Positions 1 through 64,000 of a DNA stretch of 64,000 nt are shown here, piece after piece. The stretch covers positions 82,038 through 146,037 of the forward strand of contig JBLYPS010000001.1 in the NCBI GenBank assembly GCA_048539495.1, read 5' to 3'. Source of the stretch: Dehalococcoidia bacterium. Lineage in GTDB: Bacteria > Chloroflexota > Dehalococcoidia > SZUA-161 > SpSt-899. The translations under genes were made by a program, and so were the position numbers. Under the pieces are notes generated by a model. It was given only the letters and a program-made list of their open reading frames with translations. It did not search any database and was not told where the DNA came from. How positions within the stretch are numbered: the first letter of the stretch is position 1; every line of letters begins with the position of its first letter.

Positions 1-429
1 TGCGGCCGGTGAGAATCAGTTCCACTGAATCTGACTTTTTGCTCATGAGGTCGATAACCTCCGAGGAATCCAGCCAGCCCCTGTTGAGGGCGACAAAAAT
101 CTCATCCAATATGACCATCTGGTATTCGTCGCTGCGGAGAACCTCTTCGGCACGAGTAAGCGCCTTTCTTGTCGCTTGGCGCAGATCCTCCTCCGCCATG
201 GTGAAGCTATCGCCTTCAGCCAGCTGCACAATCTCGAAGGGGTGATAATTTGAGACGAAGAGGTGCTCCCCGCAGTTGGGATTGCTCTTTACGAATTGAA
301 TGATGATTACCTTGAATCCCTGCCCAGCAGCACGAAGCGCCAACCCCAAGGCGGCTGTTGTCTTACCCTTGCCATCGCCGGTGTAGACGTGAACCAGCCC
401 TCTCCTGGGTGCATCGGTGTCGCTCATAG
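1..429 (-). CDS. cobO: cob(I)yrinic acid a,c-diamide adenosyltransferase (CobO/BtuR family), 3' end beyond window
   Basis: Minus-strand translation from ATG at 429 gives MSDTDAPRRGLVHVYTGDGKGKTTAALGLALRAAGQGFKVIIIQFVKS..., with the P-loop and overall similarity to BtuR/CobA. It is open to the window edge. Track ORFs 9..245 and 43..231 are in other frames. Confidence 0.75.
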
Positions 430-1512
430 TTTTAGAATCTCCTTGATTGCCAGGACCAATCTCTGGCACTCTGGCATGGTGCGTGGGGCGATGCGCACAT
501 ATTCCGGTAAGCCGAATGAGGCGCAGTCGCGAACTATGATACCATATTTGAGCAGGTCTTGTCGAAACTGTTTCCCATCGCCTACCTTGACCAGGAAGAG
601 ATGTGCCTGGGATGGCAGCGGGGGAAGACCAAGCTGGGTAAGTTCACTCTTGAGGAATCCTTTTGCCTGACGAACGCCTTCCTGGCATCTCTGCAGATAA
701 GCTGAGTCACCCAAAGCCAGAAGCCCGGCGTACTGGGCGACGGCATTTACATTCCAGGGGGGGCAAACCCTGCGTAACGTTTTGATGATTTCAGGATGAG
801 CAACGGCGTAGCCCAGCCGCAACCCAGCCAGGGCATAGTCCTTGGTCATCGAGCGCAGGATGACGATATCTTCCCCCTTTATCAAATCCAGAGAGTGCCA
901 GGCGTTTTCAGCGAAGGCTACGTATGCCTCGTCCAGGATCAACAGACTATCTTGAGAGGCGGAGAGGATTTCCTCAATCTCGTGTCTGTTGAGGTATTGG
1001 CCGGTGGGGTTATTGGGATTGCACAGGAAAATGCCCTTGGGATGATGGCGGCAGATCAAATCCACTGTCTCGGCTATATCGAATTTGAAACTTCTTTCTG
1101 CCTGAGCACGGACTCGGAGTATCTTCGAGCCGGCGATGCGGCAGGCGACCTCGTATTCCCCGAAGGTGGGCTCAATGATGAGTATGGTGTCGGCACTCCC
1201 GAAGTAGGCTGAGGCAACGAGCCGGATAAGCTCCATCGAGCCGTTGCCGACGATGATGCTTTCTGCGTCTACGTCCAGGATCCGGGCAAGGGCGCTTCTG
1301 AGTTCGGTGGAATTCGAATCCGGGTAGCGGTCGATGACCACTGACATCAGAGATCCTCGTATTGCCGGCGGCGGACCAAATGGATTGCCGCTTACGCTGA
1401 AGTCGAGCATATCCTCTGGCCTAACACCGATCCGCTCAAGTTCGGCGTAGTCGAGACCGCCGTGAGGGCAGATGTTCAGCGACTCTATCCCGGGTCTTGG
1501 ACGTATGGGCAT
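424..1512 (-). CDS. cobD: class I/II aminotransferase-fold enzyme, likely L-threonine-O-3-phosphate decarboxylase (CobD)
   Basis: 362 aa with the PLP-lysine region SMTKDYALAGLRLGY of the histidinol-phosphate aminotransferase family. Embedded in a cobalamin cluster (cobO, cbiB, cbiA). Confidence 0.7.
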   Translation of the reverse strand: MPIRPRPGIESLNICPHGGLDYAELERIGVRPEDMLDFSVSGNPFGPPPAIRGSLMSVVIDRYPDSNSTELRSALARILDVDAESIIVGNGSMELIRLVASAYFGSADTILIIEPTFGEYEVACRIAGSKILRVRAQAERSFKFDIAETVDLICRHHPKGIFLCNPNNPTGQYLNRHEIEEILSASQDSLLILDEAYVAFAENAWHSLDLIKGEDIVILRSMTKDYALAGLRLGYAVAHPEIIKTLRRVCPPWNVNAVAQYAGLLALGDSAYLQRCQEGVRQAKGFLKSELTQLGLPPLPSQAHLFLVKVGDGKQFRQDLLKYGIIVRDCASFGLPEYVRIAPRTMPECQRLVLAIKEILKL

Positions 1513-1527
1513 AGTTACACCTACTCA

Positions 1528-1632
1528 GGTTCAAGGTTGGGGCTGCGTAACCGTTGAACCTTGAACCGTGAACCTTGAACCCGTTACGGTTCACGGTTAC
1601 TTCGGACTTAAAACCTAAAACTTAAAATAAGA
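1528..1632. repeat. heptamer-armed palindromic element (arms ggttcaa / ttgaacc / gtgaacc, core GGTTGGGGCTGCGTAACC) followed by ttaaaac / ctaaaac heptamers overlapping the cbiB stop
   Basis: Direct reading of tandem 7-mers and inverse 7-mers. Copy 22510..22545 shares the same core with ggctacgtaacc. Confidence 0.7.
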
Positions 1633-2525
1633 CATACCAAAACCCATATCACTGCTACCAGCCACATCAAGAGCAAGGCCGAATCGATCGTTTCCGGCGT
1701 TAAGGCGGTGGTTGCTTCGCCCAGTTTGTAGTGGCCCACCTTCTCTAATTGTACTCCCAGGGCTCCGGCAGCGGCGCTCATCGGCCAGCCAGCATTAGGA
1801 CTCTCCACTTTGGCATGGTCACGGAGCATCGTGTGCCAGGCGCCGGCGGCGCTCTTCCCGGAAAGGAGAGCGGCGAATACCATCATCAGGCCAGTAAGTC
1901 TCGCCGGGATGAAATTAAGCACATCATCCAACCGGGCGGCGAACTTTCCCAGATACTCGTATTTACCCCGGTACCCGATCATGGAGTCGAAGGTATTGGC
2001 CACTCGATAAGCAATGGTCCCCGGAACGCCGAGGAGCAGGAAAAAGAAGAGCGGGGCAACAAAGCTATCGGAGGTATTCTCTGCTACCGATTCCACTGTC
2101 GCTGCCACCAGGAGACTGCTGCTTAGCCCCTCGGTGTTGCGGCCGACCAAAGCCCGCATCTGCACCCGTGCCTTTTGCAGATCGTTATGCTTTAGCAGCC
2201 TCTTGACCTCCAGCGCTGAGCAGCGCAGCTCCCTGATCGAGAATGTCAACTTGAGCAATACGGCAGCACCAATGATATAGGCTACACGATTAAACTCCTC
2301 AAGATAGGCTAGAATGAAATAGGCTGGGGTAGGCAGTAGCGCCAATCCCAGTAGAACCATCCCCGTGCCGTAGAGGAACTGCGTGCCTACAGCACCTCGG
2401 GGGGCGAACCTTTCCAAAAGGGCGATGAATTTGCCGGTCCATCCTACGGGATGCCAGGCGGTGGGGGGCTCTCCCAGCGCCAGATCGATGATCAGGGATA
2501 GCAGCAGGATATATATAGCATCCAC
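1608..2525 (-). CDS. cbiB: adenosylcobinamide-phosphate synthase CbiB/CobD (membrane)
   Basis: 305 aa hydrophobic protein starting MDAIYILLLSLIIDLALGEPP...WHPV, typical of the CbiB family. Confidence 0.8.
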   Translation of the reverse strand: MDAIYILLLSLIIDLALGEPPTAWHPVGWTGKFIALLERFAPRGAVGTQFLYGTGMVLLGLALLPTPAYFILAYLEEFNRVAYIIGAAVLLKLTFSIRELRCSALEVKRLLKHNDLQKARVQMRALVGRNTEGLSSSLLVAATVESVAENTSDSFVAPLFFFLLLGVPGTIAYRVANTFDSMIGYRGKYEYLGKFAARLDDVLNFIPARLTGLMMVFAALLSGKSAAGAWHTMLRDHAKVESPNAGWPMSAAAGALGVQLEKVGHYKLGEATTALTPETIDSALLLMWLVAVIWVLVCLILSFRF

Positions 2526-2563
2526 GGTTTCATTTTCGAAGCAAACTCAAATGCCCGATGGGA

Positions 2564-3964
2564 TTAAAAACGCCTCTCTCGGTTTGTCCATTGAGCGCAG
2601 GACTCTACGAATCGCTTTGCCAGCGAAGACTTACTGCCAAAGTGGAGATGAAAATATGAGCCCAGGATGTTGGACTCCGGCCCAAGGACAAAGCCCTCCA
2701 ACTGCTCCTCAGGCTCAAAGATTCGATAGGCTGCTCTCCCGGTTGGTCCCGATAGCTTCGACCAGTGGAAGAAATGCCCGCGCAGTCTCTCACCTCTTTG
2801 GGCAAGAATGCTGTTCTGCAGCGTTTCAGCTACGCCATAGCCCATTCTCACCCACTTTTTTTGCATCACTGCCCAGCCTGGAACAAGACCAACCATAGCA
2901 TGCTTATTGCTATCAAAGTCGATGATGCCCTGTGAGATATACATCAACCCACCACACTCGGCATAAATAGGTATGCCTGCCTCGGCTGCTTCTACAAGGG
3001 CTCGCTTGAATCCGCTATTCGCCTCAAGCTCAATGGCATACATCTCAGGAAAGCCGCCACCAACATAGACTCCTTGGGTATCAGATGGCAGGTTGGCATC
3101 ATGTAAAGGGCTGACAAATCTTAGCTCTGCTCCCCAGGCAGCCAGGAGGTCAAGGTTGTCCTGATAATAGAAGTTAAACGCCTCATCCTGTGCCACGGCA
3201 ATGCTGACTTGCACCGGCTCTGCCTTCGGAGGGAAGAGCTTGCCCTCCGCAACCTGTGGCAGTGGTTCCGTCATACCAGCCAGACGGAGAATGGTGGCTA
3301 CATCCACCGTTGACTCGACCTGCTCCCTTATCCTCTCCATGTATTCGCTGAGTTCTGCACCCTCAGCAGTGGGCACAAGTCCCAGATGTCGTTCGGGAAG
3401 AAGTATCTCAGCTTTCCTCGGCAAGTAGCCAAATACAGGAACCCCGGCCTTCTTTTCCACTGCCTCGGTCACCCAGCGCAGATGGCTGGGACTACCAACA
3501 TTATTCAGGATGACACCGGCTAGATTTAACTCTGGGTCAAGCTGGCGGTAGCCGAGGGCAATTGCGGCAGCGCTGCCTGACATTTTGGCTACGTCTATAA
3601 TCAGTATCACCGGGGCATGAAGCCACCGGGCAATTTCGGCTGTGCTGCCAGCGCTCTCCAATCCGCTTCGCCCATCGTAGAGTCCCATTACCCCCTCCAC
3701 CACCGCGATATCAGCCTCTCCAGCGGCATGGGTGAAAAGTTCAATCAAGGATTCCGGAGAAAGCATCCAACTATCAAGGTTGCGGCAGGGGAAGCCTGCC
3801 GCCAGGGAATGATATCCCGGGTCGATATAATCCGGACCACACTTGAAGGGCTGCACCCGCAAGCCGCGTTCTCTTAAGGCAGCGATGAGCCCGGCGGTGA
3901 TGGTGGTCTTGCCCACCCCACTGCTTGTCCCTGCGATTACCAGCCTAGGGATCTTCATAATCAA
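2564..3964 (-). CDS. cbiA: cobyrinic acid a,c-diamide synthase (CbiA/CobB) with C-terminal glutamine amidotransferase domain
   Basis: Motifs GTSSGVGKTT, KCGPDYIDPGY, RNLDSWML, VVEGVMGLYDG, DEAFNFYY and YAECGGLMY align with CbiA. Confidence 0.8.
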   Translation of the reverse strand: MIMKIPRLVIAGTSSGVGKTTITAGLIAALRERGLRVQPFKCGPDYIDPGYHSLAAGFPCRNLDSWMLSPESLIELFTHAAGEADIAVVEGVMGLYDGRSGLESAGSTAEIARWLHAPVILIIDVAKMSGSAAAIALGYRQLDPELNLAGVILNNVGSPSHLRWVTEAVEKKAGVPVFGYLPRKAEILLPERHLGLVPTAEGAELSEYMERIREQVESTVDVATILRLAGMTEPLPQVAEGKLFPPKAEPVQVSIAVAQDEAFNFYYQDNLDLLAAWGAELRFVSPLHDANLPSDTQGVYVGGGFPEMYAIELEANSGFKRALVEAAEAGIPIYAECGGLMYISQGIIDFDSNKHAMVGLVPGWAVMQKKWVRMGYGVAETLQNSILAQRGERLRGHFFHWSKLSGPTGRAAYRIFEPEEQLEGFVLGPESNILGSYFHLHFGSKSSLAKRFVESCAQWTNRERRF

Positions 3965-4128
3965 GCCTCACCACCCGAGTTTGTCTCGTAGCCACGGGGA
4001 GTCACCATCCATCGGCCAAAGGTGAAAGTGGTCAAGTTTCCCTTGAACCTGTCTTCCCATGCCCCCGGCGATGACTTCCTTTTGAGCCATAAATGGTATT
4101 CGTAGCGGGGGCTTGCTCCATGAAAATG

Positions 4129-4914
4129 TCATCTATTGCCATCGCCAGGGATGAGGAGCGTTGCCGGCAGGCCGTTGAACGGGTGAGGGTAGACGCAGAC
4201 CACTGCCCCGTAGACCTCCTTGATGTGCTGGGCGGTAATCACCTCCTTTGGCGGGCCTTCAGCATGGATCCGTCCCCCGTTAAGCATGATCAGTCGGTCA
4301 CAGTATTGGGCGGCGAGGTTTAAGTCGTGCAGGCAAGCCACTCCTGCCAGGTTTTGCTCAAGACAGAGGTCTTTAACGAGATCGAGGGTCTCGATCTGAT
4401 AGTTAATATCTAAGTGAGCGGTGGGCTCATCGAGGAGAATAAGTTTCGGCTCCTGAGTCAGTGCTCTGGCGATGGTCAGACGTTGTCTCTCGCCACCGGA
4501 GAGTTCACCGATCCTTCGTTCAGCAAAGGGCTGAGTCCTGGTTTTCTCCATCGCTCGCCAGGCGACATCGAAATCATTTCGGCTTTCGTAGCGAAGCCAG
4601 CCCAGATGGGGTGTCCTTCCCATGAGCACGATCTCAAAGCCGGTGAAGGCTTCGGGCAGAGCGGCTATCTGAGGCACCACGGCGACGAGGCAGGCCAGCT
4701 CGCTCCGGCCGATACCGGCTGCCTCTCGTCCGTCGATAAAGACACGCCCGCTCTTTGGGGTGAGCAAATGACAGATGCCTTTAATCAGGGTTGATTTCCC
4801 CGAGCCATTCGGGCCGACGATGCCCAGAAGCTCCCCCGGTGCAACCTCGAGGTTGATGCCGCTTAAAACTGTGTGCTTGCCGTAGCCGAGTGTGATGTTT
4901 TCCAGCTTTAACAT
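4129..4914 (-). CDS. ABC transporter ATP-binding protein (FecE/BtuD family; putative corrinoid import)
   Basis: Walker A GPNGSGKST, signature LSGGERQR, Walker B ILLLDEP. Sits in an operon with an FecCD permease and a binding protein. Confidence 0.85.
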   Translation of the reverse strand: MLKLENITLGYGKHTVLSGINLEVAPGELLGIVGPNGSGKSTLIKGICHLLTPKSGRVFIDGREAAGIGRSELACLVAVVPQIAALPEAFTGFEIVLMGRTPHLGWLRYESRNDFDVAWRAMEKTRTQPFAERRIGELSGGERQRLTIARALTQEPKLILLDEPTAHLDINYQIETLDLVKDLCLEQNLAGVACLHDLNLAAQYCDRLIMLNGGRIHAEGPPKEVITAQHIKEVYGAVVCVYPHPFNGLPATLLIPGDGNR

Positions 4915-4927
4915 GCGATCACCATCC

Positions 4928-6019
4928 CTAAAATACCGCCACCTTTTTCTGTCGCAGGAGATAGAGAAAGAACGGCGCCCCTAAGAAGGCGGTTATCACC
5001 CCCACCGGTATCTCAGTGGGCGCCAGCACCGTTCGTGCCGCAGTGTCAGCCAGGATTAAGAAACTGGCCCCGGCAAGGGTAGTGAGTGGCAGCAGAAAGC
5101 GATGGTCAGGGCCCCAGATGAGGCGCACCGCGTGGGGGATGATGATGCCCACAAATCCGATAGTTCCCACAAAGCTGACTGCGGCGGCAGTGATCAGCGT
5201 CGCCGCCACCAGCAAAATCAGCTTGACCCGCTCGACATTAATTCCCAGTTGCTGTGCCTGCTCCTCATCGAGCTGCATCACATTTAGCGGTCGGGCATGA
5301 AGCCAGATGACCACCACCCCGATGATACAGGGTGCAGCAATCACCCATACTTGCTCCCAGTTGCTCAAGGAGAATCGGCCCATAAGCCAGGCGATTATGC
5401 CGTGCAATCTATCTCCGGAAATGATCATCAGGTAGGCGGTAATTGAGGCTAAAAAGGCACCCAGAGCCACACCGGCCAGGATAAGGGTGGTCACGGGTAG
5501 GGTTTTGCCCACCCTGGCGATGGAATAGACGGCGGTTACCGCCAGCAGGCCGCCGGAAAAGGCCAGCACCGGAATGAGGCCAGCCACCGACCAGGGTAGA
5601 AGGAATCCAACCACCGCGCCCAGGGCTGCCCCCTGGGCTACCCCGATGAGATAGGGATCTGCCAGGGGGTTACGAAACAGTCCCTGATAGGTAGCCCCGG
5701 CCACGGCCAGCGCAGCACCGACCAGGCCTGCCAGCAGCACCCGGGGCAGGCGAATATCAACGACAATTGTCTCCACCGCTGCTGACCAGGCGGGGGTGAT
5801 ATCTACAAAGGGCAGCCGGGAAAGCAACACCCCCCATATAGTGCCAATGGGAATGTGGGTGCTTCCCACCGCTGAAGCTACAACCATTACCACTCCCAGG
5901 AGCAGGGCCAGCCCGGCGATACTGTACAGGCGGCTTCGCCAGCGCAGCGAATAGGCTGCGGCGGCTTTCGGCAGTGGCATGGTCGTAGCCTTGGGCGGGT
6001 TGAATAATATCATCGTCAT
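4928..6019 (-). CDS. ABC transporter permease, FecCD/BtuC family
   Basis: 363 aa polytopic membrane protein with FecCD-type organisation. Translationally coupled with neighbours (4-bp overlaps). Confidence 0.85.
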   Translation of the reverse strand: MTMILFNPPKATTMPLPKAAAAYSLRWRSRLYSIAGLALLLGVVMVVASAVGSTHIPIGTIWGVLLSRLPFVDITPAWSAAVETIVVDIRLPRVLLAGLVGAALAVAGATYQGLFRNPLADPYLIGVAQGAALGAVVGFLLPWSVAGLIPVLAFSGGLLAVTAVYSIARVGKTLPVTTLILAGVALGAFLASITAYLMIISGDRLHGIIAWLMGRFSLSNWEQVWVIAAPCIIGVVVIWLHARPLNVMQLDEEQAQQLGINVERVKLILLVAATLITAAAVSFVGTIGFVGIIIPHAVRLIWGPDHRFLLPLTTLAGASFLILADTAARTVLAPTEIPVGVITAFLGAPFFLYLLRQKKVAVF

Positions 6020-6939
6020 TCCGGGAAAAGTTCGGGCTGCAGAAGCCTTGCCAACTGCTCCAGGGCATCAACCAGCCTTGGTCCGGGGCGGCTGAATGGG
6101 TCATCCTCAACCAGGTATATCCTGTTTTCCCTAAACGCAGCGGTGACCCCTAATATTGGCACATCCCTTACCCCGGCAGCGCCGTGAGTGGCAATAATTA
6201 CCTGGGGATCTCGGGCGATGACCGTTTCCAGATCAATCATCGCCCAGGCGACGAGGTCATGAGCGATGTTTTTCCCTCCAGCTTTGATGATCAGGTCATC
6301 AGCGAAGGTTCCTGAGCCAGCGACCCACAGCGGGTCATGCCAGACTACGTATAGAACCCCTGGTCTTTGCTCATCAGTCAGAGGCCGTGTTCTGGCAGTT
6401 ATTGCATCAATCCTTTCCTTCAACGTGGTAACCAGCCGGATGGCCTCCTCGCCCTTGCCGGTGATTTCCCCGACTGAGGCAATGTTAGCGAGTACCCTAC
6501 CCAGAGTCTTTGGCGCCAGGACGAAGACGGTTATGCCGACCTCTTCCAGAGCGGCGATTCCTTTCGGGTAGTGGGCGCCTTTGGCCAGTACCAGGTCTGG
6601 CTCAAGGGCGACCACCCTCTCCAGGTCGAAGGGGAGCCAGCCACCTACCTTTTCTATATCCAGAGCCGCTTCTGGGTAATTGCAGAACGTGGTCACCCCG
6701 ACTACCCGGTCTCCAAGACCTAAGGCGAAGAGGATTTCGGTATTGCTCGGGGCAACCGAAACGATCCTCTGCGGCTCTTTTTCAAGGGTTACTGTTCTTC
6801 CCAGGTCGTCAACGAAGGTGCGGGGCACCGGTACCACAGGCTCGATCGGTCTGGGGCAGGCGCCCACCAGGGCAAGCGTCAGGATGAGGGTCAGAGCGAT
6901 CAGGATTCTTATCCAGTGTCGGTGTCGAGTAGAAGCCAT
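6016..6939 (-). CDS. periplasmic/substrate-binding lipoprotein of BtuF/FhuD class (putative corrinoid binding)
   Basis: N-terminal signal with lipobox-like LALVGAC. Class III SBP architecture. First gene downstream of the cobalamin riboswitch. Confidence 0.8.
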   Translation of the reverse strand: MASTRHRHWIRILIALTLILTLALVGACPRPIEPVVPVPRTFVDDLGRTVTLEKEPQRIVSVAPSNTEILFALGLGDRVVGVTTFCNYPEAALDIEKVGGWLPFDLERVVALEPDLVLAKGAHYPKGIAALEEVGITVFVLAPKTLGRVLANIASVGEITGKGEEAIRLVTTLKERIDAITARTRPLTDEQRPGVLYVVWHDPLWVAGSGTFADDLIIKAGGKNIAHDLVAWAMIDLETVIARDPQVIIATHGAAGVRDVPILGVTAAFRENRIYLVEDDPFSRPGPRLVDALEQLARLLQPELFPE

Positions 6940-7104
6940 TTCAACCTCCTTTCTATTTTTTGTGGGTATTAGAGTTTGTCACCGTACCCACGGTCGGTCC
7001 TTTCAACCCCAAAGGGTAGGGGGCGAATTTATTCGCCCTATCGAGGGAGGCTAAAGCCTCCCCTACCCATTTTCAATGGTTATCACATGTCTCTATCACC
7101 TCCT

Positions 7105-7137
7105 TCAAATAGAAATCCCCGCCTCCAGGGCGGGGAA
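7105..7137 (-). terminator. intrinsic-terminator-like hairpin, candidate riboswitch expression platform
   Basis: On the minus strand ccccgccctggaggcgggg is followed by auuucuauuug. It lies between the aptamer and the RBS/ATG at 6939. Confidence 0.5.
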
Positions 7138-7303
7138 AATGTGCCAAACCTAAAACCCCACCCTCCCCACGGAGGCGTTAAGGACACATCAGAGGCTGGC
7201 GTTCTGGCTTCCCCTAGTCGGGGTCACAGTGGCGGGGCCGCGCCGGATTTGCACCGTACTTGCTCTCCATTTTAGCCCTCGCTCACGCTAGGGCACCTCT
7301 GTT
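7110..7303 (-). promoter_or_regulatory. cobalamin (B12) riboswitch aptamer
   Basis: Minus-strand sequence contains ggtgcaaatccggcgcggccccgccactgtgaccccgactaggggaagccag, i.e. the GGTGCAAATCC element and the B12 box GCCACTG followed by GGGAAGCCAG. Upstream of the btuF-like gene. Confidence 0.7.
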
Positions 7304-7928
7304 GAGCTATTCAATTGTGGTCTACTGTTGCTATTATATAGTATTCTAACTGGAAAAGCAAGCGATGTCAAGGGTTCTTAATCATCCGTGAGTCCGGATA
7401 CAAAATACAAAAGCTGCACCCTGCAGGTGATGACCTGAGCGAATCTTAGAATAAAGCAGGGCAGAGATTTTTCTTGAAATGCCCCCGCTTTAAGTCTCCG
7501 GTTGCAAGCACCAATTTTTTCATCCCATGGGATACAGAGCTACCTCACTGGGCAGGTGAGTCTCAATAACCAATAACCAGACAGCTTGCCTCGCCCATAC
7601 CTCTCTTGACAAAGGCAAACGGGAGGTTTACTATAAGGTAAACATAATGCTTGTGTACCAACTATCGGAGCATAAACCATGTATGATGCTGGAAAGTATA
7701 TCTGTTTCAATCTAGGACGGGTGATGCGCCGGGCGTATGATTACTATGAAAAGCGGCTGTCATCCTTACAGAGGAGGCGTCCTTGCTGACTGGTATGCCA
7801 CTTTCCGGAAAAAACCTTGAAGAGCTGACCGAGATGAAACAGATGGACCTGCCGGGCCTGGGCAAGCGTCTGGATGCACTGGCCAGGAAAGGCCTAGTCT
7901 TCCGCACCGCCAAAGGAGGCCGGCCTCA

Positions 7929-9062
7929 ATGTCGCTAAGTGAGAACATCAAAGATTTTGGCCTTGATTTGGGTTACAGCAAGGTGGGCATTACCACCGCC
8001 GACAGTTTCCCGAGCTACATCGAAGATCTCAAGGGTAGGTACGATATGTACGCCTGGTACATCGAAGGCCCTTCCCAGCCAATCAAGGGCGCTGACCCCA
8101 GGAGCGTCATGCCATCGGCCAAGTCCATCATAGTTGTAGTCTATGATTACTCCAAGGAGTCCTTTCCGGAGAAACTCGTGGGCAAGATAGGTCGGCTCTA
8201 CCAGGCAAGGTGTTCCCTCACCCCCCGCAGTCGTATCAACGGAGCCCGACGTCAACTGATGCGGGAGTTCCTGGAGAACAAAGGGTGCGAAGTAGCCCAA
8301 CGGCTGGTCGTTCCCGATCGGCTGTCGGGAGCACGAGCTGGCATCGTCACCTATGGTAAGAATACATTCACCTTCGCCGATGGGATAGGGTCGTTCATCC
8401 TCATGACCGCCTTCATCGTCGATGCCGAACTTGACTATGATGAGCCAACTATGGGAGAAGAGTGTCCGCCTAAATGCATGGCCTGCATTGACGCCTGCCC
8501 TACCGGGGCCCTGTATGAGCCGCTGAAAATGAACCCGCTCCGCTGCATCACCTACAACTGCTTTATGACCCAGGATGGCCTTCCAGCGGGCACCACAAGC
8601 TACATCCCGCCTGACATCAGGGACAAGATGGGTTCCTGGATTCATGGCTGCGATATCTGTCAGGAGGTATGTCCTCGTAACCAGAAGAGGCTCAAGGCAA
8701 AGCTGCCACCGAATGAGTTTCTGGTCAAAGTCGCTGAGGATTTCGAGCTAATCAAGCTTCTCAATCTCACCAACGAGTTCTACGCCAAGACCGTCCAACC
8801 GCTGATGTACAACTATATCAGAGAGAAGAAATACTTCCAGAGGAACGCCGCTATTGCCCTGGGGAATACAGGCGATCCGGAGTTCATTCCCGACCTCGCA
8901 CGGGCGATGATGGACTCGGAGGAGCTGGTGCGTGGCTATGCCGCCTGGGCTCTGGGGAAGATCGGGGGCGGTCGGGCTATGGAGATCCTGGAGGTCAGTC
9001 TGGCGCGTGAAACTTCTGAGTTGGCCAGAAAGGAGATTGAGGCTGCTCTGGCCGTTGCCTGA
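7929..9062 (+). CDS. queG: epoxyqueuosine reductase QueG (B12-dependent, 4Fe-4S, C-terminal HEAT)
   Basis: Motif-by-motif match to E. coli QueG: LGYSKVGITTAD, GKNTFTFADGIGSF, CPPKCMACIDACPTGAL, RCITYNCF, HGCDICQEVCP and the C-terminal AAWALGKIG. Confidence 0.8.
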   Translation: MSLSENIKDFGLDLGYSKVGITTADSFPSYIEDLKGRYDMYAWYIEGPSQPIKGADPRSVMPSAKSIIVVVYDYSKESFPEKLVGKIGRLYQARCSLTPRSRINGARRQLMREFLENKGCEVAQRLVVPDRLSGARAGIVTYGKNTFTFADGIGSFILMTAFIVDAELDYDEPTMGEECPPKCMACIDACPTGALYEPLKMNPLRCITYNCFMTQDGLPAGTTSYIPPDIRDKMGSWIHGCDICQEVCPRNQKRLKAKLPPNEFLVKVAEDFELIKLLNLTNEFYAKTVQPLMYNYIREKKYFQRNAAIALGNTGDPEFIPDLARAMMDSEELVRGYAAWALGKIGGGRAMEILEVSLARETSELARKEIEAALAVA

Positions 9063-9221
9063 GCCATTATAAGAGGGGCTGAGAAAAAACCGAACCAATC
9101 ATGCGTGGTAGATTGGGGCTCATCTGGACAGGGGAGACAGCGGGGAGGTATAATAGACTCTCAAGGCAGGGGGCAATGCAGGTTACAAGAGGTGGAAAAT
9201 ATGGATAACGAGGAGGTAAGA

Positions 9222-9509
9222 ATGCCTGTCTATGTTATGCTGACCACCCTCACCGACGAGGGAAGGAAAACGATTAAGGAAAAACCCGAGCGAATTAAGG
9301 AGGTTAATAAGGAAGTAGAGAGCATGGGGGTCAAGATACTGTGCCAGTATGCCCTGCTGGGTCAGTATGATTTCATCAATATCCTTGATGCCCCCAGCAA
9401 TAAAACCATAGCCAAGGTGGCGCTGGAATTGGGTGCCAGGGGAACGCTTCAAACCATGACGCTGGCGGCGATGTCTCTGGACGATTTTATCGGTGCCCTG
9501 AAAAAGTAA
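9222..9509 (+). CDS. GYD domain protein
   Basis: MPVYVMLTTLTDEGRKTIKEKPERIKEVNKEVESMGVKILCQYALLGQYDFINILDAPSNKTIAKVALELGARGTLQT is GYD-family. RBS gaggagg precedes this ATG. The longer track ORF from 9105 looks like a spurious extension. Confidence 0.75.
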   Translation: MPVYVMLTTLTDEGRKTIKEKPERIKEVNKEVESMGVKILCQYALLGQYDFINILDAPSNKTIAKVALELGARGTLQTMTLAAMSLDDFIGALKK

Positions 9510-9650
9510 CCCTGCCATTCTTAGTCCTCTTGTCTCCTGTGCCTCCTGCTCTTGATCCGAATGAGCCGCGGAACCCAGAAATACTCCCGGAAATCCCTAT
9601 GGCAATTTAGCTGATATCTAGAACAGCACACTGCAAGGCGCCGACCCGGT

Positions 9651-9720
9651 GTAGCCGCACCCTTTATGGGTGCGCTTGCGGAGGCGACCGATCCTTCGCA
9701 GGCATAAAGCCTGCGGCTAC
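9651..9720. repeat. REPIN-like inverted pair GTAGCCGCA...TGCGGCTAC with internal hairpins
   Basis: Reads gtagccgcaccctttatgggtgcgc...gcaggcataaagcctgcggctac: GTAG and CTAC termini with complementary 9-nt ends and two internal stem-loops. Confidence 0.45.
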
Positions 9721-9764
9721 CGCCCACCTCTGTCAGGTTGTCCCTATTCTCCCCACGCACTTCA

Positions 9765-9793
9765 TTGACATAGTCTCTGACTTGGCCTAAAAT
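9765..9793 (+). promoter_or_regulatory. sigma70-like promoter for alaS
   Basis: TTGACA, then a 17-nt spacer, then TAAAAT, followed by RBS gaggagg and the ATG at 9810. Confidence 0.5.
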
Positions 9794-9809
9794 CAATGTG
9801 AGGAGGGTT

Positions 9810-12488
9810 ATGAATAGCAACGAGATCAGAGACGCTTTTCTGACGTTTTTCAGGGAAAAGGGGCATACGGTGCTGCCGAGTTCCTCCCTGGTGCCACATG
9901 GTGACCCGACACTGCTGCTGACCAGTGCGGGCGTGGTGCAAATTAAGCCCTATTTTATGGGGGAGGCCACTTCACCCAGCCCCCGCCTGGTGTCGTGCCA
10001 GAAATGCTTCCGCACCACTGACATTGATTCGGTCGGAGACGCCGGGCACCTGACTTTCTTCGAGATGTTGGGCAACTTCAGCGTGGGCGACTACTTCAAG
10101 AAGGAGGCCATCGCCTGGGCATGGGAATTCGTGACCGAACGTTTGCACCTGCCGGAGGAGCGCCTCTGGATAACGGTCTTCCTTGACGACGATGAGGCTT
10201 TTGATTACTGGCTCGATATCGGGGTACCTGGAGGGCGGATTGCTCGCTGCGGCGAGGAGGATAACTTCTGGGGACCTCCTGGAGACAGCGGTCCCTGCGG
10301 GCCGTGCAGTGAGATTCTGTATGACTTCGGTATTGGTTGTGGCGAGCCGGACTGCGGCCCCGCCTGCGGCTGCGGCCGCTTTTCTGAAATCTGGAATCTG
10401 GTCTTCACCCAGTACTACCAGGATGAACGGGGGAATCGCACCCCGCTGCCCAGGCCGAACATTGATACCGGCATGGGACTGGAGCGCACCGCAGCTATAA
10501 TGCAGGGCAAGAAGTCCGTTTATGAAACCGATCTGTTCAATCCCATCATGGATCGCATTTCCGCGATAACCGGACACAAACTGGAGTCGGGAGTCGGGAG
10601 TCGGGAGTCGGGAGTCCCCCTCCCATATAACGAAAGTGAGACCGTCGAGAGGGCGATGAGAGTCGTTGCCGAGCACGGGCGGGCAATTGCCTTTCTAATC
10701 GCCGACGGAGTAATCCCCTCCAACGAGGGCCGGGGCTATGTGCTGCGGCGGGTATTGCGGCGGGCGGTTCTCTTTGGCAAGAAGCTGGGATTCGATGAGC
10801 CTTTCCTCAGCGAGATAGCAAAGGTGGTCATCGAGCAAATGGGATGGCTTTACCCCGAACTTGCCACCAGCAAGGACTACATCATCAATACTATTGACCT
10901 GGAGGAAAGCAGATTCGATCAGACCTTGAATACCGGGATGAGATTGCTGGACGAAATAATGGCCCAAACTAAAGCGAGTGGCCTGGCGATACTTCCTGGC
11001 GAGCAGGCTTTCCGGCTTTACGATACTTACGGGTTCCCCAGGGAGATTACCTCCGCAATTGCTGCTGAGCATGGCCTATCCATGGACCTGGAAGGCTTTG
11101 GGCGAGAGATGGAGCGCCAGCGAGAGAGGGCGCGGGCAGCTCAGAAATTCGGGGGGGATATCAGCCAAAGTGAAGAATCGGCAGTCGTAGTGCGCTATCC
11201 ACCGGTTCGGTTTGTGGGTTACGACAAGCTAAGTCATGCGTCGAAGATCGCAGTGCTCCTGGTGGGTGGGCAGCAAGTGGAGGCTGCTTCTCAGGGGCAG
11301 GAGATCGAGGTAACGCTGTATGAAACCCCCTTTTATGGGGAGATGGGGGGGCAGGTAGGTGACATTGGCGAGGTCAAAGGGCCTCAGGGCAGGGTGATAA
11401 TTATCGGCGCCATAAGGCAAACCGACGACCTGGTGGTGCATCTGGGCAGGGTAGAAGAAGGAAGGGTTAGCGTTGGTGAGGAAGTTGTGGCGAAGGTCGA
11501 TTTTGAGCGTCGACTCGACATCGCTCGCAACCACACCGCCACCCACCTCCTCCAGGCAGCCCTGCGTCAGGTGCTGGGGGATCAAGTCCGCCAGGCAGGC
11601 TCGCTGGTCGCCCCGGACCACTTCAGATTCGATTTCACGCATCTTATCGCCCTGAGCAAAGAGGAGTTAAGAACGGTCCAGGGCATGGTAAATGAAAACA
11701 TCCGCCGGGATCTCCTGGTCTCCAGCCGAGTCTGCCCCTACAGTGATGCGATGACCGAAGGCGCACTGGCCTTCTTTGGGGAAAAATATGGGGATGAGGT
11801 TCGGATGCTGGAGATCAAAACCCCCGATTCTTCGGCGACGGTGAGCGCTGAGCTCTGCGGCGGTACCCATGTGCAAAGCACCGGAGAAATTGGACTTTTC
11901 CATATTACCAGTGAGAGGAGCATTGGTTCCGGGATGAGGCGCATCGAGGGGGTGACGGGAAGGGGGGCGGAAGCCCTCATTGCGGAGCGTTTTGCTGCGC
12001 TGGATGTGATCGCAGGCCAGCTTGAGGCGAGTCCCTCAGAGGCCGGGGAGAAGCTGGTGGCGCTTATCGCCGAGTTCAACGCCGAGCGCAAGCGAGCCAG
12101 AGGGTTAGAGAGCCAGCTTCTGCGTAGGACGGCCGAATCCCTTCTTCGTGAGGTCAGGCAGATAGACGGCATTAATGTCCTGGCAGCCAAGGTCTCCGCC
12201 TCAAACATGGAGCTATTGCGTCAGATGGGAGATTGGCTCAAGGATAAGCTCGGCAGCGCCGTGATTGTCTTAGGGGTGGTTCTGGAAGGAAATCCCCGGT
12301 TTTTGGCGATGGTTACCCCCGATTTAGTCGGCGATGGAATCCACGCCGGAGATATCGTGAAACAGGTGGCCCAGGTGACCGGGGGAGGTGGTGGGGGCAA
12401 AGCTGAAATGGCGCAGGCCGGCGGCAAGGACAGGAACAAGATCGATGAGGCACTGCGATTGGTTCCCAGGTTGATCGCGAAGGGGTAG
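9810..12488 (+). CDS. alaS: alanine--tRNA ligase
   Basis: 892 aa, AlaRS throughout (N-terminal catalytic domain, editing HxxxH/CxxxH region, C-terminal DHHA1 with the GGGGG motif). The ATG at 9810 is preferred over the GTG at 9798. Confidence 0.95.
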   Translation: MNSNEIRDAFLTFFREKGHTVLPSSSLVPHGDPTLLLTSAGVVQIKPYFMGEATSPSPRLVSCQKCFRTTDIDSVGDAGHLTFFEMLGNFSVGDYFKKEAIAWAWEFVTERLHLPEERLWITVFLDDDEAFDYWLDIGVPGGRIARCGEEDNFWGPPGDSGPCGPCSEILYDFGIGCGEPDCGPACGCGRFSEIWNLVFTQYYQDERGNRTPLPRPNIDTGMGLERTAAIMQGKKSVYETDLFNPIMDRISAITGHKLESGVGSRESGVPLPYNESETVERAMRVVAEHGRAIAFLIADGVIPSNEGRGYVLRRVLRRAVLFGKKLGFDEPFLSEIAKVVIEQMGWLYPELATSKDYIINTIDLEESRFDQTLNTGMRLLDEIMAQTKASGLAILPGEQAFRLYDTYGFPREITSAIAAEHGLSMDLEGFGREMERQRERARAAQKFGGDISQSEESAVVVRYPPVRFVGYDKLSHASKIAVLLVGGQQVEAASQGQEIEVTLYETPFYGEMGGQVGDIGEVKGPQGRVIIIGAIRQTDDLVVHLGRVEEGRVSVGEEVVAKVDFERRLDIARNHTATHLLQAALRQVLGDQVRQAGSLVAPDHFRFDFTHLIALSKEELRTVQGMVNENIRRDLLVSSRVCPYSDAMTEGALAFFGEKYGDEVRMLEIKTPDSSATVSAELCGGTHVQSTGEIGLFHITSERSIGSGMRRIEGVTGRGAEALIAERFAALDVIAGQLEASPSEAGEKLVALIAEFNAERKRARGLESQLLRRTAESLLREVRQIDGINVLAAKVSASNMELLRQMGDWLKDKLGSAVIVLGVVLEGNPRFLAMVTPDLVGDGIHAGDIVKQVAQVTGGGGGGKAEMAQAGGKDRNKIDEALRLVPRLIAKG
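10583..10624. repeat. half heptamer element inside alaS: (GAGTCGG)x5 plus a C-rich tail ccccctccc
   Basis: Tandem 7-mers read directly. Translated in frame as LESGVGSRESGVPLPY. No inverse arm follows. Confidence 0.7.
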
Positions 12489-12497
12489 CATGATGAG

Positions 12498-12628
12498 TGA
12501 TCCCGTAGGACGGGCATCTTGCCCGTCAAATGATTAGCAGTGATCCCGTAGGACGGGCATCTTGCCCGTCAAATGATTAGCAGTGATCCCGTAGGACGGG
12601 CATCTTGCCCGTTAATGCCCAATTAGCA
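12498..12628. repeat. three tandem 43-bp units, each carrying a GTAG-headed REP hairpin (GTAGGACGGGCATCTTGCCCGTC)
   Basis: The unit tgatcccgtaggacgggcatcttgcccgtcaaatgattagcag occurs three times; the third copy is slightly diverged. Each has an 8-bp stem with a 3-nt loop. Sits directly upstream of the RAYT gene. Confidence 0.85.
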
Positions 12629-12638
12629 GCAAAGAAAG

Positions 12639-13097
12639 ATGAGCCGACCTAAACACTTACAAACCGAAACTCGTTGCTACTTCGTCACTACAAATACAGA
12701 AGGGCGCAAAGCGTTGTTTGTAAATCACAGGGTAGCCCGGATAGTTATTGACGCCCTTCATTTCCTGCGAAAAGAAAGCAGAATAAGATTGTATGGCTTC
12801 GTGATAATGCCTGATCATTTGCATTTTATCCCCTTCCTTTCGGAGGGTGAAGAACTCCCCAAAGTAATGCATAGCCTGAAGAGTTTTACCGCTAAAGAGA
12901 TAAACAAAAACCTTCGCCGCTCGGGAAAAGTTTGGCAAGATGGGTATCACGGCCACGGAATAAGAGATGAACAAGATATGTTAATTAGGCTTAGATATAT
13001 GATTGAGAACCCCGTGCGGAAAGGGATTGTGGAGTGTCCAGAGGAATATAAGTTGAGTTCTGCTCATGAAAGCTGGGCGGTAGATTCATTATGGTAG
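12639..13097 (+). CDS. REP-associated tyrosine transposase (RAYT, IS200-like Y1 HUH family)
   Basis: 152 aa with the HUH motif MPDHLHFI and the catalytic-Tyr region WQDGYHGHGIRDE. Flanked on both sides by REP-type hairpins. Confidence 0.8.
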   Translation: MSRPKHLQTETRCYFVTTNTEGRKALFVNHRVARIVIDALHFLRKESRIRLYGFVIMPDHLHFIPFLSEGEELPKVMHSLKSFTAKEINKNLRRSGKVWQDGYHGHGIRDEQDMLIRLRYMIENPVRKGIVECPEEYKLSSAHESWAVDSLW

Positions 13098-13119
13098 GAT
13101 ACGATTCCTGCCCATTCAT

Positions 13120-13138
13120 GTCGGGCGAGACGCCCGAC
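13120..13138. repeat. REP-like palindrome GTCGGGCGAGACGCCCGAC downstream of the RAYT
   Basis: Perfect 8-bp stem with a 3-nt loop, a variant of the GACGGGCAAGATGCCCGTC REP. Confidence 0.6.
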
Positions 13139-13156
13139 CCACGTTGAAGGTAAGGT

Positions 13157-13576
13157 ATGCGCTTTCTAGGACTCGATGTAGGCGACAAGCGAATCGGCGT
13201 GGCGATGAGCGATCCCCTGGGTATCCTGGCAAGCGCCTTAACGCTGATCGAAGGAAAAAGCGACAGCGCTGCCCTTGAGGCCATACTCGATCTGGTAGAG
13301 AAAAATGAGGTGGGCTGCGTCGTCGTAGGATTGCCCCGCTCGATGGACGGCAGCGTTGGGAAGCAGGCAGCCAGGGTCGATGCGTTTGTGAAGGAACTCT
13401 CTAAGCTGACTGATGTACCGATAAAGATGTGGGATGAGAGACTCTCAACGATAGCTGCCGACAGGCTGCTGCGTGATGCCGGGAGAGATCGGCACCAGAT
13501 CAAAAACAGAAGGGATGCTGTTGCCGCCGCCGTCATACTGCAGGGGTATCTCGACAGGCACACGTGTGATTTGTGA
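13157..13576 (+). CDS. ruvX: Holliday junction resolvase-like RuvX/YqgF
   Basis: MRFLGLDVGDKRIGVAMSD...VVVGLP. YqgF family, 139 aa. Confidence 0.9.
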   Translation: MRFLGLDVGDKRIGVAMSDPLGILASALTLIEGKSDSAALEAILDLVEKNEVGCVVVGLPRSMDGSVGKQAARVDAFVKELSKLTDVPIKMWDERLSTIAADRLLRDAGRDRHQIKNRRDAVAAAVILQGYLDRHTCDL

Positions 13577-13645
13577 TGTGTGACATGTGAGGTAGTTAGA
13601 CTGAAGACTACCTTCAGCCTTCGGCCTAATAACTGAACGCTTACC

Positions 13646-14479
13646 ATGACACAGACGATTGGGCTAATAGGTTATCCTCTGGGACACTCGATCTCGCCAG
13701 CGTTTCAACAGGCGGCCTTCGACCATCTAGGACTCGATATCCGCTATGAGCTCTGGGAGACTGAGACTGATAATCTGGGCGAAGCGGTGCAGAATATTCG
13801 CTCTCCCTACAAGCTGGGCGCTAATATCACTGTGCCCTACAAGGAGCAGGCACTGTCACTCCTGGACGAGATCGAGGAACTTGCCTCAGACATTGGAGCG
13901 GTCAACACTATTGCTAAAAGAGATGTCTGTCTGGTAGGATATAATACCGATGCTGGGGGTTTCCTGAGAGCACTGGAGGAGGAAGGCAGGTTCGATCCCA
14001 AAGGCAAGAAGGTAGCCATTCTCGGCGCCGGTGGTGTGGCAAGGGCGATCGGCTTTGTTCTGGTGAGATCCGGCGTTAGATCACTTACTCTCTTTGACAT
14101 TGACATCGAACGAGCGGAGAAGCTCGCTGCGGAATTGAAGGCTATGATTCTCAGTTCTGACCGGGATAGCCGGTTTGAAGAGGCGGTTTCCTCCGCCGAT
14201 CTGCTGGTAAACTGCACGCCGGTGGGGATGAAGCACAGCGCTTCCGAAGGGCAATCGCCCCTGGCTAAAGAGCTTATATCCCCGAAATCACTGGTCTACG
14301 ATGTGGTGTATAATCCCATCAAGACGCCGTTGCTCCAAATCGCGGAGGAGGTGGGGGCGCGTACCATTGGGGGGCTTTCGATGCTGGTCTATCAGGGGGC
14401 AGCCGCTTTTGAGCTATGGACCGGCCGGAAGGCGCCAGTCGAGGTAATGTTGCAGCGGGCGAGGAATGCCCTCTATTGA
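13646..14479 (+). CDS. aroE: shikimate dehydrogenase
   Basis: IGYPLGHSISP, NVTVPYK and ILGAGGVARAI motifs. 277 aa. Confidence 0.9.
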   Translation: MTQTIGLIGYPLGHSISPAFQQAAFDHLGLDIRYELWETETDNLGEAVQNIRSPYKLGANITVPYKEQALSLLDEIEELASDIGAVNTIAKRDVCLVGYNTDAGGFLRALEEEGRFDPKGKKVAILGAGGVARAIGFVLVRSGVRSLTLFDIDIERAEKLAAELKAMILSSDRDSRFEEAVSSADLLVNCTPVGMKHSASEGQSPLAKELISPKSLVYDVVYNPIKTPLLQIAEEVGARTIGGLSMLVYQGAAAFELWTGRKAPVEVMLQRARNALY

Positions 14480-15701
14480 GATGAACATGAATCTGGATTG
14501 GGATTGGTTTCTGGCACAGGGCATCTGGATTGCAGTACCCATCGTCGTAGCGGCCCTGGTTTACGGGGCATTGCGGCGATGGGCGCCGAGATGGATAACG
14601 GGGCTGATCGCCAGGATCACGCCGGCAGGGGAGGATTGGAGCAGGGCATCACGTATCCTGAACCAGGTTGTCCTGTGGGCTGGCACCGTGGTGATCGTTG
14701 GCGCTATGGTGCTGGTGGTCCTGCCGCGCCTTGGGGTGAACATCGCCTGGGCTATCAACGCCCTCAAGGATGCTGGTGTTGCTGTTCTGGTCTGGTTGAT
14801 CGAACCTGGGGTTCCGGTGGCAGTTATTCTGGCATTGGCATTCGCTCTTCAGCGGATTGTGAGGGGAATGATTCCCTGGATTGTCCATAGAAGCGTTAAC
14901 AGCAGGGAAAAGGAGCGATTAGCTGAGCATGTAGAGCGAAGGGCAGAGACACTGAGCAATTTCCTGGTGGGCGTAGCGGGGGTTGTTATCTGGGCAGTGG
15001 CGGTTTTCATGATCCTCTCCGAGTTCGGCATACAGATTGCCCCGATTATCGTCGGCGCGGGCTTCGTTGGTATTGCCATCGCCTTTGGTGCTCAGAGCCT
15101 GATTCGAGACATCTTAAGCGGCCTTTTCATCATTCTCGAGGATGACTATTACAAAGGAGACACGGTGCAGATCGCCGGTATAGTTGGCGAGGTAGAGTAC
15201 GTGGGTTTGAGAATAACCAGGCTGAGGGACAGTGACGGCACCTGCCATGTCGTTCCCAATGGTGAAGTTAGGATTGCCAGTAACCTCAGCAGGGATTGGG
15301 CCCGGGTGGATATGAATATCTCGGTGGGATACGGTGAGGATCTGGACCGTGTTATCGAGGTTGTAAATAGGGTGGGCCGGGAGATGATAGAGGAAACGTA
15401 CTGGAGAGAGCTTATCATCGAGACTCCCCAGGTTCTCCGGGTGGACAATCTCGGGAATTCCGGGGTTGACATCAAGATACAAGGCAAGACGAGGCCACTG
15501 AAGAAGTCGGAGGTGATGGGGGAGCTACGAAAAAGGATCAAGAAGACCTTTGATGAGGAGGGAATCGAGATTCCCTGGCCTCACATCAAACTATATCTTG
15601 GGGAAAGTCCTAACACTGATGTGCTGTCCAAACTGGAGGCTCAACTATCGGCCGGGTCAAAGATAAAGAAAAGAGGGGGGTCGAACCCAGACGGGGATTG
15701 A
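14466..15701 (+). CDS. mechanosensitive ion channel, MscS family
   Basis: N-terminal TM helices followed by the MscS core IAPIIVGAGFVGIAIAFGAQSLIRDILSGLFIILED...GDTVQI. Confidence 0.85.
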   Translation: MPSIEMNMNLDWDWFLAQGIWIAVPIVVAALVYGALRRWAPRWITGLIARITPAGEDWSRASRILNQVVLWAGTVVIVGAMVLVVLPRLGVNIAWAINALKDAGVAVLVWLIEPGVPVAVILALAFALQRIVRGMIPWIVHRSVNSREKERLAEHVERRAETLSNFLVGVAGVVIWAVAVFMILSEFGIQIAPIIVGAGFVGIAIAFGAQSLIRDILSGLFIILEDDYYKGDTVQIAGIVGEVEYVGLRITRLRDSDGTCHVVPNGEVRIASNLSRDWARVDMNISVGYGEDLDRVIEVVNRVGREMIEETYWRELIIETPQVLRVDNLGNSGVDIKIQGKTRPLKKSEVMGELRKRIKKTFDEEGIEIPWPHIKLYLGESPNTDVLSKLEAQLSAGSKIKKRGGSNPDGD

Positions 15702-15704
15702 AAG

Positions 15705-16949
15705 ATGTTTCGTTTCTTGACCGCCGGAGAATCTCACGGAAAGGGACTCGTTGTGGTCGTGGAAGGGCTTCCGGCGGGAATTCCCCTAGGTGAGGCTGAT
15801 ATTGCGCGTGACCTGAAGAGGCGTCAGGGAGGCTATGGGCGCGGCGCCCGGATGCAGATCGAGCAGGATCATGCCGAGATTCTCTCCGGCGTTAGACATG
15901 GGCTGACCATCGGCAGCCCCATTTCGCTGCTTATTCGGAATCGGGACTGGCAGAACTGGCAAGAGGTCATGAGCGTTGCGCCGGTCGAAGGATACATAGT
16001 CGGGCTCGCCCCTGAGCCCGAGGGAATGATTCAGCCGATTACCCGGCTCCGCCCCGGACACGCTGATCTTCCCGGAGTTACTAAATACAACCTCGATGAT
16101 ATACGCCCCATCCTCGAACGAGCTAGCGCCCGCGAGACCGCAGCCAGGGTAGCTGTGGGTGCGGTGGCGAGAAAGTTTCTTCAGGAATTCGATATCGAGA
16201 TTCGCAGCCATGTCCTTGCTATCGGCGGATGCCGGGCTAAGCCCGGTGGCTCAATCGATTGGGAGAAAGTCGAAGACTCTCCGGTGCGTTGCGCCGACGC
16301 TGTGGCCGAGAGGCAGATGATTGCCGCCATTGATGCCGCCAGGGAAGCTGGTGACAGCGTTGGAGGGCTTTTTGAGGTGATCGGGATGGGAGTGCCTATC
16401 GGACTGGGTACTCATATCCAGTGGGACCGCCGACTAGATGGCCGGATCGCTCAGGCAATGATGAGCATACCTGCGGTAAAGGGAGTCGAGATCGGGGCCG
16501 GCTTTGCCCTGGCTGACCTGAGAGGCTCGGAGGCTCAAGATGTGATTGAGCCAGGGCTTAGACGCCCCACCAATCGGGCAGGGGGGGTCGAGGGAGGGAT
16601 GACCAATGGCGAGCCCCTGGTAGTTCGAGCGGCGGTCAAGCCCATTGCCACCATCGCTAGGCCTCTTGCCTCGGTAGATCTGCGAACCGGGGAGAAAGTC
16701 TCAGCTCATTTCGAGCGTGCCGACACCTGCATCGTCCCCGCTGCGGGGGTTATCGGCGAGGCGATGCTGGCCATTGTTCTGGCGGAAGCGTTCCTGGAGA
16801 AATTCGGAGGAGACCACATCGAAGAGACGATCAGAAATTACCGGGGATACGTGGAGTCGGCGAGTATTGACTCTCGAGCATTGACTTCTGAGGAGTATAG
16901 AGGGGGGAGACCTCTAAACTCTAAACTCAGAACTCTAAACTCTCATTGA
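15705..16949 (+). CDS. aroC: chorismate synthase, with a C-terminal tail encoded by a heptamer repeat
   Basis: MFRFLTAGESHGKGL..RRQGGYGRG..., AroC throughout. The last ~14 codons overlap the ctaaact tandem 7-mers at 16908..16947. Confidence 0.9.
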   Translation: MFRFLTAGESHGKGLVVVVEGLPAGIPLGEADIARDLKRRQGGYGRGARMQIEQDHAEILSGVRHGLTIGSPISLLIRNRDWQNWQEVMSVAPVEGYIVGLAPEPEGMIQPITRLRPGHADLPGVTKYNLDDIRPILERASARETAARVAVGAVARKFLQEFDIEIRSHVLAIGGCRAKPGGSIDWEKVEDSPVRCADAVAERQMIAAIDAAREAGDSVGGLFEVIGMGVPIGLGTHIQWDRRLDGRIAQAMMSIPAVKGVEIGAGFALADLRGSEAQDVIEPGLRRPTNRAGGVEGGMTNGEPLVVRAAVKPIATIARPLASVDLRTGEKVSAHFERADTCIVPAAGVIGEAMLAIVLAEAFLEKFGGDHIEETIRNYRGYVESASIDSRALTSEEYRGGRPLNSKLRTLNSH

Positions 16950-16997
16950 CGTGTGGCACGTCAGCCGTTAGAATAGCTTGTGGGAATATCGAATCAT

Positions 16998-17074
16998 GGT
17001 GAGTGTGGCCAAGTGGTTAAGGCGCCAGGTTGTGGCCCTGGAGATCGAGGGTTCGAATCCCTTCACTCACCCCA
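16998..17074 (+). tRNA. tRNA-His (anticodon GTG) with G-1 and encoded CCA
   Basis: gGTGAGTG...ccaggTTGTGGCcctgg...gagggTTCGAATccctt CACTCAC c CCA. The 7-bp acceptor stem is preceded by an extra 5' G that pairs with C73, which is His-specific. Confidence 0.85.
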
Positions 17075-17186
17075 TCCAAATATCCCCCTGGGCCATCAGC
17101 TATATACCACCATACCGTCTCCGCTAGTTGGGGATGTTGTCATCCCCAACCATGCTACCATACCTGGATCAACTGCGTAACTCGTA

Positions 17187-18083
17187 CTACATTTCTTCTT
17201 TCAGTTTTTTCTCCACCACGCAGTAAATACCTTCTCCATCCATGAGCGGGCCCCGACACCTGCTATCGGATAAACACATGGACTTGCGTCGGTCTCCGGA
17301 CTTCCAGCGGTTGATCAGATCCGGCTCTCGAATAAAAGGCCTGCTCATGGAAATGTAGTCTGCATAACCTTCTGCTATGAGCTGTTCAGCCAAGTGGAAT
17401 GAGCGGATCCCTCCCACCAGGATCAGTGGTAGATGGAGTTTCTCTTTAAATGACTTGGCCGCATCCCGAAAGTAGGCCTCCTTTTCTTCGGAAAGAATCC
17501 CTGTTATCGAGGGGCTGAGATTCCCGGACACGAGGGTCCCCCCGCTCAACTCAATTGCGTCGGCCCCTCCTTCCTGGAGCATAGCCCCCACCTGAAGCGA
17601 GTCTTCTAAGGTAAGTCCACCATCCACGAAATCCTGGGAGTTTATCTTAACGAGAACAGGGAAGTCACGAGTCACAGCGGCGCGGATTTGGCGTACCACT
17701 TCCAGGATGATCCTGGCCCGGTTCTCTATGGACCCTCCGTACAGATCCCTGCGCTTGTTGAAAGCTGGAGAGAGAAATTGGCTCAACAGGTATCCATGGG
17801 CCGCGTGGATCTGTACCCCATCGAAACCAGCCCTTTTAGCCCGATCAGCGGCCTGGCCGAAGGCGCGCGCAATCTGTTCGATGTCCTCCACGGTCATCGC
17901 CTTACGTGGGGATTTAGCGAAGCCCTCCACCGGCGAGGGCGCCATGGGTGTCTTACCGGTTAACTTGGCGTTGGCGAAGTAACCCGCATGGGAGATCTGA
18001 AGAACAATGCGGCTCCCATGGTCGTGAACCGACCGGACCATCTCCTTAAATCCTTCCAGGAGTTCATCTTCATAGATCCCCAA
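17187..18083 (-). pseudogene. NADH:flavin oxidoreductase (Old Yellow Enzyme family), N-terminally truncated/frameshifted
   Basis: Similarity begins at about OYE residue 70 (GIYEDELLEGFKEMVRSVHDHGSRIVLQISHAGY). The only start in frame is a TTG, and an in-frame stop lies 9 codons upstream. A neighbouring frame continues as ...RPDHGSW. Confidence 0.5.
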
Positions 18084-18266
18084 CTGCCGTGGTCCGGCCT
18101 GTCCATCAGGCCAAACATAGGCAGCATATCAAAGAGCTGACATTTCCCCGATATTTCCCCCGACAGCGTCCTTGGCTTCTTGCTTATAGCATACTTGCTT
18201 CTTGACAGCTCATCAAGGCCGCGCAGTCTATTGACTGATTGCCACTTTCGTGTTAGTCTTTAAAGG

Positions 18267-19406
18267 ATGCCAAAGAGCACAGTTTACTTCATTGGGCCGC
18301 GGACAGGCATGGGGCGAGACATCTTCACCAAGCTAGGGAATCTCCTCGACCGGGCAGGATTCCCCAACTTCATCCAGCAGAATGATTTGGTGGCTCTCAA
18401 GCTGCACTTCGGAGAGCAGGGAACCACCGCCTATATTCACCCGAGCTATGTGGGCTTCATGGTGAGCCAGATCAAAGATAGAAAGGCGCTCCCCCTCCTC
18501 ACCGACACTAATGTGCTCTACCGGAGTGCGCGGGGCAATTCCGTTGACCATTTGCACACTGCTTTTGCACATGGCTTTTTGCCACTGGTCACTGGCGCAC
18601 CGGTGATCATATCGGGGGGACTGAGGGGACAGACCTCGATCGAGGTCGAGATAGGCAAAAAGCATTTCCAAACGGTAAAACTAGCTTCCGAGATCGCGGA
18701 TTTCGATAAGCTAATTTGCCTTACCCATTTCACTGGCCATCTGGCGACCGGCTTCGGTGGGGCGATCAAGAATCTGGGCATGGGGCTGGCCACCAAGTCA
18801 GGCAAGCTGGCGATGCATTCCACCGTTGTTCCACTTATCAAGCGGGAGAAATGCACCGGCTGCGGGGCCTGCCGTAAGCACTGTCCGGCAGATGCCATTA
18901 GGCTTCAAGAGGGGGAAAATGACCAGCGGAAGCTCGCCGTCATTGACCCGGTTGTCTGCCTTGGCTGTGGCGAGTGCATTGCTATCTGCCCCAGCGGAGC
19001 GGTCAATATCCAGTGGAACGAATCGGCCCAGAACCTTCAGGAGAAGATCTGCGAACATGCCTATGGGGTGGTAAAAAAGAAACGGCCGGTATTTTTCCTC
19101 ACTTTCCTGATGAACATCACCCCGGGATGTGACTGCCTGGCTTTTACCGATGCCCACATAGTGCCGGACATCGGAATTCTGGCCTCTTACGACGCGGTGG
19201 CTATCGATCAGGCATCGGTCGATCTGGTGAACCAGCAGCAGGGCCTTCACGCGACCAGGCTCAAAACAAACCTGGGGCGGGGGGAGGATAAGCTCCGGGC
19301 ACTGTATCCCAACGTAGATTGGACGGTGCAACTGCGATATGGGGAGGAGATAGGGCTGGGCTCGCGGGATTATGATCTCGTATGCGTAGATGAGAGCACC
19401 CCGTGA
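18267..19406 (+). CDS. DUF362 domain protein with 2x[4Fe-4S] ferredoxin insert
   Basis: CTGCGACRKHCP and CLGCGECIAICP cluster motifs within a DUF362-like fold. Confidence 0.7.
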   Translation: MPKSTVYFIGPRTGMGRDIFTKLGNLLDRAGFPNFIQQNDLVALKLHFGEQGTTAYIHPSYVGFMVSQIKDRKALPLLTDTNVLYRSARGNSVDHLHTAFAHGFLPLVTGAPVIISGGLRGQTSIEVEIGKKHFQTVKLASEIADFDKLICLTHFTGHLATGFGGAIKNLGMGLATKSGKLAMHSTVVPLIKREKCTGCGACRKHCPADAIRLQEGENDQRKLAVIDPVVCLGCGECIAICPSGAVNIQWNESAQNLQEKICEHAYGVVKKKRPVFFLTFLMNITPGCDCLAFTDAHIVPDIGILASYDAVAIDQASVDLVNQQQGLHATRLKTNLGRGEDKLRALYPNVDWTVQLRYGEEIGLGSRDYDLVCVDESTP

Positions 19407-19428
19407 GAGGAGGAGGATTTGACTGCCC

Positions 19429-21399
<1,971 letters not shown>

Positions 21400-21434
21400 T
21401 CCCTGGCTCCATGTTTCGCGCTGCTGCACTCATT

Positions 21435-21917
21435 CTACTCCAGGTCCACCTCCTCCGCAATCCCGATTCTCTCCACGCTCAGAGGGACATAGTTCACCTT
21501 CCCCTGTTCGATGAGTAGCCGCAGTCGTTTTTCATCCTCGGTGAGGCGGAAACGGCCGGTCTTCACCTCGATGAAGTCGATCCCCTCATCGTATTTGATG
21601 CCCACGAAATCTATCGGGTCGCCGAGGTAGAACAGTCGGTCGTACTGGGTCAGTTCGAAGGTGGCCATGAGTTCGTTCAGTTTTCCGGTCCGTTTGCCGA
21701 GGCTCCTCGTTATGGAAACCAGAAGCTGATTGGGCAGATTCTGCAGATCGCTTTGCATCTCCCTAATCGAGGCTTCCGAGGCCAGGGCAAAGCGAAGCTT
21801 CTGCTCCAGCTCCTCAATCTGGGGTAGCTCGATCTTTCTCGGTCGCAGGAGCAGGACGAGGACGACTACCAGCAGAATCACCACCAGGCAAGTCAGGGCG
21901 ATGATTAGTATTTCCAT
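21435..21917 (-). CDS. membrane-anchored protein with archaeal Holliday-junction-resolvase-like endonuclease domain
   Basis: N-terminal TM helix (MEILIIALTCLVVILLVVVLVLLL). The C-terminal region FYLGDPIDFVGIKYDEGIDFIEVKTGRFRLTEDEKR resembles Hjc-like nucleases. This is a weak call. Confidence 0.4.
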   Translation of the reverse strand: MEILIIALTCLVVILLVVVLVLLLRPRKIELPQIEELEQKLRFALASEASIREMQSDLQNLPNQLLVSITRSLGKRTGKLNELMATFELTQYDRLFYLGDPIDFVGIKYDEGIDFIEVKTGRFRLTEDEKRLRLLIEQGKVNYVPLSVERIGIAEEVDLE

Positions 21918-22098
21918 AATAGCTTTCCTCCTGAATGAGCATTCATCTCTCAGCGCTCCCCCATCACTTTGTGGCAAGGCTGAAGCCTTGTGTTACGGTT
22001 ACTGATTAGACGCCACTTACATGATACAGTCTGCAGACTATCTTTACAAACTCACTCATCTGGGATATACTAGAAGTTGTCGGGAGGGAAGCTACGGC

Positions 22099-22272
22099 AT
22101 GCTGAGAACGATTGCTGAGATCAATGAGAAAATTCGTAGAGGTCAGACCGTGGTGGTGACTAAGGAATGGATCGGGCGAGGCGAGTTTCTCTTGACCGAA
22201 CCGGTGGCTGCGCTGCCGGGTGTGGAGGCAGGAATAGAATTCAAGCCCCTTAGAGAAAGGCCGATAGAATGA
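22099..22272 (+). CDS. hypothetical small protein; N-terminus resembles the start of COG1900/DUF39 proteins
   Basis: MLRTIAEINEKIRRGQTVVVTKE... is far shorter than DUF39 enzymes and may be a remnant. RBS gggaggg lies upstream. Confidence 0.3.
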   Translation: MLRTIAEINEKIRRGQTVVVTKEWIGRGEFLLTEPVAALPGVEAGIEFKPLRERPIE

Positions 22273-22288
22273 AAAAGGAGGAAGAATC

Positions 22289-22507
22289 ATGCGAGAGAAA
22301 GTTGAGGCTGCCCTCGACCTCATAAGACCGTCGCTTCAGGCTGATGGCGGAAATGTGGAGTTGGTAGGTGTTGATGGTGGTGTGGTCAGTGTGAAGCTTG
22401 TCGGAGCCTGCGGGTGCTGTCCCATGTCAACGATGACCCTCAAGATGGGCATCGAGCGAGTGCTCAAAGAGCAGGTGCCCGGGGTCGAAAAAGTAATCGC
22501 TGTATAG
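22289..22507 (+). CDS. NifU-like (Nfu) Fe-S cluster assembly domain protein
   Basis: 72 aa with the NifU C-terminal-domain motif GACGCCPMS. Confidence 0.85.
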   Translation: MREKVEAALDLIRPSLQADGGNVELVGVDGGVVSVKLVGACGCCPMSTMTLKMGIERVLKEQVPGVEKVIAV

Positions 22508-22605
22508 CATAAACGGTTCACGGTTCGGGGTTGGGGCTACGTAACCACTGAAGACGGGCAAGATGCCCGTCCTGTTTGAACCTACGAAGTGGGAGGGAGG
22601 CTGGA

Positions 22606-22845
22606 ATGCGGGGATGGTATGTTATTTGTGGTTCATGCGGCAGAAAGGTAGAACATTCCCATAGCGAGCCCCCTTGTGAGGTGCTCAAAGGGTGGCTTAC
22701 GGTCTCCTACTGGAAGGGTCTCGAATCTGTTGAGCACTATAGCTTCTGTTCCCTTAATTGTCTTCAGGAGTGGGTGGATAGTCACGTCCCTAAGATTCCC
22801 GAGGTATTCCTGAGATCCTTCGGGGAGGAAGAGGATAGAGCATGA
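22606..22845 (+). CDS. hypothetical small Cys-rich (zinc-ribbon-like) protein
   Basis: MRGWYVICGSCGRK...CSLNC, two CxxC-like pairs. No family recognised. Confidence 0.35.
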   Translation: MRGWYVICGSCGRKVEHSHSEPPCEVLKGWLTVSYWKGLESVEHYSFCSLNCLQEWVDSHVPKIPEVFLRSFGEEEDRA

Positions 22846-23156
22846 GAGAGGATATCGCGATTTCAAGAAGAGTGGTTCTCCGTTTCCCACGTTCCCTGCT
22901 TACCGAAACTTGAGAAGAAAAGCGCTGAAGACAGTCTTGAAATGTCATGCATCTATCGAGGGATACATCAGGCGGTATCCCTCATTTTTTACTGCCCTGG
23001 AACCGAGACCTATCCGGGGAGATGCCCCCCGGATCACAAGGGAGATGTCGCGGGCTGCCGGGCGGTTAATGACAGGCAAGATGCCCGTCCTACCTCGCCT
23101 GAGGTGATTGTTGAGAATGGAGGGCGCGGTCAAGATCGCTCCGGTACAGGAGGAAT

Positions 23157-23462
23157 ATGTTTGCGGTGATTCTCTGCACTAGCCCGCGCGAGGAGGCCGG
23201 AAGGATAGCAATGGCCTTAGTGGAGGAAAAGCTGGTTGCCTGCGTGAATATCGGCGAGGTCAATTCTTACTTCAGGTGGGAAGGTGAGATGCAGGAGGAA
23301 GGGGAAGCTCTCCTGATAATAAAGACGAGGGCCGTGAAGGTGAGGGAGATCATAGGCCGGATTCGAGAATTGCACAGCTATGAGGTGCCGGAGATCATCG
23401 CTCTCCCGATTATCGATGGCCATGAAGGGTACCTGGATTGGGTGAGGGAATCGGTTGAATGA
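23157..23462 (+). CDS. cutA: divalent-cation tolerance protein CutA
   Basis: 101 aa. AVILCTSP...VACVNI...SYFRWEG...IIKT is CutA1 family. Confidence 0.85.
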   Translation: MFAVILCTSPREEAGRIAMALVEEKLVACVNIGEVNSYFRWEGEMQEEGEALLIIKTRAVKVREIIGRIRELHSYEVPEIIALPIIDGHEGYLDWVRESVE

Positions 23463-23532
23463 TGGAGTTTTCGGGGTTGTAACTGTTGACTAACATATTG
23501 ACTTTTATGCCTTCCTATGATATAATAAGACT

Positions 23533-24003
23533 ATGAAGCTAGCAGATTGGGCTCGTTCTCAAGGAATCACCTACAAGACAGCATGGCGTTGGTTTAAAGC
23601 TGGAATACTTCCTATACCAGCGGAGCAATTGCCAACCGGTACAATTCTAGTTTTCCCACCAACGCAGAATATAAATGACGGTGTTGCCCTTTATGCTCGG
23701 GTATCAAGTAATGACCAAAGGGATGATCTCACCAGGCAACTGGGGCGATTGGTGGAATATGCTAATAATGACAAGATGAAGGTAGTTAAATCAGTGGTAG
23801 AGGTAGGCTCTGGGTTAAACGGGCGGCGACCAAAATTAATACGATTGCTGCGTGATCCCGATATTTCTACTATCATAGTTGAACACCGTGACCGATTAGC
23901 TCGTTTTGGTTCTGAATATATTGAGGCCTCTCTAGTGGCTTCAGGAAGACGAGTGATTATCGTTGACCCAAGTGAGATGAAAGATGATCTAGCCCATGAT
24001 TGA
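23533..24003 (+). CDS. tnpA: IS607-type serine recombinase transposase TnpA
   Basis: MKLADWARSQGITYKTAWRWFKAG (HTH), then YARVSSNDQRDDLTRQ with the catalytic Ser. 156 aa. Confidence 0.85.
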   Translation: MKLADWARSQGITYKTAWRWFKAGILPIPAEQLPTGTILVFPPTQNINDGVALYARVSSNDQRDDLTRQLGRLVEYANNDKMKVVKSVVEVGSGLNGRRPKLIRLLRDPDISTIIVEHRDRLARFGSEYIEASLVASGRRVIIVDPSEMKDDLAHD

Positions 24004-24086
24004 TGTTTTAGTATCCTTTTGTGCTCGATTATATGGGAGGCGAGCAGCCAAGAACCGAGCTGAACGCGCTATAAAGGCAATGGATA

Positions 24087-25340
24087 ATGTTGATTAACCA
24101 AGCATATCGCTACGAACTAAAACCTAATAATGTCCAGGAAACGCTCCTAGCGAAACACGCCGGAACTGCTAGGTTCGCATGGAACTGGGCTTTGGCACAG
24201 AATAATAATACGAATGCCATTGCACAGCATCGGGAATGGAATGTCTGGAAACGGGAGAATGTGCCTTGGTGGACAGAGATATCCAAATGTGTGCCACAGG
24301 AGGCTTTCCGTGACCTCGATAGAGCGTTTAGTAATTTCTTTAGTATCTGGAGAGAAGCTAAGACCAACCCCAGTCTTAGGGCAAGAATAGCCAGGTCAAA
24401 GCCACGCAAGGATGGGAAGCCCTATGGCTATCCCAAGTTCAAGAAGAAAGGTGTGCATGACAGCTTTCATTTAAGGGGTGCTGTCCACGTCAAAGAGAGC
24501 CATGTACAGTTACCGAGATTAGGCACTATTCGTGTAAAAGAGAACACCAATGTTCAAGGCCGTATTTTATCGGTCACAGTAAGTCGTGAAGCGGATCGAT
24601 GGTTTGTATCATTGAGTGTGGAGAGAGAAAAGCCCGATCCAATTCCTATATCCGGCCCCATTATTGGAATTGACTTAGGTCTCGATTGCTTTGCCACGCT
24701 ATCTAATGGTGAGCATATTTATGCACCCAAGCCACTGAATAAAAGTCTCAAGCGGCTTAAGAGGGCATCTAAAAAACACTCACGCAAGCAGAAAGGCTCT
24801 AATAACCGGCGTAAGTCGGCTATGAGGTTGGCCCGTCTGCACCGGACTATTCGCAATCAGCGTCGGGATTTTCTGCACCAGGTGACGACGAAACTGGCGA
24901 AAACCAAGTCAGTGATTGTTGTCGAAGACCTGAACGTTAAGGGGATGGTGCGGAATGGTCGATTATCCCGACATATCTCAGACGTGGGGTGGGGTGAGTT
25001 TCAGCGGATGTTGGACTACAAGACGAAGTGGTGTGGTTCACATTTGGTTACCGCTGACCGCTGGTTCCCCTCATCCAGGATGTGTTCTACGTGCGGTTAT
25101 GTCATAGACGAGTTGCCACTTTCGGTTCGGAGATGGATGTGTCCCGTATGTAAAGTGGTGCATAACAGGGATGATAATGCTTCGTTGAACTTAGAGCATT
25201 ATTATACTACCGGGAGTTCCCCGGGAAGTCACGCCTGTGGAGATTCCTCTGGCGGCGGAACGGACGCAGTCTGGTCTACGAGCTACGGGTCTCGGAAGCA
25301 GGAATCAAACACCGATTATCCTGCTGGGATAAAAGGGTAA
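24087..25340 (+). CDS. tnpB: TnpB (OrfB) RNA-guided endonuclease-family protein
   Basis: 417 aa. N-terminal OrfB_IS605 region, RuvC-like residues and the C-terminal CxxC...CxxC (CSTCGY...CPVCKVV). Confidence 0.85.
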   Translation: MLINQAYRYELKPNNVQETLLAKHAGTARFAWNWALAQNNNTNAIAQHREWNVWKRENVPWWTEISKCVPQEAFRDLDRAFSNFFSIWREAKTNPSLRARIARSKPRKDGKPYGYPKFKKKGVHDSFHLRGAVHVKESHVQLPRLGTIRVKENTNVQGRILSVTVSREADRWFVSLSVEREKPDPIPISGPIIGIDLGLDCFATLSNGEHIYAPKPLNKSLKRLKRASKKHSRKQKGSNNRRKSAMRLARLHRTIRNQRRDFLHQVTTKLAKTKSVIVVEDLNVKGMVRNGRLSRHISDVGWGEFQRMLDYKTKWCGSHLVTADRWFPSSRMCSTCGYVIDELPLSVRRWMCPVCKVVHNRDDNASLNLEHYYTTGSSPGSHACGDSSGGGTDAVWSTSYGSRKQESNTDYPAGIKG

Positions 25341-25345
25341 GTTTT

Positions 25346-27091
25346 GTGGAACGGTACAATCTAAGAATAGGTATCATCGGCGGTGGGCAACTGGGTAAGA
25401 TGATGACCCAGGAAGCGAAGAAGATGGGGTTTTATGTTACCATACTGGACCCCACGCCGAACTCCCCGGCCAGTCAACTGGCTGATGAGCAGCTCGTCGG
25501 CGATTTTCATGACCGGAATAAGATAAGAGAGCTTGTCACCAGGAGCGACGTAACCACCTACGACATCGAAAACATTGACGTAGGTGCCTTAAAAGAGCTC
25601 GTCGAGGCGGGACATGTTATCCACCCTTCTCCACAGATACTGGAGATCATCCAGGACAAGTGGAAACAAAAAAAGGTACTGGAGCGCAGCGGTATCCCTA
25701 TCCCGAGGTACAAGAAGGTCGAGGGGGATGCCCTCGCTGCTGCTGTTGAGGGATTCGGGTTTCCGGTGGTGCAGAAGGCCTGCCGGGGAGGCTATGACGG
25801 GAGGGGGGTATTCGTGATTCGTACCAGAGACGATATAGGAAAGGCACTCAAAGTGGAGTCCTTCCTTGAAGAATTTGTCGAAATCGAGAAGGAGCTCGCG
25901 GTAATGGTGGCAAGGAGTACTACCGGTGAGATCAAATGCTATCCGTTAGTGGAGATGGTCTTCGATGAGGCGGCCAACATCTGCGATATGGTTGTCGCTC
26001 CCGCCCTGGTGGAGCAAAAAATTCAAGACGAGGCCAGGCGAATAGCGGTTGCCGTGGTAGAGCCACTTGGTGGAGCAGGTATCTTTGGGATAGAGATGTT
26101 CTTAAGCAAAGCGGGGAATGTCCTGGTGAACGAGATCGCCCCCCGGCCTCATAATTCGGGGCACTATACCATAGAGGCTTGCGTCACTTCTCAATTCGAA
26201 CAGCACATTCGGGCGATCATGGAACTCCCGTTGGGCTCGACGGAACTGCTCACCCCAGCGGTAATGATCAACATTCTGGGTGAGGAAGGGCATGAGGGGC
26301 CGGCAATATTCCAGGGGATTCGAGAGGCTTTGCTCATCCCTGGAGCGAGTCTGCATCTGTATGGGAAAAGGGTTACCAGACCATTCCGCAAGATGGGACA
26401 TGTAACAGTAGTGGATAAGGACGCCGAGAACGCTTTCGAGAAAGCCCAGAGGATAAAGACACTTCTGCGAGTGGTTTCCTCTGACGAGTCGAGAGTCAAG
26501 AGTCAAGAGTCGAGAGTCGGGGAGGGGCGGGGGACTCCAGACTCCAGACTCCAGACTCCAGACTCCAGACTCCAGACTCGTAAGATGGTGGCAAGGGTAG
26601 GAATCATCATGGGGAGCGAGTCCGACCTCCCGGTGATGGAAGAGGCGGGGAAACTGCTGGAGGAGTTCGGGATTGGCCACGAACTTACCATTGTCTCCGC
26701 CCACCGGACGCCGGAGAGGATGTTTCAATATGCTCGCCAAGCGGAGGGGAAGGGGATTGAAGTGATAATCGCCGGGGCCGGCGGAGCCGCTCATCTCCCC
26801 GGCATGGTGGCCTCAATAACCCCCCTTCCGGTAATCGGTGTGCCGATCGAGACAACCCCCTTGAAAGGGCTGGACTCCCTTTATTCCATCGTCCAAATGC
26901 CGGCAGGAGTCCCGGTGGCGACCGTGGGGATAAATAACGGCCACAATGCCGCAATCCTGGCGATGCAGATTCTGGGGGTGAAGTATCCGCAGATCAGGGG
27001 GAAGGTGAAGGAGTATAAGCAGAGATTGCAGGAGAAAGTCGAGGAGATGGCGCGCAGGGTTGAGCAAAGAAGGAGGCAAGAGGAAGCATGA
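25346..27091 (+). CDS. purK-purE: PurK-PurE fusion: N5-carboxyaminoimidazole ribonucleotide synthase fused to N5-CAIR mutase
   Basis: N-terminal ATP-grasp (IGIIGGGQLGKMM...) followed by PurE (VGIIMGSESDLPVMEEA...GAGGAAHLPGMVAS). The two are joined by a linker encoded by heptamer element 26486..26580. Probable GTG start. Confidence 0.85.
   Translation: MERYNLRIGIIGGGQLGKMMTQEAKKMGFYVTILDPTPNSPASQLADEQLVGDFHDRNKIRELVTRSDVTTYDIENIDVGALKELVEAGHVIHPSPQILEIIQDKWKQKKVLERSGIPIPRYKKVEGDALAAAVEGFGFPVVQKACRGGYDGRGVFVIRTRDDIGKALKVESFLEEFVEIEKELAVMVARSTTGEIKCYPLVEMVFDEAANICDMVVAPALVEQKIQDEARRIAVAVVEPLGGAGIFGIEMFLSKAGNVLVNEIAPRPHNSGHYTIEACVTSQFEQHIRAIMELPLGSTELLTPAVMINILGEEGHEGPAIFQGIREALLIPGASLHLYGKRVTRPFRKMGHVTVVDKDAENAFEKAQRIKTLLRVVSSDESRVKSQESRVGEGRGTPDSRLQTPDSRLQTRKMVARVGIIMGSESDLPVMEEAGKLLEEFGIGHELTIVSAHRTPERMFQYARQAEGKGIEVIIAGAGGAAHLPGMVASITPLPVIGVPIETTPLKGLDSLYSIVQMPAGVPVATVGINNGHNAAILAMQILGVKYPQIRGKVKEYKQRLQEKVEEMARRVEQRRRQEEA
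26486..26580. repeat. heptamer-armed palindromic element: (GAGTCRA)x5, core ggaggggcggggg, then (ACTCCAG)x6
   Basis: Read directly. The arms are reverse-complement related through GAGTC/GACTC. Translated in frame as [37 protein letters not shown]. Confidence 0.85.
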
Positions 27092-27642
27092 ACGAGGATC
27101 CGAGATCGGGGGGTAGCTTCGCGGTGAACAGGGCGATAGAGGAATTTCTGGGCAATTCCTCTGCCCCGGCTGGGATGAGGGGCGATCTGGTGCGTTTTAG
27201 CATGAAGTGCGGCGGTCGTCCTTTCTTTACCCTGACCACCGAGGAGCTGAGGGATTTTGTGATGGGAGTCAAGAAGGCCGCCGATCGCAAGAAGCGTGTC
27301 GAGGCGCTGGATGGATTTTTCAATTATGCCAAAGAGAGGGGATGGGTCATCGTGAATCCTATCACCGACCTTATCAAGAAGAAAGAACCGCGGATAAAAC
27401 CGGTATCTCCTTCCGAGAAACCTGTCTGGCTTTCCGCTGAAGGTTTTCAAAGACTTGAAGCTGAAATAGACGGACTCCTCAAAGAGAGGGCGAAAGCCAT
27501 TGCGGAGGTGAAAAGGACCAGGGAGGACGGGGACCTCCGGGAGAACGCCCCCTACCATGCTGCCCGGGAAAGGCTCGCCTGGGTAGAATCTCGGGCGACG
27601 GAAATCAGAGCCATTCTTGCCCGTGCCCGTCCCAGTGATTAG
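27088..27642 (+). CDS. hypothetical protein: integrase-SAM-like N-terminal region plus GreA/GreB N-terminal coiled-coil-like C-terminus
   Basis: REDGDLRENAPYHAARERLAWVESRATEI matches the GreA_GreB_N motif (DLSENAEY..AKE). No FKBP-like C-terminal domain is present. Confidence 0.4.
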   Translation: MNEDPRSGGSFAVNRAIEEFLGNSSAPAGMRGDLVRFSMKCGGRPFFTLTTEELRDFVMGVKKAADRKKRVEALDGFFNYAKERGWVIVNPITDLIKKKEPRIKPVSPSEKPVWLSAEGFQRLEAEIDGLLKERAKAIAEVKRTREDGDLRENAPYHAARERLAWVESRATEIRAILARARPSD

Positions 27643-27730
27643 TGATTAGGGGCTGGTGGGGGTAAATTGTAAATTGTAAATTGTAAACTGCAAATTTTAA
27701 ATTTACAATTTGATATTTACAATGTGATCG
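27637..27730. repeat. AT-rich heptamer-armed element: (agtgatt)x2, core ggggctggtggggg, (TAAATTG)x4, then inverse (CAATTTA-like)x4
   Basis: Read directly between 27088..27642 and tsaC. Confidence 0.7.
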
Positions 27731-27755
27731 GTGAAAGAGGTAGAGGGTGAAAGGC

Positions 27756-28865
27756 ATGGCCAGAATCTTAGACGGGTATCAAACGGAGGCGATAAAGGAA
27801 GCGGCATCCCTCATTCAAAAAGGGGGGGTCGTGGCTTTCCCGACGGAGACGGTCCACGGGCTCGGGGCGGATGCCTTCAACCCCAAAGCCGTAGCCCTCA
27901 TTTTCGAAGTTAAGAAGAGACCCCGTTTTGATCCTCTCATCGTCCATATCGCTGAACTTTCCGATGTGAAGAAGGTTTGTCTTCACGCCGATGATCGAGC
28001 AGGGAAAGTGATGGAGTGGTTCTGGCCGGGGCCTTTGACCGTGGTGCTTCCGAAGACGCCGGAGGTGCCGGATATTGTGACGGCGGGACTTCCCACTGTC
28101 GCCGTGCGCTTACCCTCCCATCCGGTTGCCTTAAGCCTCATCCGCGAGGCACGGACGCCCATCGCCGCTCCCAGTGCCAATCTCTTTGGCTATCTCAGCC
28201 CAACGACAGCGGAGCATGTAAATGAGCAGCTCGGCAGCGCAATCGAGATCATCCTCGACGACCAACAGTCGGCAGTCGGCAGTCGGCAGTCCGGGGCGGG
28301 GTGGGGGACTAGCGACTATCGACTATCGACTTGGAATCGAGTGGGGGTGGAGTCCACCATTATTGACCTCTCTGAAGAGGAACCCGTCCTCCTGCGCCCC
28401 GGTGGAACGCCTCTGGAGGAAATCGAGAGGGTCATCGGGAGGGTAAAGATCCCGCCTCATGATCCCCAGCAACCCCGTTCTCCGGGGCAGCTTCCCCATC
28501 ACTATTCCCCCCGCACCCCCCTCAAGATTCTGCTTGATGAAGAATTGAGTATTGAGTATCGAGTTTTGAGTTTTGAGGAGGGGGGAGGGACTCCAGACTC
28601 CAGACTCCAGACTCCAGACTCCAGACTCGAGAGGGTTGGCCTTCTGGCATTCCAACGTCCCCGGGAGGGAGATTTTGCGGCAATTGAAGTTCTTTCCCCC
28701 TCCGGAGACCTCCGTGAGGCGGCGGCGAACCTGTTTGCGGCGCTCCACCGGCTTGATTCTGCCGGACTTGATCTTATCCTCGCCGAACCGGTTCCCGAGG
28801 GGGGGCTCGGCCGGGCGATCATGGATCGACTGCGCCGGGCAAGTGGAGTCCTGAGTCGAAGGTAA
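27756..28865 (+). CDS. tsaC: L-threonylcarbamoyladenylate synthase (TsaC/Sua5 family, with Sua5 C-terminal domain)
   Basis: VAFPTETVHGLGADAF..., PLIVH, GPLTVVL and APSANLFG motifs. It carries two in-frame heptamer elements, at 28267..28333 and 28546..28630. Confidence 0.85.
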   Translation: MARILDGYQTEAIKEAASLIQKGGVVAFPTETVHGLGADAFNPKAVALIFEVKKRPRFDPLIVHIAELSDVKKVCLHADDRAGKVMEWFWPGPLTVVLPKTPEVPDIVTAGLPTVAVRLPSHPVALSLIREARTPIAAPSANLFGYLSPTTAEHVNEQLGSAIEIILDDQQSAVGSRQSGAGWGTSDYRLSTWNRVGVESTIIDLSEEEPVLLRPGGTPLEEIERVIGRVKIPPHDPQQPRSPGQLPHHYSPRTPLKILLDEELSIEYRVLSFEEGGGTPDSRLQTPDSRLERVGLLAFQRPREGDFAAIEVLSPSGDLREAAANLFAALHRLDSAGLDLILAEPVPEGGLGRAIMDRLRRASGVLSRR

Positions 28866-28871
28866 TCCGAT

Positions 28872-29273
28872 ATGAACCAGCTAACATTTTTTGAAAAAGA
28901 GGAAAAACAACTAATCAATTTAAAAGAAGCGAGCAATTGGGCTTCGCAATACTTGAACCGTAACGTTACAATTTCGAACATCTCATATTTGCTCCAATAT
29001 GGAAGAATAAAGAAATACGGGAGTAGTGGCAATCCCTTGATAAATATTGAGGAACTTAAAGATTATTACGCCTCTTATGACAAGGAAGAACAATGGAAAG
29101 GGAAATTGGGGACAGACCTTAATTGGCGTTTGTCTTTTGTGGAATACAAAGAATCAGAAAGAACCAAACACGTTCACAGACTACATCCTTACAAAGGAAA
29201 ATTTATACCTCAATTAGTAGAATATTTTCTTGGCGCTCATACTGACGAATTTAAGCAAGGGGAGATATTATGA
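28872..29273 (+). CDS. hypothetical protein of the AT-rich island; its C-terminus carries a short motif like the HPxxKPxxLxxxI helix of N4/N6 MTases
   Basis: About 30% GC. ...TKHVHRLHPYKGKFIPQLVEYFL. Overlaps the next ORF by 4 bp. No FxGxG or DPPY motifs, so it is not a complete MTase. Confidence 0.4.
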   Translation: MNQLTFFEKEEKQLINLKEASNWASQYLNRNVTISNISYLLQYGRIKKYGSSGNPLINIEELKDYYASYDKEEQWKGKLGTDLNWRLSFVEYKESERTKHVHRLHPYKGKFIPQLVEYFLGAHTDEFKQGEIL

Positions 29274-29479
29274 AAACATTTGAAGTTGTTTTAACAAAAT
29301 CATATATTGTTAGAATAAAAGCAGAGAGCGAAAAGAAAGCAAAAGAATATTCAGAGTTATTTACGGGCGATATTCAGGATATTTCATCGATTGATTATAG
29401 AAAAAAGTTCAATTTTGAAATAGAAGATATTAATTGTAAGATAAATGAATCTTTTGAGGTTCAAGAAGAATTACTATGA
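29270..29479 (+). CDS. hypothetical small protein (69 aa), translationally coupled
   Basis: ATGA overlaps at both ends. AT-rich island codon usage. Confidence 0.35.
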   Translation: MKTFEVVLTKSYIVRIKAESEKKAKEYSELFTGDIQDISSIDYRKKFNFEIEDINCKINESFEVQEELL

Positions 29480-30336
29480 AAAAGATTAAAACACAAGTAT
29501 TATTGGGTGATTGTAAAGATATTTTGAAAAATTTTGAAAATGATTGCATTGATTTAATATTTACATCCCCTCCTTACGCGGATAGACGTGTTCATTCATA
29601 TGGTGGGATTAAACCTGAAGAGTATGTTGACTGGTTTTTATTTAGAAGTGAACAATTTTTAAGGGTATTAAAACCAGAAGGTACATTTATATTAAATATT
29701 AAGGAAAAAGCAGAAAAAGGTGAGCGACATACCTATGTTTTAGAACTAATTTTAGCATTAAGAAAACAGGGTTGGTTATGGACAGAAGAATTTATTTGGC
29801 ATAAAAAGAATTGTTATCCTGGAAAGTGGCCAAATCGTTTTCGTGATGCTTGGGAAAGATTGCTACAATTCAATAAAACTAAAAAGTTTAAAATGTTCCA
29901 AGAAACAGTTAAGATACCTGTTGGTGACTGGGTTGAAGATAGATTAAAGAACTTAAGTGAAAAGGATAAAATAAGGTTTGAATCAAGGTCAAAAAGCGGC
30001 TTTGGGAAAAATATTTCAAATTGGTTAAAGCGTGACAAAGTTTATCCTACAAATGTATTACATTTGGCAACTGAATGTAGTAATAAAAATCATAGTGCTG
30101 TTTTTCCAGAAGGTTTACCAGAATGGTTTATAAAACTGTTTACAGAAGAGGGAGATACTGTATTAGATCCCTTTATGGGTTCAGGCACAACATTAAGAGT
30201 TGCCAATAGAATAAGAAGAAATTCAATAGGAATTGATATTGTTTCAGAATATTATGAAATGGTGAAATCTGAAATAAAAGAGTGTGAATATTTATTATTT
30301 GAACCAAAGGCGAAATATGAAATTAAATCTAAATGA
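29476..30336 (+). CDS. DNA methyltransferase, beta-class N6-adenine/N4-cytosine (PF01555-like)
   Basis: Motif IV TSPPY near the N-terminus. HSAVFPEGLPEWFIKLFT followed by motif I DPFMGSGTT near the C-terminus. This circular-permuted order defines the beta class. Confidence 0.85.
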   Translation: MKKIKTQVLLGDCKDILKNFENDCIDLIFTSPPYADRRVHSYGGIKPEEYVDWFLFRSEQFLRVLKPEGTFILNIKEKAEKGERHTYVLELILALRKQGWLWTEEFIWHKKNCYPGKWPNRFRDAWERLLQFNKTKKFKMFQETVKIPVGDWVEDRLKNLSEKDKIRFESRSKSGFGKNISNWLKRDKVYPTNVLHLATECSNKNHSAVFPEGLPEWFIKLFTEEGDTVLDPFMGSGTTLRVANRIRRNSIGIDIVSEYYEMVKSEIKECEYLLFEPKAKYEIKSK

Positions 30337-31063
30337 AGTAAAGGAATATGCAGAAAAGCATATTTCCACTTTTCATCAAAAACGACTTGAATATGTTTCA
30401 ACTACAATTAAATTAGATAAAATTCTTAAGCAGAAAAATCCTTATTTATTCAGGGCTAAAAATATTTTGACTGCCCAAGACTTAATAAAAGGTTTTTTAG
30501 ATGCCTTTCTTCAATCTCAGGAAGAAACTTTATTTGGTGAATTTATTGAGGGTTTAGCAATTTTTGTATGCAACAAAGTTTTTAGCGCGAAAAAACCACC
30601 GTTAACAGGAATTGATTTGGAATTTGAAAAAGAAAATTGCATCTACATTGTAGAAATAAAAGCTGGATGGAATTGGGGCAATGCAAGCCAAATTAAGCAG
30701 TTGAAAATTAATTTTGAAAATGCCAAAATTTTTTTAGAAAAACAGACAGGCAAAAAAGTCATTGCTGTAAACGGATGTTGTTTTGGAAAAAAGAAAAATA
30801 GAAACCCTGAAAAAGATGGTTACTATAAAATTTGTGGACAAGAATTTTGGCAATTAATTTCGGGAAGTGAAAATTTATATGTTGATATTATTGAACCGAT
30901 TGGGCACAAGGCAAAACAAAAAAATGAAGAATTTCTCGAATCTTATGCTGTTGTCGTAAATAAATTTACATTAGAATTTGCTCAACGGTTTTGTATAGAT
31001 GGGAAAATTGATTGGAAGAAACTTTTGGAATTTAATTCAGGACAAATAAAGGAACATAAATAA
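30317..31063 (+). CDS. PD-(D/E)XK nuclease-like protein (candidate restriction endonuclease subunit)
   Basis: GIDLEF...ENCIYIVEIKAG gives a D...E-x-K arrangement. About 30% GC. Confidence 0.5.
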   Translation: MKLNLNEVKEYAEKHISTFHQKRLEYVSTTIKLDKILKQKNPYLFRAKNILTAQDLIKGFLDAFLQSQEETLFGEFIEGLAIFVCNKVFSAKKPPLTGIDLEFEKENCIYIVEIKAGWNWGNASQIKQLKINFENAKIFLEKQTGKKVIAVNGCCFGKKKNRNPEKDGYYKICGQEFWQLISGSENLYVDIIEPIGHKAKQKNEEFLESYAVVVNKFTLEFAQRFCIDGKIDWKKLLEFNSGQIKEHK

Positions 31064-31086
31064 TGAGTTTCTATCCGTAAATTAGA

Positions 31087-31728
31087 ATGGCATTATTCTC
31101 TTTTATCCATTCTTTGAACACTATATTTGGGACATCTATTTTTGAGCCTGTTGCTGAAACGATAGCAAGTTTGAGTTTTGAATTCGCACAAAAACAGTAT
31201 ATAATTGGCGACACTATAAGTGAACAAGCCCAGTCTGAAATTCAACGTATTATGAATGATCTTACGATAGGAAAAACACCAAACAAGACTGAAGAAATAG
31301 AAAGGCTAAGAAAAGTATGCAATAAAGGAAGAATGAACAAATTAAAAACTGTAAAAGTAGATTTATTTGTTCAAAGCGCTGATGAAACAGCCTATTTATT
31401 TGATTTAAAAACAGCCAAACCGAATATCAGCAATTTTAAAGACTTTAAAAGAACATTGTTAGAATGGGTTGCCATTTTTTTGGCAAGAAATCCTGACGCA
31501 AAGGTGAGCTCATATATTGCTATTCCCTATAATCCCTATGAACCAAAACCTTATGAAAGGTGGACGCTAAAAGGAATGTTAGATCTGGATCAAGAATTAA
31601 AGGTGGCAGAAGAACTATGGAATTTTCTGGGGAATGATGCTGTCTATGGAGAATTACTAAATTGTTTTGAAAAAGCAGGTATTGAATTAGGACCAGAAAT
31701 TGATGCCTATTTTTCAAAATTCAAGTAA
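31087..31728 (+). CDS. PD-(D/E)XK nuclease-like protein, distant paralogue of the preceding gene
   Basis: VDLFV...AYLFDLKTAK gives D...D-x-K. Same motif spacing and context as 30317..31063. Confidence 0.45.
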   Translation: MALFSFIHSLNTIFGTSIFEPVAETIASLSFEFAQKQYIIGDTISEQAQSEIQRIMNDLTIGKTPNKTEEIERLRKVCNKGRMNKLKTVKVDLFVQSADETAYLFDLKTAKPNISNFKDFKRTLLEWVAIFLARNPDAKVSSYIAIPYNPYEPKPYERWTLKGMLDLDQELKVAEELWNFLGNDAVYGELLNCFEKAGIELGPEIDAYFSKFK

Positions 31729-31863
31729 AAAGCAATAGGGCAATAGGATTAAGGGTGAAAATGCCCACAACGACAGATAACACGAGCTATACGGCTCACT
31801 TCATCCGCCCAAAGTTCGGCTTCGCCGAAACTTCGTATATGATGAAAACGTTGGAGGAAGATA

Positions 31864-32826
31864 ATGTATGAAGTCGAGCTGATAACCATCGAGGAAAGGG
31901 ATGCCATAATAAGCAAATACGAGAAGCTGATAACCTGGCAGAGGAAGGCTAACATCAACGGAGCGTGCATAAAATTCTTCACCAACAATAAGCTGTTCAA
32001 GGAGATGTGGGAGGACAATTTCTGGTTCATGAGCGATGATGTTCGTCCCCATGCAAGGGTCTTCGCCCTGGAGGCCGGGGGGGAACTCAGGGTCTATTAT
32101 GAGCCAATATCGAAAACGGTGATTATCCTCGATTGCGATTACTACGGCTGGGTAAAGTCGATCACCCTTGCCCTCACGGCGGATCTCTTTGAAGATTACC
32201 ACTCGGCTCGAAGAAGATTTTCCGTCCATGGGGCGGCTTTAGACTTCGGTGGCATAGGTATAACCATCATCAGTCCCTCGGGGACGGGGAAAACCACACT
32301 TGCCCTCGGTCTGCTGCTATTTGAAGAGGGGAGCCGGCTGGTCTCGGAGGACTGGTACTTCGTTCTACCATCGAGGAAGTATTTTGTTGCCTCTGCATCG
32401 GAGAAAGAAATTTACGTGAGGGGTGATATAGGAGATATCTGGCCGCAGTACCGGATTATGGTTAAGGAGGGCGTGTCCGACCCTAAGGGAAGAGCGATCA
32501 CCGACCTGACGCGAGCGCTCGGAGAGGGCAGGACGATCCAACAGACGACGATAAGAAGTGCCGTGCTGCTCAAGAGGGATTACCATGATGAGGAAACGGT
32601 AAAGGGGCTTACCTCCCCGGAAGCACTGGAATTTATGAAATCCAACGATTTTTGTAACCCTCATCAACTGGTCAGGACGGAAGCCAAGCACAGAATAAGG
32701 ACGGAATTCTTCGAGAGGTATTTTGCCAGCCTGGACCGTATTTACATTGTTAACACCATTCTCAAGCCGGAGGAGACTCTAAACAGGGTAAGGGGATTGC
32801 TGTCAGACGGAGGTTTATTGGGATGA
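31864..32826 (+). CDS. HPr-kinase C-terminal-domain-like P-loop protein
   Basis: GIGITIISPSGTGKTTLALGLLLFEEGSRLVSEDWYFV parallels the HprK_C P-loop (GxSGxGKS..AL.L...G..LVaDD). Confidence 0.45.
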   Translation: MYEVELITIEERDAIISKYEKLITWQRKANINGACIKFFTNNKLFKEMWEDNFWFMSDDVRPHARVFALEAGGELRVYYEPISKTVIILDCDYYGWVKSITLALTADLFEDYHSARRRFSVHGAALDFGGIGITIISPSGTGKTTLALGLLLFEEGSRLVSEDWYFVLPSRKYFVASASEKEIYVRGDIGDIWPQYRIMVKEGVSDPKGRAITDLTRALGEGRTIQQTTIRSAVLLKRDYHDEETVKGLTSPEALEFMKSNDFCNPHQLVRTEAKHRIRTEFFERYFASLDRIYIVNTILKPEETLNRVRGLLSDGGLLG

Positions 32827-33968
32827 AGGCGATACTGGTATTAGAAGATGGGACGGTGGTTGAGGGAAAGGGATTTGGATCTATTGGCAAAGCCCGGGGA
32901 GAGATCGTCTTCGCCACCGGAATGAGCGGCTACGTTGAATCATTAACTGATCCCTCCTATGCCGGCCAGACGCTGATGTTCACCTACCCCTTGATAGGGA
33001 ATTATGGGGTCAATGAGGAGGACTATGAATCGGATGGAATAAAGGTGGAAGGGATTGTGGTAAGGGAAGTCTGCCACCGGCCGAGCAACTGGAGATCCCA
33101 GAAGAATCTGGAGGAGTTTGCGCTTGAATTCCAGACCCCCGGTATTTGTGGAATCGACACCCGTCGCCTCACCAGAAAGATCAGGACCCATGGAACGATG
33201 AAAAGCGTCCTTCAGACGTTTGCCGGAGGTGAGGAGGTGAACCTGGAGGCTTTGAAGAGGGAAGTTAGGGAACAGAAGGGCATCTCCGAATTGAATCTGG
33301 TGGGGGGAGTCACCACGGTCGGGGCTAAACGAGTCAAGAGTCAAGAGTCGAGAGTCACGGGGAGGGGGACTCCAGACTCTGGACTCTGGACTCTGGACTC
33401 CAGATATGAGGTGGTGCTCGTAGACTGCGGTGCCAAGAGGAGCATCACGGAGAATCTACTGTGCCGGGGAATAAACGTCACCCTTCTTCCTTTCAACACT
33501 TCAGCGGAGGAAATTCTAGGTTATAATCCCGATGCGGTGTTGATTTCCAATGGCCCGGGCGACCCGGCGGTGGTGAAGGAAACCATCGCCACGGTGAGTA
33601 AGCTCATCGGCAAAACCGTGCTTTACGGAATCTGCCTCGGGCAGCAGATCATCTCCCTTGCACTGGGTGCCCGAACATATAAGCTGAAGTTCGGGCATCG
33701 GGGTTTGAATCAGCCGGTGAAAGACTTTGAAACAGGGAGGGTCTTTATTTCCACCCAGAACCACGGCTTCGCCGTTGCCGAGGAGGGGCTGGCGGAAATC
33801 GGGCTCGAGGTGACCCACATCAATCTGAATGATAATACCATTGAGGGCTTGAAACATAAGGAGCTCCCCATCAGAATGGTTCAGTATCACCCGGAAGCCG
33901 GACCCGGCCCGCATGACACCTATTCCTTCTTCGATTCGTTGATGGACGACATTTCCCGGAGGCATTAA
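32823..33968 (+). CDS. carA: carbamoyl-phosphate synthase small subunit (glutamine amidotransferase)
   Basis: MKAILVLEDGTVVEGKGFG.., GICLGQQ (catalytic Cys) and the HPE motif. Heptamer element 33331..33404 lies in frame at the inter-domain linker. Confidence 0.9.
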   Translation: MKAILVLEDGTVVEGKGFGSIGKARGEIVFATGMSGYVESLTDPSYAGQTLMFTYPLIGNYGVNEEDYESDGIKVEGIVVREVCHRPSNWRSQKNLEEFALEFQTPGICGIDTRRLTRKIRTHGTMKSVLQTFAGGEEVNLEALKREVREQKGISELNLVGGVTTVGAKRVKSQESRVTGRGTPDSGLWTLDSRYEVVLVDCGAKRSITENLLCRGINVTLLPFNTSAEEILGYNPDAVLISNGPGDPAVVKETIATVSKLIGKTVLYGICLGQQIISLALGARTYKLKFGHRGLNQPVKDFETGRVFISTQNHGFAVAEEGLAEIGLEVTHINLNDNTIEGLKHKELPIRMVQYHPEAGPGPHDTYSFFDSLMDDISRRH

Positions 33969-34012
33969 GATGCAATGCCGCAAAACAGGAAGTCTGTAAT
34001 GAAAATATATTC

Positions 34013-35482
34013 ATGGGGGATCAAATGACAATAATACCAAAATGCATGAGCACCCAACATCCTGACAATGTGAATCCCCCGTTTTTTGCCGAGAACACTG
34101 TACTTGGCGGAGAGGACGAGATACAAGAAGTATACTATGTCTTTTCTCATTTAGGTTGTGATGAGCAGATGTGGGATTATGAAGGGAAGGAAGTTGATAA
34201 TTATGTAGTTAAAAAACTGTTGACAAGATACGAACCTTTTTTCAGGGATAAAAGACTAGGCAAAGATGTCTTTGTAACCTTAAGAGTGCCTAATCCTACT
34301 GAAGAAAAAGCCGAGGCAAAAATTTTATTGGAAACCCTGGAAAGCATACCCAGGTCATTTGATGCCGCTAAATTATTTTACCGAGATGATACACCTCCAA
34401 TATTCGAGGTTATCTTACCAATGACAGCCTCTCCCGAGTGTATTGATAGGATTTATAGGTATTATTGCGATTTCCTTGTAGGCAGGAGAAATAAACCACT
34501 TAAAAAAGGCGATATAACAATTGCTGAATGGGTTGGAGAATTCAAGCCTGAAAGAATTAACGTCATACCTCTCTTCGAAGACATGAAACACATGCTTGAT
34601 GCCCACAATATAACAAGAACATACTTACAGGACAAGGATTTAGAATACCAGAGAGTTTTTCTGGCACGCTCGGATCCAGCAATGAATTACGGGCTTGTTA
34701 GCACTGTTTTTGTAAATAAAATTGCCCTTCAAAGATTACACAAATTATCTGAGGATATTGGTGTTAAAATATACCCTATCATTGGTATGGGGTCAGCTCC
34801 TTTTAGAGGCAATCTCAAACCACAGACAGTAGAAAGGGTGGCAAAAGAATATCCAAGCATTCATACATTTACCATTCAATCCGCATTTAAATATGACAAC
34901 CACCCTGATGAAGTTAGAGAAGCTATAAGAAAGCTACAAAAAAGAAAAATAGAGCCACCTCAGGAAGTAGATGAGGAGAGATGCTTGGAAATAGTTAGGA
35001 AATGTTCTCAAGAATACCAAACCCAAATAGAAGGATTAGCACCAGTGATCAATGAGGTTGCCAAGTATGTTCCGCCTAGAAGGAAGAGGAAATTACATAT
35101 CGGGCTATTCGGCTATGCCCGTAGTATGAGAGGAATTACATTACCAAGGGCAATAACATTTACCGCCGCCCTTTATTCTATAGGTTTGCCACCAGAAATT
35201 CTTGGTTTGAATGCTTTGGATGAAGGTGACATTCAATTTATTAAGAAGGTTTACGTAAACTTTGAAGATGATTTAAGAGATTCCCTAAAATACGTTAACC
35301 CGGATACAGGTTTCCTACCCCAAAATCTGAAAGCAAGGGTTAGAGATTTTCCGATAGATATCGAAGTTAATGAAGAGCACAAAGAAATAACAGACTATGT
35401 TCTGAGTTCATTAAGAGAAAACAGGGGCGATTTAGGAAATTATGTTTTAAGAGCAGCTAATTTAAGAAAATTCCTTGGATGA
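34013..35482 (+). CDS. ppcA: archaeal-type phosphoenolpyruvate carboxylase (atPEPC/PpcA)
   Basis: The N-terminus ...IPKCMSTQHPDN is diagnostic of atPEPC. About 490 aa. GC is clearly lower than the flanking carA and carB. Confidence 0.8.
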   Translation: MGDQMTIIPKCMSTQHPDNVNPPFFAENTVLGGEDEIQEVYYVFSHLGCDEQMWDYEGKEVDNYVVKKLLTRYEPFFRDKRLGKDVFVTLRVPNPTEEKAEAKILLETLESIPRSFDAAKLFYRDDTPPIFEVILPMTASPECIDRIYRYYCDFLVGRRNKPLKKGDITIAEWVGEFKPERINVIPLFEDMKHMLDAHNITRTYLQDKDLEYQRVFLARSDPAMNYGLVSTVFVNKIALQRLHKLSEDIGVKIYPIIGMGSAPFRGNLKPQTVERVAKEYPSIHTFTIQSAFKYDNHPDEVREAIRKLQKRKIEPPQEVDEERCLEIVRKCSQEYQTQIEGLAPVINEVAKYVPPRRKRKLHIGLFGYARSMRGITLPRAITFTAALYSIGLPPEILGLNALDEGDIQFIKKVYVNFEDDLRDSLKYVNPDTGFLPQNLKARVRDFPIDIEVNEEHKEITDYVLSSLRENRGDLGNYVLRAANLRKFLG

Positions 35483-35619
35483 TGTCCAGACTTTTGTTCG
35501 CTATCGCTCAATACCACACAACACGAAAGGGAAATCATTTATTCAGCCATATGGTTGATAGCCGCAGGGAAAATGAAAGGGAAGGCAACCCAAAATGATA
35601 AAAGACATGGAGGACAGGA

Positions 35620-38469
35620 ATGCCAAGAAGGTCTGATATAGAAAGGATCCTGCTCATCGGGTCCGGCCCGATCATCATCGGGCAGGGCTGCGAGTTCGAT
35701 TACTCCGGGAGCCAGGCTTGCAAGGCGCTGCGGGAGGAGGGCTATGAAGTCATTCTGGTCAATTCGAACCCGGCAACGATCATGACCGACCCGGAGATGG
35801 CAGTGGCGACTTACATCGAACCATTGACCCCAGAGGTGATCGAAAAAATAATCGAGAAAGAAAGACCGGACGCTCTCCTCCCCACCCTCGGCGGTCAAGT
35901 TGGACTGAACATCGCCGCCGAGCTCTCCGAACGGGGAGTCCTCCAGAAATATAACGTGGAGCTTATCGGGGCCAAGTTCGAGGCAATCAGAAAGGCCGAA
36001 GATAGGATTCTCTTCAAGGAGGCAATGGAAAGGATAGGCCTGCGGACTCCGCGGAGCAAAGAGGCTTATTCGGCGGAAGAGGCGACAAAAATTGCCGAGG
36101 AGATCGGCTACCCCGTGGTTATCAGGCCGGCCTACACCCTGGGGGGAACCGGGGGCGGAATAGCCTTCAACCGGGAGGAGCTGGAGGTGATATCCGCCAG
36201 GGGCATAGAGTTCAGCCGCATCGGGCAGGTTCTTATTGAGGAGTCGGTCATCGGTTGGAAGGAATATGAGCTTGAGGTGATGAGGGACCTGGCCGACAAT
36301 GTGGTTATCATCTGCTCGATAGAGAACCTGGACCCCATGGGGGTTCACACCGGCGACAGCATCACCTGCGCTCCAGCCCAGACTTTGACCGACAGGGAAT
36401 ATCAGGAGATGCGCGATGCTTCCATAAAGGTCATGCGAGAAATTGGTGTTGAAACCGGGGGCTCGAATATTCAGTTTGCCGTAAATCCCCAAAACGGAGA
36501 AATGGTAGTCATCGAAATGAATCCCCGGGTGAGCCGAAGCTCCGCCCTAGCATCAAAGGCCACCGGATTCCCCATTGCTAAGATCGCCGCCAAACTCGCC
36601 GTCGGGCTCACCCTGGATGAGATACCGAATGATATAACGAAGGAAACCCCCGCCTCTTTCGAGCCAACCATAGATTATGTAGTGGTCAAGATGCCCCGAT
36701 GGCCCTTCGATAAGTTCCCCGAGGCGGATAAGACGCTCACCACGCAGATGAAATCGATCGGCGAGGCGATGGCACTGGGGAGGACATTTGAGGAAGCCTT
36801 GCAGAAGGCGGTGAGGTCGTTGGAGATCGGGAAGTACGGATTAACGAGTCGAGGGTCAAGAGTCGAGAGTCCAGAATCACGGGGAGAGGGACTCCAGTTG
36901 ACGGGCAAGATGCCCGTCCTACCAGACTCCAGACTCCAGACTCCAGATAGTCTTGGGGAGGAATTGCTCAACAAGCTGAGATTCCCGGTCGCCGAAAGAA
37001 TCTTCCTCGTCGCAGAGGCTTTCAAAAGGGGAATTCGTGTGGAAGAGGTGGCCGAACTCACCAGGATCGACCCCTGGTTTCTGGAGAAGGTCAAGAACAT
37101 CACGAGTCTAGAGTCTAGAGTCGAGAGACTCCAGTTGACGGGCAAGATGCCCGTCCTACCAGACTCCAGACTCCAGACTTCAAATCTCATCCCCCGGGAG
37201 CTAATGCTCGAGGCGAAGAGGATGGGTTTCTCCGATAGACAACTCGCTGATCTCTTGAAGACCGATGAGCTGGAGCTTCGGGGCAAAAGAAAGGAAATGG
37301 GGATAGTTCCAACATATAAGCTGGTGGATACCTGCGCCGCCGAGTTCGAGGCCAAGACTCCTTATTACTACTCTTGTTATGAAGATGAGGATGAAGTCGA
37401 GGTAACGCCAAGAAAGAAAATGCTCATAATCGGCGGGGGGCCGAACAGGATAGGGCAGGGTATTGAGTTTGACTATTGCTGCGTTCAGGCGGTTTTTGCC
37501 CTCAAGGAAGAGGGGTATGAAACCATAATGGTAAATTGCAATCCAGAGACGGTGAGCACAGACTACGACACCGCGGATAGACTATACTTTGAGCCTTTGA
37601 CCTTCGAGGATGTCTTAAACATCATCGAAAAAGAAAAGCCCGATGGAGTGATTGTTCAGTTCGGCGGTCAGACGCCTTTGAATCTGGCTATCCCTCTGGA
37701 GAAAGCGGGGGCGAGAATAATAGGAACCTCCACCAATTCCATTGATATGGCCGAAGATAGAAAAAGATTCAGCGCGCTCTTGCTAAGATTGGGCATTCCT
37801 CAGGCTGAGAATGGGACCGCTCTCTCCCTTGAGGAGGCGCTGAAGATAGCAGCAAGGATTGGTTACCCTGTTCTGGTCAGGCCTTCCTATGTGCTGGGTG
37901 GGAGGGGAATGGAGATAGTTTACGACGAGGAAACTCTGGTGAGGTACATGCGGGCAGCAATAGAAATATCTCCGGGAAAGCCGGTCCTGGTAGACAAGTT
38001 CTTGGAAGAGGCCACCGAGGTTGAGGTGGATGCCATCTTCGATGGGGAGGATCTCATGATCGGAGGGATAATGGAGCACATCGAGGAAGCGGGGATCCAT
38101 TCCGGTGACAGCGCCTGTGCTTTGCCCCCCCAGAACCTGGCCACTGAGACCCTAAGGGTGATAAGGGATTATACCGACAAGATCGCCCGGGAGCTGGATG
38201 TGAGAGGGTTGATGAACATCCAGTTTGCGGTGAAGGACGGGAGGGTGTATGTCCTGGAGGTGAATCCAAGAGCGTCCCGGACTGTGCCCTATATTAGCAA
38301 GGCGAGCGGCGTTCCCCTGGCGAAGATAGCCGCTAAAGTGTTGCTGGGCAAAACCTTAAAGGAACTGGGGGTGATGCGAGTCGAGAGTCGTCGAGAGTCG
38401 AGAGTCGGGGAGGGGTGGGGGACTCCAGAGCGAAGCGTCTCCAGACTCCAGACTCAAAACTTCCTGTAG
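35620..38469 (+). CDS. carB: carbamoyl-phosphate synthase large subunit, N-terminal about 90% (frame ends inside a heptamer element)
   Basis: Both ATP-grasp halves (two GSGPI(V)IGQG.EFDYSG motifs) and the oligomerisation domain, with in-frame elements at 36846..36946 and 37103..37183. The frame terminates at 38469 inside element 38377..38454. Confidence 0.85.
36846..36946. repeat. heptamer-armed element with REP core (TTGACGGGCAAGATGCCCGTCCTAC at 36898..36923) inside carB
   Basis: (GAGTCGAG-type 7-mers), the REP hairpin with its CTAC tail, then (AGACTCC)x3. In frame: [36 protein letters not shown]. Confidence 0.85.
37103..37183. repeat. second heptamer-armed element with REP core (37135..37160) inside carB
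   Basis: gagtctagagtctagagtcgag, then the REP, then agactccagactccagact. In frame: [26 protein letters not shown]. Confidence 0.85.
38377..38454. repeat. degenerate heptamer-armed element at the carB frameshift point
   Basis: gagtcgagagtcgtcgagagtcgagagtc, core ggggaggggtggggg, then gactccagagcgaagcgtctccagactccagactc. The arm units are irregular. The two carB ORFs overlap here in different frames. Confidence 0.8.
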
Positions 38470-39182
38470 CGGTAAAGGAGGCCGTTTTCCCGTTCTCCAA
38501 GTTCCCCGAAGTGGATCCGATCCTCGGTCCGGAGATGAAATCGACCGGCGAGGTGATGGGAATCGATGCCGACTTCGGTGTAGCTTTCTACAAGGCTCAG
38601 CTCGGTGCCGGAATGAATCTACCTGCTGAAGGCACGGTGCTCATCACGATCGCCGATAAGGATAAAGCGCGAGTAGTTCCGGTCGCCAGAAAATTCCAGG
38701 AGCTAGGCTTCGAGATCCTGGCCACCTCGGGAACTCAGGCTTGTCTCTCGGACCACGGAATCGAAAGCAAGAAGGTCTTCAAGATTCACGAGGGGAGGCC
38801 GCACATCGTGGATTACGTGAAGAACAAAATGGTGGACATAATCATAAACACCCCGCTGGGCAAAAAGGCAAGATACGACGATAGTTATATCAGAAAATCA
38901 GCGGTGCGGTACAACGTTCCCTATTTCACCACCGTCTCCGGGGCGGGGGCGGCGGTGATGGGGATAGAGGCGATAAAGAACCAAAAGGTGTTTTTCGAGC
39001 CTATACAAACATATCATGCCAAAACGAGTCGAGAGTCTAGAGTCGAGAGTCGGGGAGGGGTGGGGGACTCCAGACTCCAGACTCGAAAGGGGGAGGAACC
39101 TAATGCGCAGCGATACGTTGAAAAAAGGTCTGCAACGGGCACCGCATCGGTCACTACTCAAGGCTTGTGGGGTGATGGATGA
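38415..39182 (+). CDS. carB: carbamoyl-phosphate synthase large subunit, C-terminal MGS-like domain fragment (separate frame)
   Basis: After the element: [43 protein letters not shown]...MGS domain. The likely biological end is near 39030 (EPIQTYHAK). The open frame runs through element 39026..39086 into ilvD. Confidence 0.7.
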
Positions 39183-40752
39183 AGATATGGAGAAACCCTT
39201 CATTGCGGTGGTAAATTCATGGACCGAGATAGTGCCCGGACATATTCATCTTCGGGGGATAGCCGATGCCGTGAAAGAGGGCATAAGAGAGGCCGGGGGA
39301 CTGCCCTTCGAGTTTCACACCATCGCCGTATGCGATGGCCTGGCCATGGGGCACGATGGGATGCGATATTCCCTGCCATCGCGGGATGTTATCGCCAACT
39401 CCATCGAAATAATGGTGAGGGCCCATGCCCTGGACGGGATGGTGATGATCCCCGCCTGTGATGAGATCGTTCCCGGACACTTGATGGCAGCAGGCCGATT
39501 GGATATCCCCACCATCGTGGTTACCGGGGGGCCGATGTTGCCGGGGGAGTTCAAGGGCAAGAATGTGGATATAATTGATGTCTTCGAGGCGGTGGGCATG
39601 GTCAGCGATGGTAAGATGGGGATGGATGATCTAAAGGAGTTAGAGGGCTGTGCCTGCCCTGGTGCCGGGACCTGCGCCGGGATGTTTAGTGCCAATACCC
39701 TGGCCTGTGGGGTGGAGGCCCTCGGTCTGTCGCTGCCCGGTTGTGGTTGTGCCCACGCCGTGGATGCCAGAAAGATAAGGATTGCCCGGCAAAGCGGGAA
39801 GGAGATTGTGAGCCTGACAAGCCGTAATATCACCGCCAGAGAGATAATGACTTACGAAGCCTTTCTTAACTGGATCCGGGTGTCCCTGGCGGTAGCGGGG
39901 TCAACCAACGATGTGCTGGAGATACTGGCGATCGCCAGGGAAACCGGGATTGAGATGTCCCTAGATATATTCGATGAGCTGAGTAGAACCACCCCACATA
40001 TCTGCAATATGCGCCCCGGCGGCTCGTATACCTTGTGGGACCTGGATAGGGCGGGCGGGGTTCCGGCGATAATGAAACGGCTTGAGCCGCTGCTGAACCT
40101 GGAGTGTCTTACGGTTAGCGGCAGGACCGTGGGTGAAAACATCGCCTCGGTGAAGATCGCTAACGAGGATGTGATCAGGCCCCTCGACAATCCCGTTCAT
40201 GGTAGCGGTGGGTTAGCCATACTCTACGGAAGCCTGGCTCCTAAAGGGGCGGTAGTGAAACAGACAGCGGTGGTAGAGAGTATGCTACGAACAAGAGGGC
40301 GGGCTCGGGTCTTTGACTCCGAGGAGGAGGCTTTTGAGGCGATAACCGGCGGGAAGATACATCGAGGCGATGTGGTGGTTATTCGCTACGAAGGCCCGAA
40401 GGGGGGGCCGGGGATGAGGGAGATGCTTGGTCCCACCTCGGCTATCAGCGGCAGAGGGCTTGCCGACTCCGTGGCACTGGTCACCGATGGCAGATTCTCG
40501 GGCGGAACCCGTGGTCCGTGTATCGGACACATATCGCCTGAAGCGGCCGAGGGAGGGCCGATCGCCCTTGTTGCCGAGGGCGACTATATTTCTATAGACA
40601 TCCCCAACCGCCGGATAGACCTGGAGATCGACCAGACCGAATTTGAGAAGCGCAAAAGGGATTGGCGGCCCAGGAAAAAGGAGGTCAGGGGATACCTGCG
40701 GGAATATAGACAGGGTTGCTTGAGCCCCGAGCATGGTGCTAGCATGAAATAG
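39098..40752 (+). CDS. ilvD: dihydroxy-acid dehydratase
   Basis: [23 protein letters not shown]... and CDGLAMGH motifs. RBS gggagga lies before the ATG at 39098. The track ORF starts earlier by reading through element 39026..39086. Confidence 0.9.
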
Positions 40753-40907
40753 TCTGGAGTCTGGAGTCTGAAGTCCCCCTTTAGCCTTCAGCCTATCCAC
40801 CTGACTTGACTCTTGACTCGCATTGGGGGTGAGAGCTTTGGGAAATGCATAGGTGAAATCTGAACATAAATCAGAGGTAAAGCCAAAAACTAAGGAGGTC
40901 AAAAGAA

Positions 40908-41823
40908 ATGAGCAAAACCAAGATTATTGCCCTGGTTATTGGGGTGGTAATTGTGGTATCCCTGGTAGCCTTGTTCTTTGGACAGGCAATCATTCCATTG
41001 CACCCCAGGGTAGCAGTTATCTCCCTGACCGGCCCTATCCAGGAAAGCGGCGGTGGTCTTGCTGTTTCCGGCCGCTGGCATCAGCCCGGGACTGGTGCGG
41101 GGATTGCTGGAGCAGGCGGAGAGGGATGGCAGCATCAAGGCGGTTATGTTGCGAATAGAGAGCCCCGGCGGATCTATAGCCGCATCTCAAGAGATCGGCG
41201 ACATGATAAGGGATTTCGAAAAACCTATTGTCGTCTCTATGGGTGATCAGGCTACTTCTGGGGGATATTACATTTCCGCCCACGCCGATATGATCATCGC
41301 TCAACCGGGCACCATAACCGGCAGCATCGGTGTCATCTTCATGCATTTAAACGTGGATGGGCTGCTCCAGAAACTGGGTATCGAGAGGGAGACTATCATC
41401 GGGGGGGAACACAAAGATATGTTTGTTACCCCCCTGACCGCGGAGCGCCGAGACCTTATCCAGCGAATCACGGATGAGGCGCATGACCAGTTTATCACTA
41501 CCGTAGCCGAGGGGCGGGGTCTCACTATCGCAGAGGTGAGGGAGCTGGCCACTGGTGAGCTATTTATCGGCACGCAGGCGCTGGAATTGGGCCTGGTTGA
41601 CCGCCTGGGTGGTCGGCAGGTGGCTATCAATGCCGCGGCTGAGCTTGCCGAGATTGAAGTGCCACCGGCGACAATCGAGCTGTCTCCTCCGGCCCCCTCA
41701 CTGTTTGACCTGTTCTTCGAGGGGGGAGGCATCCTGCGGGACCTCGCTATCTCCAGGCTTCTGGGGGATGAAATCGCCCTGCTGAGGACATTACTTGAGA
41801 CCTACTCGCTGCCCCGGTGGTAA
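40908..41823 (+). pseudogene. sppA: signal peptide peptidase SppA (36K type) with an apparent +1 frameshift after the N-terminal TM segment
   Basis: ORF 40908.. gives the TM helix plus RVAVISLTGPIQESGGG. A second frame starting at 41053 gives ...GSIKAVMLRIESPGGS..., the ClpP/crotonase-fold S49 core. The frame changes near 41050..41070. Confidence 0.55.
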
Positions 41824-41928
41824 TGTTATAATTAGGGAGTAGCATGTAGCGTGTAGTCTTGCTACCCTCTACACGCTATGTGCTATACGCTAAATGTTCT
41901 CTGTGGCTAAATAATTATAAGGAGAAGG

Positions 41929-42500
41929 ACATGGAAAAAGGTATTCTCGAGACACTCGTTGACGTACTGGCCAGACCAACATCTACCATTCGCAGTATAT
42001 GCCAGCAGCGACCGATTGGCTGGGCGATAATCGTCTACCTGGTCGTTTCCCTGGTAAGCACCGTCGTCATGATAGAGACAGGGGACCTCGACCTCGAAGG
42101 CATGGGATTGCCTGACCTCGGCATGCCGGCCATACTTGGGGGAACTCTCATCATTGGTATCCTAACGCTGGTAATATTCACTGCCCTCTGCCATCTAGCC
42201 GCCTCCCTGCTGGGTGGCAGGGGGGGCTATTGGGGGCTTTTCTCCGGCTTCGGCTTTACCGCCTTGCCGGGTATTTTTGTCGCCCCCCTGGCGGTCATCG
42301 GGATGCTACCAATCGTGGGCGGGCTGCTCTCCGGCCTGGGGACCTTCGGAGTCTCCGTGTGGTCATTGGTGCTCAACATTCTGGCGATAAGAGAAAACTA
42401 CCTGGTCTCCACGGGACGAGCTATCTTGATCGTCCTCTTGCCAGCAGTGATTTTAATCGTGCTTTTGGTAGGATTGCTGCTCAGCCCTTATGTCCTGTGA
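41929..42500 (+). CDS. Yip1-domain membrane protein
   Basis: MEKGILETLVDVLARPTSTIRSI... followed by five predicted TM helices, typical of the YIP1 family. The internal ATG at 41929 is preferred. Confidence 0.5.
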
Positions 42501-42519
42501 TTGATAGTTTGAAGCATGG

Positions 42520-42835
42520 GAATTTCAATGATTTAAGGGAATGGTACAAAAATTGAAAAATGAAAAGTGCAAATTGAAAGGTGCAAAATGGAGTTGCAAA
42601 TTGGCAAATCAATAGTTCAGAACTCAGGACATTGCATGACAGTTTAGTGTGCACATTTAGTACTTTACCCCACGCGCTCAGCTTTGGGGCAAAGAAACGG
42701 CGCACACAGAATTATGTTACCCTATCCGAAGCTGCAATGACTCAAATGTCCCGAGTTCTGTAGTTACAGCCAAAAACAAATAATTTTGTAATTTGCATTT
42801 TAATATTTTCATTTTTCATTTGGTTAATTAGAGGA
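42520..42835. repeat. large nested palindromic element: TGCAAAT-type heptamer arm, inner IR, about 100-bp centre, inner IR', ATTTGCA-type arm
   Basis: Left arm tgcaaat tgaaagg tgcaaaa ...; right arm attttgt aatttgc attttaa tattttc .... Inner IR cagaactcaggacatt pairs with aatgtcccgagttctg. Sits immediately upstream of the 1221-aa gene. Confidence 0.6.
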
Positions 42836-42840
42836 GGTGA

Positions 42841-45800
42841 ATGGTGGGCAGTCGTTTCAGAGATTATGACGGTAGCCTTATCCCCCCTGCGGGCTCAGGC
42901 ATTCAATCCAGGACCGCTCGGGGAAAAACAAGTGCCGCCCCTCGTGAGGAAGCGAAGGAGTGCTTTCGGGCGATCATACGAGAGCCCTTAGTCCAGGCTG
43001 CAAGGATTGCGGAAGCCGACATCGTGGTGGGGATTCCCTTCTATAACGAAGCCGATACTATCCCGGCGGTGTTGAGGACGGTAAGCAAGGGACTGGAAGA
43101 ATTCTATCCGGATCAAAAATGTGTCATTGTGGCAGTCGGTGCTCCGGCAGGCGGCGAAGCCCTCAGGGTGATAAATGCCCTCCCCTCCCGGGTAAGCCGG
43201 ATAGCTTTCTTGCTCAGCGATGAACGCGTGAGTGGGAAGGGATGGAGCATGCGAGCCATTTTCGAGGTAGCCCGGAGCCTTGGCGCCGACCTGGCCATCG
43301 TGGAAGCCGACTTAGGCAGTCGCCACGAAGGTGCGGAAATTGAGGGGTTGGCCCCCGACTGGATCCGGCTCCTCCTTGAACCCATCAGGAGTAAGGAGAT
43401 GGATCTGGTCATCTCCCGATTTCGTCGCCATTACCTTGAATCGCCGATCGCCAGTCTTCTATTCTATCCCCTCCTTACCGCCATCTATAGTTGCCCTATT
43501 CACGACCTTACCGGGGGCCAGTGGGGAATCTCTCACCGCCTGCTGCGAACCTACCTGCAGGAGACTTACTATCCATGGAGTAGCGAGATTGGTGAGCATG
43601 GAATAGATAGCTGGATGGCTACCAGTGCTGTCACCAGCGGCGCCAGGATTTGCCAGGCTAACCTGGGCATAAAAATTCATCGCCCGCTGGCAGCCAAAGC
43701 AGAGTTGGTACTGCGGCAGAAAGTCAAGGTGCTGTTTGACCGGATTGTGGCTGACCAGGAGTGGTGGGGAGTTCCTGAATTGCCTCTGCTGCAGCCTCTG
43801 GCTACGTTCGGGGCTGAGAAGGCGCACCAACCCGATGCGGTGGAAGTTGACCCTCAACTTCAGAGGTTCAAGTATGAAGAAGGCTTGAATAGATTCCACT
43901 CGCTCCTTCAGAGGATTCTCCCTGACGAGGTCTATCAGCAGTTGGCTGAGTCAACTGGCCTTAGTGGGTTCTCCGCTGCCCTGTGGGCGCAAATCGTATA
44001 TCACTTTCTGCTGGCTTATGCCTTCGACAAGGAATTTGCCGGGGGGGACCTGCTGAATTCGCTCTTCGCGCTGCACAATGGTTTCACAGCCGGTTTCGCT
44101 CGCGATATGCATCTCTTGAGGGATAAATTGGAAGCCTTACTTCCCGCAGAGAGGGAGGGATTGTTATCGATGGAAGCTGAAAGGAAAACTCAAGAGGTGG
44201 TGAATGAGTTCCTCCGCCAGAAGCCAGCCTTTCTCGCCAGTTGGGAAGTGAAGGCCGAGGCCCTCAAACCGCCTGTGCCACAGATTACCTATCGGGAGTT
44301 TATTCCCGGGGTGCCACTGATAGTTCCTTCGGAATTGACCACCCCTGAAGGCAAGATAATCCATGCCAATGCTATATATGACTCTATCTTCGCTCGACAA
44401 AAAGCAGATTTTGAGCATTTCGTCTACGAACGGCTGCACTCAGAAGCCAGCCCGCTGGCGCTGGCGCAAGCGATAAAGGATTTCCTCCGCTCACTCGAGG
44501 AGGGAATCCTCCCCGGTGTTGATCTCTCGGCGGTCGAGGGAACAAGGAAAATGGTGGACTTCATATTCGATAACTTCCCGCACCAGGACGGGTTTTCCTT
44601 GATTCCGGAGATGGCTTCCTGGCTTCTGAACCAGTATCCTCCTTACACCCTGCCTACGAAGCTGGGCTACAGGGATCTTGCCGAAATGCTCCATGGACAT
44701 GACCCTCTGGATATTCTGGCTCTGGCTAGCTGGTCCGAGGAGAGGGAATATGTGGAAAGTCTGTGGAGACTGATGGGGGAAAATCTCCGCTCGGAACATT
44801 TTGCCCCTTGTGCCATAAGGGCTCTGGTGGTAAGCCATGAGAACTTCCCTTCACTGGTGGAGATGAACAATTCCTCGGCCCTCAATAAGCTCACCTCCCG
44901 GATAGTGGTGAGCAATCTTCACAAAGGCATGGGAGGGGAATTACCTAAGCTGCGTTATCTCACCACCATCGTCAAGAATATTGTGGAGGCCGAAAGGTTC
45001 GGCAGGATATGGCAACGCTGGGCCGCAGAGAGGAAGGAGTTTGACCAGAAGGTTATCAACTCAATGGAGGGTCACTGGGGACGGGAACCCCTATCGGCAC
45101 ACAACATCTTCGAGGATGGGAATCAGCGGGTGTTGGCAGAGCGGCTGAGGCAGATGGCGGGAAGGATCGCCCAGGAAGCCGATGGGGATGCGGCTCGGCT
45201 GATGTTGGCAGAGAATCTTAAGAAGATGGCCGATTCCTATCATCTGGCGATTACACTTCCTGATGGCACATTTGTCACCTGCTCCGCCTGGTCCTGGGCA
45301 AGCTATAGCTTTAAGGGCGGCAGGGCACTACCACCCCCGCTCTCAATACATGTGGAAAGGAACTGGGCCTCGCGGGAGTTTCTGGTGAAGTATTTCAAGG
45401 CCGCCGGCGGAACCGAGGAGGTGGTGGAGGAAAAGATCGTCGAGCTTATGGAGCAGGGGAGGGAGTCTGAAGACCTGGCCACGATCCTCCTCGGAACAGA
45501 GGAGGAAGCCGCGGAAGTAGTGCCAAGGAGGGTCATTGCCGCGAAGCAGCCACCTACAGGGGCTTTGACCCGGTTTGCGGGTAACCCTGTTCTTGAGCCG
45601 ATCAAGGAGCATCCGTGGGAATCAAAGTACGTGCTTAATGCCGGCGCTATAAAGCTGGATGGTAAGGTTTACCTGGTTTATCGGGCTTTCGGCGAAGACA
45701 AGACCTCCCGCCTGGGGCTGGCCATAAGCGAAGACGGGTTCAAATTCACCGAGAGGCTGGGAAAACCGATATTCGAGCCAAAGGGTAAGAGCGAGGAGAA

Positions 45801-46506
45801 AGGGTGTGAGGACCCCCGATTAACCCTCATCGGCGATCGTATTTACATGACCTATACCGCTTATGACGGCATAGTTTCCCAGATCGCTCTGGCTTCCATA
45901 GGAGTGGATGATTTCTTGAAGCACCGCTGGCGTGGCTGGAGAAGGCACGGCTTAGTTTTCCCCGGATTCACCACTAAGAATGCTATTTTATTCCCCGAAC
46001 AATTCAACGGCAAGTTTGCCATGCTTCATCGCGTCGATCCACATATATGGGTGACCTTCTCCTCACATCTGCGTTGTCCCTGGCCGAGGAAGGAACACAA
46101 GATACTGGCTGGGTCGACGTCCGGGATGATGTGGGATGGGAGAAAGATCGGCGCCGGGGCTCAGTCGATCAAGACCAAATATGGCTGGCTGCTGATCACT
46201 CACGGGGTTGATTATGCCTTCGTTTATCGACTGGGCGTAATGCTGCTTGATCTGGCCGACCCAGCAACGCTCCTCTATCGCTCACCCAATTCCATCCTGG
46301 AACCCACGGAAAGGTACGAGGTGGGAGAGGGGGGCACGTCCTGGGTACCAAATGTGGTTTTCACCTGCGGGGCGGTGCCGCGGGAAGATAATAAGGGGAT
46401 GCTCGATGCCGATGACGAGTTGCTAGTTTACTACGGTGCCTCAGACACGGTAATCAGTATTGCCACTGCCAGAATCGGCGATCTTATCCCGGAGGAGTTC
46501 CGATAA
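42841..46506 (+). CDS. large multidomain protein: N-terminal GT-A-fold glycosyltransferase-like domain, central region of unknown function, C-terminal GH130 glycoside phosphorylase domain
   Basis: N-terminus IVVGIPFYNEADTIPAVL... The C-terminal 330 aa (GNPVLEP...YRAFG...DPRL...YMTYTAYDG...YYGASD) has beta-propeller GH130 hallmarks. Confidence 0.55.
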   Translation: MVGSRFRDYDGSLIPPAGSGIQSRTARGKTSAAPREEAKECFRAIIREPLVQAARIAEADIVVGIPFYNEADTIPAVLRTVSKGLEEFYPDQKCVIVAVGAPAGGEALRVINALPSRVSRIAFLLSDERVSGKGWSMRAIFEVARSLGADLAIVEADLGSRHEGAEIEGLAPDWIRLLLEPIRSKEMDLVISRFRRHYLESPIASLLFYPLLTAIYSCPIHDLTGGQWGISHRLLRTYLQETYYPWSSEIGEHGIDSWMATSAVTSGARICQANLGIKIHRPLAAKAELVLRQKVKVLFDRIVADQEWWGVPELPLLQPLATFGAEKAHQPDAVEVDPQLQRFKYEEGLNRFHSLLQRILPDEVYQQLAESTGLSGFSAALWAQIVYHFLLAYAFDKEFAGGDLLNSLFALHNGFTAGFARDMHLLRDKLEALLPAEREGLLSMEAERKTQEVVNEFLRQKPAFLASWEVKAEALKPPVPQITYREFIPGVPLIVPSELTTPEGKIIHANAIYDSIFARQKADFEHFVYERLHSEASPLALAQAIKDFLRSLEEGILPGVDLSAVEGTRKMVDFIFDNFPHQDGFSLIPEMASWLLNQYPPYTLPTKLGYRDLAEMLHGHDPLDILALASWSEEREYVESLWRLMGENLRSEHFAPCAIRALVVSHENFPSLVEMNNSSALNKLTSRIVVSNLHKGMGGELPKLRYLTTIVKNIVEAERFGRIWQRWAAERKEFDQKVINSMEGHWGREPLSAHNIFEDGNQRVLAERLRQMAGRIAQEADGDAARLMLAENLKKMADSYHLAITLPDGTFVTCSAWSWASYSFKGGRALPPPLSIHVERNWASREFLVKYFKAAGGTEEVVEEKIVELMEQGRESEDLATILLGTEEEAAEVVPRRVIAAKQPPTGALTRFAGNPVLEPIKEHPWESKYVLNAGAIKLDGKVYLVYRAFGEDKTSRLGLAISEDGFKFTERLGKPIFEPKGKSEEKGCEDPRLTLIGDRIYMTYTAYDGIVSQIALASIGVDDFLKHRWRGWRRHGLVFPGFTTKNAILFPEQFNGKFAMLHRVDPHIWVTFSSHLRCPWPRKEHKILAGSTSGMMWDGRKIGAGAQSIKTKYGWLLITHGVDYAFVYRLGVMLLDLADPATLLYRSPNSILEPTERYEVGEGGTSWVPNVVFTCGAVPREDNKGMLDADDELLVYYGASDTVISIATARIGDLIPEEFR

Positions 46507-46522
46507 GGGGTAGCGCCGAGGT

Positions 46523-47422
46523 TTATCCTCGGCAAACGCTTTCTTCCAGAAATTGGAATAACGCCTGTGCTGCCGGGGAGAGCACTTTCTGTTTCCGATG
46601 AACGATGAAGAAGTCGCGGGTGAGCTCCAGACCCTCGATATCCATCACCTCGATGAGACCCAGTTTCACTTCGTGCTGAACCGCCCTTTCGGATACAATG
46701 GAGACACCAGCACCGGATTCCACCGCCCTTTTCACCGCAGTGGTGCTTCCCAGGGTCATAGTGATATTGAGATCATCCAGACTGAGGTCAGCCTTTTTTA
46801 GCTTTTGCATAAGTGTGCTTCTGGTGCCCGAGCCAGCTTCTCGCATTACGAATGGAGCTCTCTTAAGCTCATCCAGCCTTGCCACCCCTCCGGTGAACCA
46901 CCTGTTCTGAGCGGGGACAATCAGCACCAGTTTATCACTAAGAAACGTGGTGAAGGTCAGTTTGTCGCTCTTCTCGCTCGCCCCCACCACCCCGATCTCA
47001 ATCCCGTTCTCCAACAGCCTCTTGATGATTCCCCTCGTATCATCGAGGGTCATGGTAATCTCTATGCCCGGGTAGCTCTCCCTGAATCGCTGCAGAATTC
47101 CGGGCAGGATATATTCCCCGGGGATATTGCTTGCGCCCACGCTGATCTCACCCCAAAGTAGTCCTTTGAGTCGGTGTATGCCCTGTTCTGCCTCAGAAAC
47201 CAGCTCCATGATTCGCAGCGCATAGGCGTATAAGACCTCTCCGCTTCTGGTGAGGGTGGTGGTCCGCCCTCCGCGGTCGAACAGCCTGGTTCCCAGCCCC
47301 TGCTCCAGGGAGGCGATCTGGAAGCTTATGGTTGGCTGGGTCAAGCCCAGCTTTTCACCGGCCAGAGAGAAGCTTCGCCTGTCTGCCACAGTGCAAAATA
47401 TCTTCAACTGTTTGATGTCCAT
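46523..47422 (-). CDS. LysR-family transcriptional regulator
   Basis: N-terminal HTH (MDIKQLKIFCTVADRRSFSLAGEKLGLTQPTISFQIASLE) plus a LysR substrate-binding domain. Confidence 0.9.
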   Translation of the reverse strand: MDIKQLKIFCTVADRRSFSLAGEKLGLTQPTISFQIASLEQGLGTRLFDRGGRTTTLTRSGEVLYAYALRIMELVSEAEQGIHRLKGLLWGEISVGASNIPGEYILPGILQRFRESYPGIEITMTLDDTRGIIKRLLENGIEIGVVGASEKSDKLTFTTFLSDKLVLIVPAQNRWFTGGVARLDELKRAPFVMREAGSGTRSTLMQKLKKADLSLDDLNITMTLGSTTAVKRAVESGAGVSIVSERAVQHEVKLGLIEVMDIEGLELTRDFFIVHRKQKVLSPAAQALFQFLEESVCRG

Positions 47423-47564
47423 GCTTCCAGTATAGCAAACTTATGACATAAACCCAAGTCGTAATTACTCAGGTGGATAGGCTGAAGACTGAAGGTTTTT
47501 AGGAATTTCGTAATCACCAAATCGCTGAACGCTTACTTGCAATCAGCTACCTGAATGGAGTAAA

Positions 47565-48956
47565 ATGCGAGCGTATATGGAATTGAAAAGCGATTTTCGC
47601 CACCTGCCCAGCGTTGATAAGTTAATCTCGCAGGAGCGCATCAAGGAACTCAGCGAGGTGTATTCGCACGAGACCATTGTGGATGTGGTGCGCCGGCACC
47701 TGGACGAGCTTCGCCTTTCTCTGAGCCGCGGCGATCCCTGCCCCTCTTTTGACGAGATGACCGATGCGGTTGTGGCCCGGATTCAGTCCCTGGGGACCAT
47801 TGGCCCAGGGCGGGTGATAAACGCCACCGGGGTGATACTCCACACAAATCTAGGCCGAGCCCCCCTTAGCTCGGACGCCATAGCTGCCATGAAGCTGGCC
47901 GCGGAGGGATTCAATAATCTGGAGATCGACCTCGAAAGCGGGAAGAGGGGTTCCCGACAGGTTCATGTCAGTCAATTGTTGTGCCAACTCTCTGGCGCCG
48001 AGGATGCCCTGGTAGTCAACAATAACGCTTCCGCGGTGCTCCTGGTCCTCAGCGCCCTGGCCAGGAAAAGGGAAGTTATCGTATCCCGCGGCCAGGCGGT
48101 GGAGATCGGCGGAGGCTTTCGTATTCCTGATGTGATGAGGCAGAGCGGGGCCAAGCTGGTGGAAGTGGGAACAACCAACTGCACCTATATTGCCGACTAC
48201 GAGCAAGCGATCACACCTCGAACGGCGGCACTGCTGCGAGTCCACTCAAGCAACTTCAGGGTGGTTGGTTTCACTCAGGAAGTTGCTCTAGAGGAGCTGG
48301 TTCACCTGGGCAAGCAGTATGAGCTGCCGGTGTTCGATGACCTGGGCAGCGGCTGCCTCCTGGACACCACCAGGTTCGGTCTGGATGCCGAGCCACGAGT
48401 GCAGGATAGTATCGCCGCCGGTGTAGGGCTAGCCTGCTTCTCGGGAGATAAGCTGTTGGGTGGTCCACAGGCGGGCATCATCGTAGGCCGGCAGCATCTG
48501 ATCGGCAAGCTGAAGAGGCATCCGCTGGCGCGAGCGGTTCGCATCGACAAGGTTAGGCTGGCGGCTCTCTCGGCGACGCTGATCCACTATCTCAAGCGGG
48601 AAGCCACGAACAAAATCCCTATATGGCGCATGATTGCCTCTTCTCTGAGCGAGATCGAAGTGCGGGCCGATCAATGGGCACGGGCGGTGGGCGATCTGGC
48701 AACCACGGCAACGGGGGAATCTACCGTGGGCGGAGGAAGCTTGCCCGGCAGCACTCTACCCACCAGACTGGTGGTCATCAAAACGCCGCCTAATCTCAGG
48801 GTACATGACCTGGCACAGAAACTACGCCTGGAGGCGATGCCGATCGTTGGACGCATCGAGCGAAATGCCCTGGTCCTCGACCCTCGCAGTGTTCTTCCCG
48901 AAGAGGATGCTGCCGTCACCCAGGCCCTACGCGGAGTTTTCTCTGCGTGCAACTAG
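47565..48956 (+). CDS. selA: L-seryl-tRNA(Sec) selenium transferase
   Basis: 463 aa. SelA-family motifs include ...INATGVILHTNLGRAPLS... and the PLP-lysine region FSGDKLLGGPQAGIIVG. Confidence 0.8.
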   Translation: MRAYMELKSDFRHLPSVDKLISQERIKELSEVYSHETIVDVVRRHLDELRLSLSRGDPCPSFDEMTDAVVARIQSLGTIGPGRVINATGVILHTNLGRAPLSSDAIAAMKLAAEGFNNLEIDLESGKRGSRQVHVSQLLCQLSGAEDALVVNNNASAVLLVLSALARKREVIVSRGQAVEIGGGFRIPDVMRQSGAKLVEVGTTNCTYIADYEQAITPRTAALLRVHSSNFRVVGFTQEVALEELVHLGKQYELPVFDDLGSGCLLDTTRFGLDAEPRVQDSIAAGVGLACFSGDKLLGGPQAGIIVGRQHLIGKLKRHPLARAVRIDKVRLAALSATLIHYLKREATNKIPIWRMIASSLSEIEVRADQWARAVGDLATTATGESTVGGGSLPGSTLPTRLVVIKTPPNLRVHDLAQKLRLEAMPIVGRIERNALVLDPRSVLPEEDAAVTQALRGVFSACN

Positions 48957-49151
48957 GTTGACATTGTCAGATTAGGTGGTAACGATGAATTTCTTTCTGT
49001 CATTGCGAGCGAAGCGAAGCAATCCCTTCGTTAGAGATTGCGGAGCTTGTTCCGAGCGTAAGCGAGAAATCTCGCTCCGAGTTTGCTTCGGCTGCGCCTC
49101 GCAACCGCTTGCGCTCCTCGCAATGATATGGAAATGTGACAATGTCAAGCT
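48957..49151. repeat. about 195-bp imperfect long palindrome / structured element (different family)
   Basis: Outer IR ttgacattgtcag pairs with ctgacaatgtcaa-like gtgacaatgtcaagc. Inner arms: cattgcgagcgaagcgaagcaa pairs with ttgcttcggctgcgcctcgcaa..ctcgcaatg. Central hairpin gcgagaaatctcgc. Confidence 0.6.
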
Positions 49152-49358
49152 AGGTTCAAAGTTCCAGGGTTCGCAATTAGCGTGTAGCGCATAGCGTGTA
49201 GGTAGTAGGGGGGTAGGGAGGCTACACGTTACCTGCTGCCCCCTACACACTACCCAGCAGACAACCTTAAACCGTGAACCCGATACGTGAACCTGACAAC
49301 CTGAGTAGTTACAAGCCAGCCAAGTTGTAGCCTGGAACGATAGCGAGTATAATCTGAA

Positions 49359-50366
49359 TTGATGAAGGTTTGCGAACTGGGCGAATTCGGCCTTATTGAG
49401 ATTCTGGCTCAAATCGCTGATGAAGCAGGGGCGGGCTGCCGATCCAGACCCGACCTGATCATCGGCATCGGGGATGATGCTGCCGCCTGGGAGGGCGAGC
49501 CTTCCGTTCAGCTTGGCACTACCGATATTCTGGTCCAGGATGTACACTTCACCCTGGAGACAACCACCTGGCGTGATCTGGGCTGGAAGGCTCTGGCGGT
49601 GAATATTAGCGACATCGCTGCCATGGGGGGATTGCCGGCCTACGCCATGATCTCGCTGGGCCTGCCCTCTGATACTGAGGTGGAAGGTATCACCCAACTC
49701 TACACCGGAATGGCAGAAATAGCACGCCAATTCGATGTGGCCATCGTGGGCGGCGACATCTCCGAAGCGCCATTGCTCATTATCAGCCCCAGTGTTATCG
49801 GCCGGGTAGAGAAGGACAAAATGTTGATCCGCTCGGGAGCGGTGCCGGGCGACCAGATAGCAGTTACCGGTTATCTGGGATCGTCGGCGGGCGGACTGAG
49901 AGTGATGAAACAGAAGCCTGAATTGGATCCCATCATAGCTTCGGCTCTAAGCGAAGCGCATCTGCGGCCCTGGCCCAGGGTGGCTGAGGGGCAGCTACTG
50001 GGCGAAAACGGGGTGAAGGCGGCAATAGACATCAGCGATGGCCTGATTGCCGATCTCACTCATATTTGTCGGGCAAGCGGGGTCGAGGCCAGAGTCCGCT
50101 TGCCGGATATCCCGATACACCCGGCGGTCAAGGCCGCCTTCGGCGAGGATGCGATTACCCTGGCCCTTTCGGGAGGAGAGGACTACGAGCTGCTGTTCAC
50201 TGCTCCAGGTGGGGTAATGGAAAAGGTGAAACAAAGCCTTTCAATCCCGGTGACGGTCATTGGGGAGATCACCGGTGGCAAACCGGGGAAGGTGACCCTT
50301 CTTGATGAAACCGGTCGGGAGGTCGAATGGAAGAAGAGGGGATGGGAACACTTTGGGAATTATTAG
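49359..50366 (+). CDS. thiL: thiamine-monophosphate kinase (AIR-synthase-related fold)
   Basis: EFGLIEIL, GIGDDAAAW, DILVQDVHF and LGWKALAVNISDIAAMGGLP follow the ThiL pattern. It lacks the SelD N-terminal Cys/Sec motif. Confidence 0.75.
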   Translation: MMKVCELGEFGLIEILAQIADEAGAGCRSRPDLIIGIGDDAAAWEGEPSVQLGTTDILVQDVHFTLETTTWRDLGWKALAVNISDIAAMGGLPAYAMISLGLPSDTEVEGITQLYTGMAEIARQFDVAIVGGDISEAPLLIISPSVIGRVEKDKMLIRSGAVPGDQIAVTGYLGSSAGGLRVMKQKPELDPIIASALSEAHLRPWPRVAEGQLLGENGVKAAIDISDGLIADLTHICRASGVEARVRLPDIPIHPAVKAAFGEDAITLALSGGEDYELLFTAPGGVMEKVKQSLSIPVTVIGEITGGKPGKVTLLDETGREVEWKKRGWEHFGNY

Positions 50367-50638
50367 ATGTCTTCTATGATTCCTCCGACATATCTTAGCG
50401 TCCTCCGCAAGACATATACCCGGCTGGATGATGGTGGCGTGAGTTGGGTGGTTACGGGCAGGCTTGGTTTTGCATTACAGGGTGTGCCTTGGGATGATGC
50501 GGTGGAGACGATCTCGAGGATGCAATCCGCATGTGGATATGCGCTTCTCTTGTATGGATAGTAACGACTTCGCTGCTATCCGCAGGTTGAATTTCTGGAA
50601 GCAGAATAATAGAGTGGTACACTGGGGATGAGGTCATA

Positions 50639-51640
50639 ATGCGAGTGATAGCCAAACTGGAAGTCCCGATAACTGGGCCTCAGATCCGCCGCTTGCAGGC
50701 GTTAGGGGCAAGCTTGATCTTTTGTTCTGCGCATGCAGGGATCATTGGGCTTGATATGGAAGATAGTTCATCGCTGAAGCGGTTGGATTTTATTCTCGAA
50801 TGGCGACCGAGCCAGAAAGGACAGGTGCTTCTCCACCCAGCGTTGCAAGCTGTCGGCGTTTCGGCGTTATATGAACAGGGTCTGAGCGGAGATGGTATCT
50901 GGATTTCGGTGATAGACAGTGGTATTATCACCAGCGACCCTAGCTTGGGGCGTGCAGTGGTTGCACAGATGGATTTCACAGGCGAAGGGGTTTACGACTA
51001 CGCCTTGCATGGAACGCTTGTAGCGAAGATCATGAACAGCATTGTGGCTAACGCTTCCTTACTGAACGCGAAGGCCGTAGATCGATATGGCGATGTGGAT
51101 GAGATAGCGGTATTTCAGGCGCTTGAGTGGTCTCTGGACAACGATGCAGACATCGCTAATCTTTCGCTGGGTTTTCAGCGGGAGTGTCATGGGAATTGCT
51201 GGCTCTGCCAGTTTGTAAACATGTTAGTAGAACGGGGGATGAGCGTTGTTGCTGCCGGCGGGAATTGGGGACCCTCTGACGGTACAATCTCTTGCCCAGG
51301 GAGCGCTGTCCAAGCCGTGACGGTTGGGGCAACGGAAGCTGGAGCGGTCGCTCCCTACAGCAGCCGTGGGCGACCTCAGCAGGTGAAACCTGATCTTGTC
51401 GCCCCAGGAACTCTAGAGATTGGGAGATTCCGTTTCACCGGAACTTCTATTTCGACGCCGATAGTCGGTGGAATCCTGGCATCCCTTTTTGGGGAGTACG
51501 ACCGGAAAAAGGTTTTGGGTTGCTTGAGCAAGGGTTGTGTTGACTTAGGTTCTGCCCGCAATCAGCAGGGGTATGGTCAGATAGATGCTGACAAAATTTT
51601 GGAGGTGCTTCAACGTGGCAAGAATACTGGTCAAGACTAA
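50639..51640 (+). CDS. subtilisin-like serine peptidase (S8 family), no obvious signal peptide
   Basis: Catalytic triad motifs VIDSGI (Asp), HGTLVAKI (His) and GTSISTPIVGG (Ser). The N-terminal 90 aa look propeptide-like. Confidence 0.75.
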   Translation: MRVIAKLEVPITGPQIRRLQALGASLIFCSAHAGIIGLDMEDSSSLKRLDFILEWRPSQKGQVLLHPALQAVGVSALYEQGLSGDGIWISVIDSGIITSDPSLGRAVVAQMDFTGEGVYDYALHGTLVAKIMNSIVANASLLNAKAVDRYGDVDEIAVFQALEWSLDNDADIANLSLGFQRECHGNCWLCQFVNMLVERGMSVVAAGGNWGPSDGTISCPGSAVQAVTVGATEAGAVAPYSSRGRPQQVKPDLVAPGTLEIGRFRFTGTSISTPIVGGILASLFGEYDRKKVLGCLSKGCVDLGSARNQQGYGQIDADKILEVLQRGKNTGQD

Positions 51641-51812
51641 AGACCCGAAGGAGGTCGAAGAACTGCGGCAGCATGGCAAAATCGTTTTCCTCTCCTCGTT
51701 GGTGGATATTATCGGTGTGGAGACGACAGAGGCAGAAGTAGAAAAAATCAAAGAGCTTGTCGGTGAACAACGGGTGAGACATAGCGCCCGAGGAACGATA
51801 CAAAAAGTTTGA
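51585..51812 (+). CDS. hypothetical small protein, possibly peptidase-inhibitor-I9/propeptide-like
   Basis: ...RILVKTKDPKEVEELRQHGKIVFLSSLVDIIGVETTEAEVEKIKEL..V resembles the I9 pattern. Overlaps the S8 gene 3' end. Start uncertain (GTG near 51615 possible). Confidence 0.3.
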   Translation: MLTKFWRCFNVARILVKTKDPKEVEELRQHGKIVFLSSLVDIIGVETTEAEVEKIKELVGEQRVRHSARGTIQKV

Positions 51813-51982
51813 TGAATGACAGTGGTATGGCTCGGCGCGGCGCCTAACACAGGGTTTGCGGCTTCGCCCAACTTGTTACGCAAGTTCGCAAACCCGCAAA
51901 TATCAGAGTGTGTGAAAAGCCCCAGGCGGAATCTCTCTGGCAGCTACTGTAGACAGTTGCGAGCATCGAAGGCTGAAAAGCT

Positions 51983-54900
51983 ATGACTAAGAAAGAGATA
52001 GATGTCATCAGAAGAACCGTTTCCATCCTGGATTCGGTGGATTACCACCGCTACTCGGAAGGGAAGGTCGAGACCTATCTGGAATATGCTGCGGGAGACT
52101 GGACTGACGAGAGGAAACTGATTGCTCCGATTCTCTTCCCTAAGTTCCTGGAGCAAATCCTCAGGTTTAGGCTGGGGGAAACCATTGGAACCCAGGAGGC
52201 AAGTGCTGATGGGCGGGATATACCGGACTATATCCCTATTGATACCCGCACCCATCCGTTTGTATTTGACTGCAAAGGGATGGACACCTTTGACCTCTCT
52301 AAGTGGTATAGCCAGATAAAACGATACATAGAGGCACAAGACCTGACATACGGGATCCTGGTTAATATGCGGGACCTCGATGTATACACCGTTGAATCCG
52401 AGGAGGATCTGGAATCCTTCAACTTCGTAGAGCTTTACAAGGATTTTAAGGAAAATCCGGCAAGCATCCTTGTGAAGGAGAATACAAAGCGATTCCTCCG
52501 ATTTGTGGAACATTTCAGCTACACCCCACTGATGATGGAGGGGAAATTCAAGAAGGTTGTAGTAGCAAAACCCTGGACCGGGGCAGAGACCCTCAACATT
52601 GACCTGCTAACCAGGCATCTGCACTATATTGTCGAGTGTATTTATGAAGATGCTGGGCGAAGGAGGGAAGAACTCTCCTCATTAGCAGAAGTGGACCCAG
52701 AAAGAGCAAAAGCCATTGCCCAGGAGATAGAGATAATTGCCTCAGAAATTGAGCGGGGAAGGAAAATAGAAGAGGCATCTCTGGAAGCCTTTGGGGAGAT
52801 TCTGAATGCCTCTCCCCAGAGCCTTTGGGGAAGAGCTTTGAATATCTTCTTCTATCGGGTGGGATATTTCACCATGACCAGGCTCCTTTTAGCCCGAACC
52901 TGGGAGGACATCGGCTTTATTGACCAGAGCCTATACGATGGAGGGCTTGCCACACTGTATGAGAATTTCAACCGACAAATTGGCAGGGTTTTGAAATATG
53001 CCTTTGGCCTCGCCGCGGAACGTTATAAATGGCTTTTTAATGTGGACAATAACTACACCTGGTATGAGCCTTCAGATGAAACCCTTATAGAAGTGCTTTA
53101 CGAACTCTCAAATTTTTATCTGGGAAAGCTTGACCGTGATGTCCTGGGCACGATCTATGAAGAGTACATTGACAAAGTGGATAAGAAGCAAAAAGGGCAG
53201 TATTATACCCCAAGAGAGATAGTTGAGTTTATCTGGGATAGAGTAGGATTCGTTAAGGATGAAGACTTCTTCTATTACAAAGAAGGTAAACGTCAGCCGA
53301 GGCCCATCTTTGACCCGGTGACGGGTTCCGGCGGTTTTCTCGTGGAAGCTGCCAGACGCATCAGAGGGGACACTAAGCTAAACTACGCTGATTTCAATGA
53401 CCTTCTGGACATCAGAACCGCCATGCTCACCGGAATCTTTGGCAGCGAAATCTCCCCGTTTCCTTACTATATTACCGAGGTGAATCTTTTGATCCAGCTT
53501 ACCCCGGTTATCAAAGGGATGATGGATATGCAGAGGAACTTCAGGGGGAAAGGAACCCCAGCCCTGGGGGTCGTCCCCAGCGATGCCCTTTCCCTCTACA
53601 ACCCGGCGCAGCTTACCCTGGAGAGAGAAGAGTATGATTTCGACCAGACAAGAGATCTCTTACCCCTGGAAAGCCAGAAAAAGGTGGTTTTTCACAAGAT
53701 AAAGAGGAGCCTTGATGGGAAATTCTCCTACTGTTGTGCCAATCCTCCTTACGTTGGAGAAAAGGGAAACAAAGAACTCTTCAGGGCAACTCTGGAGCGA
53801 TTCTCCTATTGGCGAGAATTCTATCAGGGGAAGATGGATTATCTTTACTTTTTCATCATCCTGGGGCTTTCGAAACTTGAGGAGGGCGGCAAGCTTGGAT
53901 TCATAACCACCGCCTACTGGCCTACGGCAGACGGCGCATCTGTATTGCGCAAATACATCCTGAAAAACGCCAGGATAAAGGAGATGATATTCTTCGAGGA
54001 TGTGAAGATATTTGAATATGCCCGGGGTCAGCATAATATGGTCTTTATTCTGGAGAAATGTTCTAGCGAACAGGAACGGGCGGAGAACAGGATAAAGATA
54101 GTTCAGGTTTTAGCCAAACACCCGGAAATTCCAGGGAATACAATTAGAGAAAAACTAAAGTTCTTGACTGAGCATATCCAAAAGCGTGCTAACGAGATAG
54201 AATGGGGGGATGAATATATCAGGGTGTTCTGGAGTGGGGTGAAGCAAGGGGAGTTGACTGGAAAGACATGGAATTTGCTGCGAGGTGGTGAAGCCGATAG
54301 AATCCTGGAGAAGATACAGCAAACAGGAGTTCCCCTCAGTGACGTCTGCAACATAAACCAGGGGCTTGTCTCTGGTGCTCCCAAGGTTAGCGAAAGCAAC
54401 ATCAGGCTTCTGCCCCAGGATGTTATCTTACACTACAACATCAAGGTTGGGGATGGCATCTTTGTTCTCTCTCGAGAAGAGCTGGAATCCTTGCGGCTCA
54501 GCGAGAATGAGATGGCTCTGATAAAACCATATCATAAGAGCACTGACATTCATAAATACTATACGGAGGAATATCACCAATTTGTCATTTACATCACTAA
54601 GGATACCAATATTGATAAGTGCCCTAGAATCAAGGCACATCTGGAGAAGTTCCGACCAATCTTGGAAAACAAAAGAGAATTTAAGGAGGGAAAGCTTCCT
54701 TGGTTCAGCCTCCATTGGGCCAGAGACCAAAAAATCTTTGAGGGGGAGAAGATAGTTACCCCCAACTTTGCACGCCAGAACAGCTTTGTTTATACATGCA
54801 AGTCATTTTATACAGAGTTTGACAGCTACTTTATAACTAGCAAAGATACTACCCTAGAATTCTTGAAATACATAACTGCAATTCTGAATTCGAAGGTAGC

Positions 54901-55591
54901 CGATTTCTGGTGCTCCTATAATACGAAGAGGAAGGGGGAGAAGGGGTTAGTTAGAGAATACAATACTGGTTCTATGTCTCAAATCCCCATCCGCCGCATA
55001 AACCTTGACCACCCGGAAGAGGTCAAAATTCACGACCACCTGGTAGAGTTAGTTAGCAATATTATCGAGATGAAGAAGAGTCTCGCCAGCTATAATCGCC
55101 TTTTCCCCAAGGCACGCTTAACTCGCCTTCAGGATAGCGACCCCCTGCCAGAAATAAGTGACGAGGAGATAGTCAAAGCTTTTGACTCTTCAAGTCTCCG
55201 TATTATTCGCACCCATCCACAGGTTAAATACCAACCAGAGAATCCTCAGCATTTCTTTATGAAAAGCATAAAAGAAGCCGAAGATGGTCAAAGCCTCACC
55301 ATCACCTCCAAGGATAAGCAAAAGATAACCTTAACCGCCCGTGAAGCTCTATTGGCATATCTCCAAAGAATATTGCCGAACTATATAGGTAGAGAATGGG
55401 GGCAAATAATCAACCAAGTCCTTATTCCTACACAGCCAGATTTATTTGATAAGCGGCGAGAGGAAATCCTGTCTGAAGCAACCAACCTTCGCCAAAAAAT
55501 TAAAGCCCTTCAGCAGGAAATTGACACCATCGTCTTCAACCTCTATGAATTGAACGAAGAGGAGCAGAAGGTTATTATGGGAGTGGTGTAA
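51983..55591 (+). CDS. Type IIG/IIL-like restriction-modification fusion enzyme: N-terminal PD-(D/E)XK nuclease, gamma-class N6-adenine MTase, C-terminal target-recognition region
   Basis: [19 protein letters not shown] (PD...DxK), [13 protein letters not shown] (motif X), [14 protein letters not shown] (motif I), [11 protein letters not shown] (motif IV NPPY) and a C-terminal TaqI_C-like [21 protein letters not shown]. 1202 aa. Confidence 0.7.
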
Positions 55592-55592
55592 A

Positions 55593-55901
55593 ATGGATTT
55601 AGTTTACTGGTTACAAGTTATCGTCCCGTTATTCGCATTATTCTTTGTTGTCCTTAGCTTTTATTGGATGCATTGGAGGAAAGGTCATTTAGTAGTCAGT
55701 TCCCCTCGCTCACTTATGGTAGCTAAAACACAAGACAGATTGATTGTTGAATTACCGTTAAGCTTCAATAATACAGGTGCTGCCCCCATCATTATTGATA
55801 ATCTATTACTAAGGTTGCAGCAACAAAATGCTAAAGCGCTACTTTTCTTTAATGCCACACGCAGTAAGCTAGGGGATGAAAAACAAGAGTGGGCAACATA
55901 G
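55593..55901 (+). CDS. hypothetical small membrane protein
   Basis: N-terminal TM helix [17 protein letters not shown]. Start 2 bp after the R-M gene stop. AT-rich. Confidence 0.35.
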
Positions 55902-55928
55902 ATTGCAATAGACGGACGGAAATCGGTC

Positions 55929-56147
55929 ATGAATATTTATAGTTTTCAAGCTAAAGGCAAAGAGTTTGGCTTCGATATAGGAACGTGGGACTGCTGCTTG
56001 CTGGGCAAGCTTGACGGTAAAACGAAATATAAAGAACTTTTGAAATTCAAACTGAATGTTAGTTATTTGACTGAATGCCTAACAGTATATGACAACTACG
56101 ATGATGAGTATAAAAACATGATTGCGAAGGATTTAAGTGAAAAATAA
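55929..56147 (+). CDS. hypothetical small protein (72 aa)
   Basis: ORF only. AT-rich island context. Confidence 0.3.
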
Positions 56148-56222
56148 AATCGGCATTACTACCACAGTTCCTATAGAAATACTAATCACTGTTGGTTATA
56201 AGCCGATTGAATAGCAGGTAAT

Positions 56223-56531
56223 ATGGGAAACAACGCTACAAGCGAACTAAAGAAGCGAGTGATGGCAGATGATGCGCTGTACCAGCGGTATGGCAAAAAG
56301 CTGGAGCAAGAGCACAAGGGGGAGTTTGTGGCTATTAGCCGAGACGGGGCAGTTATCATTTCAAAAAGCGATATAGAGGTACTGCAAAAGGCGCTGGAGG
56401 AGTTTGAAGCCCAAAAGCAGAGGGTCTTAGAGGTAGTCTTAACCCTTAGATGGGAAATCCAGGAACTTCAGAACTCGATTGACAGGATAGTCTTTGAACT
56501 CTACGGCGTGTCCGAAAATGAACTCGGATAA
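56223..56531 (+). CDS. hypothetical small protein with a TaqI_C-like C-terminal helix (IDRIVFELYGVSENELG)
   Basis: The C-terminal 20 aa are paralogous to the C-terminus of the 1202-aa R-M enzyme. The central region GEFVAISRDGAVIISKSDIEVLQKA is DUF5678-like. Confidence 0.4.
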   Translation: MGNNATSELKKRVMADDALYQRYGKKLEQEHKGEFVAISRDGAVIISKSDIEVLQKALEEFEAQKQRVLEVVLTLRWEIQELQNSIDRIVFELYGVSENELG

Positions 56532-57025
56532 TGCGTGACAATTTAACCATAACCACCTGCAGCCCGGAGGAAACGCAGCGGATCGGGGCCGATATCGGCA
56601 AGAGGGCCCGAGCGGGCGACTTGATTCTCCTGGTGGGGAGCTTGGGAACCGGGAAAACCTGCCTCACCCAGGGCATTGCCCGGGGATTGGGACTGCCCGA
56701 TTATACCCCAAGCCCCTCGTTCGTGCTGGTGAGAGAATATCAAGTAGGGGTACCTTGCAACGTGCCCCTACTATACCACATCGATTTCTACCGGCTCGAT
56801 GATATCCGGGAAATCGCTGAGCTCGGAATGAGTGACTACCTCGATGGTGAGGGAATCTGCGTGGTGGAATGGGCTGACAGGGCTCTGGATTCGCTCCCGG
56901 AAGAACACCTGCTTATCAAGTTCGAGCATCTGGCGGTAAATGAGCGTCGATTACGGTTCGAACCCAGGGGGCAGAGATACGTCGGTCTCGTGGAGGAACT
57001 GAAAGAAAAATGGAACTTGCGATAG
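56531..57025 (+). CDS. tsaE: tRNA t6A37 biosynthesis protein TsaE (YjeE ATPase)
   Basis: LVGSLGTGKT P-loop plus YHIDFYRL. Confidence 0.9.
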   Translation: MRDNLTITTCSPEETQRIGADIGKRARAGDLILLVGSLGTGKTCLTQGIARGLGLPDYTPSPSFVLVREYQVGVPCNVPLLYHIDFYRLDDIREIAELGMSDYLDGEGICVVEWADRALDSLPEEHLLIKFEHLAVNERRLRFEPRGQRYVGLVEELKEKWNLR

Positions 57026-57702
57026 ACACCTCAACCAGGGTTGCCAGCCTGGCGCTATCGAATAGAGGCGCTCTCATCGCAGAAATCACCTGGTATGCAG
57101 GACAGAATCATACTGTGGAGCTTATTCCCAACGTGATTTCCCTCCTCGAACAGCGCAAGGCGCATATCCACGATATCGAGAGCATCATAGTGGCCAGGGG
57201 GCCGGGCAGCTTTAACGGGCTGCGAGTGGGAATAGCCACCGCCAAGGGGTTGGCATTCGCTCTGGGCATTCACCTGGTCGGGATAAGCACATTGGAGGTG
57301 TTGGCCTTCCCGTACGCTGACGTGGGCTTTCCTGTTTGCCCCATCCTGAATGGTGGACGAGGCGAGATCGCCACCGCACTGTTTCGAAAACGGAAAGGGC
57401 ATTGGGAAAGGCTCACTGTGGAGCACACCACCACCATTAGTGATCTCTGCTCCCAGATTGGGCAGCGAACCATATTCTGCGGCGAGATCAGCAATGAGCA
57501 GCGGATGCAGCTTGAGCAGCAACTGGGGAAGAAGGCATTGATTGTAAAGGGATCAGCCACGCTCCGGAGGGCGGGCTGCCTTGCCGAACTTGGCTGGCAC
57601 AGGATGGAATCGGGTGACTTCGACGATCCCTTCACCCTCCAACCATTGTACTTGAAGAGTCCAGCGATCACCGTTCCCAAAAAGCCACTGAGAAGTGGGT
57701 AA
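57010..57702 (+). CDS. tsaB: tRNA t6A37 biosynthesis protein TsaB (YeaZ)
   Basis: MELAIDTSTRVASLAL...ARGPGSFNGLRVGIATAKG. Confidence 0.9.
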   Translation: MELAIDTSTRVASLALSNRGALIAEITWYAGQNHTVELIPNVISLLEQRKAHIHDIESIIVARGPGSFNGLRVGIATAKGLAFALGIHLVGISTLEVLAFPYADVGFPVCPILNGGRGEIATALFRKRKGHWERLTVEHTTTISDLCSQIGQRTIFCGEISNEQRMQLEQQLGKKALIVKGSATLRRAGCLAELGWHRMESGDFDDPFTLQPLYLKSPAITVPKKPLRSG

Positions 57703-58137
57703 TGGGTAATAGGTAATAGGTAATGGGGAGACTACTATATGCTACACGCTAGTTACTACATCACAAATACCACCAAATCGTTGACACTTTTGGAGACATT
57801 AAGAAGTCTCACCAAGCGTTGACACATGGACATTCGTCCCATGGGGTGCTTTAATTATACATTATCTCAGCCAGCGTTGACACCCTAGACATCTATGGGT
57901 AGAGGGTATGGGAAAGTCTCTACCAAGTGATTGCCATGTCTAATTTGGAGTATATGTGCGTCGGTGCAGATTGTTGCCTTGACATATTCATAAACAAGAT
58001 CCTTAGAAACAGTAAACTTCTCTCCAAAGATGTTTAATTCTGGATCGCTGCGGATGAACCTGAAGAAATGGACATAACCGTCTTCAATGGGTATTTTATC
58101 CCTGGACAACTGGAATGTGTTTGGCAAGATAAAAGTG

Positions 58138-58552
58138 CAGAGAATGGCGGCCAATTTGTGCGGAAGAAGCGTACGCTGGTTCCCTGCATACAGGCCTTAA
58201 CCCCCAGGGCGGTGGCCAGGTGGGTTTTCCCCGTACCCACTGCACCCAGCATCAGCACATTCTCCCGTTTCTCCAGGAAGACCAGGTCTGTCAGCGCGGT
58301 GATGCTGATCGATTCCGGGAGAGTGACCGTTTCGAAGTCAAAAGCTTCCAGAGTCTTAAGGTTGGTAAAGGCGGCCTGCTTCAGGAGCTTTTTGATGCGG
58401 TTGTGCCGGCGCATTTCAAGTTCGGCATCCAGCACCGCGGTCAGGTACTGCTCCCGGTGCTGAAAGTCGATCCGGTCATAAACCCGGAGCACACCCCCCA
58501 GCTTCAGTTTTTTGCAGTGGGCTTTAAGCAGATCCGATGCCACCGGGGCCAC
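58138..58552 (-). pseudogene. istB: IS21 helper ATPase IstB, N-terminal about 140 aa only
   Basis: ...LMLGAVGTGKTHLATALGVKACMQGTSVRFF, then loss of the Walker-B/C-terminal region. The read-through frame continues into flanking DNA. Confidence 0.65.
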
Positions 58553-60043
58553 CTCCGTTCCTGATCAATTGGTCGTAAACTCTCATGTCAGGTGCATAGT
58601 TAAGGATGCAGGCCGGAGTATAGTCATCCGATATTGTTTCTGGTATATACCGGTGGGTTTGACGGTACAGCAGATGGCGAATACCTCCGGCGTCATATTC
58701 GATGCCGTCTTTGGTGGCGGCAGCCACGGCGGTGGCGATTTGCTCAATTGTGTACTCCGACTGCAGTAGTTCGCTGACCAGTTCGATACGTTGCCGCCGT
58801 GCCGCCCCCTCCCGGTTGAGGAAAAATTCCTTCACGGCCGGGGGCAGGTGCTGAATGTAGGACGAGTACTCCAGGGCCCTTGGTTTGCGACGGTAAATAT
58901 CCAGGTGGGACACCCAGTCAATGGGGGTCTCTTTGGCACTGTAAGGGCGTCTGAGAGTGCCGAGAGGCTGCAATTCCCGATTCAGGATTTCGACCCGGTC
59001 CCAGTAGACCTTGAGGAGCACCCGTTCACCTGGCCTAGCCCGGGGGACATCATATGGACGGTCCTCAAACCGAACCCGGGTGTATTTGTCTACGGTGGCG
59101 GTAATCAGTCGAACGACCTCGAAGGGCACCCCAGGCAGGGTTAAGAACTTCGCCCGTTCCTCGGCCCACAATTCAGCAATTCCCCGGTCTTTCTCGTAGT
59201 GGGTGCGGTGCATGTCCGTTTCCGCTCTTTGGAGCAGTTCGGTGTTGAGTTGCTCCCAATCTTCGAACCGGGGCGGGGGAACAAACCAGTTACGCCGAAT
59301 GAAGCCAACTTTGTTTTCAACGTGTCCTTTTTCATTGCCGCAACCGACGTTGCAAAATGTTGCCTCAAAACGATAGTGTAGACAGAATCGCTCAAATATC
59401 TCGGTTAGTTTTCGATCACCTCCCGTAAAAACTTTGGTCACGGCCACCGATAGGTTATCCAACCAGATTTTTTTCGGGACCGCGCCAATATACTCAAAGA
59501 GACACTTCAGAGCTTCCAAGAAGCACTCTGCGTTTTCCGCCGGAACGGCATAGGGAAATCCGGCGTTGCTAAAAGGGAAGGAGAGTACCAGACATTTGAT
59601 CTCCTTGAGTTGTCCGTTCTCGACTACTTTAACGGTTTTAAAGTCAGCCTGGGCTTCCCCGCCGGGGTGCTCCAGTTTGGCATAGCGCTCTTGCTCTTGA
59701 ACCCAGAGTTCGTGTTTACGCCGGGCTACGTATTCACGCACGGTGCGTTCGCCCCCCGAAAACTCGTGCTCGCTTACCAGGCGATCATAGATCCGCCTGG
59801 CAGTATGTCGCTGCTTCTTTGGCGACAGGGAGTCCTCCAAGAGCCAGGTATCAACGATTTCTTCAAATGGACCAATTATCGGTCGTTTCTTGCATCGTTG
59901 TTGTTTCAAGGGGGCGCTCCAGTCTTGCCGGTCGGCGTACTTCTTAGCTGTGCGCCAGCGTCAACGATTTCAGCGATTTCGGCAATGCCCTTGTCTTTCT
60001 TATCCCGCAGATGTTTGATATACTGGATCTGAGCCATTGTCAG
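58524..60043 (-). pseudogene. istA: IS21 transposase IstA, N-terminal HTH separated by a frameshift
   Basis: Frame A gives MLTMAQIQYIKHLRDKKDKGIAEIAEIVDAGAQ...stop. Frame B gives ..KKYADRQDWSAPLKQQRCKKRPIIGPFEEIVDTWLLED plus the DDE core (track ORF 58524..59909). Confidence 0.7.
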
Positions 60044-60198
60044 CATTCCTTTCCTACCTCCTGTTATGTGTTCATAACAGAAGGATAGTATGTTTTTGGG
60101 GTGGCTGGCAAGGCTCCATTCTTACCTCAGGCACTATGTATTTTTAGACTGCCGAAGTGTGTATTTTTATTTTGCCAAACACATCACTACATGCTAAA

Positions 60199-60510
60199 CA
60201 AGGAGGTATGATGCAGTGTCCAGTATGCAGTCGGGAAGTTAACGACGAAACTGAGATGATGGCCTGTCTTACCGGTCACCTCCGCGAGGAGGCAACGAGG
60301 CAAGCCAGGGAGATGCAGAGAATCTATCTGATGATGATGGCAAGCCAGTTGACCATCGCTTGCGTGACCACCCGAAGCACCCCGCAAGATGTGGTAGGTA
60401 CCTTTGGGGAGGTTTACGGACTCCTGGAAAACCTCGTCGGCAAGAGCGATGTGACCGCTGAAATCGAGGAGTGGCTGAAGAAGCACGGCCCCGACTCAGG
60501 CGAGTCCTAG
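60199..60510 (+). CDS. hypothetical protein with N-terminal zinc-ribbon-like CxxC
   Basis: MMQCPVCSREVNDETEMMACLTGHL... RBS aaggaggt lies before the ATG. Sits immediately outside the IS21 right IR. Confidence 0.4.
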   Translation, partial: QGGMMQCPVCSREVNDETEMMACLTGHLREEATRQAREMQRIYLMMMASQLTIACVTTRSTPQDVVGTFGEVYGLLENLVGKSDVTAEIEEWLKKHGPDSGES

Positions 60511-60572
60511 AAGTGGGAGAGATTTCCTGATCTCGATCTCCCCTGGGAAAGGACTCCCACTCAACTAAGGAG

Positions 60573-60652
60573 TGATTAGTAATTAGTGATTGGTGGTACG
60601 CGGCTGGGGTTTTGGAGCAACCACCAATTACCAATCACCAATCACTTTATAA
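60573..60652. repeat. heptamer-armed element: (GTGATTA/GTAATTA/GTGATTG), core gtggtacgcggctggggttttggagcaaccac, then (CAATTAC/CAATCAC x2)
   Basis: Read directly. Intergenic between the hypothetical gene and pncA-pncB. Confidence 0.75.
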
Positions 60653-62251
60653 TACCCGCTTCAGCCTGGGGTTGGGGGTGATACCGGGGATTCTGCCTCG
60701 CTTGGCGATGGGCTTACCTTCAACCTCGTGCAGATCGGCGGTGAAATTGATCGGCCTGGTATCGCTGATATAGCTTCCCACGGCAAAGGTATCGACCGGT
60801 GCCCCACTGTCCAGGAAGTATCTGATTCGCTCCGGGTCGATGCCCCCGCTGACGTATATCCTGACATCCTTGAAACCGGCAAGGTCAAGCCTGGCCCTGG
60901 TCTCCTTTACCAGATCGGCGGTGACCCGGCCTCTTTCGGAAGGCGTATCGAGCCTTATCCCCTGCAGCCTTCCACCCATTGCCCGGGCTACGATGATGCT
61001 CTCCTCGGGCTCGTCGCGGAAGGTATCTACCAAGGCAATGCGGGGTACCTCCGGGGGCATGTGCTTGTCAAAAGCGAGGGTGGCCCTGGCGGTGTCACCC
61101 ATGACTATGATCAGGGCGTGAGGCATGGTGCCCATCGGCTCCTGTCCGGCAAGCTTAGCGCCGGCTGTAGAGGCACAGCCGCCACATCCCCCGACGATGG
61201 CAGCGTACTCCATTACCCCAACTACCGAGGGGTGAACATGGCGAGCACCAAAGCTGATGACCGGGATTCCCTGGGCCGCTTGCACGCACTCCCGAGCAGC
61301 AGTGGCCCAGCCGCTGCAATGCGCCAGAATACCCAGATAGACGGTCTCATATATGGCATAAGATTGATAGGGCGCAGTTATGCGCAACACCACTTCTTTT
61401 TTCTGGAAGGAGTCTCCCTCAGAGAGAGCCCATACCTCGATGGGGTCTGAAGTCTGGAGTCTGGAGTCTGGAATCCCCCTCCCCTCGACTCTTGACTCTT
61501 GACTCTTGACTCTTGACTCTTGACCGGTAAGCACCCGGGAAAGCAGGTCGAGAACTTCATGCATGCCGCAGAGGATACCCTCACTCCTGGGAAAGACCTC
61601 CATGGTGGCAACCGGATTGAGTCCCTCGCGCTTGAGGATTTCTTTGGTGCGCACAAAGTAGATGTCGGTGGTCTCGCCGGAGAGGACGGACTCCGCGACC
61701 GTAAAGTGAGGACGGGGGATTTCCAGTGGCGTCGGCGGGATGAGTTTGGCGCCGAGGATTCTTTCCATGTGATCGAGGGCGAAACGGTGTGCTTGTTGAT
61801 CCATAGAGGCCACGCAGTCGGTGGGAACTTCGACCGTGTAGCCGCGGTTTCTGGCATCGGCGACGGTATGCAGAACGCAGATGTTGGTGCAAACGCCGCA
61901 GACGATGAGCTTCTCCGGTGCCAGCTCCTTTAGTTTCCCTTCGAGCGCGCTCTCGAAGAAACCGCTGAATCGATTCTTGGGGATGATCTCGCCGGGAATC
62001 GCAGCCAGCTCGGGGATGACCTCGGCTTCTCCTGTTCCGGCGATGCAGTGGGGAGGGAACATCTCGAATTCGAGGTCGTCCGGGGTATGATTATCGCAGA
62101 TAAAGAAAACCCTGGACCCCTGAGATAATTCTTGTTCTAACCGTCTCTTAACATTCGGAATGATATTGCGTGCTAAATCGCCACAATAAAGGGGGTATCC
62201 TTTCTCCAGGAAGCCCCTTAGCATGTCTATCACAAGCACTGCAGTAGTCAT
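60647..62251 (-). CDS. pncA-pncB: nicotinamidase (isochorismatase-fold, PncA) fused to nicotinate phosphoribosyltransferase (PncB)
   Basis: N-terminus: AVLVIDMLRGF...KLIVCGVCTNICVLHT (catalytic Cys) ..YTVEV. C-terminus: NAPRTase-like (...GTMPHALII...YVSGGID...). The two are joined by a linker encoded by element 61447..61524 ([24 protein letters not shown]). Confidence 0.8.
   Translation of the reverse strand: MTTAVLVIDMLRGFLEKGYPLYCGDLARNIIPNVKRRLEQELSQGSRVFFICDNHTPDDLEFEMFPPHCIAGTGEAEVIPELAAIPGEIIPKNRFSGFFESALEGKLKELAPEKLIVCGVCTNICVLHTVADARNRGYTVEVPTDCVASMDQQAHRFALDHMERILGAKLIPPTPLEIPRPHFTVAESVLSGETTDIYFVRTKEILKREGLNPVATMEVFPRSEGILCGMHEVLDLLSRVLTGQESRVKSQESRVEGRGIPDSRLQTSDPIEVWALSEGDSFQKKEVVLRITAPYQSYAIYETVYLGILAHCSGWATAARECVQAAQGIPVISFGARHVHPSVVGVMEYAAIVGGCGGCASTAGAKLAGQEPMGTMPHALIIVMGDTARATLAFDKHMPPEVPRIALVDTFRDEPEESIIVARAMGGRLQGIRLDTPSERGRVTADLVKETRARLDLAGFKDVRIYVSGGIDPERIRYFLDSGAPVDTFAVGSYISDTRPINFTADLHEVEGKPIAKRGRIPGITPNPRLKRVL
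61447..61524. repeat. heptamer-armed element (reverse orientation) inside pncA-pncB: (AGTCTGG)x3, core aatccccctcccc, (TCGACTC/TTGACTC)x6
   Basis: Read directly. In frame on the minus strand. Confidence 0.85.
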
Positions 62252-62334
62252 ATCGTGCCTTTGGCTAGCGTGTAGCCCCACCCTCCCTACACGCTATACG
62301 CTATACGCTAACGTGCGCTACACGCTAATCTAGC

Positions 62335-63576
62335 CTACTGGTCGATCCCGGGGGTCGGGAACCGGCGATTCATCTCCTCGACCTCCAGGCGCACCTCTCG
62401 ATATAGTTTTTCGTCGCCGATATGGGAGATTACCCTAACGATAAGATGAGCTATCTTTGTCATTTCTTCAGTGCCAAATCCGCGGGAGGTAAGTGCCGGG
62501 GTGCCCAGTCTGATCCCGCTGGTGATACTGGGGGGGCTGGGATCGAAGGGGATAGCATTCTTGTTCACCGTTATATTTACCTGACCCAAAGCCGATTCAG
62601 CCGCTTTCCCCGTTATGCCGGTAGGGGTGAGGTCAATGAGGACACGATGGTTATCGGTTCCCCCGGTGACCAGGCGCAGCCCTTCAGCGATCAGTGTATC
62701 TGCCAGGACCCTGGCATTTTCCAGTACCGCTTGTTGGTAAGCAATGAACCGCGGTTGTTTGGCTTCATGAAAGGCCACTGCCTTGGCAGCGATGACGTGC
62801 ATCATAGGACCTCCCTGAAGACCGGGGAATACCGAGCGATCTATCGAGGTGCCGTAGTTCGCCCGGCAGAGGATCAGTCCGCCACGGGGCCCACGCAGGC
62901 TCTTGTGGGTGGTGGCGGTAGCCACATCGGCGTAAGGGATTGGACTGGGATGAACCCCCGCGGCGATCAAACCGGCTTCATGAGCCATGTCCACCAGCAG
63001 TCTGGCATTGACATGGTCAGCAATCTGGCGGAATCGCTCGTAATCCAGTATTCGGGGGTAGGAACTCGACCCCACCACGATCAGCCGGGGCATATTTTTG
63101 ATGGCGACCTTCTCCACCTCGTCATAATCCAGTCGTCCTGTTTCCCTGTCGATGCCATAGAAAACGGGCCGGTAGAACCTTCCGGAGAAGCTGACCCGAC
63201 TGCCATGGGTGAGATGTCCCCCCTGGTCCAATCCCATGCCCATTATGGCATCGCCGTAGTCAACCAGTGTCATATAGGCCGCCATATTGGCTATTGAGCC
63301 GCTGTATGGCTGGACATTGGCGTACTCAGCCGCGAAGAGCGCCTTTGCTCGGTCAAGGGCTATTTCCTCCGCCCGATCGGCATTCTGGCAGCCACCGTAG
63401 TAGCGTTTGCCGGGATATCCCTCGGCGTATTTATTGGTCAGCACCGATCCTTGAGCTTCGAGAACAGCCTTACTGGAGTAGTTCTCGGAAGCAATAAGGT
63501 TAATGCTGCTACATTGTCGTTTCTCCTCCTCTACAATGATGCCTGCTATTTGGGGGTCGATCTTGATTAGTGACAT
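62335..63576 (-). CDS. glyA: serine hydroxymethyltransferase
   Basis: [21 protein letters not shown] (PLP-Lys). 413 aa. Flanked on both sides by CGTGTAG/CTACACG-type heptamer elements (62262..62334 and 63583..63657). Confidence 0.95.
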
Positions 63577-63657
63577 CGATGTCTCCTCGGGTAGCGTGTA
63601 GTTAGGTAGCGGGTAGCCTCCCCACTCCCCTGCACGCTACACGCTATGCGCTACACG

Positions 63658-64000
63658 CTACTTAAGCAGCTTCTCGGTAACCTTGCGGAAATGGAGGCCA
63701 TATATAGCCATGGTGATAGCTTCCGGGAATGCACGGCGATACTTCAACAAGGCATTGATCACCAGCTTCCAGTAATACCTTCTCGATTCCCCCACGATGC
63801 CCAGATACCACACTGATTTGAGAAAGCTCTTCAAGGAGGTAAGGGTCAAGGTAAGACTGACCCTCCGCCTCCTCCTTACAGGCTTGTATTCCTCAAGGAA
63901 GGTGATAATTCGCTCATAGTATTTCTTGGGGGAATAGATCGTCTGCATTATCTTCTGGTATCCCTTTATAAGGGTTGCGGCATCCATCTTGGGAACGAAA
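63658..64000 (-). CDS. C-terminal DUF4070-like domain of a B12-binding radical SAM protein (5' part beyond window)
   Basis: ...YSPKKYYERIITFLEEYKP.. matches the DUF4070 tail of class-B radical SAM enzymes. The frame is open to the window end. Confidence 0.45.
   Translation of the reverse strand, partial: FVPKMDAATLIKGYQKIMQTIYSPKKYYERIITFLEEYKPVRRRRRVSLTLTLTSLKSFLKSVWYLGIVGESRRYYWKLVINALLKYRRAFPEAITMAIYGLHFRKVTEKLLK

Follow-up and report, generated by a model that had tools for sequence, protein, structure and literature searches.

The DNA between alaS and ruvX in the window (the whole 64,000-nucleotide stretch that was analysed) is very probably a REPtron, that is, a gene, present once in the window, that encodes a REP-associated tyrosine transposase (RAYT, or TnpAREP) of the HUH-Y1 type and has its cognate REP hairpins on either side in inverted orientation. 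A sequence-only reading of the same DNA had proposed a REP-RAYT locus, and this identity is upheld by the score of the protein against a RAYT profile, by a modelled fold that lies nearest to 4ER8 and by the inverted flanking REPs. We regard as established the family membership of the protein, its fold as modelled, its intact catalytic residues, purifying selection on its gene, a hairpin with compensatory changes, the recurrence of inverted flanks and the dispersal of identical copies within the window. The features of the locus are these.

12496..12624, plus strand: array of three REP units in the alaS-RAYT spacer, its first base 8 nt past the alaS stop codon
12505..12527, plus strand: REP 1, with a GTAG head, an 8-bp stem and a 3-nt loop, GTAG GACGGGCA TCT TGCCCGTC
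12548..12570, plus strand: REP 2, same sequence as REP 1
12591..12613, plus strand: REP 3, which ends ...CCCGTT and has a 7-bp stem
12639..13097, plus strand: RAYT / TnpAREP gene, encoding 152 aa with H60-L61-H62, Y120 and N124
13120..13142, minus strand: inverted flanking REP variant, GTGG GTCGGGCG TCT CGCCCGAC when read on the minus strand

Between alaS (9798..12488) and the RAYT gene lies a head-to-tail array with a period of 43 nt (Tandem Repeats Finder: 12496-12612, 2.7 copies, 100% matches). Units 1 and 2 are identical, and GTAGGACGGGCATCTTGCCCGTC occurs exactly in both (12505-12527 and 12548-12570). Unit 3, recovered at 12582-12624 by repeat search, has 79% identity to the reference unit and has diverged beyond the hairpin. 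The tandem 43-bp units that the sequence-only reading placed upstream of the gene are therefore present, as 2.7 copies with a diverged third; the 8-bp stem and 3-nt loop that it assigned to every unit hold for units 1 and 2 but not for unit 3, whose stem is 7 bp because its final base is T. The related hairpin said to follow the gene is also there, GTCGGGCGAGACGCCCGAC at 13120-13138, 22 nt past the RAYT stop codon. Because CCAC comes next, 13120-13142 is a GTGG-headed REP, inverted and read on the minus strand, and relative to the array hairpin it carries two compensatory pair changes (A:T to T:A and A:T to G:C). With three plus-strand REPs upstream and one minus-strand REP downstream, the layout is therefore 5'-GTAG-REP x3, gene, REP-CCAC-3'. 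Beyond it lie ruvX (13157..13576) and aroE (13646..14479). As single-stranded DNA the array hairpin folds into the 8-bp/3-nt form with -9.7 kcal/mol (z = -5.1 relative to shuffles). Rfam, promoter and terminator scans of 12300-13300 returned no Rfam family and no terminator-like site or T tract, and promoter-like sites were at chance level.

The protein scores 131.6 bits against NF047646 (REP_Tyr_transpos, the NCBIfam RAYT equivalog), for which the cut-off is 80, and only 28.6 bits against the IS200 equivalog NF033573, below the cut-off of 55; Pfam Y1_Tnp is matched with 42 bits. The comparison with Y1_Tnp and RAYT models that had been suggested thus came out on the RAYT side. The best PDB sequence match is 4ER8, E. 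coli TnpAREP (E = 4e-7), and the AlphaFold model (pLDDT 92.3) is predicted to resemble the same structure most closely, with 4ER8 as its best Foldseek match (TM 0.76) and the IS200, IS608 and ISDra2 TnpA proteins at 0.51-0.59. In an alignment of 25 sequences (24 members of the clade and a fragment of E. coli TnpAREP), P58, H60, H62, K81, W99, Y120, N124 and P125 are invariant. The active site of E. coli TnpAREP comprises H59/H61, Y115 and N119, together with H123 and E161 (PMC3479197). The HUH motif of the window protein is H60-L61-H62, within MPDHLHFI; H60/H62 and N124 align with H59/H61 and with the metal ligand N119 of 4ER8, and Y120, in LRYMIENP, aligns with the catalytic Y115. The description of a 152-aa HUH protein with an HLHFI motif was thus accurate, but the tyrosine had been misplaced: WQDGYHGHG, which was taken for the Tyr region, spans residues 99-107 and carries the invariant W99, and the catalytic tyrosine is Y120 in RYMIENP. 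Identity to E. coli TnpAREP is 21-22%, over 152 aa here versus 165 aa there. The window protein is without the C-terminal tail that carries E161, and K128 takes the position of H123, so that metal binding and auto-inhibition may differ in detail from those in E. coli.

The window contains one copy of the RAYT gene, the next tblastn match having E = 0.19. No TnpB gene adjoins it, its neighbours being alaS and ruvX. The sole TnpB of the window (24087..25340) lies about 11 kb from the RAYT gene, behind an IS607-type serine recombinase (23533..24003), and an IS200 element with a TnpB partner was rejected, since this TnpB belongs to the IS607-type element at 23533-25340. With an IS200 score of 28.6 and no TnpB partner, the protein is not the ordinary IS200 TnpA that the sequence-only reading had weighed against its own proposal. 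Exact NCBI matches of the window's RuvX, AroE, MscS-like protein and RAYT all come from Dehalococcoidia or Chloroflexota MAGs, and the source is a Dehalococcoidia MAG, as the earlier guess of a Chloroflexota host would have it.

The layout GTAG-hairpin(+), RAYT gene, hairpin(-) recurs in different genomic contexts at loci of the 87%, 62%, 54% and 48% homologues.

87% homologue (Chloroflexi bacterium CG07_land, L125-127): alaS-RAYT-ruvX-aroE position shared with the window, number and arrangement of REPs different
62% homologue (L119-124): between glyA and a nadC-like gene, with GTAG-GACGGGCATCTTGCCCGTC upstream and GTCGGGCAAGATGCCCGAC-CTAC downstream
54% homologue (L128-129): between valS and nuoA, with GTAG-GCGCGGGCATCTTGCCCGCGC upstream and GGTCGGGCGAGACGCCCGACC-TAC downstream
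48% homologue (L131): beside a helicase gene, with 53-nt tandem REP arrays on both sides that are mutually inverted

The differences in REPs between the window and its 87% ortholog imply turnover since divergence. A total of 94 homologous RAYT loci were compared, 80 of them from a metagenome scan and 31-51% identical. A tagged hairpin is found upstream on the plus strand in 58 of the 94, downstream on the minus strand likewise in 58, and on both sides in 49. In control segments of 360 nt at least 1 kb from the gene, the corresponding numbers are 18 of 447 and 19 of 447, or about 4% per side, so that the pattern of GTAG-hairpin, gene and inverted hairpin is enriched roughly 15-fold across these loci. 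Among 16 distinct flanking REPs of the 8-bp/3-nt format, seven of the eight stem pairs show double compensatory changes, while the head G-T-R-G and a pyrimidine-rich loop are conserved; pairing in the 16 is 100%, partly by construction because the detector requires it. Inverted REPs on both sides of the gene make up the canonical arrangement of a REPtron, as described for TnpAREP (PMC6006769).

REPs of the array type are also found well away from the gene. With up to 3 mismatches allowed, the 64-kb window holds 7 occurrences of the 23-mer, where 100 shuffles gave an expectation of 0.00, and there is one variant in addition. A more generic scan, for GT[AG]G followed by a perfect hairpin of at least 7 bp, returned 8 sites, as against 0-1 in Markov-simulated sequence, and 5 of the 8 belong to the array-type family. 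Four solo REPs (22553, 23071, 36900 and 37137), all on the strand opposite to that of the array, account for the dispersal within the 64 kb; two are intergenic and two lie inside carB.

22553..22575, minus strand: dispersed REP with a perfect hairpin and a degenerate head (ACAG), intergenic, 46 nt past the stop of ORF 22289..22507
23071..23093, minus strand: dispersed REP, GTAG-headed and with a single mismatch in its stem, about 65 nt upstream of ORF 23157..23462
36895..36922, minus strand: exact REP in carB, a 28-nt unit GTAGGACGGGCATCTTGCCCGTCAACTG within an arm of a heptad-repeat palindrome, in frame
37132..37159, minus strand: second exact REP in carB, the identical 28-nt unit within a second heptad palindrome, in frame

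The hairpin is therefore repeated elsewhere in the window, as the proposed identity had demanded. A single composite that was duplicated may account for both carB copies. REPIN doublets are absent from the window: the copies are singletons or head-to-tail repeats, and a doublet structure was rejected for the window on this basis. The sole inverted pair of REPs in the window is the one that has the RAYT gene between its members.

The history of the cassette may be judged from its divergence and distribution. Relative to the 87% ortholog the RAYT gene has a dN/dS of 0.23, and is therefore under purifying selection, and a dS of 0.29; at the same ortholog locus the flanking genes have dS values of 1.6 (alaS) and 1.2 (ruvX). 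The gene is also AT-richer than its neighbours (GC 0.436 and GC3 0.45, versus 0.55-0.58 and 0.61-0.67). Three lineages that are nearer by RuvX identity (72-77%, versus 66% for L125) have no RAYT gene between alaS and ruvX; their spacers are, respectively, an empty 112 nt, a DUF433 and PIN pair, and essentially nothing, and no REP of the array type is present in about 20 kb in any of the three. The low dS, the AT-richer gene and the patchy presence together give the cassette the appearance of being younger than the alaS-ruvX locus in which it sits, as far as can be judged from sequence comparison. It may have been transferred or recombined between lineages; alternatively, the gene may have been lost repeatedly and have a slow clock. 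Both a slow clock in RAYTs and their horizontal transfer on long time scales have been discussed (PMC5581495). Simple long-term vertical domestication at alaS-ruvX sits poorly with the low synonymous divergence and patchy presence, and the young-looking cassette bears on the debate as to whether RAYTs are domesticated genes passed on vertically or are still moving between genomes.

By analogy with E. coli TnpAREP, the RAYT would bind single-stranded DNA at the GTAG tetranucleotide and the foot of the 8-bp hairpin, with a divalent metal presumably coordinated by H60, H62 and N124. Nearby DNA would then be cut and rejoined through a 5'-phosphotyrosine on Y120, a step that we infer from the same enzyme. 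Activity of this kind could copy the REP unit of about 28 nt to other chromosomal sites that are single-stranded or prone to form hairpins. The dispersed REPs may have been placed by the present RAYT, rather than by an ancestor or by another enzyme.

Three other explanations of the locus may be considered. Some of what has been described would also be seen if the gene were part of an autonomous insertion sequence of the IS200 type with TnpA only, the flanking palindromes being its terminal hairpins and the whole cassette being mobile. Such an element would carry a Pfam Y1_Tnp domain, would be met in differing contexts in other lineages, as the homologues are, and might look like a recent arrival, as this cassette does from its low GC, its dS of 0.29 versus 1.2-1.6 in the flanks and its absence from closer relatives. 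However, the protein falls well short of the IS200 cut-off (28.6 versus 55) and scores 131.6 with the RAYT model, and its predicted fold is nearest that of the monomeric TnpAREP. The flanking hairpins are inverted and GTAG-tagged, rather than being left-end and right-end hairpins on the same strand. Furthermore, the hairpin occurs without the gene at four other sites, while the gene itself has one copy in 64 kb. We consider an IS200-type element very unlikely. Less still can be said for the notion that chance has put ordinary transcription terminators or regulatory stem-loops beside a transposase gene. GC-rich stem-loops do occupy the spacers downstream of alaS and of the RAYT gene, but they have no T tract, none scored as terminator-like, their GT[AG]G head is conserved and identical copies are found within carB; the absence of terminator-like sites and the roughly 15-fold enrichment at 94 homologous loci effectively refute this idea.

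It is harder to dispose of the suggestion that the locus is RAYT/REP by descent but is now inactive, so that the gene is a relic or serves another host function and the REPs are fossils, perhaps acting as structural elements in RNA or DNA such as mRNA 3' stabilisers or protein binding sites. E. coli TnpAREP is itself auto-inhibited and barely active (PMC3479197), two of the dispersed REPs are degenerate (the head is lost at 22553 and a stem pair is mismatched at 23071), the array comes immediately after alaS on its 3' side, a position from which a stable RNA hairpin might act, and no insertion polymorphism was observed. Against this, the catalytic residues are all intact with a dN/dS of 0.23, and four 23-mers are identical, two of them in coding sequence where drift or selection should erode them. 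The number and arrangement of REPs also differ between the two orthologous loci. On balance an inactive relic seems improbable, though less so than an IS200-type element, and we prefer the interpretation of the locus as a REPtron.

The hairpin is not confined to the Dehalococcoidia. At least 117 stretches, belonging to about 60 assemblies, contain the exact 19-mer GACGGGCAAGATGCCCGTC, with about 8 phyla represented among the matches listed. A uniform-composition 19-mer would be expected to match about 4 times by chance in 2 x 596 Gb, by our own estimate. The matches listed include deltaproteobacterial, Desulfomonilaceae and Thermodesulfobacteriota MAGs and many Cyanobacteria, as well as Planctomycetota, Verrucomicrobiota, Acidobacteriota and Bacteroidota-related MAGs, one other Chloroflexi MAG and Pseudomonadota. 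Of the matches listed, about 85-91% have CCAC or CTAC as their tail, and many are inverted doublets with a second type of hairpin, as at L066. The occurrence of the same 19-nt hairpin in about 8 phyla suggests a widely transferred RAYT/REP specificity. No RAYT gene was found by tblastn in the 117 8-kb blocks around the matches, which is uninformative because this outcome is expected for a single-copy gene.

Comparison with known systems places the locus within familiar territory. With the REPtron of E. coli K-12 (TnpAREP/RayT, YafM, 4ER8; y and z REPs, BIMEs) it shares the predicted HUH-Y1 fold, the aligned HUH, Tyr and Asn residues, a 5' GTAG at the foot of the hairpin, a gene between inverted REPs and solo REPs elsewhere. 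It differs in that the stems here are short, perfect and 8 bp long with a 3-nt loop, whereas the REPs of E. coli have long, bulged stems, and in having singletons and head-to-tail arrays where E. coli has BIME/REPIN doublets; the best-studied Pseudomonas systems also differ from the window in possessing such doublets. The catalytic core and the chemistry on single-stranded DNA hairpins are held in common with the TnpA proteins of the IS200/IS605 family (IS608, ISDra2), which are the second-best structural matches to the model, but in the window left-end and right-end hairpins on one strand are lacking, the gene has no TnpB partner and it is present once. Within the RAYTs, Bertels group 3 (Quentin subclass 2.5) is characterised by a median length of 151 aa, a DH[LF]H motif, WQ as the W motif and mostly short REPs (PMC6006769 Table 1). 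The window protein, with 152 aa, DHLH, WQ and a short REP, most resembles this class in its motifs and size. Its Y motif is YMIENP (clade consensus Y-x-x-ENP), in contrast to YI[VI]ANP in group 3, and subclass 2.5 has been described as largely confined to xanthomonads and pseudomonads and as having REPIN doublets (PMC6006769).

The hairpins resemble the GTAG families of Di Nocera et al. 2013 (PMC3733652) in their GTAG/GTGG tag, a stem of 6-9 bp and a loop of 2-3 nt, and also in the occurrence of clustered tandem arrays with flanking DNA, of REPs in palindromes and of REPs in ORFs; the comparison was with the described features of the 24 named families, and Dehalococcoidia are not among the host classes discussed there. 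GTAG REPs were reported in that 2013 study in Proteobacteria, Cyanobacteria, Chloroflexi (Thermomicrobium roseum GTAG-23) and the PVC group (PMC3733652), RAYT group 4 was found in 2017 to be common in Caldilineae (PMC5581495), and class 2 TnpAY1 genes are present in about 25% of species (PMC6006769). The exact protein is, moreover, already named "REP-associated tyrosine transposase" in NCBI (MBT9159230.1, MFW0858664.1). The sequence-only reading had held the system noteworthy as lying outside the Proteobacteria, and this does not survive the earlier Chloroflexi and Caldilineae reports and the existing NCBI name. In the literature searched we found no description of REP/RAYT in Dehalococcoidia. 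The locus is a genuine but ordinary REP/RAYT unit, the identification of which is robust and already labelled in public databases. It adds a well-defined example from the Dehalococcoidia and leaves the understanding of such systems unchanged. Its anatomy is clean: the unit measures 28 nt, the hairpin is short and perfect, and the inverted flanking variant carries compensatory changes. More unusual than the locus itself are the apparent youth of the cassette, the spread of one 19-nt hairpin over about 8 phyla and the REPs that are translated inside heptad palindromes.

The two REPs inside carB deserve separate comment, since they lie in frame in an essential enzyme and within another repeat family that may merit study of its own. 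Both (36900 and 37137) fall within the carB frame (35620..38469) and are translated. The frame of carB is broken at about 38400-38460, perhaps through a homopolymer error. The CarB homologues found by protein search are distant, mostly partial and at most 49% identical; in an alignment with them, site 1 corresponds to a surplus of about 28 aa in a loop of the oligomerisation domain, and site 2 falls in a variable linker. Each REP nests in an arm of a larger imperfect palindrome made of 7-nt tandem units (GAGTCNA ... ACTCCAG), and on the REP strand both copies read ...GGAGTCTG|GTAGGACGGGCATCTTGCCCGTCAACTG|GAGTC.... Removal of the 28 nt from either copy restores the 7-nt register of the host repeat, and CTG is found at both junctions, so that the REP behaves as a discrete 28-nt unit. 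The restored register, like the lack of array-type REPs in the relatives that have no RAYT at the locus, hints at mobility. These junctions are compatible with insertion next to CT, the cleavage dinucleotide of the E. coli enzyme (PMC3479197), and a candidate cut site in the carB copies is CT, 1 nt 5' of GTAG and 2 nt 3' of the stem. Alternatively, a composite may have been duplicated, which could also have made the junctions identical. Earlier work has described REPs inside ORFs as well as REPs that have entered other palindromes (PMC3733652, PMC6006769).

The heptad palindromes themselves have a G-rich core, and 11 such arrays are present in the 64-kb window, versus one in 1.22 Mb of other loci. 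Searching the literature for the REP and heptad sequences themselves returned nothing relevant. We tentatively entertain, as a possibility that we would not bet on, that REP/RAYT is one layer of a nested repeat system of some Chloroflexota, in which the heptad palindromes would be an undescribed translatable mobile repeat that enters essential genes in frame, with their hairpin tips serving as preferred landing sites for 28-nt REPs moved by the RAYT. In such a system the heptad palindromes would be comparable to the Rickettsia palindromic elements, and LTGKMPVL would be the peptide that the RAYT writes into host enzymes. Candidate cases of such in-frame entry by the palindromes are a 15-aa insert in AlaS, inserts in the loops of CarB, and a PurK-PurE linker.

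The window carries a second family of repeats, imperfect palindromes built of 7-nt tandem units in the arrangement (GAGTCNA)n - GGGGAGGGGYGGGGG - (ACTCCAG)n. Eleven such GAGTC/GACTC heptad arrays were found in these 64 kb, compared with a single one, in another Chloroflexi MAG (L039), in the 1.22 Mb of other loci that were fetched. Long open frames run across most of the arrays in the window. A literature search with the heptad-repeat sequence (GAGTCNA/ACTCCAG) returned no match.

GAGTC heptad elements in the window
10581-10624, inside alaS (9798..12488)
26468-26590, inside ORF 25346..27091
28297-28331, possibly a further element
28538-28636
33327-33415
36849-36951
37100-37185
38377-38461, in carB
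39015-39109
40751-40780
61441-61537

In AlaS, the element at 10581-10624 coincides with a clean in-frame insert of 15 residues, LESGVGSRESGVPLP, that is missing from the AlaS of three close relatives, one from the lineage with the 87% RAYT ortholog (L125) and two that lack a RAYT at this locus (L212 and L213). Two other enzyme genes may be mentioned here. The ORF at 25346..27091 is a single frame of 581 aa with a PurK-like N-terminal and a PurE-like C-terminal part, and the linker between them is encoded by the element at 26468-26590; this may be a gene fusion that was created or bridged by the heptad repeat. The frame of carB is broken at 38377-38469, within a heptad element rich in G runs; the ORF at 35620..38469 stops and the C-terminal part resumes in another frame at 38415..39182. 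The break may come from a miscalled homopolymer in the assembly, or it may be a real frameshift.

A third family shares the architecture of the GAGTC palindromes and is built from a different 7-nt unit, CTACACG/CTATACG, with the core GGGGGGTAGGGAGG.

CTACACG/CTATACG repeats in the window
41862-41896
49174-49234
57735-57755
62273-62311
63604-63664

Among the matches listed from the genome contig scan (L001-L117), about 60 assemblies, spread over some 8 phyla, contain the exact 19-nt REP hairpin, mostly with a GTGG head. Inverted doublets are frequent among these matches, with a partner hairpin that differs (for example GTGGGACAGGCTTCCAGCCTGTC), and one locus, L066, has a perfect doublet. In L039, seven REPs of the window's family lie head to tail at 2460-2640 with a spacing of ~26 nt, their loop and stem variants alternating, and the GAGTC array of this locus (774-822) is 1.7 kb away.

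Among the relatives without a RAYT, the content of the alaS-ruvX spacer varies from lineage to lineage, and the spacer looks like a landing site that has been used repeatedly.

The alaS-ruvX spacer in relatives without a RAYT
L212, 3889-4000, empty, 112 nt
L213, 3428-3991, DUF433 and PIN toxin-antitoxin-like pair
L214, 991-995, nearly none

Within the window, two perfect GTAG-tagged hairpins on the minus strand have stems unrelated to that of the REP; they may match by chance or may belong to other classes of REP.

GTAG-tagged hairpins
5619-5641, minus strand, stem GTAGCCCAGGGGGCAGCCCTGGG
7045-7066, minus strand, stem GTAGGGGAGGCTTTAGCCTCCC

Two REPs at 22553-23093, in direct orientation and 518 nt apart, lie on either side of an 89-aa Cys-rich ORF (22576..22845). 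The copy at 23071 is ~460 nt upstream of an IS607-type element (23533..25340), which is unrelated to the RAYT. The TnpA of this element is a serine recombinase of 156 aa that has an HTH at its N-terminus, and behind it comes a TnpB-like ORF of 417 aa with a Cys-rich C-terminal region.

Follow-up and report, generated by a model that had tools for sequence, protein, structure and literature searches.

The purK and purE genes in the stretch of DNA analysed here, a 64,000-nucleotide window from an uncultured Dehalococcoidia bacterium, are read as a single open reading frame. Sequence comparison makes it very probable that this is a recent gene fusion, still polymorphic in the population, which was created by a hairpin element of tandem 7-nt units. 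Gene fusions are usually observed long after their formation; here the fused and the unfused states coexist in otherwise identical strains, the causal sequence change is visible, and the birth of a bifunctional enzyme becomes testable with two natural alleles. Hairpins of 7-nt repeats, which are usually regarded as oddities of intergenic DNA, can provide proteins with disordered linkers in finished form, and such hairpins can also rewire the translation of an operon, with a stop codon and a ribosome-binding site lost in one step.

The fused reading frame and the element at its junction

The fused purK-purE ORF occupies positions 25346..27091 of the forward strand, including its stop codon, and encodes 581 aa. 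All four PurK and PurE domains were detected by Pfam within this one ORF (E-values 7.5e-67 to 4.8e-20), the PurK domains (pre-ATP-grasp, ATP-grasp and PurK_C) at residues 7-363 and the AIRC/PurE domain at residues 417-563. The PurK portion (25346..26478) is colinear with the separate purK of relatives, as indicated by blastn against the contigs L001, L002, L145 and L146. The PurE portion (26585..27091), recognised by comparison with relatives and by the Pfam AIRC domain, begins with an ATG that is the start codon in relatives and Met414 of the fusion. The dN/dS ratio is about 0.11 for the purK portion and about 0.16 for the purE portion, low values that would mostly reflect the history of the genes before they were fused. 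An IS607 element has removed the first five purK codons of the window copy, which makes the expression of this particular copy less certain; the fusion in L145 has an intact purK 5′ end. An AlphaFold model of the 581-aa product had a mean pLDDT of 84 and both enzyme domains were modelled confidently, with values below 50 at residues 1-3 and 381-413 only. The repeat-encoded linker of 31-33 residues is therefore predicted to be disordered, in agreement with what the earlier note on this DNA had expected of a structure prediction. We infer from the sequence that a single PurK-PurE polypeptide is probably made and active.

The earlier note had also placed one heptamer element at 26486-26580, read in frame between PurK and PurE, and both the sequence and the ORF agree with this. 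On the forward strand, the element is preceded by a left junction, CTCTGAC (26479..26485), which in alignments takes the place of the relatives’ AGAGGAGG, containing the last purK codons and the purE Shine-Dalgarno sequence. The left arm (26486..26518) has five GAGTC cores spaced 7 nt apart, in GAGTCGA and GAGTCAA units, and encodes ESRVKSQESRV; Tandem Repeats Finder reported it as (GAGTCGA)x4.9 at 26486-26519, and under the consensus GAGTCNN it amounts to 4.7 units. It is followed by a G-rich spacer, GGGGAGGGGCGGGG (26519..26532), which lies at the hairpin tip, encodes GEGRG and is found again at 38407 and 39052, and by a right arm that is a perfect (GACTCCA)x6.7 array in the sequence and in Tandem Repeats Finder (26533..26579). 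A TAA at 26581..26583, just 5′ of the purE ATG, is now out of frame. All three forward frames are open across the arms and the spacer. The linker peptide given in the earlier note has to be corrected in two respects, since the true translation has two TPDSRLQ units where three had been written, and the peptide had been started slightly out of register. The linker peptide is contained in P0001. Folding predicts a segmented hairpin at 26478..26590, in which 5-bp GAGUC/GACUC helices are separated by 2x2 internal loops and the base encloses the purE ATG; the predicted energy was -58.8 kcal/mol (z = -4.3) for RNA and -25.8 kcal/mol (z = -2.5) for DNA. With up to one mismatch allowed, 33 copies of the motif GACTCCAGACTC were counted in the window, where 0.37 would be expected.

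Empty and filled sites among close relatives

Comparison with the closest relatives had been proposed beforehand as a check, and the nearest ones proved to be unfused, with the element absent. In the empty sites (L001, L002, L146 and L147) the junction reads GTGGTTTCAGAGGAGGCAT-A[G/A]-ATGG, that is, ...VVSEEA, a stop codon and an ATG in the same frame. The same arrangement, with the purE ATG abutting the purK stop in frame, is present wherever the relatives’ DNA is available. The genes of L001 and L002, which share 83-85% amino-acid identity with the window gene, are unfused, all PurK homologues at 80-89% identity are unfused and end in LRVVSEEA/G, and every closer relative that does not carry the element keeps purK and purE apart. 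This comparison supports the proposal of the earlier note that the element bridged the gap between the purK stop and the purE start and thereby made one ORF. The same note has to be corrected in that the change is a replacement and not a pure insertion; about 104 nt (26479-26582) stand where the relatives have the 11 nt AGAGGAGGCAT. Lost in this exchange were the final three codons of purK, its stop codon and the purE Shine-Dalgarno sequence (GAGGAGG), and the net gain, in blastn and alignments, was 93 nt or 31 codons.

Filled sites with an identical linker were found in the window, L024, P0241 and L145. The allele is shared by four independent assemblies, namely that of the window, GCA_018725325.1, the MAG encoding MBT9162854.1, and GCA_018725425.1, which differ from one another by SNPs elsewhere and diverge by up to 5.5% in the flanks. 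The window counts as an independent assembly because its own fused protein is absent from the public collection on exact look-up.

Two unfused contigs match a fused strain everywhere except in three short patches of recombination; for instance, L145 (fused) and L146 (unfused) are identical outside three such patches. The patch by which L145 would have received the element is of window type and was delimited by SNP phasing (window, L024, L145, L146 and L001) and by the clustering of L145-L146 mismatches to at least 26383..26651 and at most 26335-26737, a size of 270-400 bp. Ordinary short-patch homologous recombination suffices to account for this, because L145 and L146 also differ by two patches without any repeat, and the purK-purE allele would have passed between lineages in this manner. 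Homing-like spread by biased gene conversion was considered and dropped as unsupported, as these two other patches hold no repeat.

Origin of the fusion

The purK/purE junction is now occupied by one copy of a family dispersed through this genome, whose arms, GAGTCNN and GACTCCA, enclose a spacer of the GGGGAGGGG type, and we propose that this copy created the fusion; how it first reached the site is among the parts of the explanation that we infer. Because the stop codon is overwritten, the element is free of stop codons and the net change is +93 nt, ribosomes coming from purK must read into purE. The product would consist of PurK, about 33 disordered residues and PurE, 581 aa in all. The ATG at 26585 has no Shine-Dalgarno-like sequence 5-12 nt away and is paired in the predicted stem. 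With its Shine-Dalgarno sequence gone and its ATG at the foot of a hairpin of -59 kcal/mol, PurE is most likely made only within the fusion; internal initiation at Met414 is possible, a second purE may exist in the genome outside these 64 kb, and a very stable hairpin within the ORF could slow or stall translation. When changes in heptamer number were simulated, the fusion was obtained only at 0 or +/-3 units, and the TAA at 26581..26583 came into frame upon the gain of one heptamer or the loss of two. The fused frame would thus be a one-in-three accident of heptamer number, with one unit more or fewer giving two ORFs again, and the arms of the element would change in length by slippage. Fused PurK-PurE proteins are viable elsewhere, as the homologues include proteins of 541-565 aa from Chloroflexi along with the eukaryotic ADE2 type.

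The existence of such proteins also bears on whether the fusion could be older than the element, with the repeat later overwriting an ordinary linker, as elements replaced native linker sequence at other sites in this window. We regard this as scarcely credible. The distant fused homologues are just 46-55% identical and have unrelated linkers, and the nearest relatives are all unfused, including contigs that are identical to the fused strain outside the three patches; the fusion is thus not older than the element. Furthermore, the gene of the window nests among unfused orthologues. The ADE2-type PurK-PurE of fungi, plants and some bacteria has the same domain order, with PurK N-terminal and PurE C-terminal, but is of independent origin, as no fused homologue exceeds 55% identity and their linkers are short and non-repeat (e.g. 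TAQHPPQETVLKLP in P0014). Common descent with other fused PurK-PurE genes is not what the homologues indicate, since the nearest, at 80-89% identity, are without exception unfused.

It is highly improbable that the fused frame is an artefact of sequencing or assembly, in which the heptamers were miscounted and purK really terminates, for example at the TAA at 26581, with purE separate. Short-read assemblies are error-prone at tandem repeats, an error of a single unit would shift the frame, and the frame break at the third carB element of the same window (described below) could be such an error. At purK|purE, however, the same arrays and the same linker are found in four independent assemblies that differ by SNPs elsewhere, and ordinary reads are long enough to cover an array of just 47 nt. 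The agreement of these assemblies also makes it very unlikely that the junction is a contingency locus, at which slippage of heptamers toggles between fused, two-gene and truncated states. Seven nucleotides do not make a whole number of codons, the simulation gives three frame states, in one of which a stop followed by an ATG is restored, the arm lengths of the first carB element vary between relatives, and the third carB copy and the one at carB|ilvD lie in non-fusing frames. Yet the copy number is the same in all four element-bearing assemblies, despite up to 5.5% divergence in the flanks, and phase variation does not typically affect genes of purine biosynthesis. Finally, the element may act mainly in the RNA as an intercistronic hairpin that stabilises the mRNA, serves as an RNase processing site or slows translation; most PurE would then come from internal initiation or processed transcripts, and the fusion protein would be incidental. 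The strength of the hairpin is in keeping with this, as is the position of about 92 of 120 metagenome GAGTC-type heptamer hairpins outside long ORFs, which fits a REP-like or terminator-like role, and the G-rich spacer resembles a Shine-Dalgarno sequence. We nevertheless consider such a role unlikely as the main one, as the ATG at 26585 is paired and without a Shine-Dalgarno-like sequence at the appropriate distance, no stop codon is present, so that translating ribosomes unwind the hairpin and go on, and no Rfam family matches the element; at gathering thresholds, Rfam identified in the window only a tRNA and a cobalamin riboswitch, both located elsewhere.

A dispersed family of heptamer hairpins

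The purK|purE element, which we favour as the cause of the fusion, is one of at least 10 dispersed GAGTC-type copies with hairpin potential in the window, which contains other unit types as well. All ten perfect arrays of at least 3 units in the window have a period of 7, with none at periods 4-6 or 8-12, and no perfect heptamer array was present in control loci totalling 221 kb. The sister sites named in the earlier note, one in carA and two in tsaC, are real in-frame gains compared with L001 and L002 (+51, +66 and +66 nt). Unless stated otherwise, the copies are given on the forward strand. The first tsaC element (28266..28331; +66 nt compared with L001) has CAGTCGG and GACTATC arms around the spacer GGGGCGGGGTGGGG and lies in frame between the YrdC and Sua5_C domains. 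The second (28541..28628; +66 nt) has a TTGAGT-type left arm and a GACTCCA right arm and lies in frame inside the Sua5_C envelope. The carA element (33329..33404; +51 nt) lies in frame in the inter-domain linker. In carB, the first element (36846..36947) is in frame with a net gain of 75 nt, and a 24-nt hairpin is nested within it; at this site L001 carries the element in miniature, with about 2 plus 1.5 units compared with 5 plus 5 in the window. Copy-number differences among relatives were thus seen at this site, and none at purK|purE among the four assemblies. The second carB element (37104..37179), also in frame, contains the same nested hairpin and is absent at the corresponding site in L061. 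Across the third (38378..38455) the reading frame changes, which splits the predicted carB into two ORFs (35620..38469 and 38415..39182); exact look-up of the 949-aa ORF returned no record, and homologues of the C-terminal ORF are mostly fragments on short contigs, P0121-P0123 being the only informative ones. A further copy spans the carB stop and the ilvD start (39024..39084), where the carB frame passes the ilvD ATG in a different frame and no fusion results. Three copies are in reverse orientation: an intergenic one just 3′ of ilvD (40751..40819), one in frame in a minus-strand isochorismatase-QRPTase ORF, inside the QRPTase_N envelope (61441..61524), and a half element, consisting of one arm and a C-rich spacer, in frame in the alaS catalytic domain (10581..10624). 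Many copies of the element lie inside genes.

The net gains are divisible by 3 at all five sites that could be compared (93, 66, 66, 51 and 75 nt), and the copies within ORFs keep the reading frame, with pLDDT below 50 over the purK-purE insert, the third carB copy being the exception. The earlier view that such elements are tolerated within genes only at domain boundaries applies to purK|purE, carA, the first tsaC site and the first carB site, which lie between Pfam domains; it does not extend to the copies in alaS, QRPTase_N, Sua5_C (the second tsaC site) and CPSase_L_D3 (the second carB site), which lie inside domain envelopes and presumably sit in loops, nor to the third carB copy, which breaks the frame.

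No target-site duplication was found in the pairs of filled and empty sites, and the flanks of the purK|purE element, …TTTCCTCTGAC and GTAAGATGG…, contain no direct repeat. An origin by transposition, as a MITE, was rejected, since the arms are inverted as expected of one but native sequence is replaced rather than duplicated. The only mobile-element genes in the window encode an IS607 serine recombinase and TnpB, which have no heptamer ends and are unrelated to the element, and no HUH/Y1 (RAYT) transposase was detected among the 20 window ORFs scanned with Pfam.

Several known repeats resemble the element in part. The Rickettsia palindromic elements (RPE), BOX/RUP/SPRITE and the enterobacterial and Anabaena MITEs are dispersed non-autonomous hairpin repeats, some of which lie in frame in genes or extend gene ends (PMC3184786). 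As far as the available part of that source goes, the likeness to RPE-like repeats lies in a dispersed hairpin whose in-frame copies are translated without destroying the host protein, and no case is given in which a small repeat joined two enzyme genes into one ORF. RPEs and MITEs consist of unique sequence of 100-400 bp, whereas the purK|purE element has no target-site duplication and, apart from a 14-nt spacer, is made up nearly entirely of tandem heptamers, so that slippage can alter both its length and its reading frame. We regard the element as a variant form of the in-frame repeat insertions exemplified by the RPEs; as it is composed of heptamer arrays, homology to the RPE consensus is not to be expected. 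Mycobacterial interspersed repetitive units (MIRU) are likewise small repeats between the genes of operons, with frames that overlap the flanking stop and start codons; as described in PMC3184786, their ends overlap adjacent genes of a polycistron, no fusion is described, and the units are of 40-100 bp and not heptamers. Heptanucleotide SSRs are over-represented in bacteria, for instance in the cyanobacteria Calothrix/Nostoc, in Xanthomonas (GGGAATC) and in Beggiatoaceae (TAACTGA) (PMC4692102, PMC4679880). They share with the element 7-nt tandem arrays that are far commoner than those of other unit lengths, a copy number that varies in close relatives, and occasional inverted pairs with the potential for stem-loops. 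The SSRs described lie almost entirely between genes, where a regulatory role or G-quadruplex formation is discussed for them, and the TAACTGA arrays contain stop codons; in contrast, the element occurs as obligate inverted pairs around a conserved spacer, has a stop-free coding strand and is translated in housekeeping genes. The tandem repeats of Borgs are, as described in PMC9879509, fast-evolving, recent and located in ORFs, to which they add disordered segments, but they are direct tandem repeats without a hairpin partner and reside on an archaeal extrachromosomal element and not in bacterial housekeeping genes. Literature searches returned the exact motif of the element only in unrelated mammalian oligonucleotides, and searches on heptamers, hairpins and Chloroflexi returned no description of it.

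At least 119 metagenome contigs contain GAGTC-type heptamer hairpins, which in some cases lie in frame within PurL, IF-2 and PriA. A phmmer search of a representative library with the linker peptide gave 21 hits; the ten inspected were mostly long TPDSRLQ-like or ESRVQSP-like low-complexity repeats and revealed no host genes. We tentatively suggest, as a possibility less likely to be right than wrong, that GAGTC-type and related heptamer hairpins form a widespread, undescribed class of ORF-compatible elements, stop-free on one strand and encoding Gly-, Ser-, Arg- and Pro-rich peptides in every frame. Such elements would colonise the linkers and junctions of housekeeping genes across several phyla, turn over in place, and generate disordered linkers, fusions (purK-purE) and splits (carB). 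If this is true, the purK-purE allele would be a fusion caught while polymorphic and a natural experiment on the origin of a fused enzyme. Elements of this class lie in frame in PurL, IF-2, PriA, CarA/B, TsaC and AlaS, either in the window or in metagenome contigs; if this is general, they would account for variation in protein length, and for mistaken annotations, that have been overlooked in uncultured bacteria.

The core of the nested 24-nt hairpin, GACGGGCAAGATGCCCGTC, is present in 7 copies in the window, two of them within the carB elements. The cyanobacterial small dispersed repeats (SDR) of Elhai et al. 2008 (Genome Res 18:1484) are reportedly hairpin repeats of 21-27 nt that are nested inside tandem heptameric repeats. 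The carB hairpin resembles them in its nesting and differs in phylum and sequence, a comparison that concerns the nested hairpin and excludes the fusing element itself.

A repeat-encoded linker between PurK and PurE

The window has a G+C content of 52%, and its best protein matches carry the names Dehalococcoidia or Chloroflexota. A single 581-aa reading frame (25346 to 27091) runs across purK and purE and encodes a complete PurK (residues 7-363; pre-ATP-grasp, ATP-grasp and PurK_C by Pfam) and a complete PurE (AIRC, residues 417-563). Between the two enzymes, as the earlier note had observed, this ORF contains a heptamer element (26486-26580), composed of a left arm with five GAGTC cores at 7-nt spacing (26486-26518), the spacer GGGGAGGGGCGGGG (26519-26532) and a right arm that is a perfect (GACTCCA)x6.7 array (26533-26579); both arm arrays were detected by Tandem Repeats Finder. 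The earlier note's observation stands, except that its linker peptide contains one TPDSRLQ unit in excess of the actual translation. Long antisense ORFs also cross the elements, for instance one of 230 aa on the minus strand at 26102-26794, as few stops interrupt the arrays on either strand; gene callers will probably be misled by such ORFs. Further upstream, an IS607-type element at about 23478-25352 (serine recombinase 23533..24003; TnpB 24087..25340) interrupts purK within its first codons; ATGGAGTTTTCGGGG, the ancestral sequence, remains at 23462-23478 and purK now starts with GTG at 25346. The IS607-type element is not present in the related sequences L001, L002, L145 and L146.

Origin and spread of the fused allele

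In two Dehalococcoidia single-cell genomes, L001 and L002 (83-85% amino-acid identity), purK encodes 383-385 aa with the C-terminus ...LRVVSEEA, and its stop codon is followed at once, in the same frame, by the purE ATG. The junction DNA reads GTGGTTTC-AGAGGAGGCAT-AGATGG in these relatives and GTGGTTTC-CTCTGAC-(94-nt element)-GTA-AGATGG in the window; the element therefore replaced 11 nt, with a net gain of 93 nt. Lost with these 11 nt were the three final codons of purK, a portion of its stop codon and GAGGAGG, which in the relatives lies 5 nt upstream of the purE ATG and is the purE Shine-Dalgarno sequence. The earlier note had proposed that the element bridged the gap between purK stop and purE start to make one ORF, and had called for comparison with the closest relatives; the comparison agrees with this proposal, as purK and purE are unfused, with abutting stop and ATG, in L001, L002 and the contigs L146 and L147. 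All PurK homologues with 80-89% identity end in SEEA or SEEG, and no fused gene with an ordinary linker was found among the nearest relatives. Fused PurK-PurE proteins elsewhere, namely ADE2 of fungi and plants and proteins from Chloroflexi (541-565 aa), share only 46-55% identity with that of the window and have short, unrelated linkers, which indicates, at the level of sequence comparison, that the fusion described here is independent and derived. The role of the element as putative creator of the fusion is well supported by the empty sites.

Fused and unfused alleles coexist, which is a notable feature of this locus. At 90% identity, the cluster to which the nearest database protein belongs holds three fused proteins, all with this linker (P0001, P0241 and P0243), and also an unfused PurK and PurE pair (P0244 and P0245). 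Among the contigs, L145 carries the element and the fusion, L146 and L147 are unfused with TAA-ATG, and L145 is nevertheless 99.1-99.4% identical to the unfused contigs over each of the blocks compared, 3.2 kb and 1.0 kb in length. All 36 L145-L146 mismatches are confined to three clusters, the contigs being identical elsewhere. In the cluster that flanks the element, all informative sites of L145 are of the window type, although the divergence of its backbone from the window is 5.5%; the window-type patch covers at least window positions 26383-26651 and at most 26335-26737. The pattern of alleles therefore indicates that a window-like donor passed the fused allele to L145 via a recombination patch of 270-400 bp.

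Element-specific homing could be considered for this transfer, but is unsupported because the remaining two patches, with 8 sites in 64 nt (L145 3008-3071) and 12 sites in 234 nt (L145 4450-4683), contain no repeat. The spread of the fused allele looks instead like ordinary short-patch recombination, and the three-cluster pattern suggests that such recombination is frequent in the population. An assembly artefact is likewise disfavoured. The window's own fused protein was not found in the public collection by exact look-up, and therefore the window, the fused contig L024 (99.6% identical to the window), the contig of P0241 and L145 represent four independent assemblies, in all of which the arm lengths are identical.

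Predicted consequences for translation and protein structure

None of the three forward frames of the element contains a stop codon, and no Shine-Dalgarno-like sequence is left in the window up to 12 nt from the purE ATG (26585). The predicted RNA fold is a segmented hairpin in which 2x2 loops separate 5-bp GAGUC/GACUC helices (-58.8 kcal/mol; 0 of 200 shuffles fold as well as the hairpin region), the base of which includes the purE ATG. Because of the missing stop and Shine-Dalgarno sequence and the sequestered ATG, PurE is most likely made by read-through, as one polypeptide with PurK. When the GACTCCA copy number was varied by simulation, the fusion was retained only at 0 or +/-3 units; +1 or -2 units bring the TAA at 26581-26583, directly before the ATG, into frame, and -1 or +2 units lead to termination 8 codons into purE. 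Three frame states thus exist, of which fusion is one. Structure prediction, proposed by the earlier note for the linker, was carried out with AlphaFold (37-sequence alignment) and modelled both enzymes confidently (mean pLDDT 84), with pLDDT below 50 only at residues 1-3 and at residues 381-413, exactly the repeat-encoded segment. No sign of decay in purK or purE is apparent from dN/dS (~0.11 and ~0.16, respectively), figures that mostly reflect history before the fusion.

The heptamer family within and beyond the window

Perfect arrays of at least 3 units occur 10 times in the window at period 7 and not at periods 4-6 or 8-12, so that perfect short tandem repeats in the window are confined to period 7; across 221 kb of unrelated control loci no perfect short array was present. 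The motif GACTCCAGACTC, with at most 1 mismatch, is present in 33 copies vs 0.37 expected. The arrays form inverted pairs flanking a short spacer. The GAGTC/GACTCCA type with a GGGGAGGGG-like spacer is found at purK|purE, tsaC-2 (28541..28628), carA (33329..33404), three sites in carB, the carB|ilvD junction, just 3' of ilvD, in the QRPTase ORF and, as a half element, in alaS, and further unit types (CAGTCGG/GACTATC, AGTGATT/CAATCAC, GGTAGCG/CGCTACA) share the same architecture. At the sites comparable with L001 and L002 the net gains are 93, 66, 66, 51 and 75 nt, each divisible by 3. The suggestion that insertions within genes occur only at domain boundaries holds for the purK|purE, carA, tsaC-1 (28266..28331) and carB-1 (36846..36947) copies, but is too strict a rule, since the alaS, QRPTase_N, Sua5_C and CPSase_L_D3 copies lie inside Pfam domain envelopes. 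The QRPTase_N copy (61441-61524) is in frame within a minus-strand ORF (60647-62281) that joins an isochorismatase-family domain to QRPTase N and C domains. A restriction-modification island (29476-31728; N6/N4 DNA methylase, EcoO109I-like and TdeIII-like endonucleases) separates tsaC from the next conserved gene and is not in L001 or L002.

At carB-1, L001 has a miniature element, ACGACTCGAGAGTCGA-GGGGAGGGG-GACTCCAGACT; this copy is therefore ancestral, its arms having later been altered in length. The relative L061, 87% identical and syntenic across carA, carB and ilvD, has an intact carB (1147 aa), a composite, nested element at carB-1, no element at carB-2 (37104..37179), and hairpins built of other heptamer units both at the carB-3 site and at the carB|ilvD junction, the latter of AGGCTGN/NAGCCTA units and ending in an overlapping TAATG stop-start. 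In the window, the junction element (39024-39084) sits exactly between carB stop and ilvD start; the carB frame passes through it and continues ~45 codons beyond the ilvD ATG (about 39103) in another frame, without fusion. Following GACTCCAG, the arms contain nested small hairpins. A 10-nt insertion of this kind, AGCGAAGCGT, with a GCGAAGC mini-hairpin motif, lies in a right arm (38425-38434) and shifts the frame, 10 not being a multiple of 3; the insertion recurs, likewise in right arms, in two metagenome relatives, L120 (near 2060) and L061 (carB-1 site). The carB-3 element (38378-38455) shifts the reading frame, so that carB is called as ORFs 35620..38469 (949 aa) and 38415..39182 (255 aa); a genuine split, a pseudogene or an error in sequencing may underlie this. 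At this site the repeat peptides of the relatives P0121 and P0122 are in frame, and P0123 has no insert. The 24-nt hairpin TTGACGGGCAAGATGCCCGTCCTA follows GACTCCAG as a nested repeat inside two of the carB elements (36898-36921, 37135-37158), recurs at 22553-22571 and 23071-23089, and makes up a tandem array (43 bp x2.7) at 12496-12612. In the window, 7 copies of its 19-nt core are present vs 0 expected. The hairpin resembles the small dispersed repeats reported inside tandem heptamers in cyanobacteria. An archaeal-type PEP carboxylase gene (PEPcase_2, 34013-35482) separates carA from carB, which are adjacent in L001.

In-frame insertion of small repeats is an already known kind of event, of which the purK-purE element is a variant. 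Bacterial heptanucleotide repeats are over-represented, with occasional inverted pairs, and are described as intergenic (PMC4692102, PMC4679880). One review reports small palindromic repeats in frame with ORFs (RPE in Rickettsia, BOX, MITEs) and MIRUs that overlap stops and starts of operon genes (PMC3184786), and another paper reports tandem repeats creating disordered regions in Borg elements (PMC9879509). No description of heptamer-array hairpins as translated linkers, or joining two enzyme genes, was found in the literature outside subscription journals. No Rfam family matches the element; the only matches at gathering score in the window are a cobalamin riboswitch (7177-7315, minus) and a tRNA (16999-17071, plus).

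An exact metagenome scan for three GAGTCNN units, 8-30 nt and three GACTCNN units matched at least 119 contigs with G+C of 43% to 71%, and about three quarters of the matches listed fall outside long ORFs. One contig of the viral collection, L025 (IMGVR_UViG_3300035688_000092), carries the pattern and has at least 7 paired heptamer arrays within 14 kb (e.g. 402-510, 849-926, 5566-5645, 6728-6820, 8881-8963, 9652-9747), with related units (GAGAGTT/CTCCCAA, AGAGTCC/CTCTGGA, TTGAGAG/CTCTCGA). Clear in-frame cases among the matches listed are PurL, IF-2, PriA, an AccD/AccA ORF and a BcrAD/DUF2229 protein, all except PurL sharing the window's G-rich spacer. In PurL, GAGTC-type hairpins occupy one position, between ...YSRPMR and ...LLASPNI..., in three contigs of 46-54% G+C (L101 6824-6899, L133 2076-2151, L071 3599-3713), which points to either a shared old insertion or a preferred site.

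Follow-up and report, generated by a model that had tools for sequence, protein, structure and literature searches.

A type II restriction-modification gene pair nested between remnants of a TdeIII/HinfI-type system in an AT-rich island of a Dehalococcoidia bacterium

Among the type IIP restriction-modification (R-M) systems of the PmeII/AvaII/EcoO109I type, M.EcoO109I is an m5C methyltransferase. PmeII cleaves GGWCC, and its source, P. mendocina, carries an m5C GGWCC motif identified by MFRE-Seq (10.1101/2021.02.10.430591); EcoO109I cleaves RGGNCCY (PMC7337904). Systems of the TdeIII-type family are known to move between distant bacteria, as from Treponema denticola-like sources to H. pylori PeCan4 (PMC3467074). 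R-M systems may also be incompatible with each other, a subject of Kobayashi and co-workers: according to a review, a system can be lost without killing of the cell if another system protects the same sites (PMC3874152). Documented replacements of one system by another have involved competition between plasmids, or substitution at a chromosomal locus via flanking host genes.

The locus described here lies in the window, the whole stretch of 64,000 nucleotides of a Dehalococcoidia contig that was analysed. The first-pass annotation had placed a sharp drop in GC content in the gap between a tsaC gene and an HprK-like gene, and had listed a five-gene island there whose first three open reading frames (ORFs) overlap by 4 bp; both descriptions hold. 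The GC content is 0.25–0.37 at about 28850–31750 and 0.50–0.63 in both flanks, the neighbours are a Sua5/TsaC-type gene (PF01300 and PF03481) and a weakly HprK-like gene, and all five ORFs are on the plus strand, with ATGA overlaps joining ORFs 1, 2 and 3 (Table 1).

Aligned by blastn to L001, an intact cassette with a 534-aa methyltransferase (M) and a 257-aa endonuclease (R) that was used as the reference, the window matches in two blocks, 28856–29258 with L001 1624–2026 (85.1% identity) and 31083–31740 with L001 3374–4032 (84.2% identity). The segment between these blocks takes the place of 1,347 bp (L001 2027–3373), which encode M codons 130–534 (405 codons) and about the first 43–44 codons of R; it starts at the ribosome-binding site of ORF2 (GGGGAG). 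The left end of the island is 16 nt 5' of the start codon of the outer M gene, with the last two codons and stop of the host Sua5 gene making up its first 10 nt, and the right end is 12 nt 3' of the outer R stop codon. At these ends, a search for terminal repeats or target duplications gave chance AT-rich matches only. The island's GC content and the 84–95% DNA identity between cassettes of unrelated taxa support a foreign origin. It is also carried by same-population contigs, reached via ORF2; in a metagenome scan with Sua5 for close host relatives, the best hits were at most 57% identical and showed no synteny. The alignments show an inner type II R-M gene pair nested in the remnants of a destroyed TdeIII/HinfI-type system, and we consider it likely that it spreads by recombination through the homology arms that these remnants would provide.

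Table 1. Features of the AT-rich island, in window coordinates.
Feature	Position	Strand	Evidence
AT-rich island, footprint of the outer TdeIII-type R-M cassette	28856..31740	+	blastn to intact cassette L001, GC profile, sequence
ORF1, 133 aa, 5' remnant (codons 1–129) of the outer 534-aa alpha-order methyltransferase; left homology arm	28872..29273	+	tblastn, PADLOC profile
Inserted segment, 1,824 bp	29259..31082	+	Gap between the two blastn blocks to L001; junction alignments
ORF2, 69 aa, conserved small acidic protein	29270..29479	+	Sequence, model
Inner methyltransferase (ORF3), 286 aa, complete	29476..30336	+	PF01555, PDB comparison
Inner endonuclease R1, 248 aa, complete, PmeII/EcoO109I family	30317..31063	+	PF14511, alignment A3
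Right junction spacer, decayed outer R codons about 38–44 (LLGxDR)	31064..31086	+	Junction alignment, sequence
ORF5, 213 aa, 3' remnant (codons 45–257) of the outer TdeIII/HinfI-family endonuclease; right homology arm	31087..31728	+	PF09520, alignment A6

Before its loss, the outer system consisted of the 534-aa methyltransferase with the 257-aa endonuclease directly after it, as in the TdeIII (PF09520) system. At the DNA level, ORF1 matches one end of such a cassette with 85% identity and ORF5 the other with 84%, but the island's copy is broken, the 405 M codons and about 44 R codons having been replaced by another R-M system. At the left end, ORF1 shares 88% of its amino acids (tblastn) and 85% of its nucleotides with residues 1–129 of the intact L001 methyltransferase, and matches the PADLOC profile PDLC03249 MTase_II (E 1.8e-48) at positions 10–132 of 541. 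The suggestion that it might be the remnant of a second methyltransferase is thereby supported: the HPYKGKFIPQLVEYFL motif in ORF1 is motif X of the outer methyltransferase, which in the intact L001 enzyme is followed by DPFCGSGTT and, later, SSPPY. ORF1 stops just past motif X, inside the catalytic domain, and contains neither motif I (FxGSG) nor motif IV (SPPY). It has no Pfam match of its own and no recognisable DNA-binding domain.

At the right end, ORF5, listed in the first-pass annotation as a nuclease-like protein, is not complete. It matches PF09520 with an E-value of 2.4e-74, at profile positions 44–242 of 242 only, and the PADLOC REase_II profiles from position 56–64 onward. A full-length TdeIII/HinfI endonuclease domain covers about 242 profile positions in a protein of about 257 aa, and ORF5 falls short of this; among the 120 homologues listed, 113 are at least 255 aa long, mostly 257 aa. 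Alignment A6 shows that Glu20, Asp92, Asp106 and Lys108 are retained, while the 44 missing amino-terminal residues include the conserved PFHxRLLGxDR motif. In the right junction alignment (the window, L017, L019, L020, L029, L001, L072 and L002), the spacer between R1 and ORF5 has, in the window, a 2-nt deletion and an in-frame TAA, and no Shine-Dalgarno sequence is seen in the sequence 5' of the ATG at 31087. Both ORF1 and ORF5 appear to be decaying and to have no enzymatic role. Against this, in the window and in most composites (loci in which the outer remnants enclose the inner cassette), the frame of ORF5 is still open and none of its putative catalytic residues is lost, even at 61% identity (L020 and L029).

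The inner methyltransferase was correctly recognised as complete in the first-pass annotation (FTSPPY ... DPFMGSGTT). It aligns with PF01555 over profile positions 1–220 of 221 (E 7.5e-44) and has the motif order of the beta class, with motif IV (FTSPPY) near the amino-terminus and motif I (DPFMGSGTT) near the carboxy-terminus. Its best solved relative is the N4-cytosine methyltransferase M.PvuII (E 1.5e-28, residues 8–260), adenine methyltransferases giving E-values of 1e-11 to 1e-12 (about 1e-11 for MboIIA and RsrI). Because of the SPPY motif and the proximity to M.PvuII, the enzyme is probably specific for N4-cytosine. A phage relative, in Salmonella phage SE2, was seen for the methyltransferase only.

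R1, the gene of which overlaps the methyltransferase gene by 20 nt, matches PF14511 over positions 2–198 of 198 (E 2.3e-72). The family-invariant residues Glu69/Glu70, Asp100, Glu113 and Lys115 are present in alignment A3, which also served to set the start given in Table 1 (30284 is the other start noted for this frame). A homologue at 90% identity bears the NCBI name 'PmeII family type II restriction endonuclease'. Searches of the PDB by phmmer and with profiles gave no direct link between R1 and the solved AvaII or EcoO109I structures; with phmmer and a 12-sequence profile, no EcoO109I chain matched at E-values up to 10, and R1 is grouped with EcoO109I through the Pfam family model. The AlphaFold2 model of R1, calculated from a shallow alignment, has a pLDDT of 66.9; at this confidence, it shows a long helix, strands at IDLEF and IVEIK, and then a helix and a strand, which fits a PD-(D/E)XK fold. 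Its best Foldseek match in the PDB has a non-significant E-value of 0.16, and many of the top weak matches, none of them significant, are what we take to be nuclease domains of the PD-(D/E)XK type. Carriage by phages was considered and rejected, no R1 relative having been found in viral contigs.

The inner pair has the gene content of an orthodox type II system, a separate complete methyltransferase and a separate endonuclease with its catalytic residues. It resembles the PmeII/AvaII/EcoO109I-type systems in the full-profile PF14511 match and PmeII-named homologues of R1 and in being an adjacent, co-directional gene pair that also occurs on small plasmids. It differs from the PmeII and EcoO109I systems in that these are associated with m5C, whereas the partner of R1 is a beta-class, M.PvuII-like and, as far as sequence can tell, probably m4C enzyme. 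Transcripts of the inner segment probably read through from sua5, which lies 6 nt upstream in the same orientation, and its genes are probably translated as a coupled operon.

Since several relatives of the cassette are damaged, the whole island might be a dead relic, a piece of decaying foreign DNA in which the inner methyltransferase, R1 or both are inactive too. The L009–L012 composites have a frameshifted methyltransferase and an R1 cut after residue 69, and R1 is fragmentary in L082, L091 and L093–L097. In the window, both proteins are full length with all family-invariant residues present; between the window and L017, dN/dS is 0.25 for the methyltransferase and 0.24 for R1 (range 0.24–0.31 for ORF2, methyltransferase and R1), and the same-population contigs L003–L008 contain at most one SNP in the 2.1 kb of the inner cassette. 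A relic is highly improbable on these grounds, and the inner segment most likely represents an active system.

Two nuclease-like ORFs beside one methyltransferase had suggested a single unit with two distantly paralogous nuclease subunits, perhaps a heterodimeric or nicking-pair enzyme. Both proteins do belong to restriction-enzyme families (PF14511 and PF09520) and do have the D...(D/E)xK motifs quoted for them. Their paralogy is not borne out: they fall into two Pfam families, and no homology between R1 and the ORF5/TdeIII family is detectable (BLASTP E 0.26, hhalign probability 0.3%). Nor are they obligately linked. The inner methyltransferase and R1 occur alone in CPR genomes, in many of 71 genome loci and on small mobilizable plasmids, and the 534-aa M and 257-aa R pair stands alone in L001. 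The heterodimer or nicking pair was rejected because of this lack of homology and because each nuclease occurs with its own methyltransferase and without the other. BbvCI, Bpu10I and BslI are comparable to the island in having two nuclease-like ORFs beside the methyltransferase gene or genes in one operon; unlike theirs, the nucleases of the island are not detectably homologous, are not obligately linked and include one that is truncated.

One alternative is a three-part functional system, in which one methyltransferase serves two nucleases and ORF5 acts as a second endonuclease, pairs with R1 in a heterodimer or supplies a nicking subunit. In its favour, ORF5 has a low dN/dS (0.06–0.16), and its frame stays open and its E, D and DxK residues are retained in the window, L017, L019, L020, L029 and L033. 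At L049, moreover, a full-length TdeIII-type R lies beside the inner pair with no adjoining outer M, and would need the protection of the inner methyltransferase; in L072, an intact outer M and a 228-aa outer R surround the inner cassette. From the layouts of L049 and L072, co-function of two systems is conceivable. Nevertheless, we judge the three-part system unlikely: the missing residues of ORF5 contain a conserved motif, the ORF lacks a ribosome-binding site and follows an in-frame stop, the two nucleases, unlike those of known heterodimeric enzymes, are not detectably related, and the inner pair stands by itself on plasmids and in many genomes. The apparent single methylase with its two nucleases is better read as two systems, one of them dead, the second nuclease being a 5'-truncated gene of the destroyed outer system; the one-unit interpretation is a tempting one, here corrected.

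The truncations are of many kinds. Elsewhere, the outer R is cut from residue 3, 11, 24, 39, 54, 58, 92, 111, 124, 151, 182, 192, 217 or 229, leaving remnants of 250 down to 28 residues, and the outer M breaks off after about residue 45, 80, 129, 422 or 527. Some remnants are further decayed, with a frameshift in L018 and six stop codons in L034, and such a range of lengths and lesions also argues against a working three-part system. Private changes at conserved columns stand at 1.7 for truncated copies versus 0.81 (one-sided Mann-Whitney p = 0.012). On the left (L001 nt 2026) as on the right (L001 nt 3373/3374), the junction falls at the same nucleotide in the window, L009, L017, L019, L020 and L029, which include composites of unrelated organisms in other phyla. 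Identical breakpoints suggest a single origin of these junctions.

The arms are mosaic in ancestry and far more diverged between composites than the inner cassette. Between the window and L017, the inner genes have dS values of 0.13–0.29 and ORF5 one of 0.96, whereas ORF1 is at saturation. No difference separates L017 from L019 in the 2.28 kb from ORF1 to R1; they then differ at 23 sites, all within the right arm. The right arm of L017 has 98.6% protein identity, and that of L019 97.2%, with full-length enzymes, against 95.8% with each other. The left arm of L009 shares 95.3% of its sequence with the M gene of the intact L001, 79 nt upstream included. For each composite arm, the closest gene is an intact one of full length, the nearest relatives being enzymes of intact systems, which is a further point against the three-part system. 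In our view, the low dN/dS and open frame of ORF5 reflect a recent exchange of sequence with functional genes; selection acting on the truncated protein is a conceivable alternative cause.

Such selection is central to another explanation, that co-option has given the remnants non-enzymatic roles, ORF1 as a regulator of the operon and ORF5 as a DNA-binding or decoy protein, and are kept by selection and not refreshed by recombination. It would account for the persistence of ORF1 as a 115–135-aa open frame, coupled to ORF2, in composites with an ORF1 just about 61–63% identical to that of the window, and for its dN/dS of 0.06 between the window and L009. Yet ORF1 has no DNA-binding domain that could be recognised and ends within a catalytic domain, many loci retain just 35–70 of its residues or none, and in L004, a contig of the same population, ORF1 is broken by an inserted 74-nt palindromic element. 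The L009 ORF1 matches an intact M gene with 95% DNA identity, so that its constraint is inherited from the full-length gene and was not earned as a fragment. Co-option is thus improbable, and decay combined with renewal from intact genes is preferred.

Nested remnants of this kind suggest how the composite may move. It would spread by horizontal transfer and homologous recombination, the ORF1 and ORF5 remnants acting as homology arms, so that the inner cassette would swap out the middle of a resident intact TdeIII-type system and a single double crossover would knock out the resident M and R together. Replacement would be survivable because both genes are disabled at once, and perhaps also because the same GGNCC-type sites would be covered by the methyltransferase of the newcomer. 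Close relatives that differ at one chromosomal site in having the intact or the composite cassette were looked for and not found, so in-situ replacement is not directly observed; the surroundings of L001 and L179 show no relation to those of any composite locus. The resemblance to R-M incompatibility lies in the loss or inactivation of a resident system in the presence of another, with GGNCC-type members in both families. Whereas documented replacements involve plasmids or flanking host genes, the flanks here are fragments of the rival's own genes, and the same junctions recur across phyla.

Candidate specificities for both systems are taken from their family names. TdeIII, of the outer endonuclease family, is described as a GGNCC cutter, and one tool output also labels PF09520 as HinfI (GANTC). 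In the host part of the window (61 kb, codon usage uncorrected), none of the 16 XYNY'X' palindromes is as depleted as GGNCC, which has an observed/expected ratio of 0.43 under a first-order model and 0.69 under a maximal-order model; GANTC is not depleted (1.0–1.1). An overlapping GGNCC-type specificity may have allowed the takeover by the inner system. GAGTC and GACTC, which had been described as extremely over-represented in the heptamer elements of the host and tentatively brought up in connection with the specificity of the island, are indeed concentrated inside the heptamer arrays; across the window they are near their expected frequency (72 and 71 observed, about 67 and 58 expected from base composition) and in the island they are absent, giving no support to such a link.

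A more far-reaching proposal, to which we give somewhat less than even weight, is that the inner cassette is a usurper of widespread TdeIII-type systems, its arms derived from the M and R genes of the rival, which evades post-segregational killing by methylating shared sites, with ORF2 as a new accessory or establishment factor. The gene content of the island is ordinary, a type II R-M system and pseudogene fragments, and the genes themselves come from families already described; what is modestly novel is the 69-aa protein and the nested architecture with its recurrence. The locus would be a natural case of one R-M system overwriting another, one that turns up in different phyla with the same junctions and whose arms keep recombining with intact rivals. 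The ideas of Kobayashi about how R-M systems compete and are incompatible thereby become testable on sequence data and by simple transformation.

ORF2 is acidic by residue count and is translationally coupled, through the ATGA overlaps, to ORF1 and to the methyltransferase. Its model is confidently folded as strand-helix-helix-strand, and no structural neighbour was found for it in the PDB. Like the controller (C) proteins of R-M systems, it is encoded by a small gene in R-M operons; unlike them, it is acidic, varies in operon position and has no helix-turn-helix (Pfam, NCBIfam and the model). A role as a C protein was ruled out, there being no helix-turn-helix family and no PDB match to the fold. 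ORF2 represents a small conserved family with no known relative that travels with several different, unrelated R-M gene pairs, in the operons of which it may precede M, separate M from R, or follow R.

Between about 28850 and 31750 the GC content of the window falls to 0.25–0.37, against 0.50–0.63 on both flanks. Five ORFs lie in this island (table below), of which ORF1, ORF2 and the inner methyltransferase are joined by ATGA overlaps. A Sua5/TsaC-type gene (PF01300 and PF03481) is located on one side, and a weakly HprK-like P-loop gene, followed by carA, on the other; the flanking genes and the five ORFs are all co-directional. The first-pass annotation had described a low-GC, five-ORF island with a complete methyltransferase, 4-bp overlaps among the first three ORFs and two nuclease-like proteins; the GC profile, the ORF calls, the overlap sequences and Pfam bear this out, the nuclease-like proteins belonging to restriction-enzyme families PF14511 and PF09520. 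The island is one restriction-modification (R-M) system within the remains of another.

Features of the island and of the surrounding sequence (window coordinates)
Feature	Coordinates	Strand	Size	Assignment
ORF1	28872-29273	+	133 aa	
ORF2	29270-29479	+	69 aa	
Inner methyltransferase	29476-30336	+	286 aa	PF01555, complete, E 7.5e-44
R1 (inner endonuclease)	30284/30317-31063	+	259/248 aa	PF14511 RE_EcoO109I, E 2.3e-72, entire profile
ORF5	31087-31728	+	213 aa	PF09520 RE_TdeIII, E 2.4e-74
Heptamer arrays	26486-26579, 28266-28331, 28544-28632, 33331-33404, 36846-36947, 37104-37179, 61441-61524, others			
Low-GC stretch (0.37-0.44)	34013-35482		489 aa	archaeal-type PEP carboxylase, PF14010, E 3.5e-197
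Perfect 43-nt tandem repeat	12496-12612		2.7 copies	

The outer system is of the TdeIII type. At the locus L001 it is present as an intact two-gene cassette, a 534-aa methyltransferase followed directly by a 257-aa endonuclease. Blastn of the island against L001 gave two blocks. The first (28856-29258, L001 1624-2026, 85%) contains a 16 nt leader and methyltransferase codons 1-129; the second (31083-31740, L001 3374-4032, 84%) contains endonuclease codons 44-257 plus 13 nt. Between them, 1,824 bp (29259-31082), encoding ORF2, the 286-aa methyltransferase and the PF14511 endonuclease, stands in place of 1,347 bp of L001. ORF1 thus corresponds to the first quarter of the former methyltransferase. 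PADLOC agrees, as ORF1 matches its MTase_II profile over positions 10-132 of 541 (E 1.8e-48), and the earlier suggestion of a second-methyltransferase remnant was right. In the intact L001 enzyme, the HPYKGKFIPQLVEYFL motif is followed by DPFCGSGTT and, 290 residues later, by SSPPY. The last two codons of sua5 (CGA AGG) and its stop fall inside the homology to the cassette leader (28856-28865), so the insertion has rewritten the 3' end of this gene.

ORF5 is not a complete protein: it covers positions 44-242 only of the PF09520 profile. Among its 120 best homologues, 113 are at least 255 aa long, mostly 257 aa, and about 44 N-terminal residues of the full-length proteins are absent from it. 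The two nucleases had also been called paralogous, yet no relation is detectable (BLASTP E 0.26, hhalign probability 0.3%). With the second nuclease truncated and not detectably related to R1, the proposed two-subunit nuclease is unsupported.

The inner methyltransferase has the motif order of the beta class, with FTSPPY early and DPFMGSGTT late. Among solved structures it is closest, by a wide margin, to M.PvuII, which methylates N4 of cytosine (E 1.5e-28, residues 8-260); solved adenine enzymes match with E values of about 1e-11. R1 starts, as in its homologues, at the ATG at 30317, and the alignment shows that the family-invariant residues Glu69/Glu70, Asp100, Glu113 and Lys115 are all present. 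Proteins 90% identical to R1 carry the label "PmeII family type II restriction endonuclease". The R1 structure model (pLDDT 67) gave no significant Foldseek match; the top non-significant matches include many domains that we take to be PD-(D/E)XK-type nucleases. A sequence link between R1 and the solved EcoO109I chain was not found either, and family membership thus rests on the Pfam model. As its genes fall in known families, the inner system is of the PmeII/EcoO109I kind, but partnered with an m4C-type methyltransferase. The pair occurs without extra genes in candidate-phyla-radiation genomes and at many of 71 genome loci; mobilizable plasmids of small size from Acinetobacter, Klebsiella and Citrobacter carry it too. 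Comparison of the window with L017, a Paceibacterota copy, gives a dN/dS of 0.25 for the methyltransferase and 0.24 for R1. By sequence, the inner pair looks like a normal, self-sufficient R-M system.

The remnants ORF1 and ORF5 are probably non-functional. The 44 residues missing from ORF5 include PFHxRLLGxDR, conserved in full-length family members; the ORF lacks a ribosome-binding site and, in the window, is closely preceded by an in-frame stop. Across the 71 loci, deletions of the outer genes are graded: the endonuclease begins at residue 3, 11, 24, 39, 54, 58, 92, 111, 124, 151, 182, 192, 217 or 229, and the methyltransferase ends at residue ~45, 80, 129, 422 or 527. One remnant contains a frameshift (L018) and another six stop codons (L034). 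In a contig from the same population (L004 3756-3829), a palindromic, MITE-like element of 74 nt (GGCTCTTGCAAAA...TTTTGCAAGAGCC) interrupts ORF1 at the site corresponding to 29070-29080 and is accompanied by a target duplication of 9-11 bp; no copy of this element was found in the window. At highly conserved columns, private changes are about twice as numerous in truncated copies (1.7 versus 0.81, p = 0.012). All this makes it improbable that the outer remnant functions together with the inner system, even though the ORF5 frame is open, most copies retain its Glu, Asp and DxK residues even where identity has dropped to 61%, and dN/dS of the arms (ORF1 on the left, ORF5 on the right) is low, at 0.06-0.16. 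We attribute the low ratio to repeated copying of the arms from functional genes. Two arrangements keep co-function alive. L049 (1730-4322) combines the inner methyltransferase, R1 and ORF2 with a TdeIII-type endonuclease of full length (259 aa), and no 534-aa methyltransferase is adjacent; L072 (104-4216) contains an intact 528-aa outer methyltransferase, ORF2, the inner methyltransferase, R1 and a 228-aa outer endonuclease, all in open frames. These may be earlier stages of nesting, or possibly evidence that the inner methyltransferase protects against the outer endonuclease.

The five-part composite recurs at unrelated chromosomal sites in several genomes: MAGs of Paceibacterota (L017, with two related contigs, L018 and L019), Clostridia (L020/L033, and L021, a contig starting inside the methyltransferase gene) and Brocadiaceae (L029). 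A decayed copy (L009-L012, L096) is located beside a tyrosine integrase in the Dehalococcoidia MAG CSMAG_2522. There, the outer methyltransferase remnant and ORF2 precede a frameshifted inner methyltransferase and an R1 that is truncated after residue 69 and joined to part of an integrase; next come a 451-aa protein, an endonuclease of the HaeII family and a methyltransferase of 750 aa, making this locus a three-layer R-M graveyard. In these copies the junctions coincide, at L001 nt 2026 on the left and at L001 nt 3373/3374 on the right, which argues for a single origin.

The arms are much older than the cargo they enclose. When the window is compared with L017, ORF2, the inner methyltransferase and R1 give dS values of 0.13-0.29; the value for the right arm is 0.96, and the left arm is saturated. 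No difference separates L017 from L019 over the 2.28 kb that span ORF1 to R1, and the 23 sites at which they then differ all lie in the right arm. These right arms are 98.6% (L017) and 97.2% (L019) identical in protein sequence to full-length 258-aa enzymes, and 95.8% to each other. The left arm of L009, 79 nt upstream included, matches the intact methyltransferase gene of L001 at 95.3% DNA identity, while its protein identity to the window arm is only about 85% (dS 1.3). The simplest reading is repeated homologous recombination, inside the arms, between composites and intact TdeIII-type systems. Annotations in the homologue list place TdeIII-family endonucleases of 81-89% protein identity in Methanosarcinales, Chloroflexi, KSB1, Sulfurimonas, Thermodesulfovibrio, Jettenia, Actinobacteria and Argoarchaeum; for a single R-M cassette, this spread across domains is unusually broad and recent.

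The anatomy, truncations, shared junctions and arm mosaicism are observed; the mechanism that follows is our inference. A gap of 6 nt follows sua5, and of the outer leader just 16 nt remain; the ORF2-methyltransferase-R1 operon would be expressed by read-through from sua5. The inner methyltransferase would shield the chromosome and R1 would cut incoming DNA. Travelling between organisms, the composite could meet a resident TdeIII-type cassette, where a double crossover in the arms would integrate it and delete the resident enzyme cores in one step. R-M systems that share a target follow an incompatibility principle (PMC3874152), by which replacement would do no harm provided that the sites of the resident enzyme are covered by the incoming methyltransferase.

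By analogy, members of the PmeII, EcoO109I and TdeIII families would point to related sites. TdeIII recognises GGNCC; one tool labels its family HinfI, so GANTC members also exist. The PmeII site is GGWCC (10.1101/2021.02.10.430591) and that of EcoO109I is RGGNCCY (PMC7337904). In the window outside 28856-31740 (61 kb), none of the 16 XYNY'X' palindromes is as strongly depleted as GGNCC, with 168 observed versus 388 expected under a first-order Markov model (O/E 0.43) and 243 under a maximal-order model (O/E 0.69). The depletion holds for all four central bases; GANTC is not depleted, and CCNGG and CGNCG are over-represented. Drawn from these 61 kb and from counts uncorrected for codon usage, the GGNCC depletion is suggestive only.

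ORF2 belongs to a family of about 100 homologue clusters, in which no Pfam domain was found. Its model is confident (pLDDT 91.8; strand-helix-helix-strand); no structural neighbour was found for it. It is acidic by residue count and has no helix-turn-helix, which sets it apart from classical controller proteins. With the inner pair it is found in three different operon positions. Elsewhere, a homologue heads a BanI/DpnII-like endonuclease and a different methyltransferase between housekeeping genes (L013 5001-7237), precedes an NmeDI_C-like gene and a differently truncated TdeIII-type endonuclease, cut at L001 nt 3340 (L002 131-1972), or stands with a 24-codon methyltransferase stub before unknown genes (L015 5001-5289). 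ORF2 could be an establishment or regulatory factor.

It is already known that one R-M system may take the place of another (PMC3467074, PMC3874152). To our knowledge, within a literature search that was not exhaustive, no description exists of a usurping cassette that combines its rival's gene ends, identical junctions across phyla and arms still recombining with intact rivals.

Paired tandem-heptamer arrays, the heptamer elements of the first-pass annotation, occur in host genes (the PurK/PurE fusion, Sua5, CarA and CarB), for example (GAGTCGA)n, about 14 nt, then (GACTCCA)n, encoding in-frame peptides such as SQESRV... The 61 kb of host DNA contain about 30 such arrays; the island has none. 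The pentamers GAGTC and GACTC, described earlier as extremely over-represented in the heptamer elements, occur 72 and 71 times in the window versus about 67 and 58 expected, and not at all in the island. The PEP carboxylase stretch, between carA and carB, looks like another horizontally acquired insertion splitting this conserved pair. The 43-nt tandem repeat contains an internal inverted repeat (CCCGTAGGACGGGCATCTTGCCCGTC).

Follow-up and report, generated by a model that had tools for sequence, protein, structure and literature searches.

The 64 kb stretch of a Dehalococcoidia MAG analysed here (the window) raises the question of what the short arrays of 7-nt units are that recur both in its spacers and inside housekeeping genes, how they came to be there and what they mean for the encoded proteins. 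A preliminary description of this DNA had proposed a family of more than 20 palindromic "mini-elements" of fixed construction and varying heptamers, each composed of a left arm of tandem units, a short core and a right arm of reverse-complement units.

The Heptamer-Armed Family in the Window

Tandem Repeats Finder reports about 45 period-7 arrays in the window. Our own tract scan found 25 period-7 tracts and two of period 10 in the same DNA, and zero at periods 4–6, 8, 9, 11, and 12, against a mean of 0.1 period-7 tracts (maximum 1) in 50 dinucleotide-preserving shuffles. Most tracts are inverted arm pairs around a G-run core (GGGGAGGGGNGGGG), forming elements of 60–110 bp overall which, for the listed elements combined, occupy 2.8% of the window (Table 1). 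An alignment of 11 copies has the conserved centre GAGGGGNGGGGGACTCCAGACTCCAG, and many copies have a common centre together with CGAGTC...GACTCG ends. The flavours differ wholly in arm sequence while the architecture is constant, and the G-run core is common to flavours with unrelated arms.

Heptamer arrays are present at all 22 positions named in the preliminary description, as it had stated, and two roughly complementary arms flanking a short core occur at 18 of them; those at 10583, 16908, 42520, and 57700 are one-armed or have a second arm that is not complementary. In the RNA folding that it had proposed, these 18 elements form interrupted hairpins of 63–109 nt with z mostly from -3 to -8 (relative to mononucleotide shuffles); together with the tract excess, this bears out the family and its construction. 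Other details had to be revised. The right arm is not simply built of reverse-complement heptamers, the main-family arms GAGTCGA and GACTCCA being complementary at just 5/7 positions; chimeric elements with non-complementary arms also occur (57700, 27637, and L001 near position 20255). The REP hairpin, formerly regarded as an alternative core, is an element in its own right that occurs in nested position (GTAGGACGGGCATCTTGCCCGTC), and the segment 33331–40821 holds six copies rather than seven: one in carA, three in carB, one at the carB 3' end/ilvD start and one overlapping the ilvD stop.

Table 1. Elements and related repeats of the Dehalococcoidia MAG window (64 kb); all coordinates are window positions.
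Position	Strand	Element	Location and remarks
1528..1600	.	GGTTCAA/TTGAACC flavour	Intergenic; two adjacent hairpins, z -5.5
10583..10625	-	Half element, (GGAGTCG)x5 + CCCCCTCCC	Alanyl-tRNA synthetase catalytic domain, in frame
12496..12612	+	43-nt unit, 2.7 tandem copies	Downstream of alaS; GTAG-tagged REP hairpin GTAGGACGGGCATCTTGCCCGTC in each unit
22510..22585	.	GGTTCAC flavour, core GGTTGGGGCTACGTAACC	Intergenic; nested REP-like hairpin 22553-22575
26485..26580	+	Main family	purK/purE junction; net +93 nt; junction empty in L001
27634..27727	.	Composite: (GTGATTA)2, core GGGGCTGGTGGGGG, (GTAAATT)n/(AATTTAC)n palindrome	Intergenic, greA-sua5
28266..28333	+	CAGTCGG/CGACTAT flavour, core GGGGCGGGGTGGGGG	Sua5/TsaC, YrdC-Sua5_C linker, in frame
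28544..28634	+	GAGTATT/GAGTTTT left arm, GACTCCA right arm	Inside Sua5_C domain, in frame
33330..33404	+	Main family: (GAGTCAA/GAGTCGA)x4, core ACGGGGAGGGGG, (GACTCTG/GACTCCA)x5	carA
36845..36947	+	Main family	carB site 1, first ATP-grasp/oligomerisation domain boundary
37103..37179	+	G-run core absent	carB site 2, inside oligomerisation domain
38377..38456	+		carB site 3, between second ATP-grasp domain and MGS-like allosteric domain
39022..39089	+	Main family	carB 3' end, just upstream of ilvD Shine-Dalgarno and ATG (39103)
40751..40820	-	Main family, reverse orientation; core degenerate	First unit overlaps ilvD stop codon
41832..41893	.	TAGCGTG/CACGCTA flavour	Intergenic, just past sppA-like gene; z -6.4
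49176..49260	.	TAGCGTG/CTACACG flavour, G-run core	Intergenic
57696..57760	.	One-armed/chimeric array, (GGTAATG/GGTAATA)x4 + GGGGAG	Downstream not complementary; z -0.3
60571..60646	.	GTGATTA/CAATCAC flavour	Intergenic, between two minus-strand genes; z -4.6 and -7.7
61441..61526	-	Main family	Isochorismatase + nicotinate/quinolinate phosphoribosyltransferase-like (NAPRT-like) gene, in frame
62262..62340	.	CTACACG/CTATACG flavour, C-run core CCCCACCCTCCC	Intergenic
63588..63662	.	GGTAGCG/CACGCTA flavour, C-run core CCTCCCCACTCCCC	Intergenic

Copies in carA, carB, and ilvD

The carA element leaves the ORF continuous and contributes about 25 residues, which separate CPSase_sm_chain from GATase (Pfam domains at residues 5–129 and 198–374). 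It folds with -43.6 kcal/mol (z -7.5). By BLAST coordinates the window is 51 nt longer than L001 at this site, and L004 has a shorter version of the element.

At carB site 1, which contains a nested GTAG-type REP hairpin (36900–36922), relatives range from an empty site (L003) through a mini version of 2 + 1 units (L001) to the full element, with a nested composite in L004; the net gain over L003 is 90 nt and the reading frame is kept. The right half of the site 2 element, including its nested REP (37137–37159), is identical over 53 nt to the site 1 element, and the identity takes in both the REP and odd junction bases, which shows that at least one composite was duplicated whole at a new position, 257 nt from the other. 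Site 2 is empty in L001, L003, and L004 (net +45 nt in the window). Here 27 native nt have been replaced by the left arm with length unchanged; the native sequence, GGAGATCGAGAGA, is arm-like, and the new left arm, GAGTCTA, is nearer to the right-arm complement than is the family norm.

The site 3 element, with a nested 16-nt unit (AGCGAAGCGTCTCCAG, 38429–38444), corresponds to an empty site in L001 and to elements of other flavours in L003 and L004, that of L003 resembling the 28544..28634 element. A 17-nt arm expansion (38378–38394) shifts the carB frame in the window, where the ORF is interrupted at 38469 and continues in a different frame; L002, 99.5% identical, is without exactly those 17 nt and has carB in frame. 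Over 4.2 kb this is the sole indel between the two; its length, 10 + 7 nt, is not divisible by 7.

With a MAG as the source and the only frameshifting difference located in a repeat arm, a type of sequence in which assemblers make mistakes, the elements might be suspected of being artefacts of sequencing or of assembling repetitive DNA from short metagenome reads, a possibility which, for assembly, the preliminary description had raised. This explanation is exceedingly improbable, given that GCA_018725425 and BBPD, BBPE, and BBPG contigs carry the same elements with matching unit numbers, that identical copies exist at three sites in three other assemblies (L002, L123, and L124/L126), that four other genomes have related elements at the same positions and that heptamer hairpins have been found in over 100 genomes, which stem from many projects.

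At the carB 3' end a 68-nt insertion (2 mod 3) has moved the ancestral TAATG stop/start overlap into another frame, with the result that the CarB ORF extends to 39182; the L001 carB/ilvD junction, compared with the window, reads CATGCCAGGGGAGGAAACTAATG. An identical copy of this element is present in the metagenome contig L123, and L004 carries a (GAGGCTG)3(TAGCCTA)3 element at the equivalent place. The element overlapping the ilvD stop is absent from the corresponding L001 sequence.

Copies in Other Genes and Their Translation

At the purK/purE junction the element has taken the place of both the native Shine-Dalgarno sequence and the stop codon and joins PurK to PurE in one open frame (PurK domains and AIRC in a single 637-codon frame by translation and Pfam); the metagenome contigs L124 and L126 have the unit numbers of the window. 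Both sua5 sites are empty in L001, each with a net gain of 66 nt. The element of the NAPRT-like gene is flipped with its minus-strand gene, bringing the G-run core again onto the coding strand, and the half element of the alanyl-tRNA synthetase gene has a C-rich core on the coding strand.

At least 15 gene-internal copies, from the window and from related or other loci, keep the frame and one does not; the copies are stop-free, and their length relative to the empty site is almost always a multiple of 3. They lie in interdomain linkers or permissive loops (CarA, CarB, Sua5, AlaRS, and the NAPRT-like protein), the points of insertion being located between Pfam domains. Being in frame and stop-free, they are therefore taken to be translated and not spliced out, the ribosome reading them as Ser/Arg/Glu/Gly/Pro-rich loops (e.g., ESRVESR-GEGxG-TPDSRLQ). 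The contrary view, that they are intervening sequences whose RNA hairpin is excised or translationally bypassed, leaving insert-free proteins and a functional product of the frameshifted carB, is very improbable. It would accommodate the splitting of carB into two frames exactly at an element, the stable hairpin in each element and the 2 mod 3 length of the carB-end copy, but the frame constraint on all other gene-internal copies would be needless if they were removed, two alleles (L125 and L127) differ at one locus by exactly three units (21 nt) with both in frame, L002 has the same carB element in frame, the window version differing by a 17-nt arm expansion, and there is no match to an intron, a ribozyme or any other Rfam family.

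Variation among Relatives

Most of the corresponding positions are unoccupied in relatives with about 86% DNA identity, empty sites being present in L001, L003, and L004, and archaeal CarB is also without inserts. Because of these empty sites the elements are, on the alignments, lineage-specific insertions and not conserved linkers. The preliminary description had read the carA and carB copies as insertions and had named conserved linkers as the competing possibility; the carA/carB orthologues of relatives and archaea lack the periodic segments, which agrees with the former. Comparison of orthologous sites likewise shows gain, loss, lengthening and shortening of elements among close relatives.

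Intergenic Copies and Nested Repeats

Thirteen copies lie in short intergenic spacers, several beginning at or just past a stop codon. These sites also vary: the greA-sua5 spacer of L001 has unrelated sequence instead of the composite, and the L001 orthologue of the element past the sppA-like gene has kept the right arm and has a different left arm, (GGGATAA)3. Two kinds of small repeats are nested in elements, the GTAG-type REP and a 16-nt GCGAAGC-containing unit; the REP hairpin has seven copies in the window against 0 expected. IS607-like and IS21-like elements are also present in the window.

The spacer positions and strong folds, the A-runs and T-runs which flank some Acidobacteriota hairpins in the manner of bidirectional terminators, and the regulatory roles proposed for heptamer repeats of Nostoc and Beggiatoa would be in keeping with functional cis-elements under selection (terminators/attenuators, mRNA stabilisers or protein-binding arrays of 7-nt units), the genic copies being by-products. 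Such a role is nevertheless distinctly unlikely as the general explanation: a T4 run follows only 15 of 140 pairs, copies inside essential genes could not be terminators, the elements match no Rfam family, and presence and flavour are not stable among genomes with about 86% identity, nor even inside a single species.

Heptamer Repeats in Other Genomes and Known Systems

A genome scan found heptamer-armed hairpins in Acidobacteriota, Planctomycetota, and further phyla, including (TGGAGTC)n-loop-(GACTCCA)n hairpins in several phyla outside that of the window, and long (GACTCCA/GACTCCT)n arrays in cyanobacterial MAGs. Where hairpins of other phyla have the same arms, their loops are unrelated. 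Period-7 tracts number 386 in 809 kb from other phyla, versus at most 28 at any other period, and across genomes left and right arm lengths are correlated (r = 0.41, p = 4e-7, n = 140 pairs).

Elements with 7-nt periodic inverted arms had been thought undescribed; inverted heptamer pairs of Xanthomonas (PMC4692102) and the long-known heptamers of cyanobacterial STRRs (short tandemly repeated repetitive sequences) are in fact precedents. Xanthomonas genomes contain 70–75 convergent inverted GGGAATC heptamer pairs each, and GGGGA(C/T)T repeats occur in Nostoc (Rehm et al., 2015, PMC4692102). The Xanthomonas pairs resemble the window elements in their tandem 7-nt units, close convergent arrays on opposite strands and stem-loop potential, in a per-genome number of pairs between dozens and about 75, in a repeat length that varies between related genomes while the repeat type is kept, and in being mostly intergenic with some in coding regions (PMC4692102). 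They differ in having one G-rich unit, which was studied for G-quadruplex formation and the origin of which was left unexplained; the Xanthomonas study describes no conserved core, many-flavour family or nested REPs and does not analyse copies that lie in frame within housekeeping proteins. The STRRs likewise have several heptamers per genome and variable copy number, but are described mainly as direct tandem arrays and not as cored hairpins or in-frame protein inserts. In the RNase P RNA gene they reportedly extend helix P12. STRR heptamers are tolerated inside this functional gene (Vioque, 1997).

The analogy to Rickettsia palindromic elements (RPEs) drawn in the preliminary description holds as a likeness in behaviour: these are palindromic, inserted in frame in unrelated housekeeping genes and translated, and are thought to be tolerated through landing in permissive parts of the fold (reviewed in PMC10969869). 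RPEs are, however, about 150 bp long, have a unique conserved sequence and peptide per family, lack tandem-unit arms and are confined to Rickettsia, whereas the window elements (60–110 bp) have microsatellite arms and peptides that follow simply from the heptamers. REP, BIME, and REPIN sequences, marked by GTAG or CGTC tags, are also short, abundant hairpin repeats (Di Nocera et al., 2013, PMC3733652; Bertels and Rainey, 2011, PMC3116915). The description of GTAG-tagged REPs applies to the nested hairpin GTAGGACGGGCATCTTGCCCGTC; the heptamer-armed elements have neither tag, are not extragenic and have stems made of tandem repeats. The overall design, in which a variable centre lies between inverted arms made of short tandem repeats in varying number, is shared with another group of elements.

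These are the Foldback (FB) transposons of Drosophila, which differ from the window elements in being eukaryotic and kilobase-sized, with 10–31 bp units and in some cases coding capacity. The likeness does not imply homology.

Origin of the Elements

The elements might be classical non-autonomous transposable elements (MITE, REP or REPIN-like), heptamer slippage being a secondary decoration, mobilised by an enzyme encoded elsewhere that reads the hairpin or termini, e.g., a Y1 transposase of RAYT or IS200-IS605 type acting on single-stranded hairpins. In favour are the conserved centre and ends of many copies, the composite with its nested REP duplicated as a unit, the same protein loops struck independently in different lineages, the IS607-like and IS21-like elements of the window and the seven GTAG-tagged REPs, a RAYT substrate class (PMC3733652), which suggest such an enzyme in the genome. 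The three flavours at one carB site in three lineages could also reflect repeated targeted insertion by an enzyme instead of seeding. The transposon-like nature implied by "mini-element" could nonetheless not be established, and transposition is unlikely: neither target-site duplications nor a constant flanking motif was found at seven compared boundaries, native sequence is replaced and not displaced, arm sequences are wholly different between flavours of constant architecture and change flavour at a fixed site, the loops of same-arm hairpins in other phyla are unrelated, and the roughly 50 window ORFs include none in which a Y1 or RAYT domain was found (nor was a RAYT gene seen in the window).

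We consider that the elements are probably non-coding foldback microsatellites, grown by slippage and hairpin-templated copying and filtered by selection; for this genome the model draws on the 64 kb window of assembled sequence. Replication slippage in 7-nt steps would lengthen and shorten the arms, polymerase slippage having been proposed for heptamers by Mrazek (as quoted in PMC4679880), while intrastrand, hairpin-templated strand switching would make the second arm or keep it similar and, in doing so, would overwrite adjacent native sequence rather than duplicate a target. New sites may be seeded where native sequence is arm-like, via microhomology-mediated template switching to an existing copy, and purifying selection would then purge every frame- or fold-breaking insertion. 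No host benefit would be required, the elements being self-propagating or neutral DNA with protein side effects.

Several features sit less easily with the foldback model. Simple hairpin-templated copying does not predict arms of 5/7 complementarity, so that selection against perfect mRNA hairpins must be assumed; certain elements are chimeras whose arms do not complement each other; the G-run core common to unrelated-arm flavours has no explanation in it; and the carB change is 10 + 7 nt.

The window elements represent a novel form of bacterial heptamer repeat, a class that is poorly understood, with precedents in the Xanthomonas pairs, the STRRs and the RPEs, and through their in-frame copies the products of essential genes, those of carA and carB among them, acquire floppy loops.

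Reality and architecture of the repeats

The heptamer repeats form a real and striking family. About 45 period-7 arrays were identified in the window with Tandem Repeats Finder, and in a simple tract scan of the same sequence period 7 accounted for 25 tracts and period 10 for 2, with none at periods 4–6, 8, 9, 11, and 12; 50 shuffles that preserve dinucleotides gave 0.1 period-7 tracts on average and never more than 1. An inverted or ambiguous partner was assigned to 22 of 37 tracts in the window. Each element (61–103 nt) has an array of 7-nt units on either side of a short, G-run-rich core, the units of the second array being roughly complementary to those of the first; the convergent complementary arrays lie within about 100 nt of each other and are able to form a stem-loop, as do inverted pairs of heptameric simple sequence repeats (SSR). 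Single-strand folds give hairpins of 63–109 nt in which helices of 5–6 bp are split by 1x1 or 2x2 internal loops (z-scores mostly −3 to −8, on both strands). A role of these hairpins as functional terminators or as arrays bound by a protein is improbable. Across genomes a T-run follows only 15 of 140 arm pairs, and on this ground the terminator idea was rejected as a general explanation.

The multi-copy arrangement of heptamer arm, core and heptamer arm reported in the preliminary description was seen across 33200–41000 and at the 22 positions listed there. All 22 carry heptamer arrays, the copies at 10583, 16908, 42520, and 57700 being one-armed or chimeric and lacking two complementary arms, and six copies rather than seven were counted in 33331–40821. 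The observation is confirmed and the interpretation attached to it is partly supported.

In an alignment of 11 copies the main family reads (GAGTCNA)n-GAGTCG-GGGAGGGGNGGGGG-ACTCCAG-(ACTCCAG)n, conservation being highest at the centre and where the right arm begins. Other flavours, i.e., classes of arm-unit sequence (CAGTCGG, TAGCGTG, GGTTCAC, GTGATTA, and GTAAATT), have unrelated arms and similar G-run or C-run cores; these units, GGTAATG and the GAGTCGA/GACTCCA pair of the main family are the arm units present in the window. The G-run core lies on the coding strand in all gene-internal main-family copies except that in alaS, including the flipped copy in a minus-strand gene. A G-quadruplex is a less likely reading, with just three G-runs in the core. 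GANTC, the site class of HinfI/CcrM-type methylases and GAGTC-specific nicking enzymes, is present in all main-family units, as either GAGTC or GACTC. The idea of a restriction target avoided elsewhere was discarded, since the observed/expected ratio of GAGTC outside the elements is 0.95 and gives no signal of avoidance.

Two further repeats are nested in the elements. The REP hairpin, previously regarded as an alternative core, is a separate repeat of 23 nt (GTAG-tagged and REP-like, GTAGGACGGGCATCTTGCCCGTC) with 7 copies in the window versus 0 expected. This hairpin fits the GTAG-tagged REP class whereas the heptamer-armed elements do not, as the only tag within them is that of the nested hairpin; REPs are imperfect palindromes of 20–40 nt with GTAG or CGTC at the head. 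No RAYT gene was found in the 64-kb window, nor any Y1 transposase among its genes. The second is a 16-nt unit, AGAGCGAAGCGTCTCC, nested in right arms in up to three tandem copies, which contains GCGAAGC, the sequence of a very stable DNA mini-hairpin. Coordinates are collected in the table.

Features of the window and of related loci, with net length differences between occupied and empty sites
Feature	Position	Strand	Net difference from empty site (nt)	Remarks
Element in carA	33330		+51	
Element at carB site 1	36845		+90	
Element at carB site 2	37103		+45	
Element at carB site 3	38377		+54	Difference as in L002
Elements in sua5			+66	Each of two sites
Element at purK/purE junction	26485–26580		+93	
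carB ORFs	35620–38469; 38415–39182			Two frames
GTAG-tagged REP-like hairpins	12496–12612			3 copies in a perfect 43-nt tandem array downstream of alaS
GTAG-tagged REP-like hairpins	22553–22575; 23071–23093			
GTAG-tagged REP-like hairpins	36900–36922; 37137–37159			Nested in carB elements
16-nt AGAGCGAAGCGTCTCC unit	38429–38444			Single copy
16-nt AGAGCGAAGCGTCTCC unit	~1771–1818 of L121			3 tandem copies
16-nt AGAGCGAAGCGTCTCC unit	~4060–4100 of L004			
IS607-like pair	23533–25340			Serine recombinase and TnpB/OrfB_IS605
IS21-like pair	58034–59909			IstA-like and IstB
Fused restriction-methylase	51983–55591			MmeI/Eco57I-type, 1202 residues
Cobalamin riboswitch	7177–7315	−		Upstream of minus-strand ABC transporter and cobalamin genes
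tRNA-His	16999–17074	+		Just downstream of the (CTCTAAA)n array

Occupied and empty sites in related loci

Four related loci were compared with the window in protein and DNA alignments, namely L002, which is 99.5% identical in DNA, and L001, L003, and L004, at about 82–90%. At carB site 1, L003 is empty, L001 has a mini-element of 2+1 units and L004 a nested composite; site 2 is empty in L001, L003, and L004, and at site 3 L001 is empty while L003 and L004 hold elements of other flavours. L001 is also empty at both sua5 sites, at the purK/purE junction and at the carB end, and has no recognisable element at the carA site, where the sequence resembles a decayed arm and may be the relic of an element. 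Archaeal CarB proteins (~70% identical) are likewise devoid of the carB insert segments. The empty sites in relatives and in archaeal CarB agree with the earlier reading of the copies as insertions; since the segments do not behave as conserved linkers, the elements are lineage-specific additions.

Assembly artefacts are an extremely improbable source of the elements, which recur in independent sequences: L002 reproduces the four carB elements apart from a 17-nt arm difference, and the carB-end and purK/purE copies are reproduced in the metagenome contigs L123, L124, and L126.

Copies inside genes

In-frame copies occur in carA, carB (two, and a third in frame in L002), Sua5 (two), AlaRS and an NAPRT-like gene. 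All tabulated net length differences are multiples of 3, and the frame is also kept by the copies in alaS and the minus-strand NAPRT-like gene, by those in L001, L003, L004, and the further locus L121, and by one in a Pyrinomonadaceae histidine kinase. A 7-nt unit encodes the same cyclic 7-residue peptide whichever frame is read, and all six frames of the main-family units, read directly, are free of stop codons. The inserts, of about 25 low-complexity residues, are positioned between Pfam domains or at domain edges. An AlphaFold model of the 949-residue CarB ORF (10-sequence alignment, mean pLDDT 56) was of insufficient quality for use; its lowest-confidence coil segments include the three insert regions but also many native ones.

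Judged from the sequence, the gene-internal copies are translated and not removed. RNA excision or translational bypass would leave the inserts without a frame constraint, yet both frame and freedom from stops are constrained, and the site-3 element of carB is in frame in L002; on these two observations, the frame constraint and the L002 allele, the intron/bypass idea was rejected as very improbable. A search of Rfam gave no match to the elements. Introns, inteins and bypass elements are characterized by removal, lack of a frame constraint and catalytic motifs, and the present elements are not of that kind.

The single gene-internal exception to frame keeping is carB site 3 of the window, where 17 extra nt (10+7) in the left arm (38378–38394) split carB into two frames. 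Over 4.2 kb, the window differs from the 99.5% identical L002 by 5 substitutions and a single indel, this expansion, which L002 lacks and which may be a real allele or an assembly error. A metagenome scan for site-3 alleles (flanks plus variable gap) returned no matches. The public annotation names the truncated 949-residue ORF carbamoyl-phosphate synthase large subunit; the ORF is identical to a protein of a Dehalococcoidia MAG, encoded on a contig of 153,950 bp.

Gene boundaries are altered at two other copies. The carB-end copy (39022–39089) measures 68 nt, not a multiple of 3; the ancestral TAATG, in which stop and start overlap, is thereby moved out of frame and the CarB ORF extends 79 nt into ilvD. 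At the purK/purE junction the purK stop codon is lost to the element, as is the Shine-Dalgarno sequence of purE; with the stop removed, one open frame runs from PurK through PurE, an arrangement found with the same unit numbers in L124 and L126. One unit more or fewer in this element would put the TAA of ...GACTCGTAAGATG in frame.

Junctions, copying and change of arms

No target-site duplication was found at the boundaries of the seven copies compared with empty sites, native sequence being replaced instead. At carB site 2 the left arm has overwritten 27 native nt without altering the length; the GGAGATCGAGAGA native to this place resembles an arm, and the new left-arm unit GAGTCTA is 6/7 complementary to the right arm, versus a family norm of 5/7. 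The elements at sites 1 and 2 share 53 identical nt, including the REP hairpin and idiosyncratic junction bases, and because of this identity and of the empty site 2 in every relative, the site-2 composite most likely arose in one piece by copying from 257 nt upstream. L001 and the window have the same right arm but different left arms ((GGGATAA)3 vs. TAGCGTG-type) in the spacer that follows the sppA-like gene. At one locus represented in two samples, the alleles (L125 and L127) differ by exactly three units (21 nt). The loci compared thus display gain, loss and whole-unit change, a composite copied as a unit, native flanks overwritten and flavour changed in place, as well as filtering by reading frame and by place in the protein.

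Mobilization by a hairpin-recognising transposase is an unlikely explanation. The CGAGTC...GACTCG ends are terminal inverted repeats such as those of MITEs (in practice the whole arm is an inverted repeat) and IS607-like and IS21-like genes, though no Y1 transposase, are present in the window; the replacement of native sequence without target-site duplication at the seven compared copies argues against this reading.

Heptamer hairpins in other phyla

One genome per species was scanned for (GACTCCA)2.7, which yielded at least 116 loci; these are thus selected on the GACTCCA unit. The matches listed belong mainly to Acidobacteriota (Pyrinomonadaceae, Blastocatellia, Chloracidobacterium), Planctomycetota, Gemmatimonadota, Bacteroidota, and cyanobacteria; many of these are perfect (TGGAGTC)n-loop-(GACTCCA)n hairpins with unrelated loops, and the cyanobacterial ones are long direct arrays. 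The 809 kb of matches listed contain 386 period-7 tracts, 227 of them with other units, and at most 28 tracts of any other period; an inverted partner lies within 120 nt for 256 of 480 tracts, and left and right arm lengths correlate (r = 0.41, p = 4e-7). The share of tracts in frames open for at least 300 nt on both sides is 38% for the window, against 47% among Dehalococcoidia relatives and 11% elsewhere. Only metagenome contigs (BBPD–BBPG) from the same project as L004 gave matches to the main-family signature of core plus arm.

In-frame heptamer hairpins are not confined to Dehalococcoidia, since a GAF-PAS-HisKA-HATPase sensor kinase of a Pyrinomonadaceae MAG (L023, 4800–6623) carries an in-frame (GAGTCTG)n...(GACTCCG)n hairpin between PAS and HisKA. 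Four acidobacterial loci (L018, L025, L030, L064) contain several (TGGAGTC)n-loop-(GACTCCA)n hairpins with an A-run upstream, a T-run downstream and an inner GTCAAAAG/CTTTTGAC stem, which look like bidirectional intrinsic terminators with heptamer-extended stems.

Gene context

The window encodes ordinary housekeeping functions and more, among them cobalamin genes, alaS, aroE, aroC, uvrB, purK, purE, greA, sua5, carA, carB, ilvD, an sppA-like gene, selA, tsaE, tsaB, glyA, and two restriction-modification loci. The (CTCTAAA)n array overlaps the end of the chorismate synthase ORF. Between carA and carB lies a 489-aa ORF (34013–35482) that we take, from its N-terminal sequence, to be an archaeal-type phosphoenolpyruvate carboxylase-like protein and for which a look-up of identical proteins gave no match; in L001 carA and carB overlap directly, and this gene was therefore inserted or lost in one lineage. 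Outside close Dehalococcoidia the best matches of CarB (35620–39182) are archaeal, at ~68–70% identity (Bathyarchaeia, Nitrososphaerota, Archaeoglobus), which suggests inter-domain transfer of carB. A restriction-modification island (29476–31728; N6/N4 DNA methylase with EcoO109I-like and TdeIII-like endonucleases) lies, together with a 133-aa ORF (28872–29273), between sua5 and the next conserved gene and is absent in L001. Pentamers of the GGNCC type are depleted in the window (observed/expected 0.67–0.72), consistent with an active restriction-modification system.

Relation to known repeats and possible origin

Bacterial heptamer repeats have been known since 1990, and heptanucleotide repeats are reported as the most abundant class of long SSR in most genomes. 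The preliminary description was aware of no described element with 7-nt periodic inverted arms; the GGGAATC inverted heptamer pairs of Xanthomonas are such elements and provide the closest description, alike in their convergent, stem-loop-capable arrays, although the described SSR/STRR units (GGGAATC, GGGGAYT, CCCCAGT, and others) differ from those in the window. Next closest are the cyanobacterial STRRs and the (GATAGRA)n heptamer satellites of Chloroflexus. The analogy with Rickettsia palindromic elements (RPEs) holds for behaviour inside genes, both being palindromic and inserted in frame in protein-coding genes, but RPEs are set apart by description, with ~150 bp and family-specific conserved sequence and peptide, in Rickettsia (PMC10969869), against shorter elements with tandem-heptamer arms in a Dehalococcoidia host. 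A full-text literature search returned no description of the arm sequences, the encoded peptide, in-frame heptamer hairpins, or palindromic or heptamer insertions in Dehalococcoidia/Chloroflexi, and neither "heptam" nor "tandem repeat" occurs in the text of a 2024 review of prokaryotic MITEs. The family falls within known kinds (heptamer repeat pairs and in-frame palindromic elements) and is not a new category.

We infer that the elements are probably foldback microsatellites, shaped by slippage, hairpin-templated copying, microhomology seeding and selection. The opposite arm would be made and homogenised by intrastrand, hairpin-templated strand switching, which corrects quasipalindromes in E. 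coli, and arms would lengthen and shorten through slippage in 7-nt steps. A general heptamer bias of bacterial polymerases has been proposed by Mrazek (as quoted in a passage of PMC4679880). New sites would derive from microhomology-mediated switching to an existing copy, and of the inserts only those that keep the frame, have no stop and sit in linkers would survive selection. This model leaves unaccounted for the G-run core common to the flavours, the chimeric elements and, in the main family, the systematic 5/7 complementarity.

A more speculative proposal, to which only a low probability is given, is that heptamer-armed hairpins are the product of a dedicated DNA-level process, common to distant phyla, that spreads foldback repeats without a transposase. 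Such a process might consist in a particular polymerase or repair complex extending hairpin primers 7 nt at a time, or in the combination of a nicking enzyme and polymerase amplification at GAGTC-type sites. If true, a dedicated process would, in some lineages such as this Dehalococcoidia clade, be active enough to remodel essential proteins through added linkers, the purK-purE fusion and carB frameshift alleles, and the hairpins would represent a novel class of self-assembling genomic repeats and also a novel source of bacterial protein innovation.

Significance

Dozens of heptamer hairpins with empty, short, long and changed forms in close relatives make this genome a set of natural experiments on the origin and the 7-nt step of heptamer repeats, and for the many copies in essential genes the reading frame and the protein fold constitute a built-in selection filter. 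Arm growth, the origin of the second arm and the seeding of new sites become testable with population metagenomes. Gene callers and pseudogene filters will mis-handle such loci, as with the CarB annotated here as a 949-residue protein. In-frame colonisation of genes is mainly known from Rickettsia, aside from examples in the 2024 review of prokaryotic MITEs; the elements show how, through non-coding repeats, enzymes gain linkers, adjoining genes become fused and frameshift alleles arise in a free-living, uncultivated lineage.
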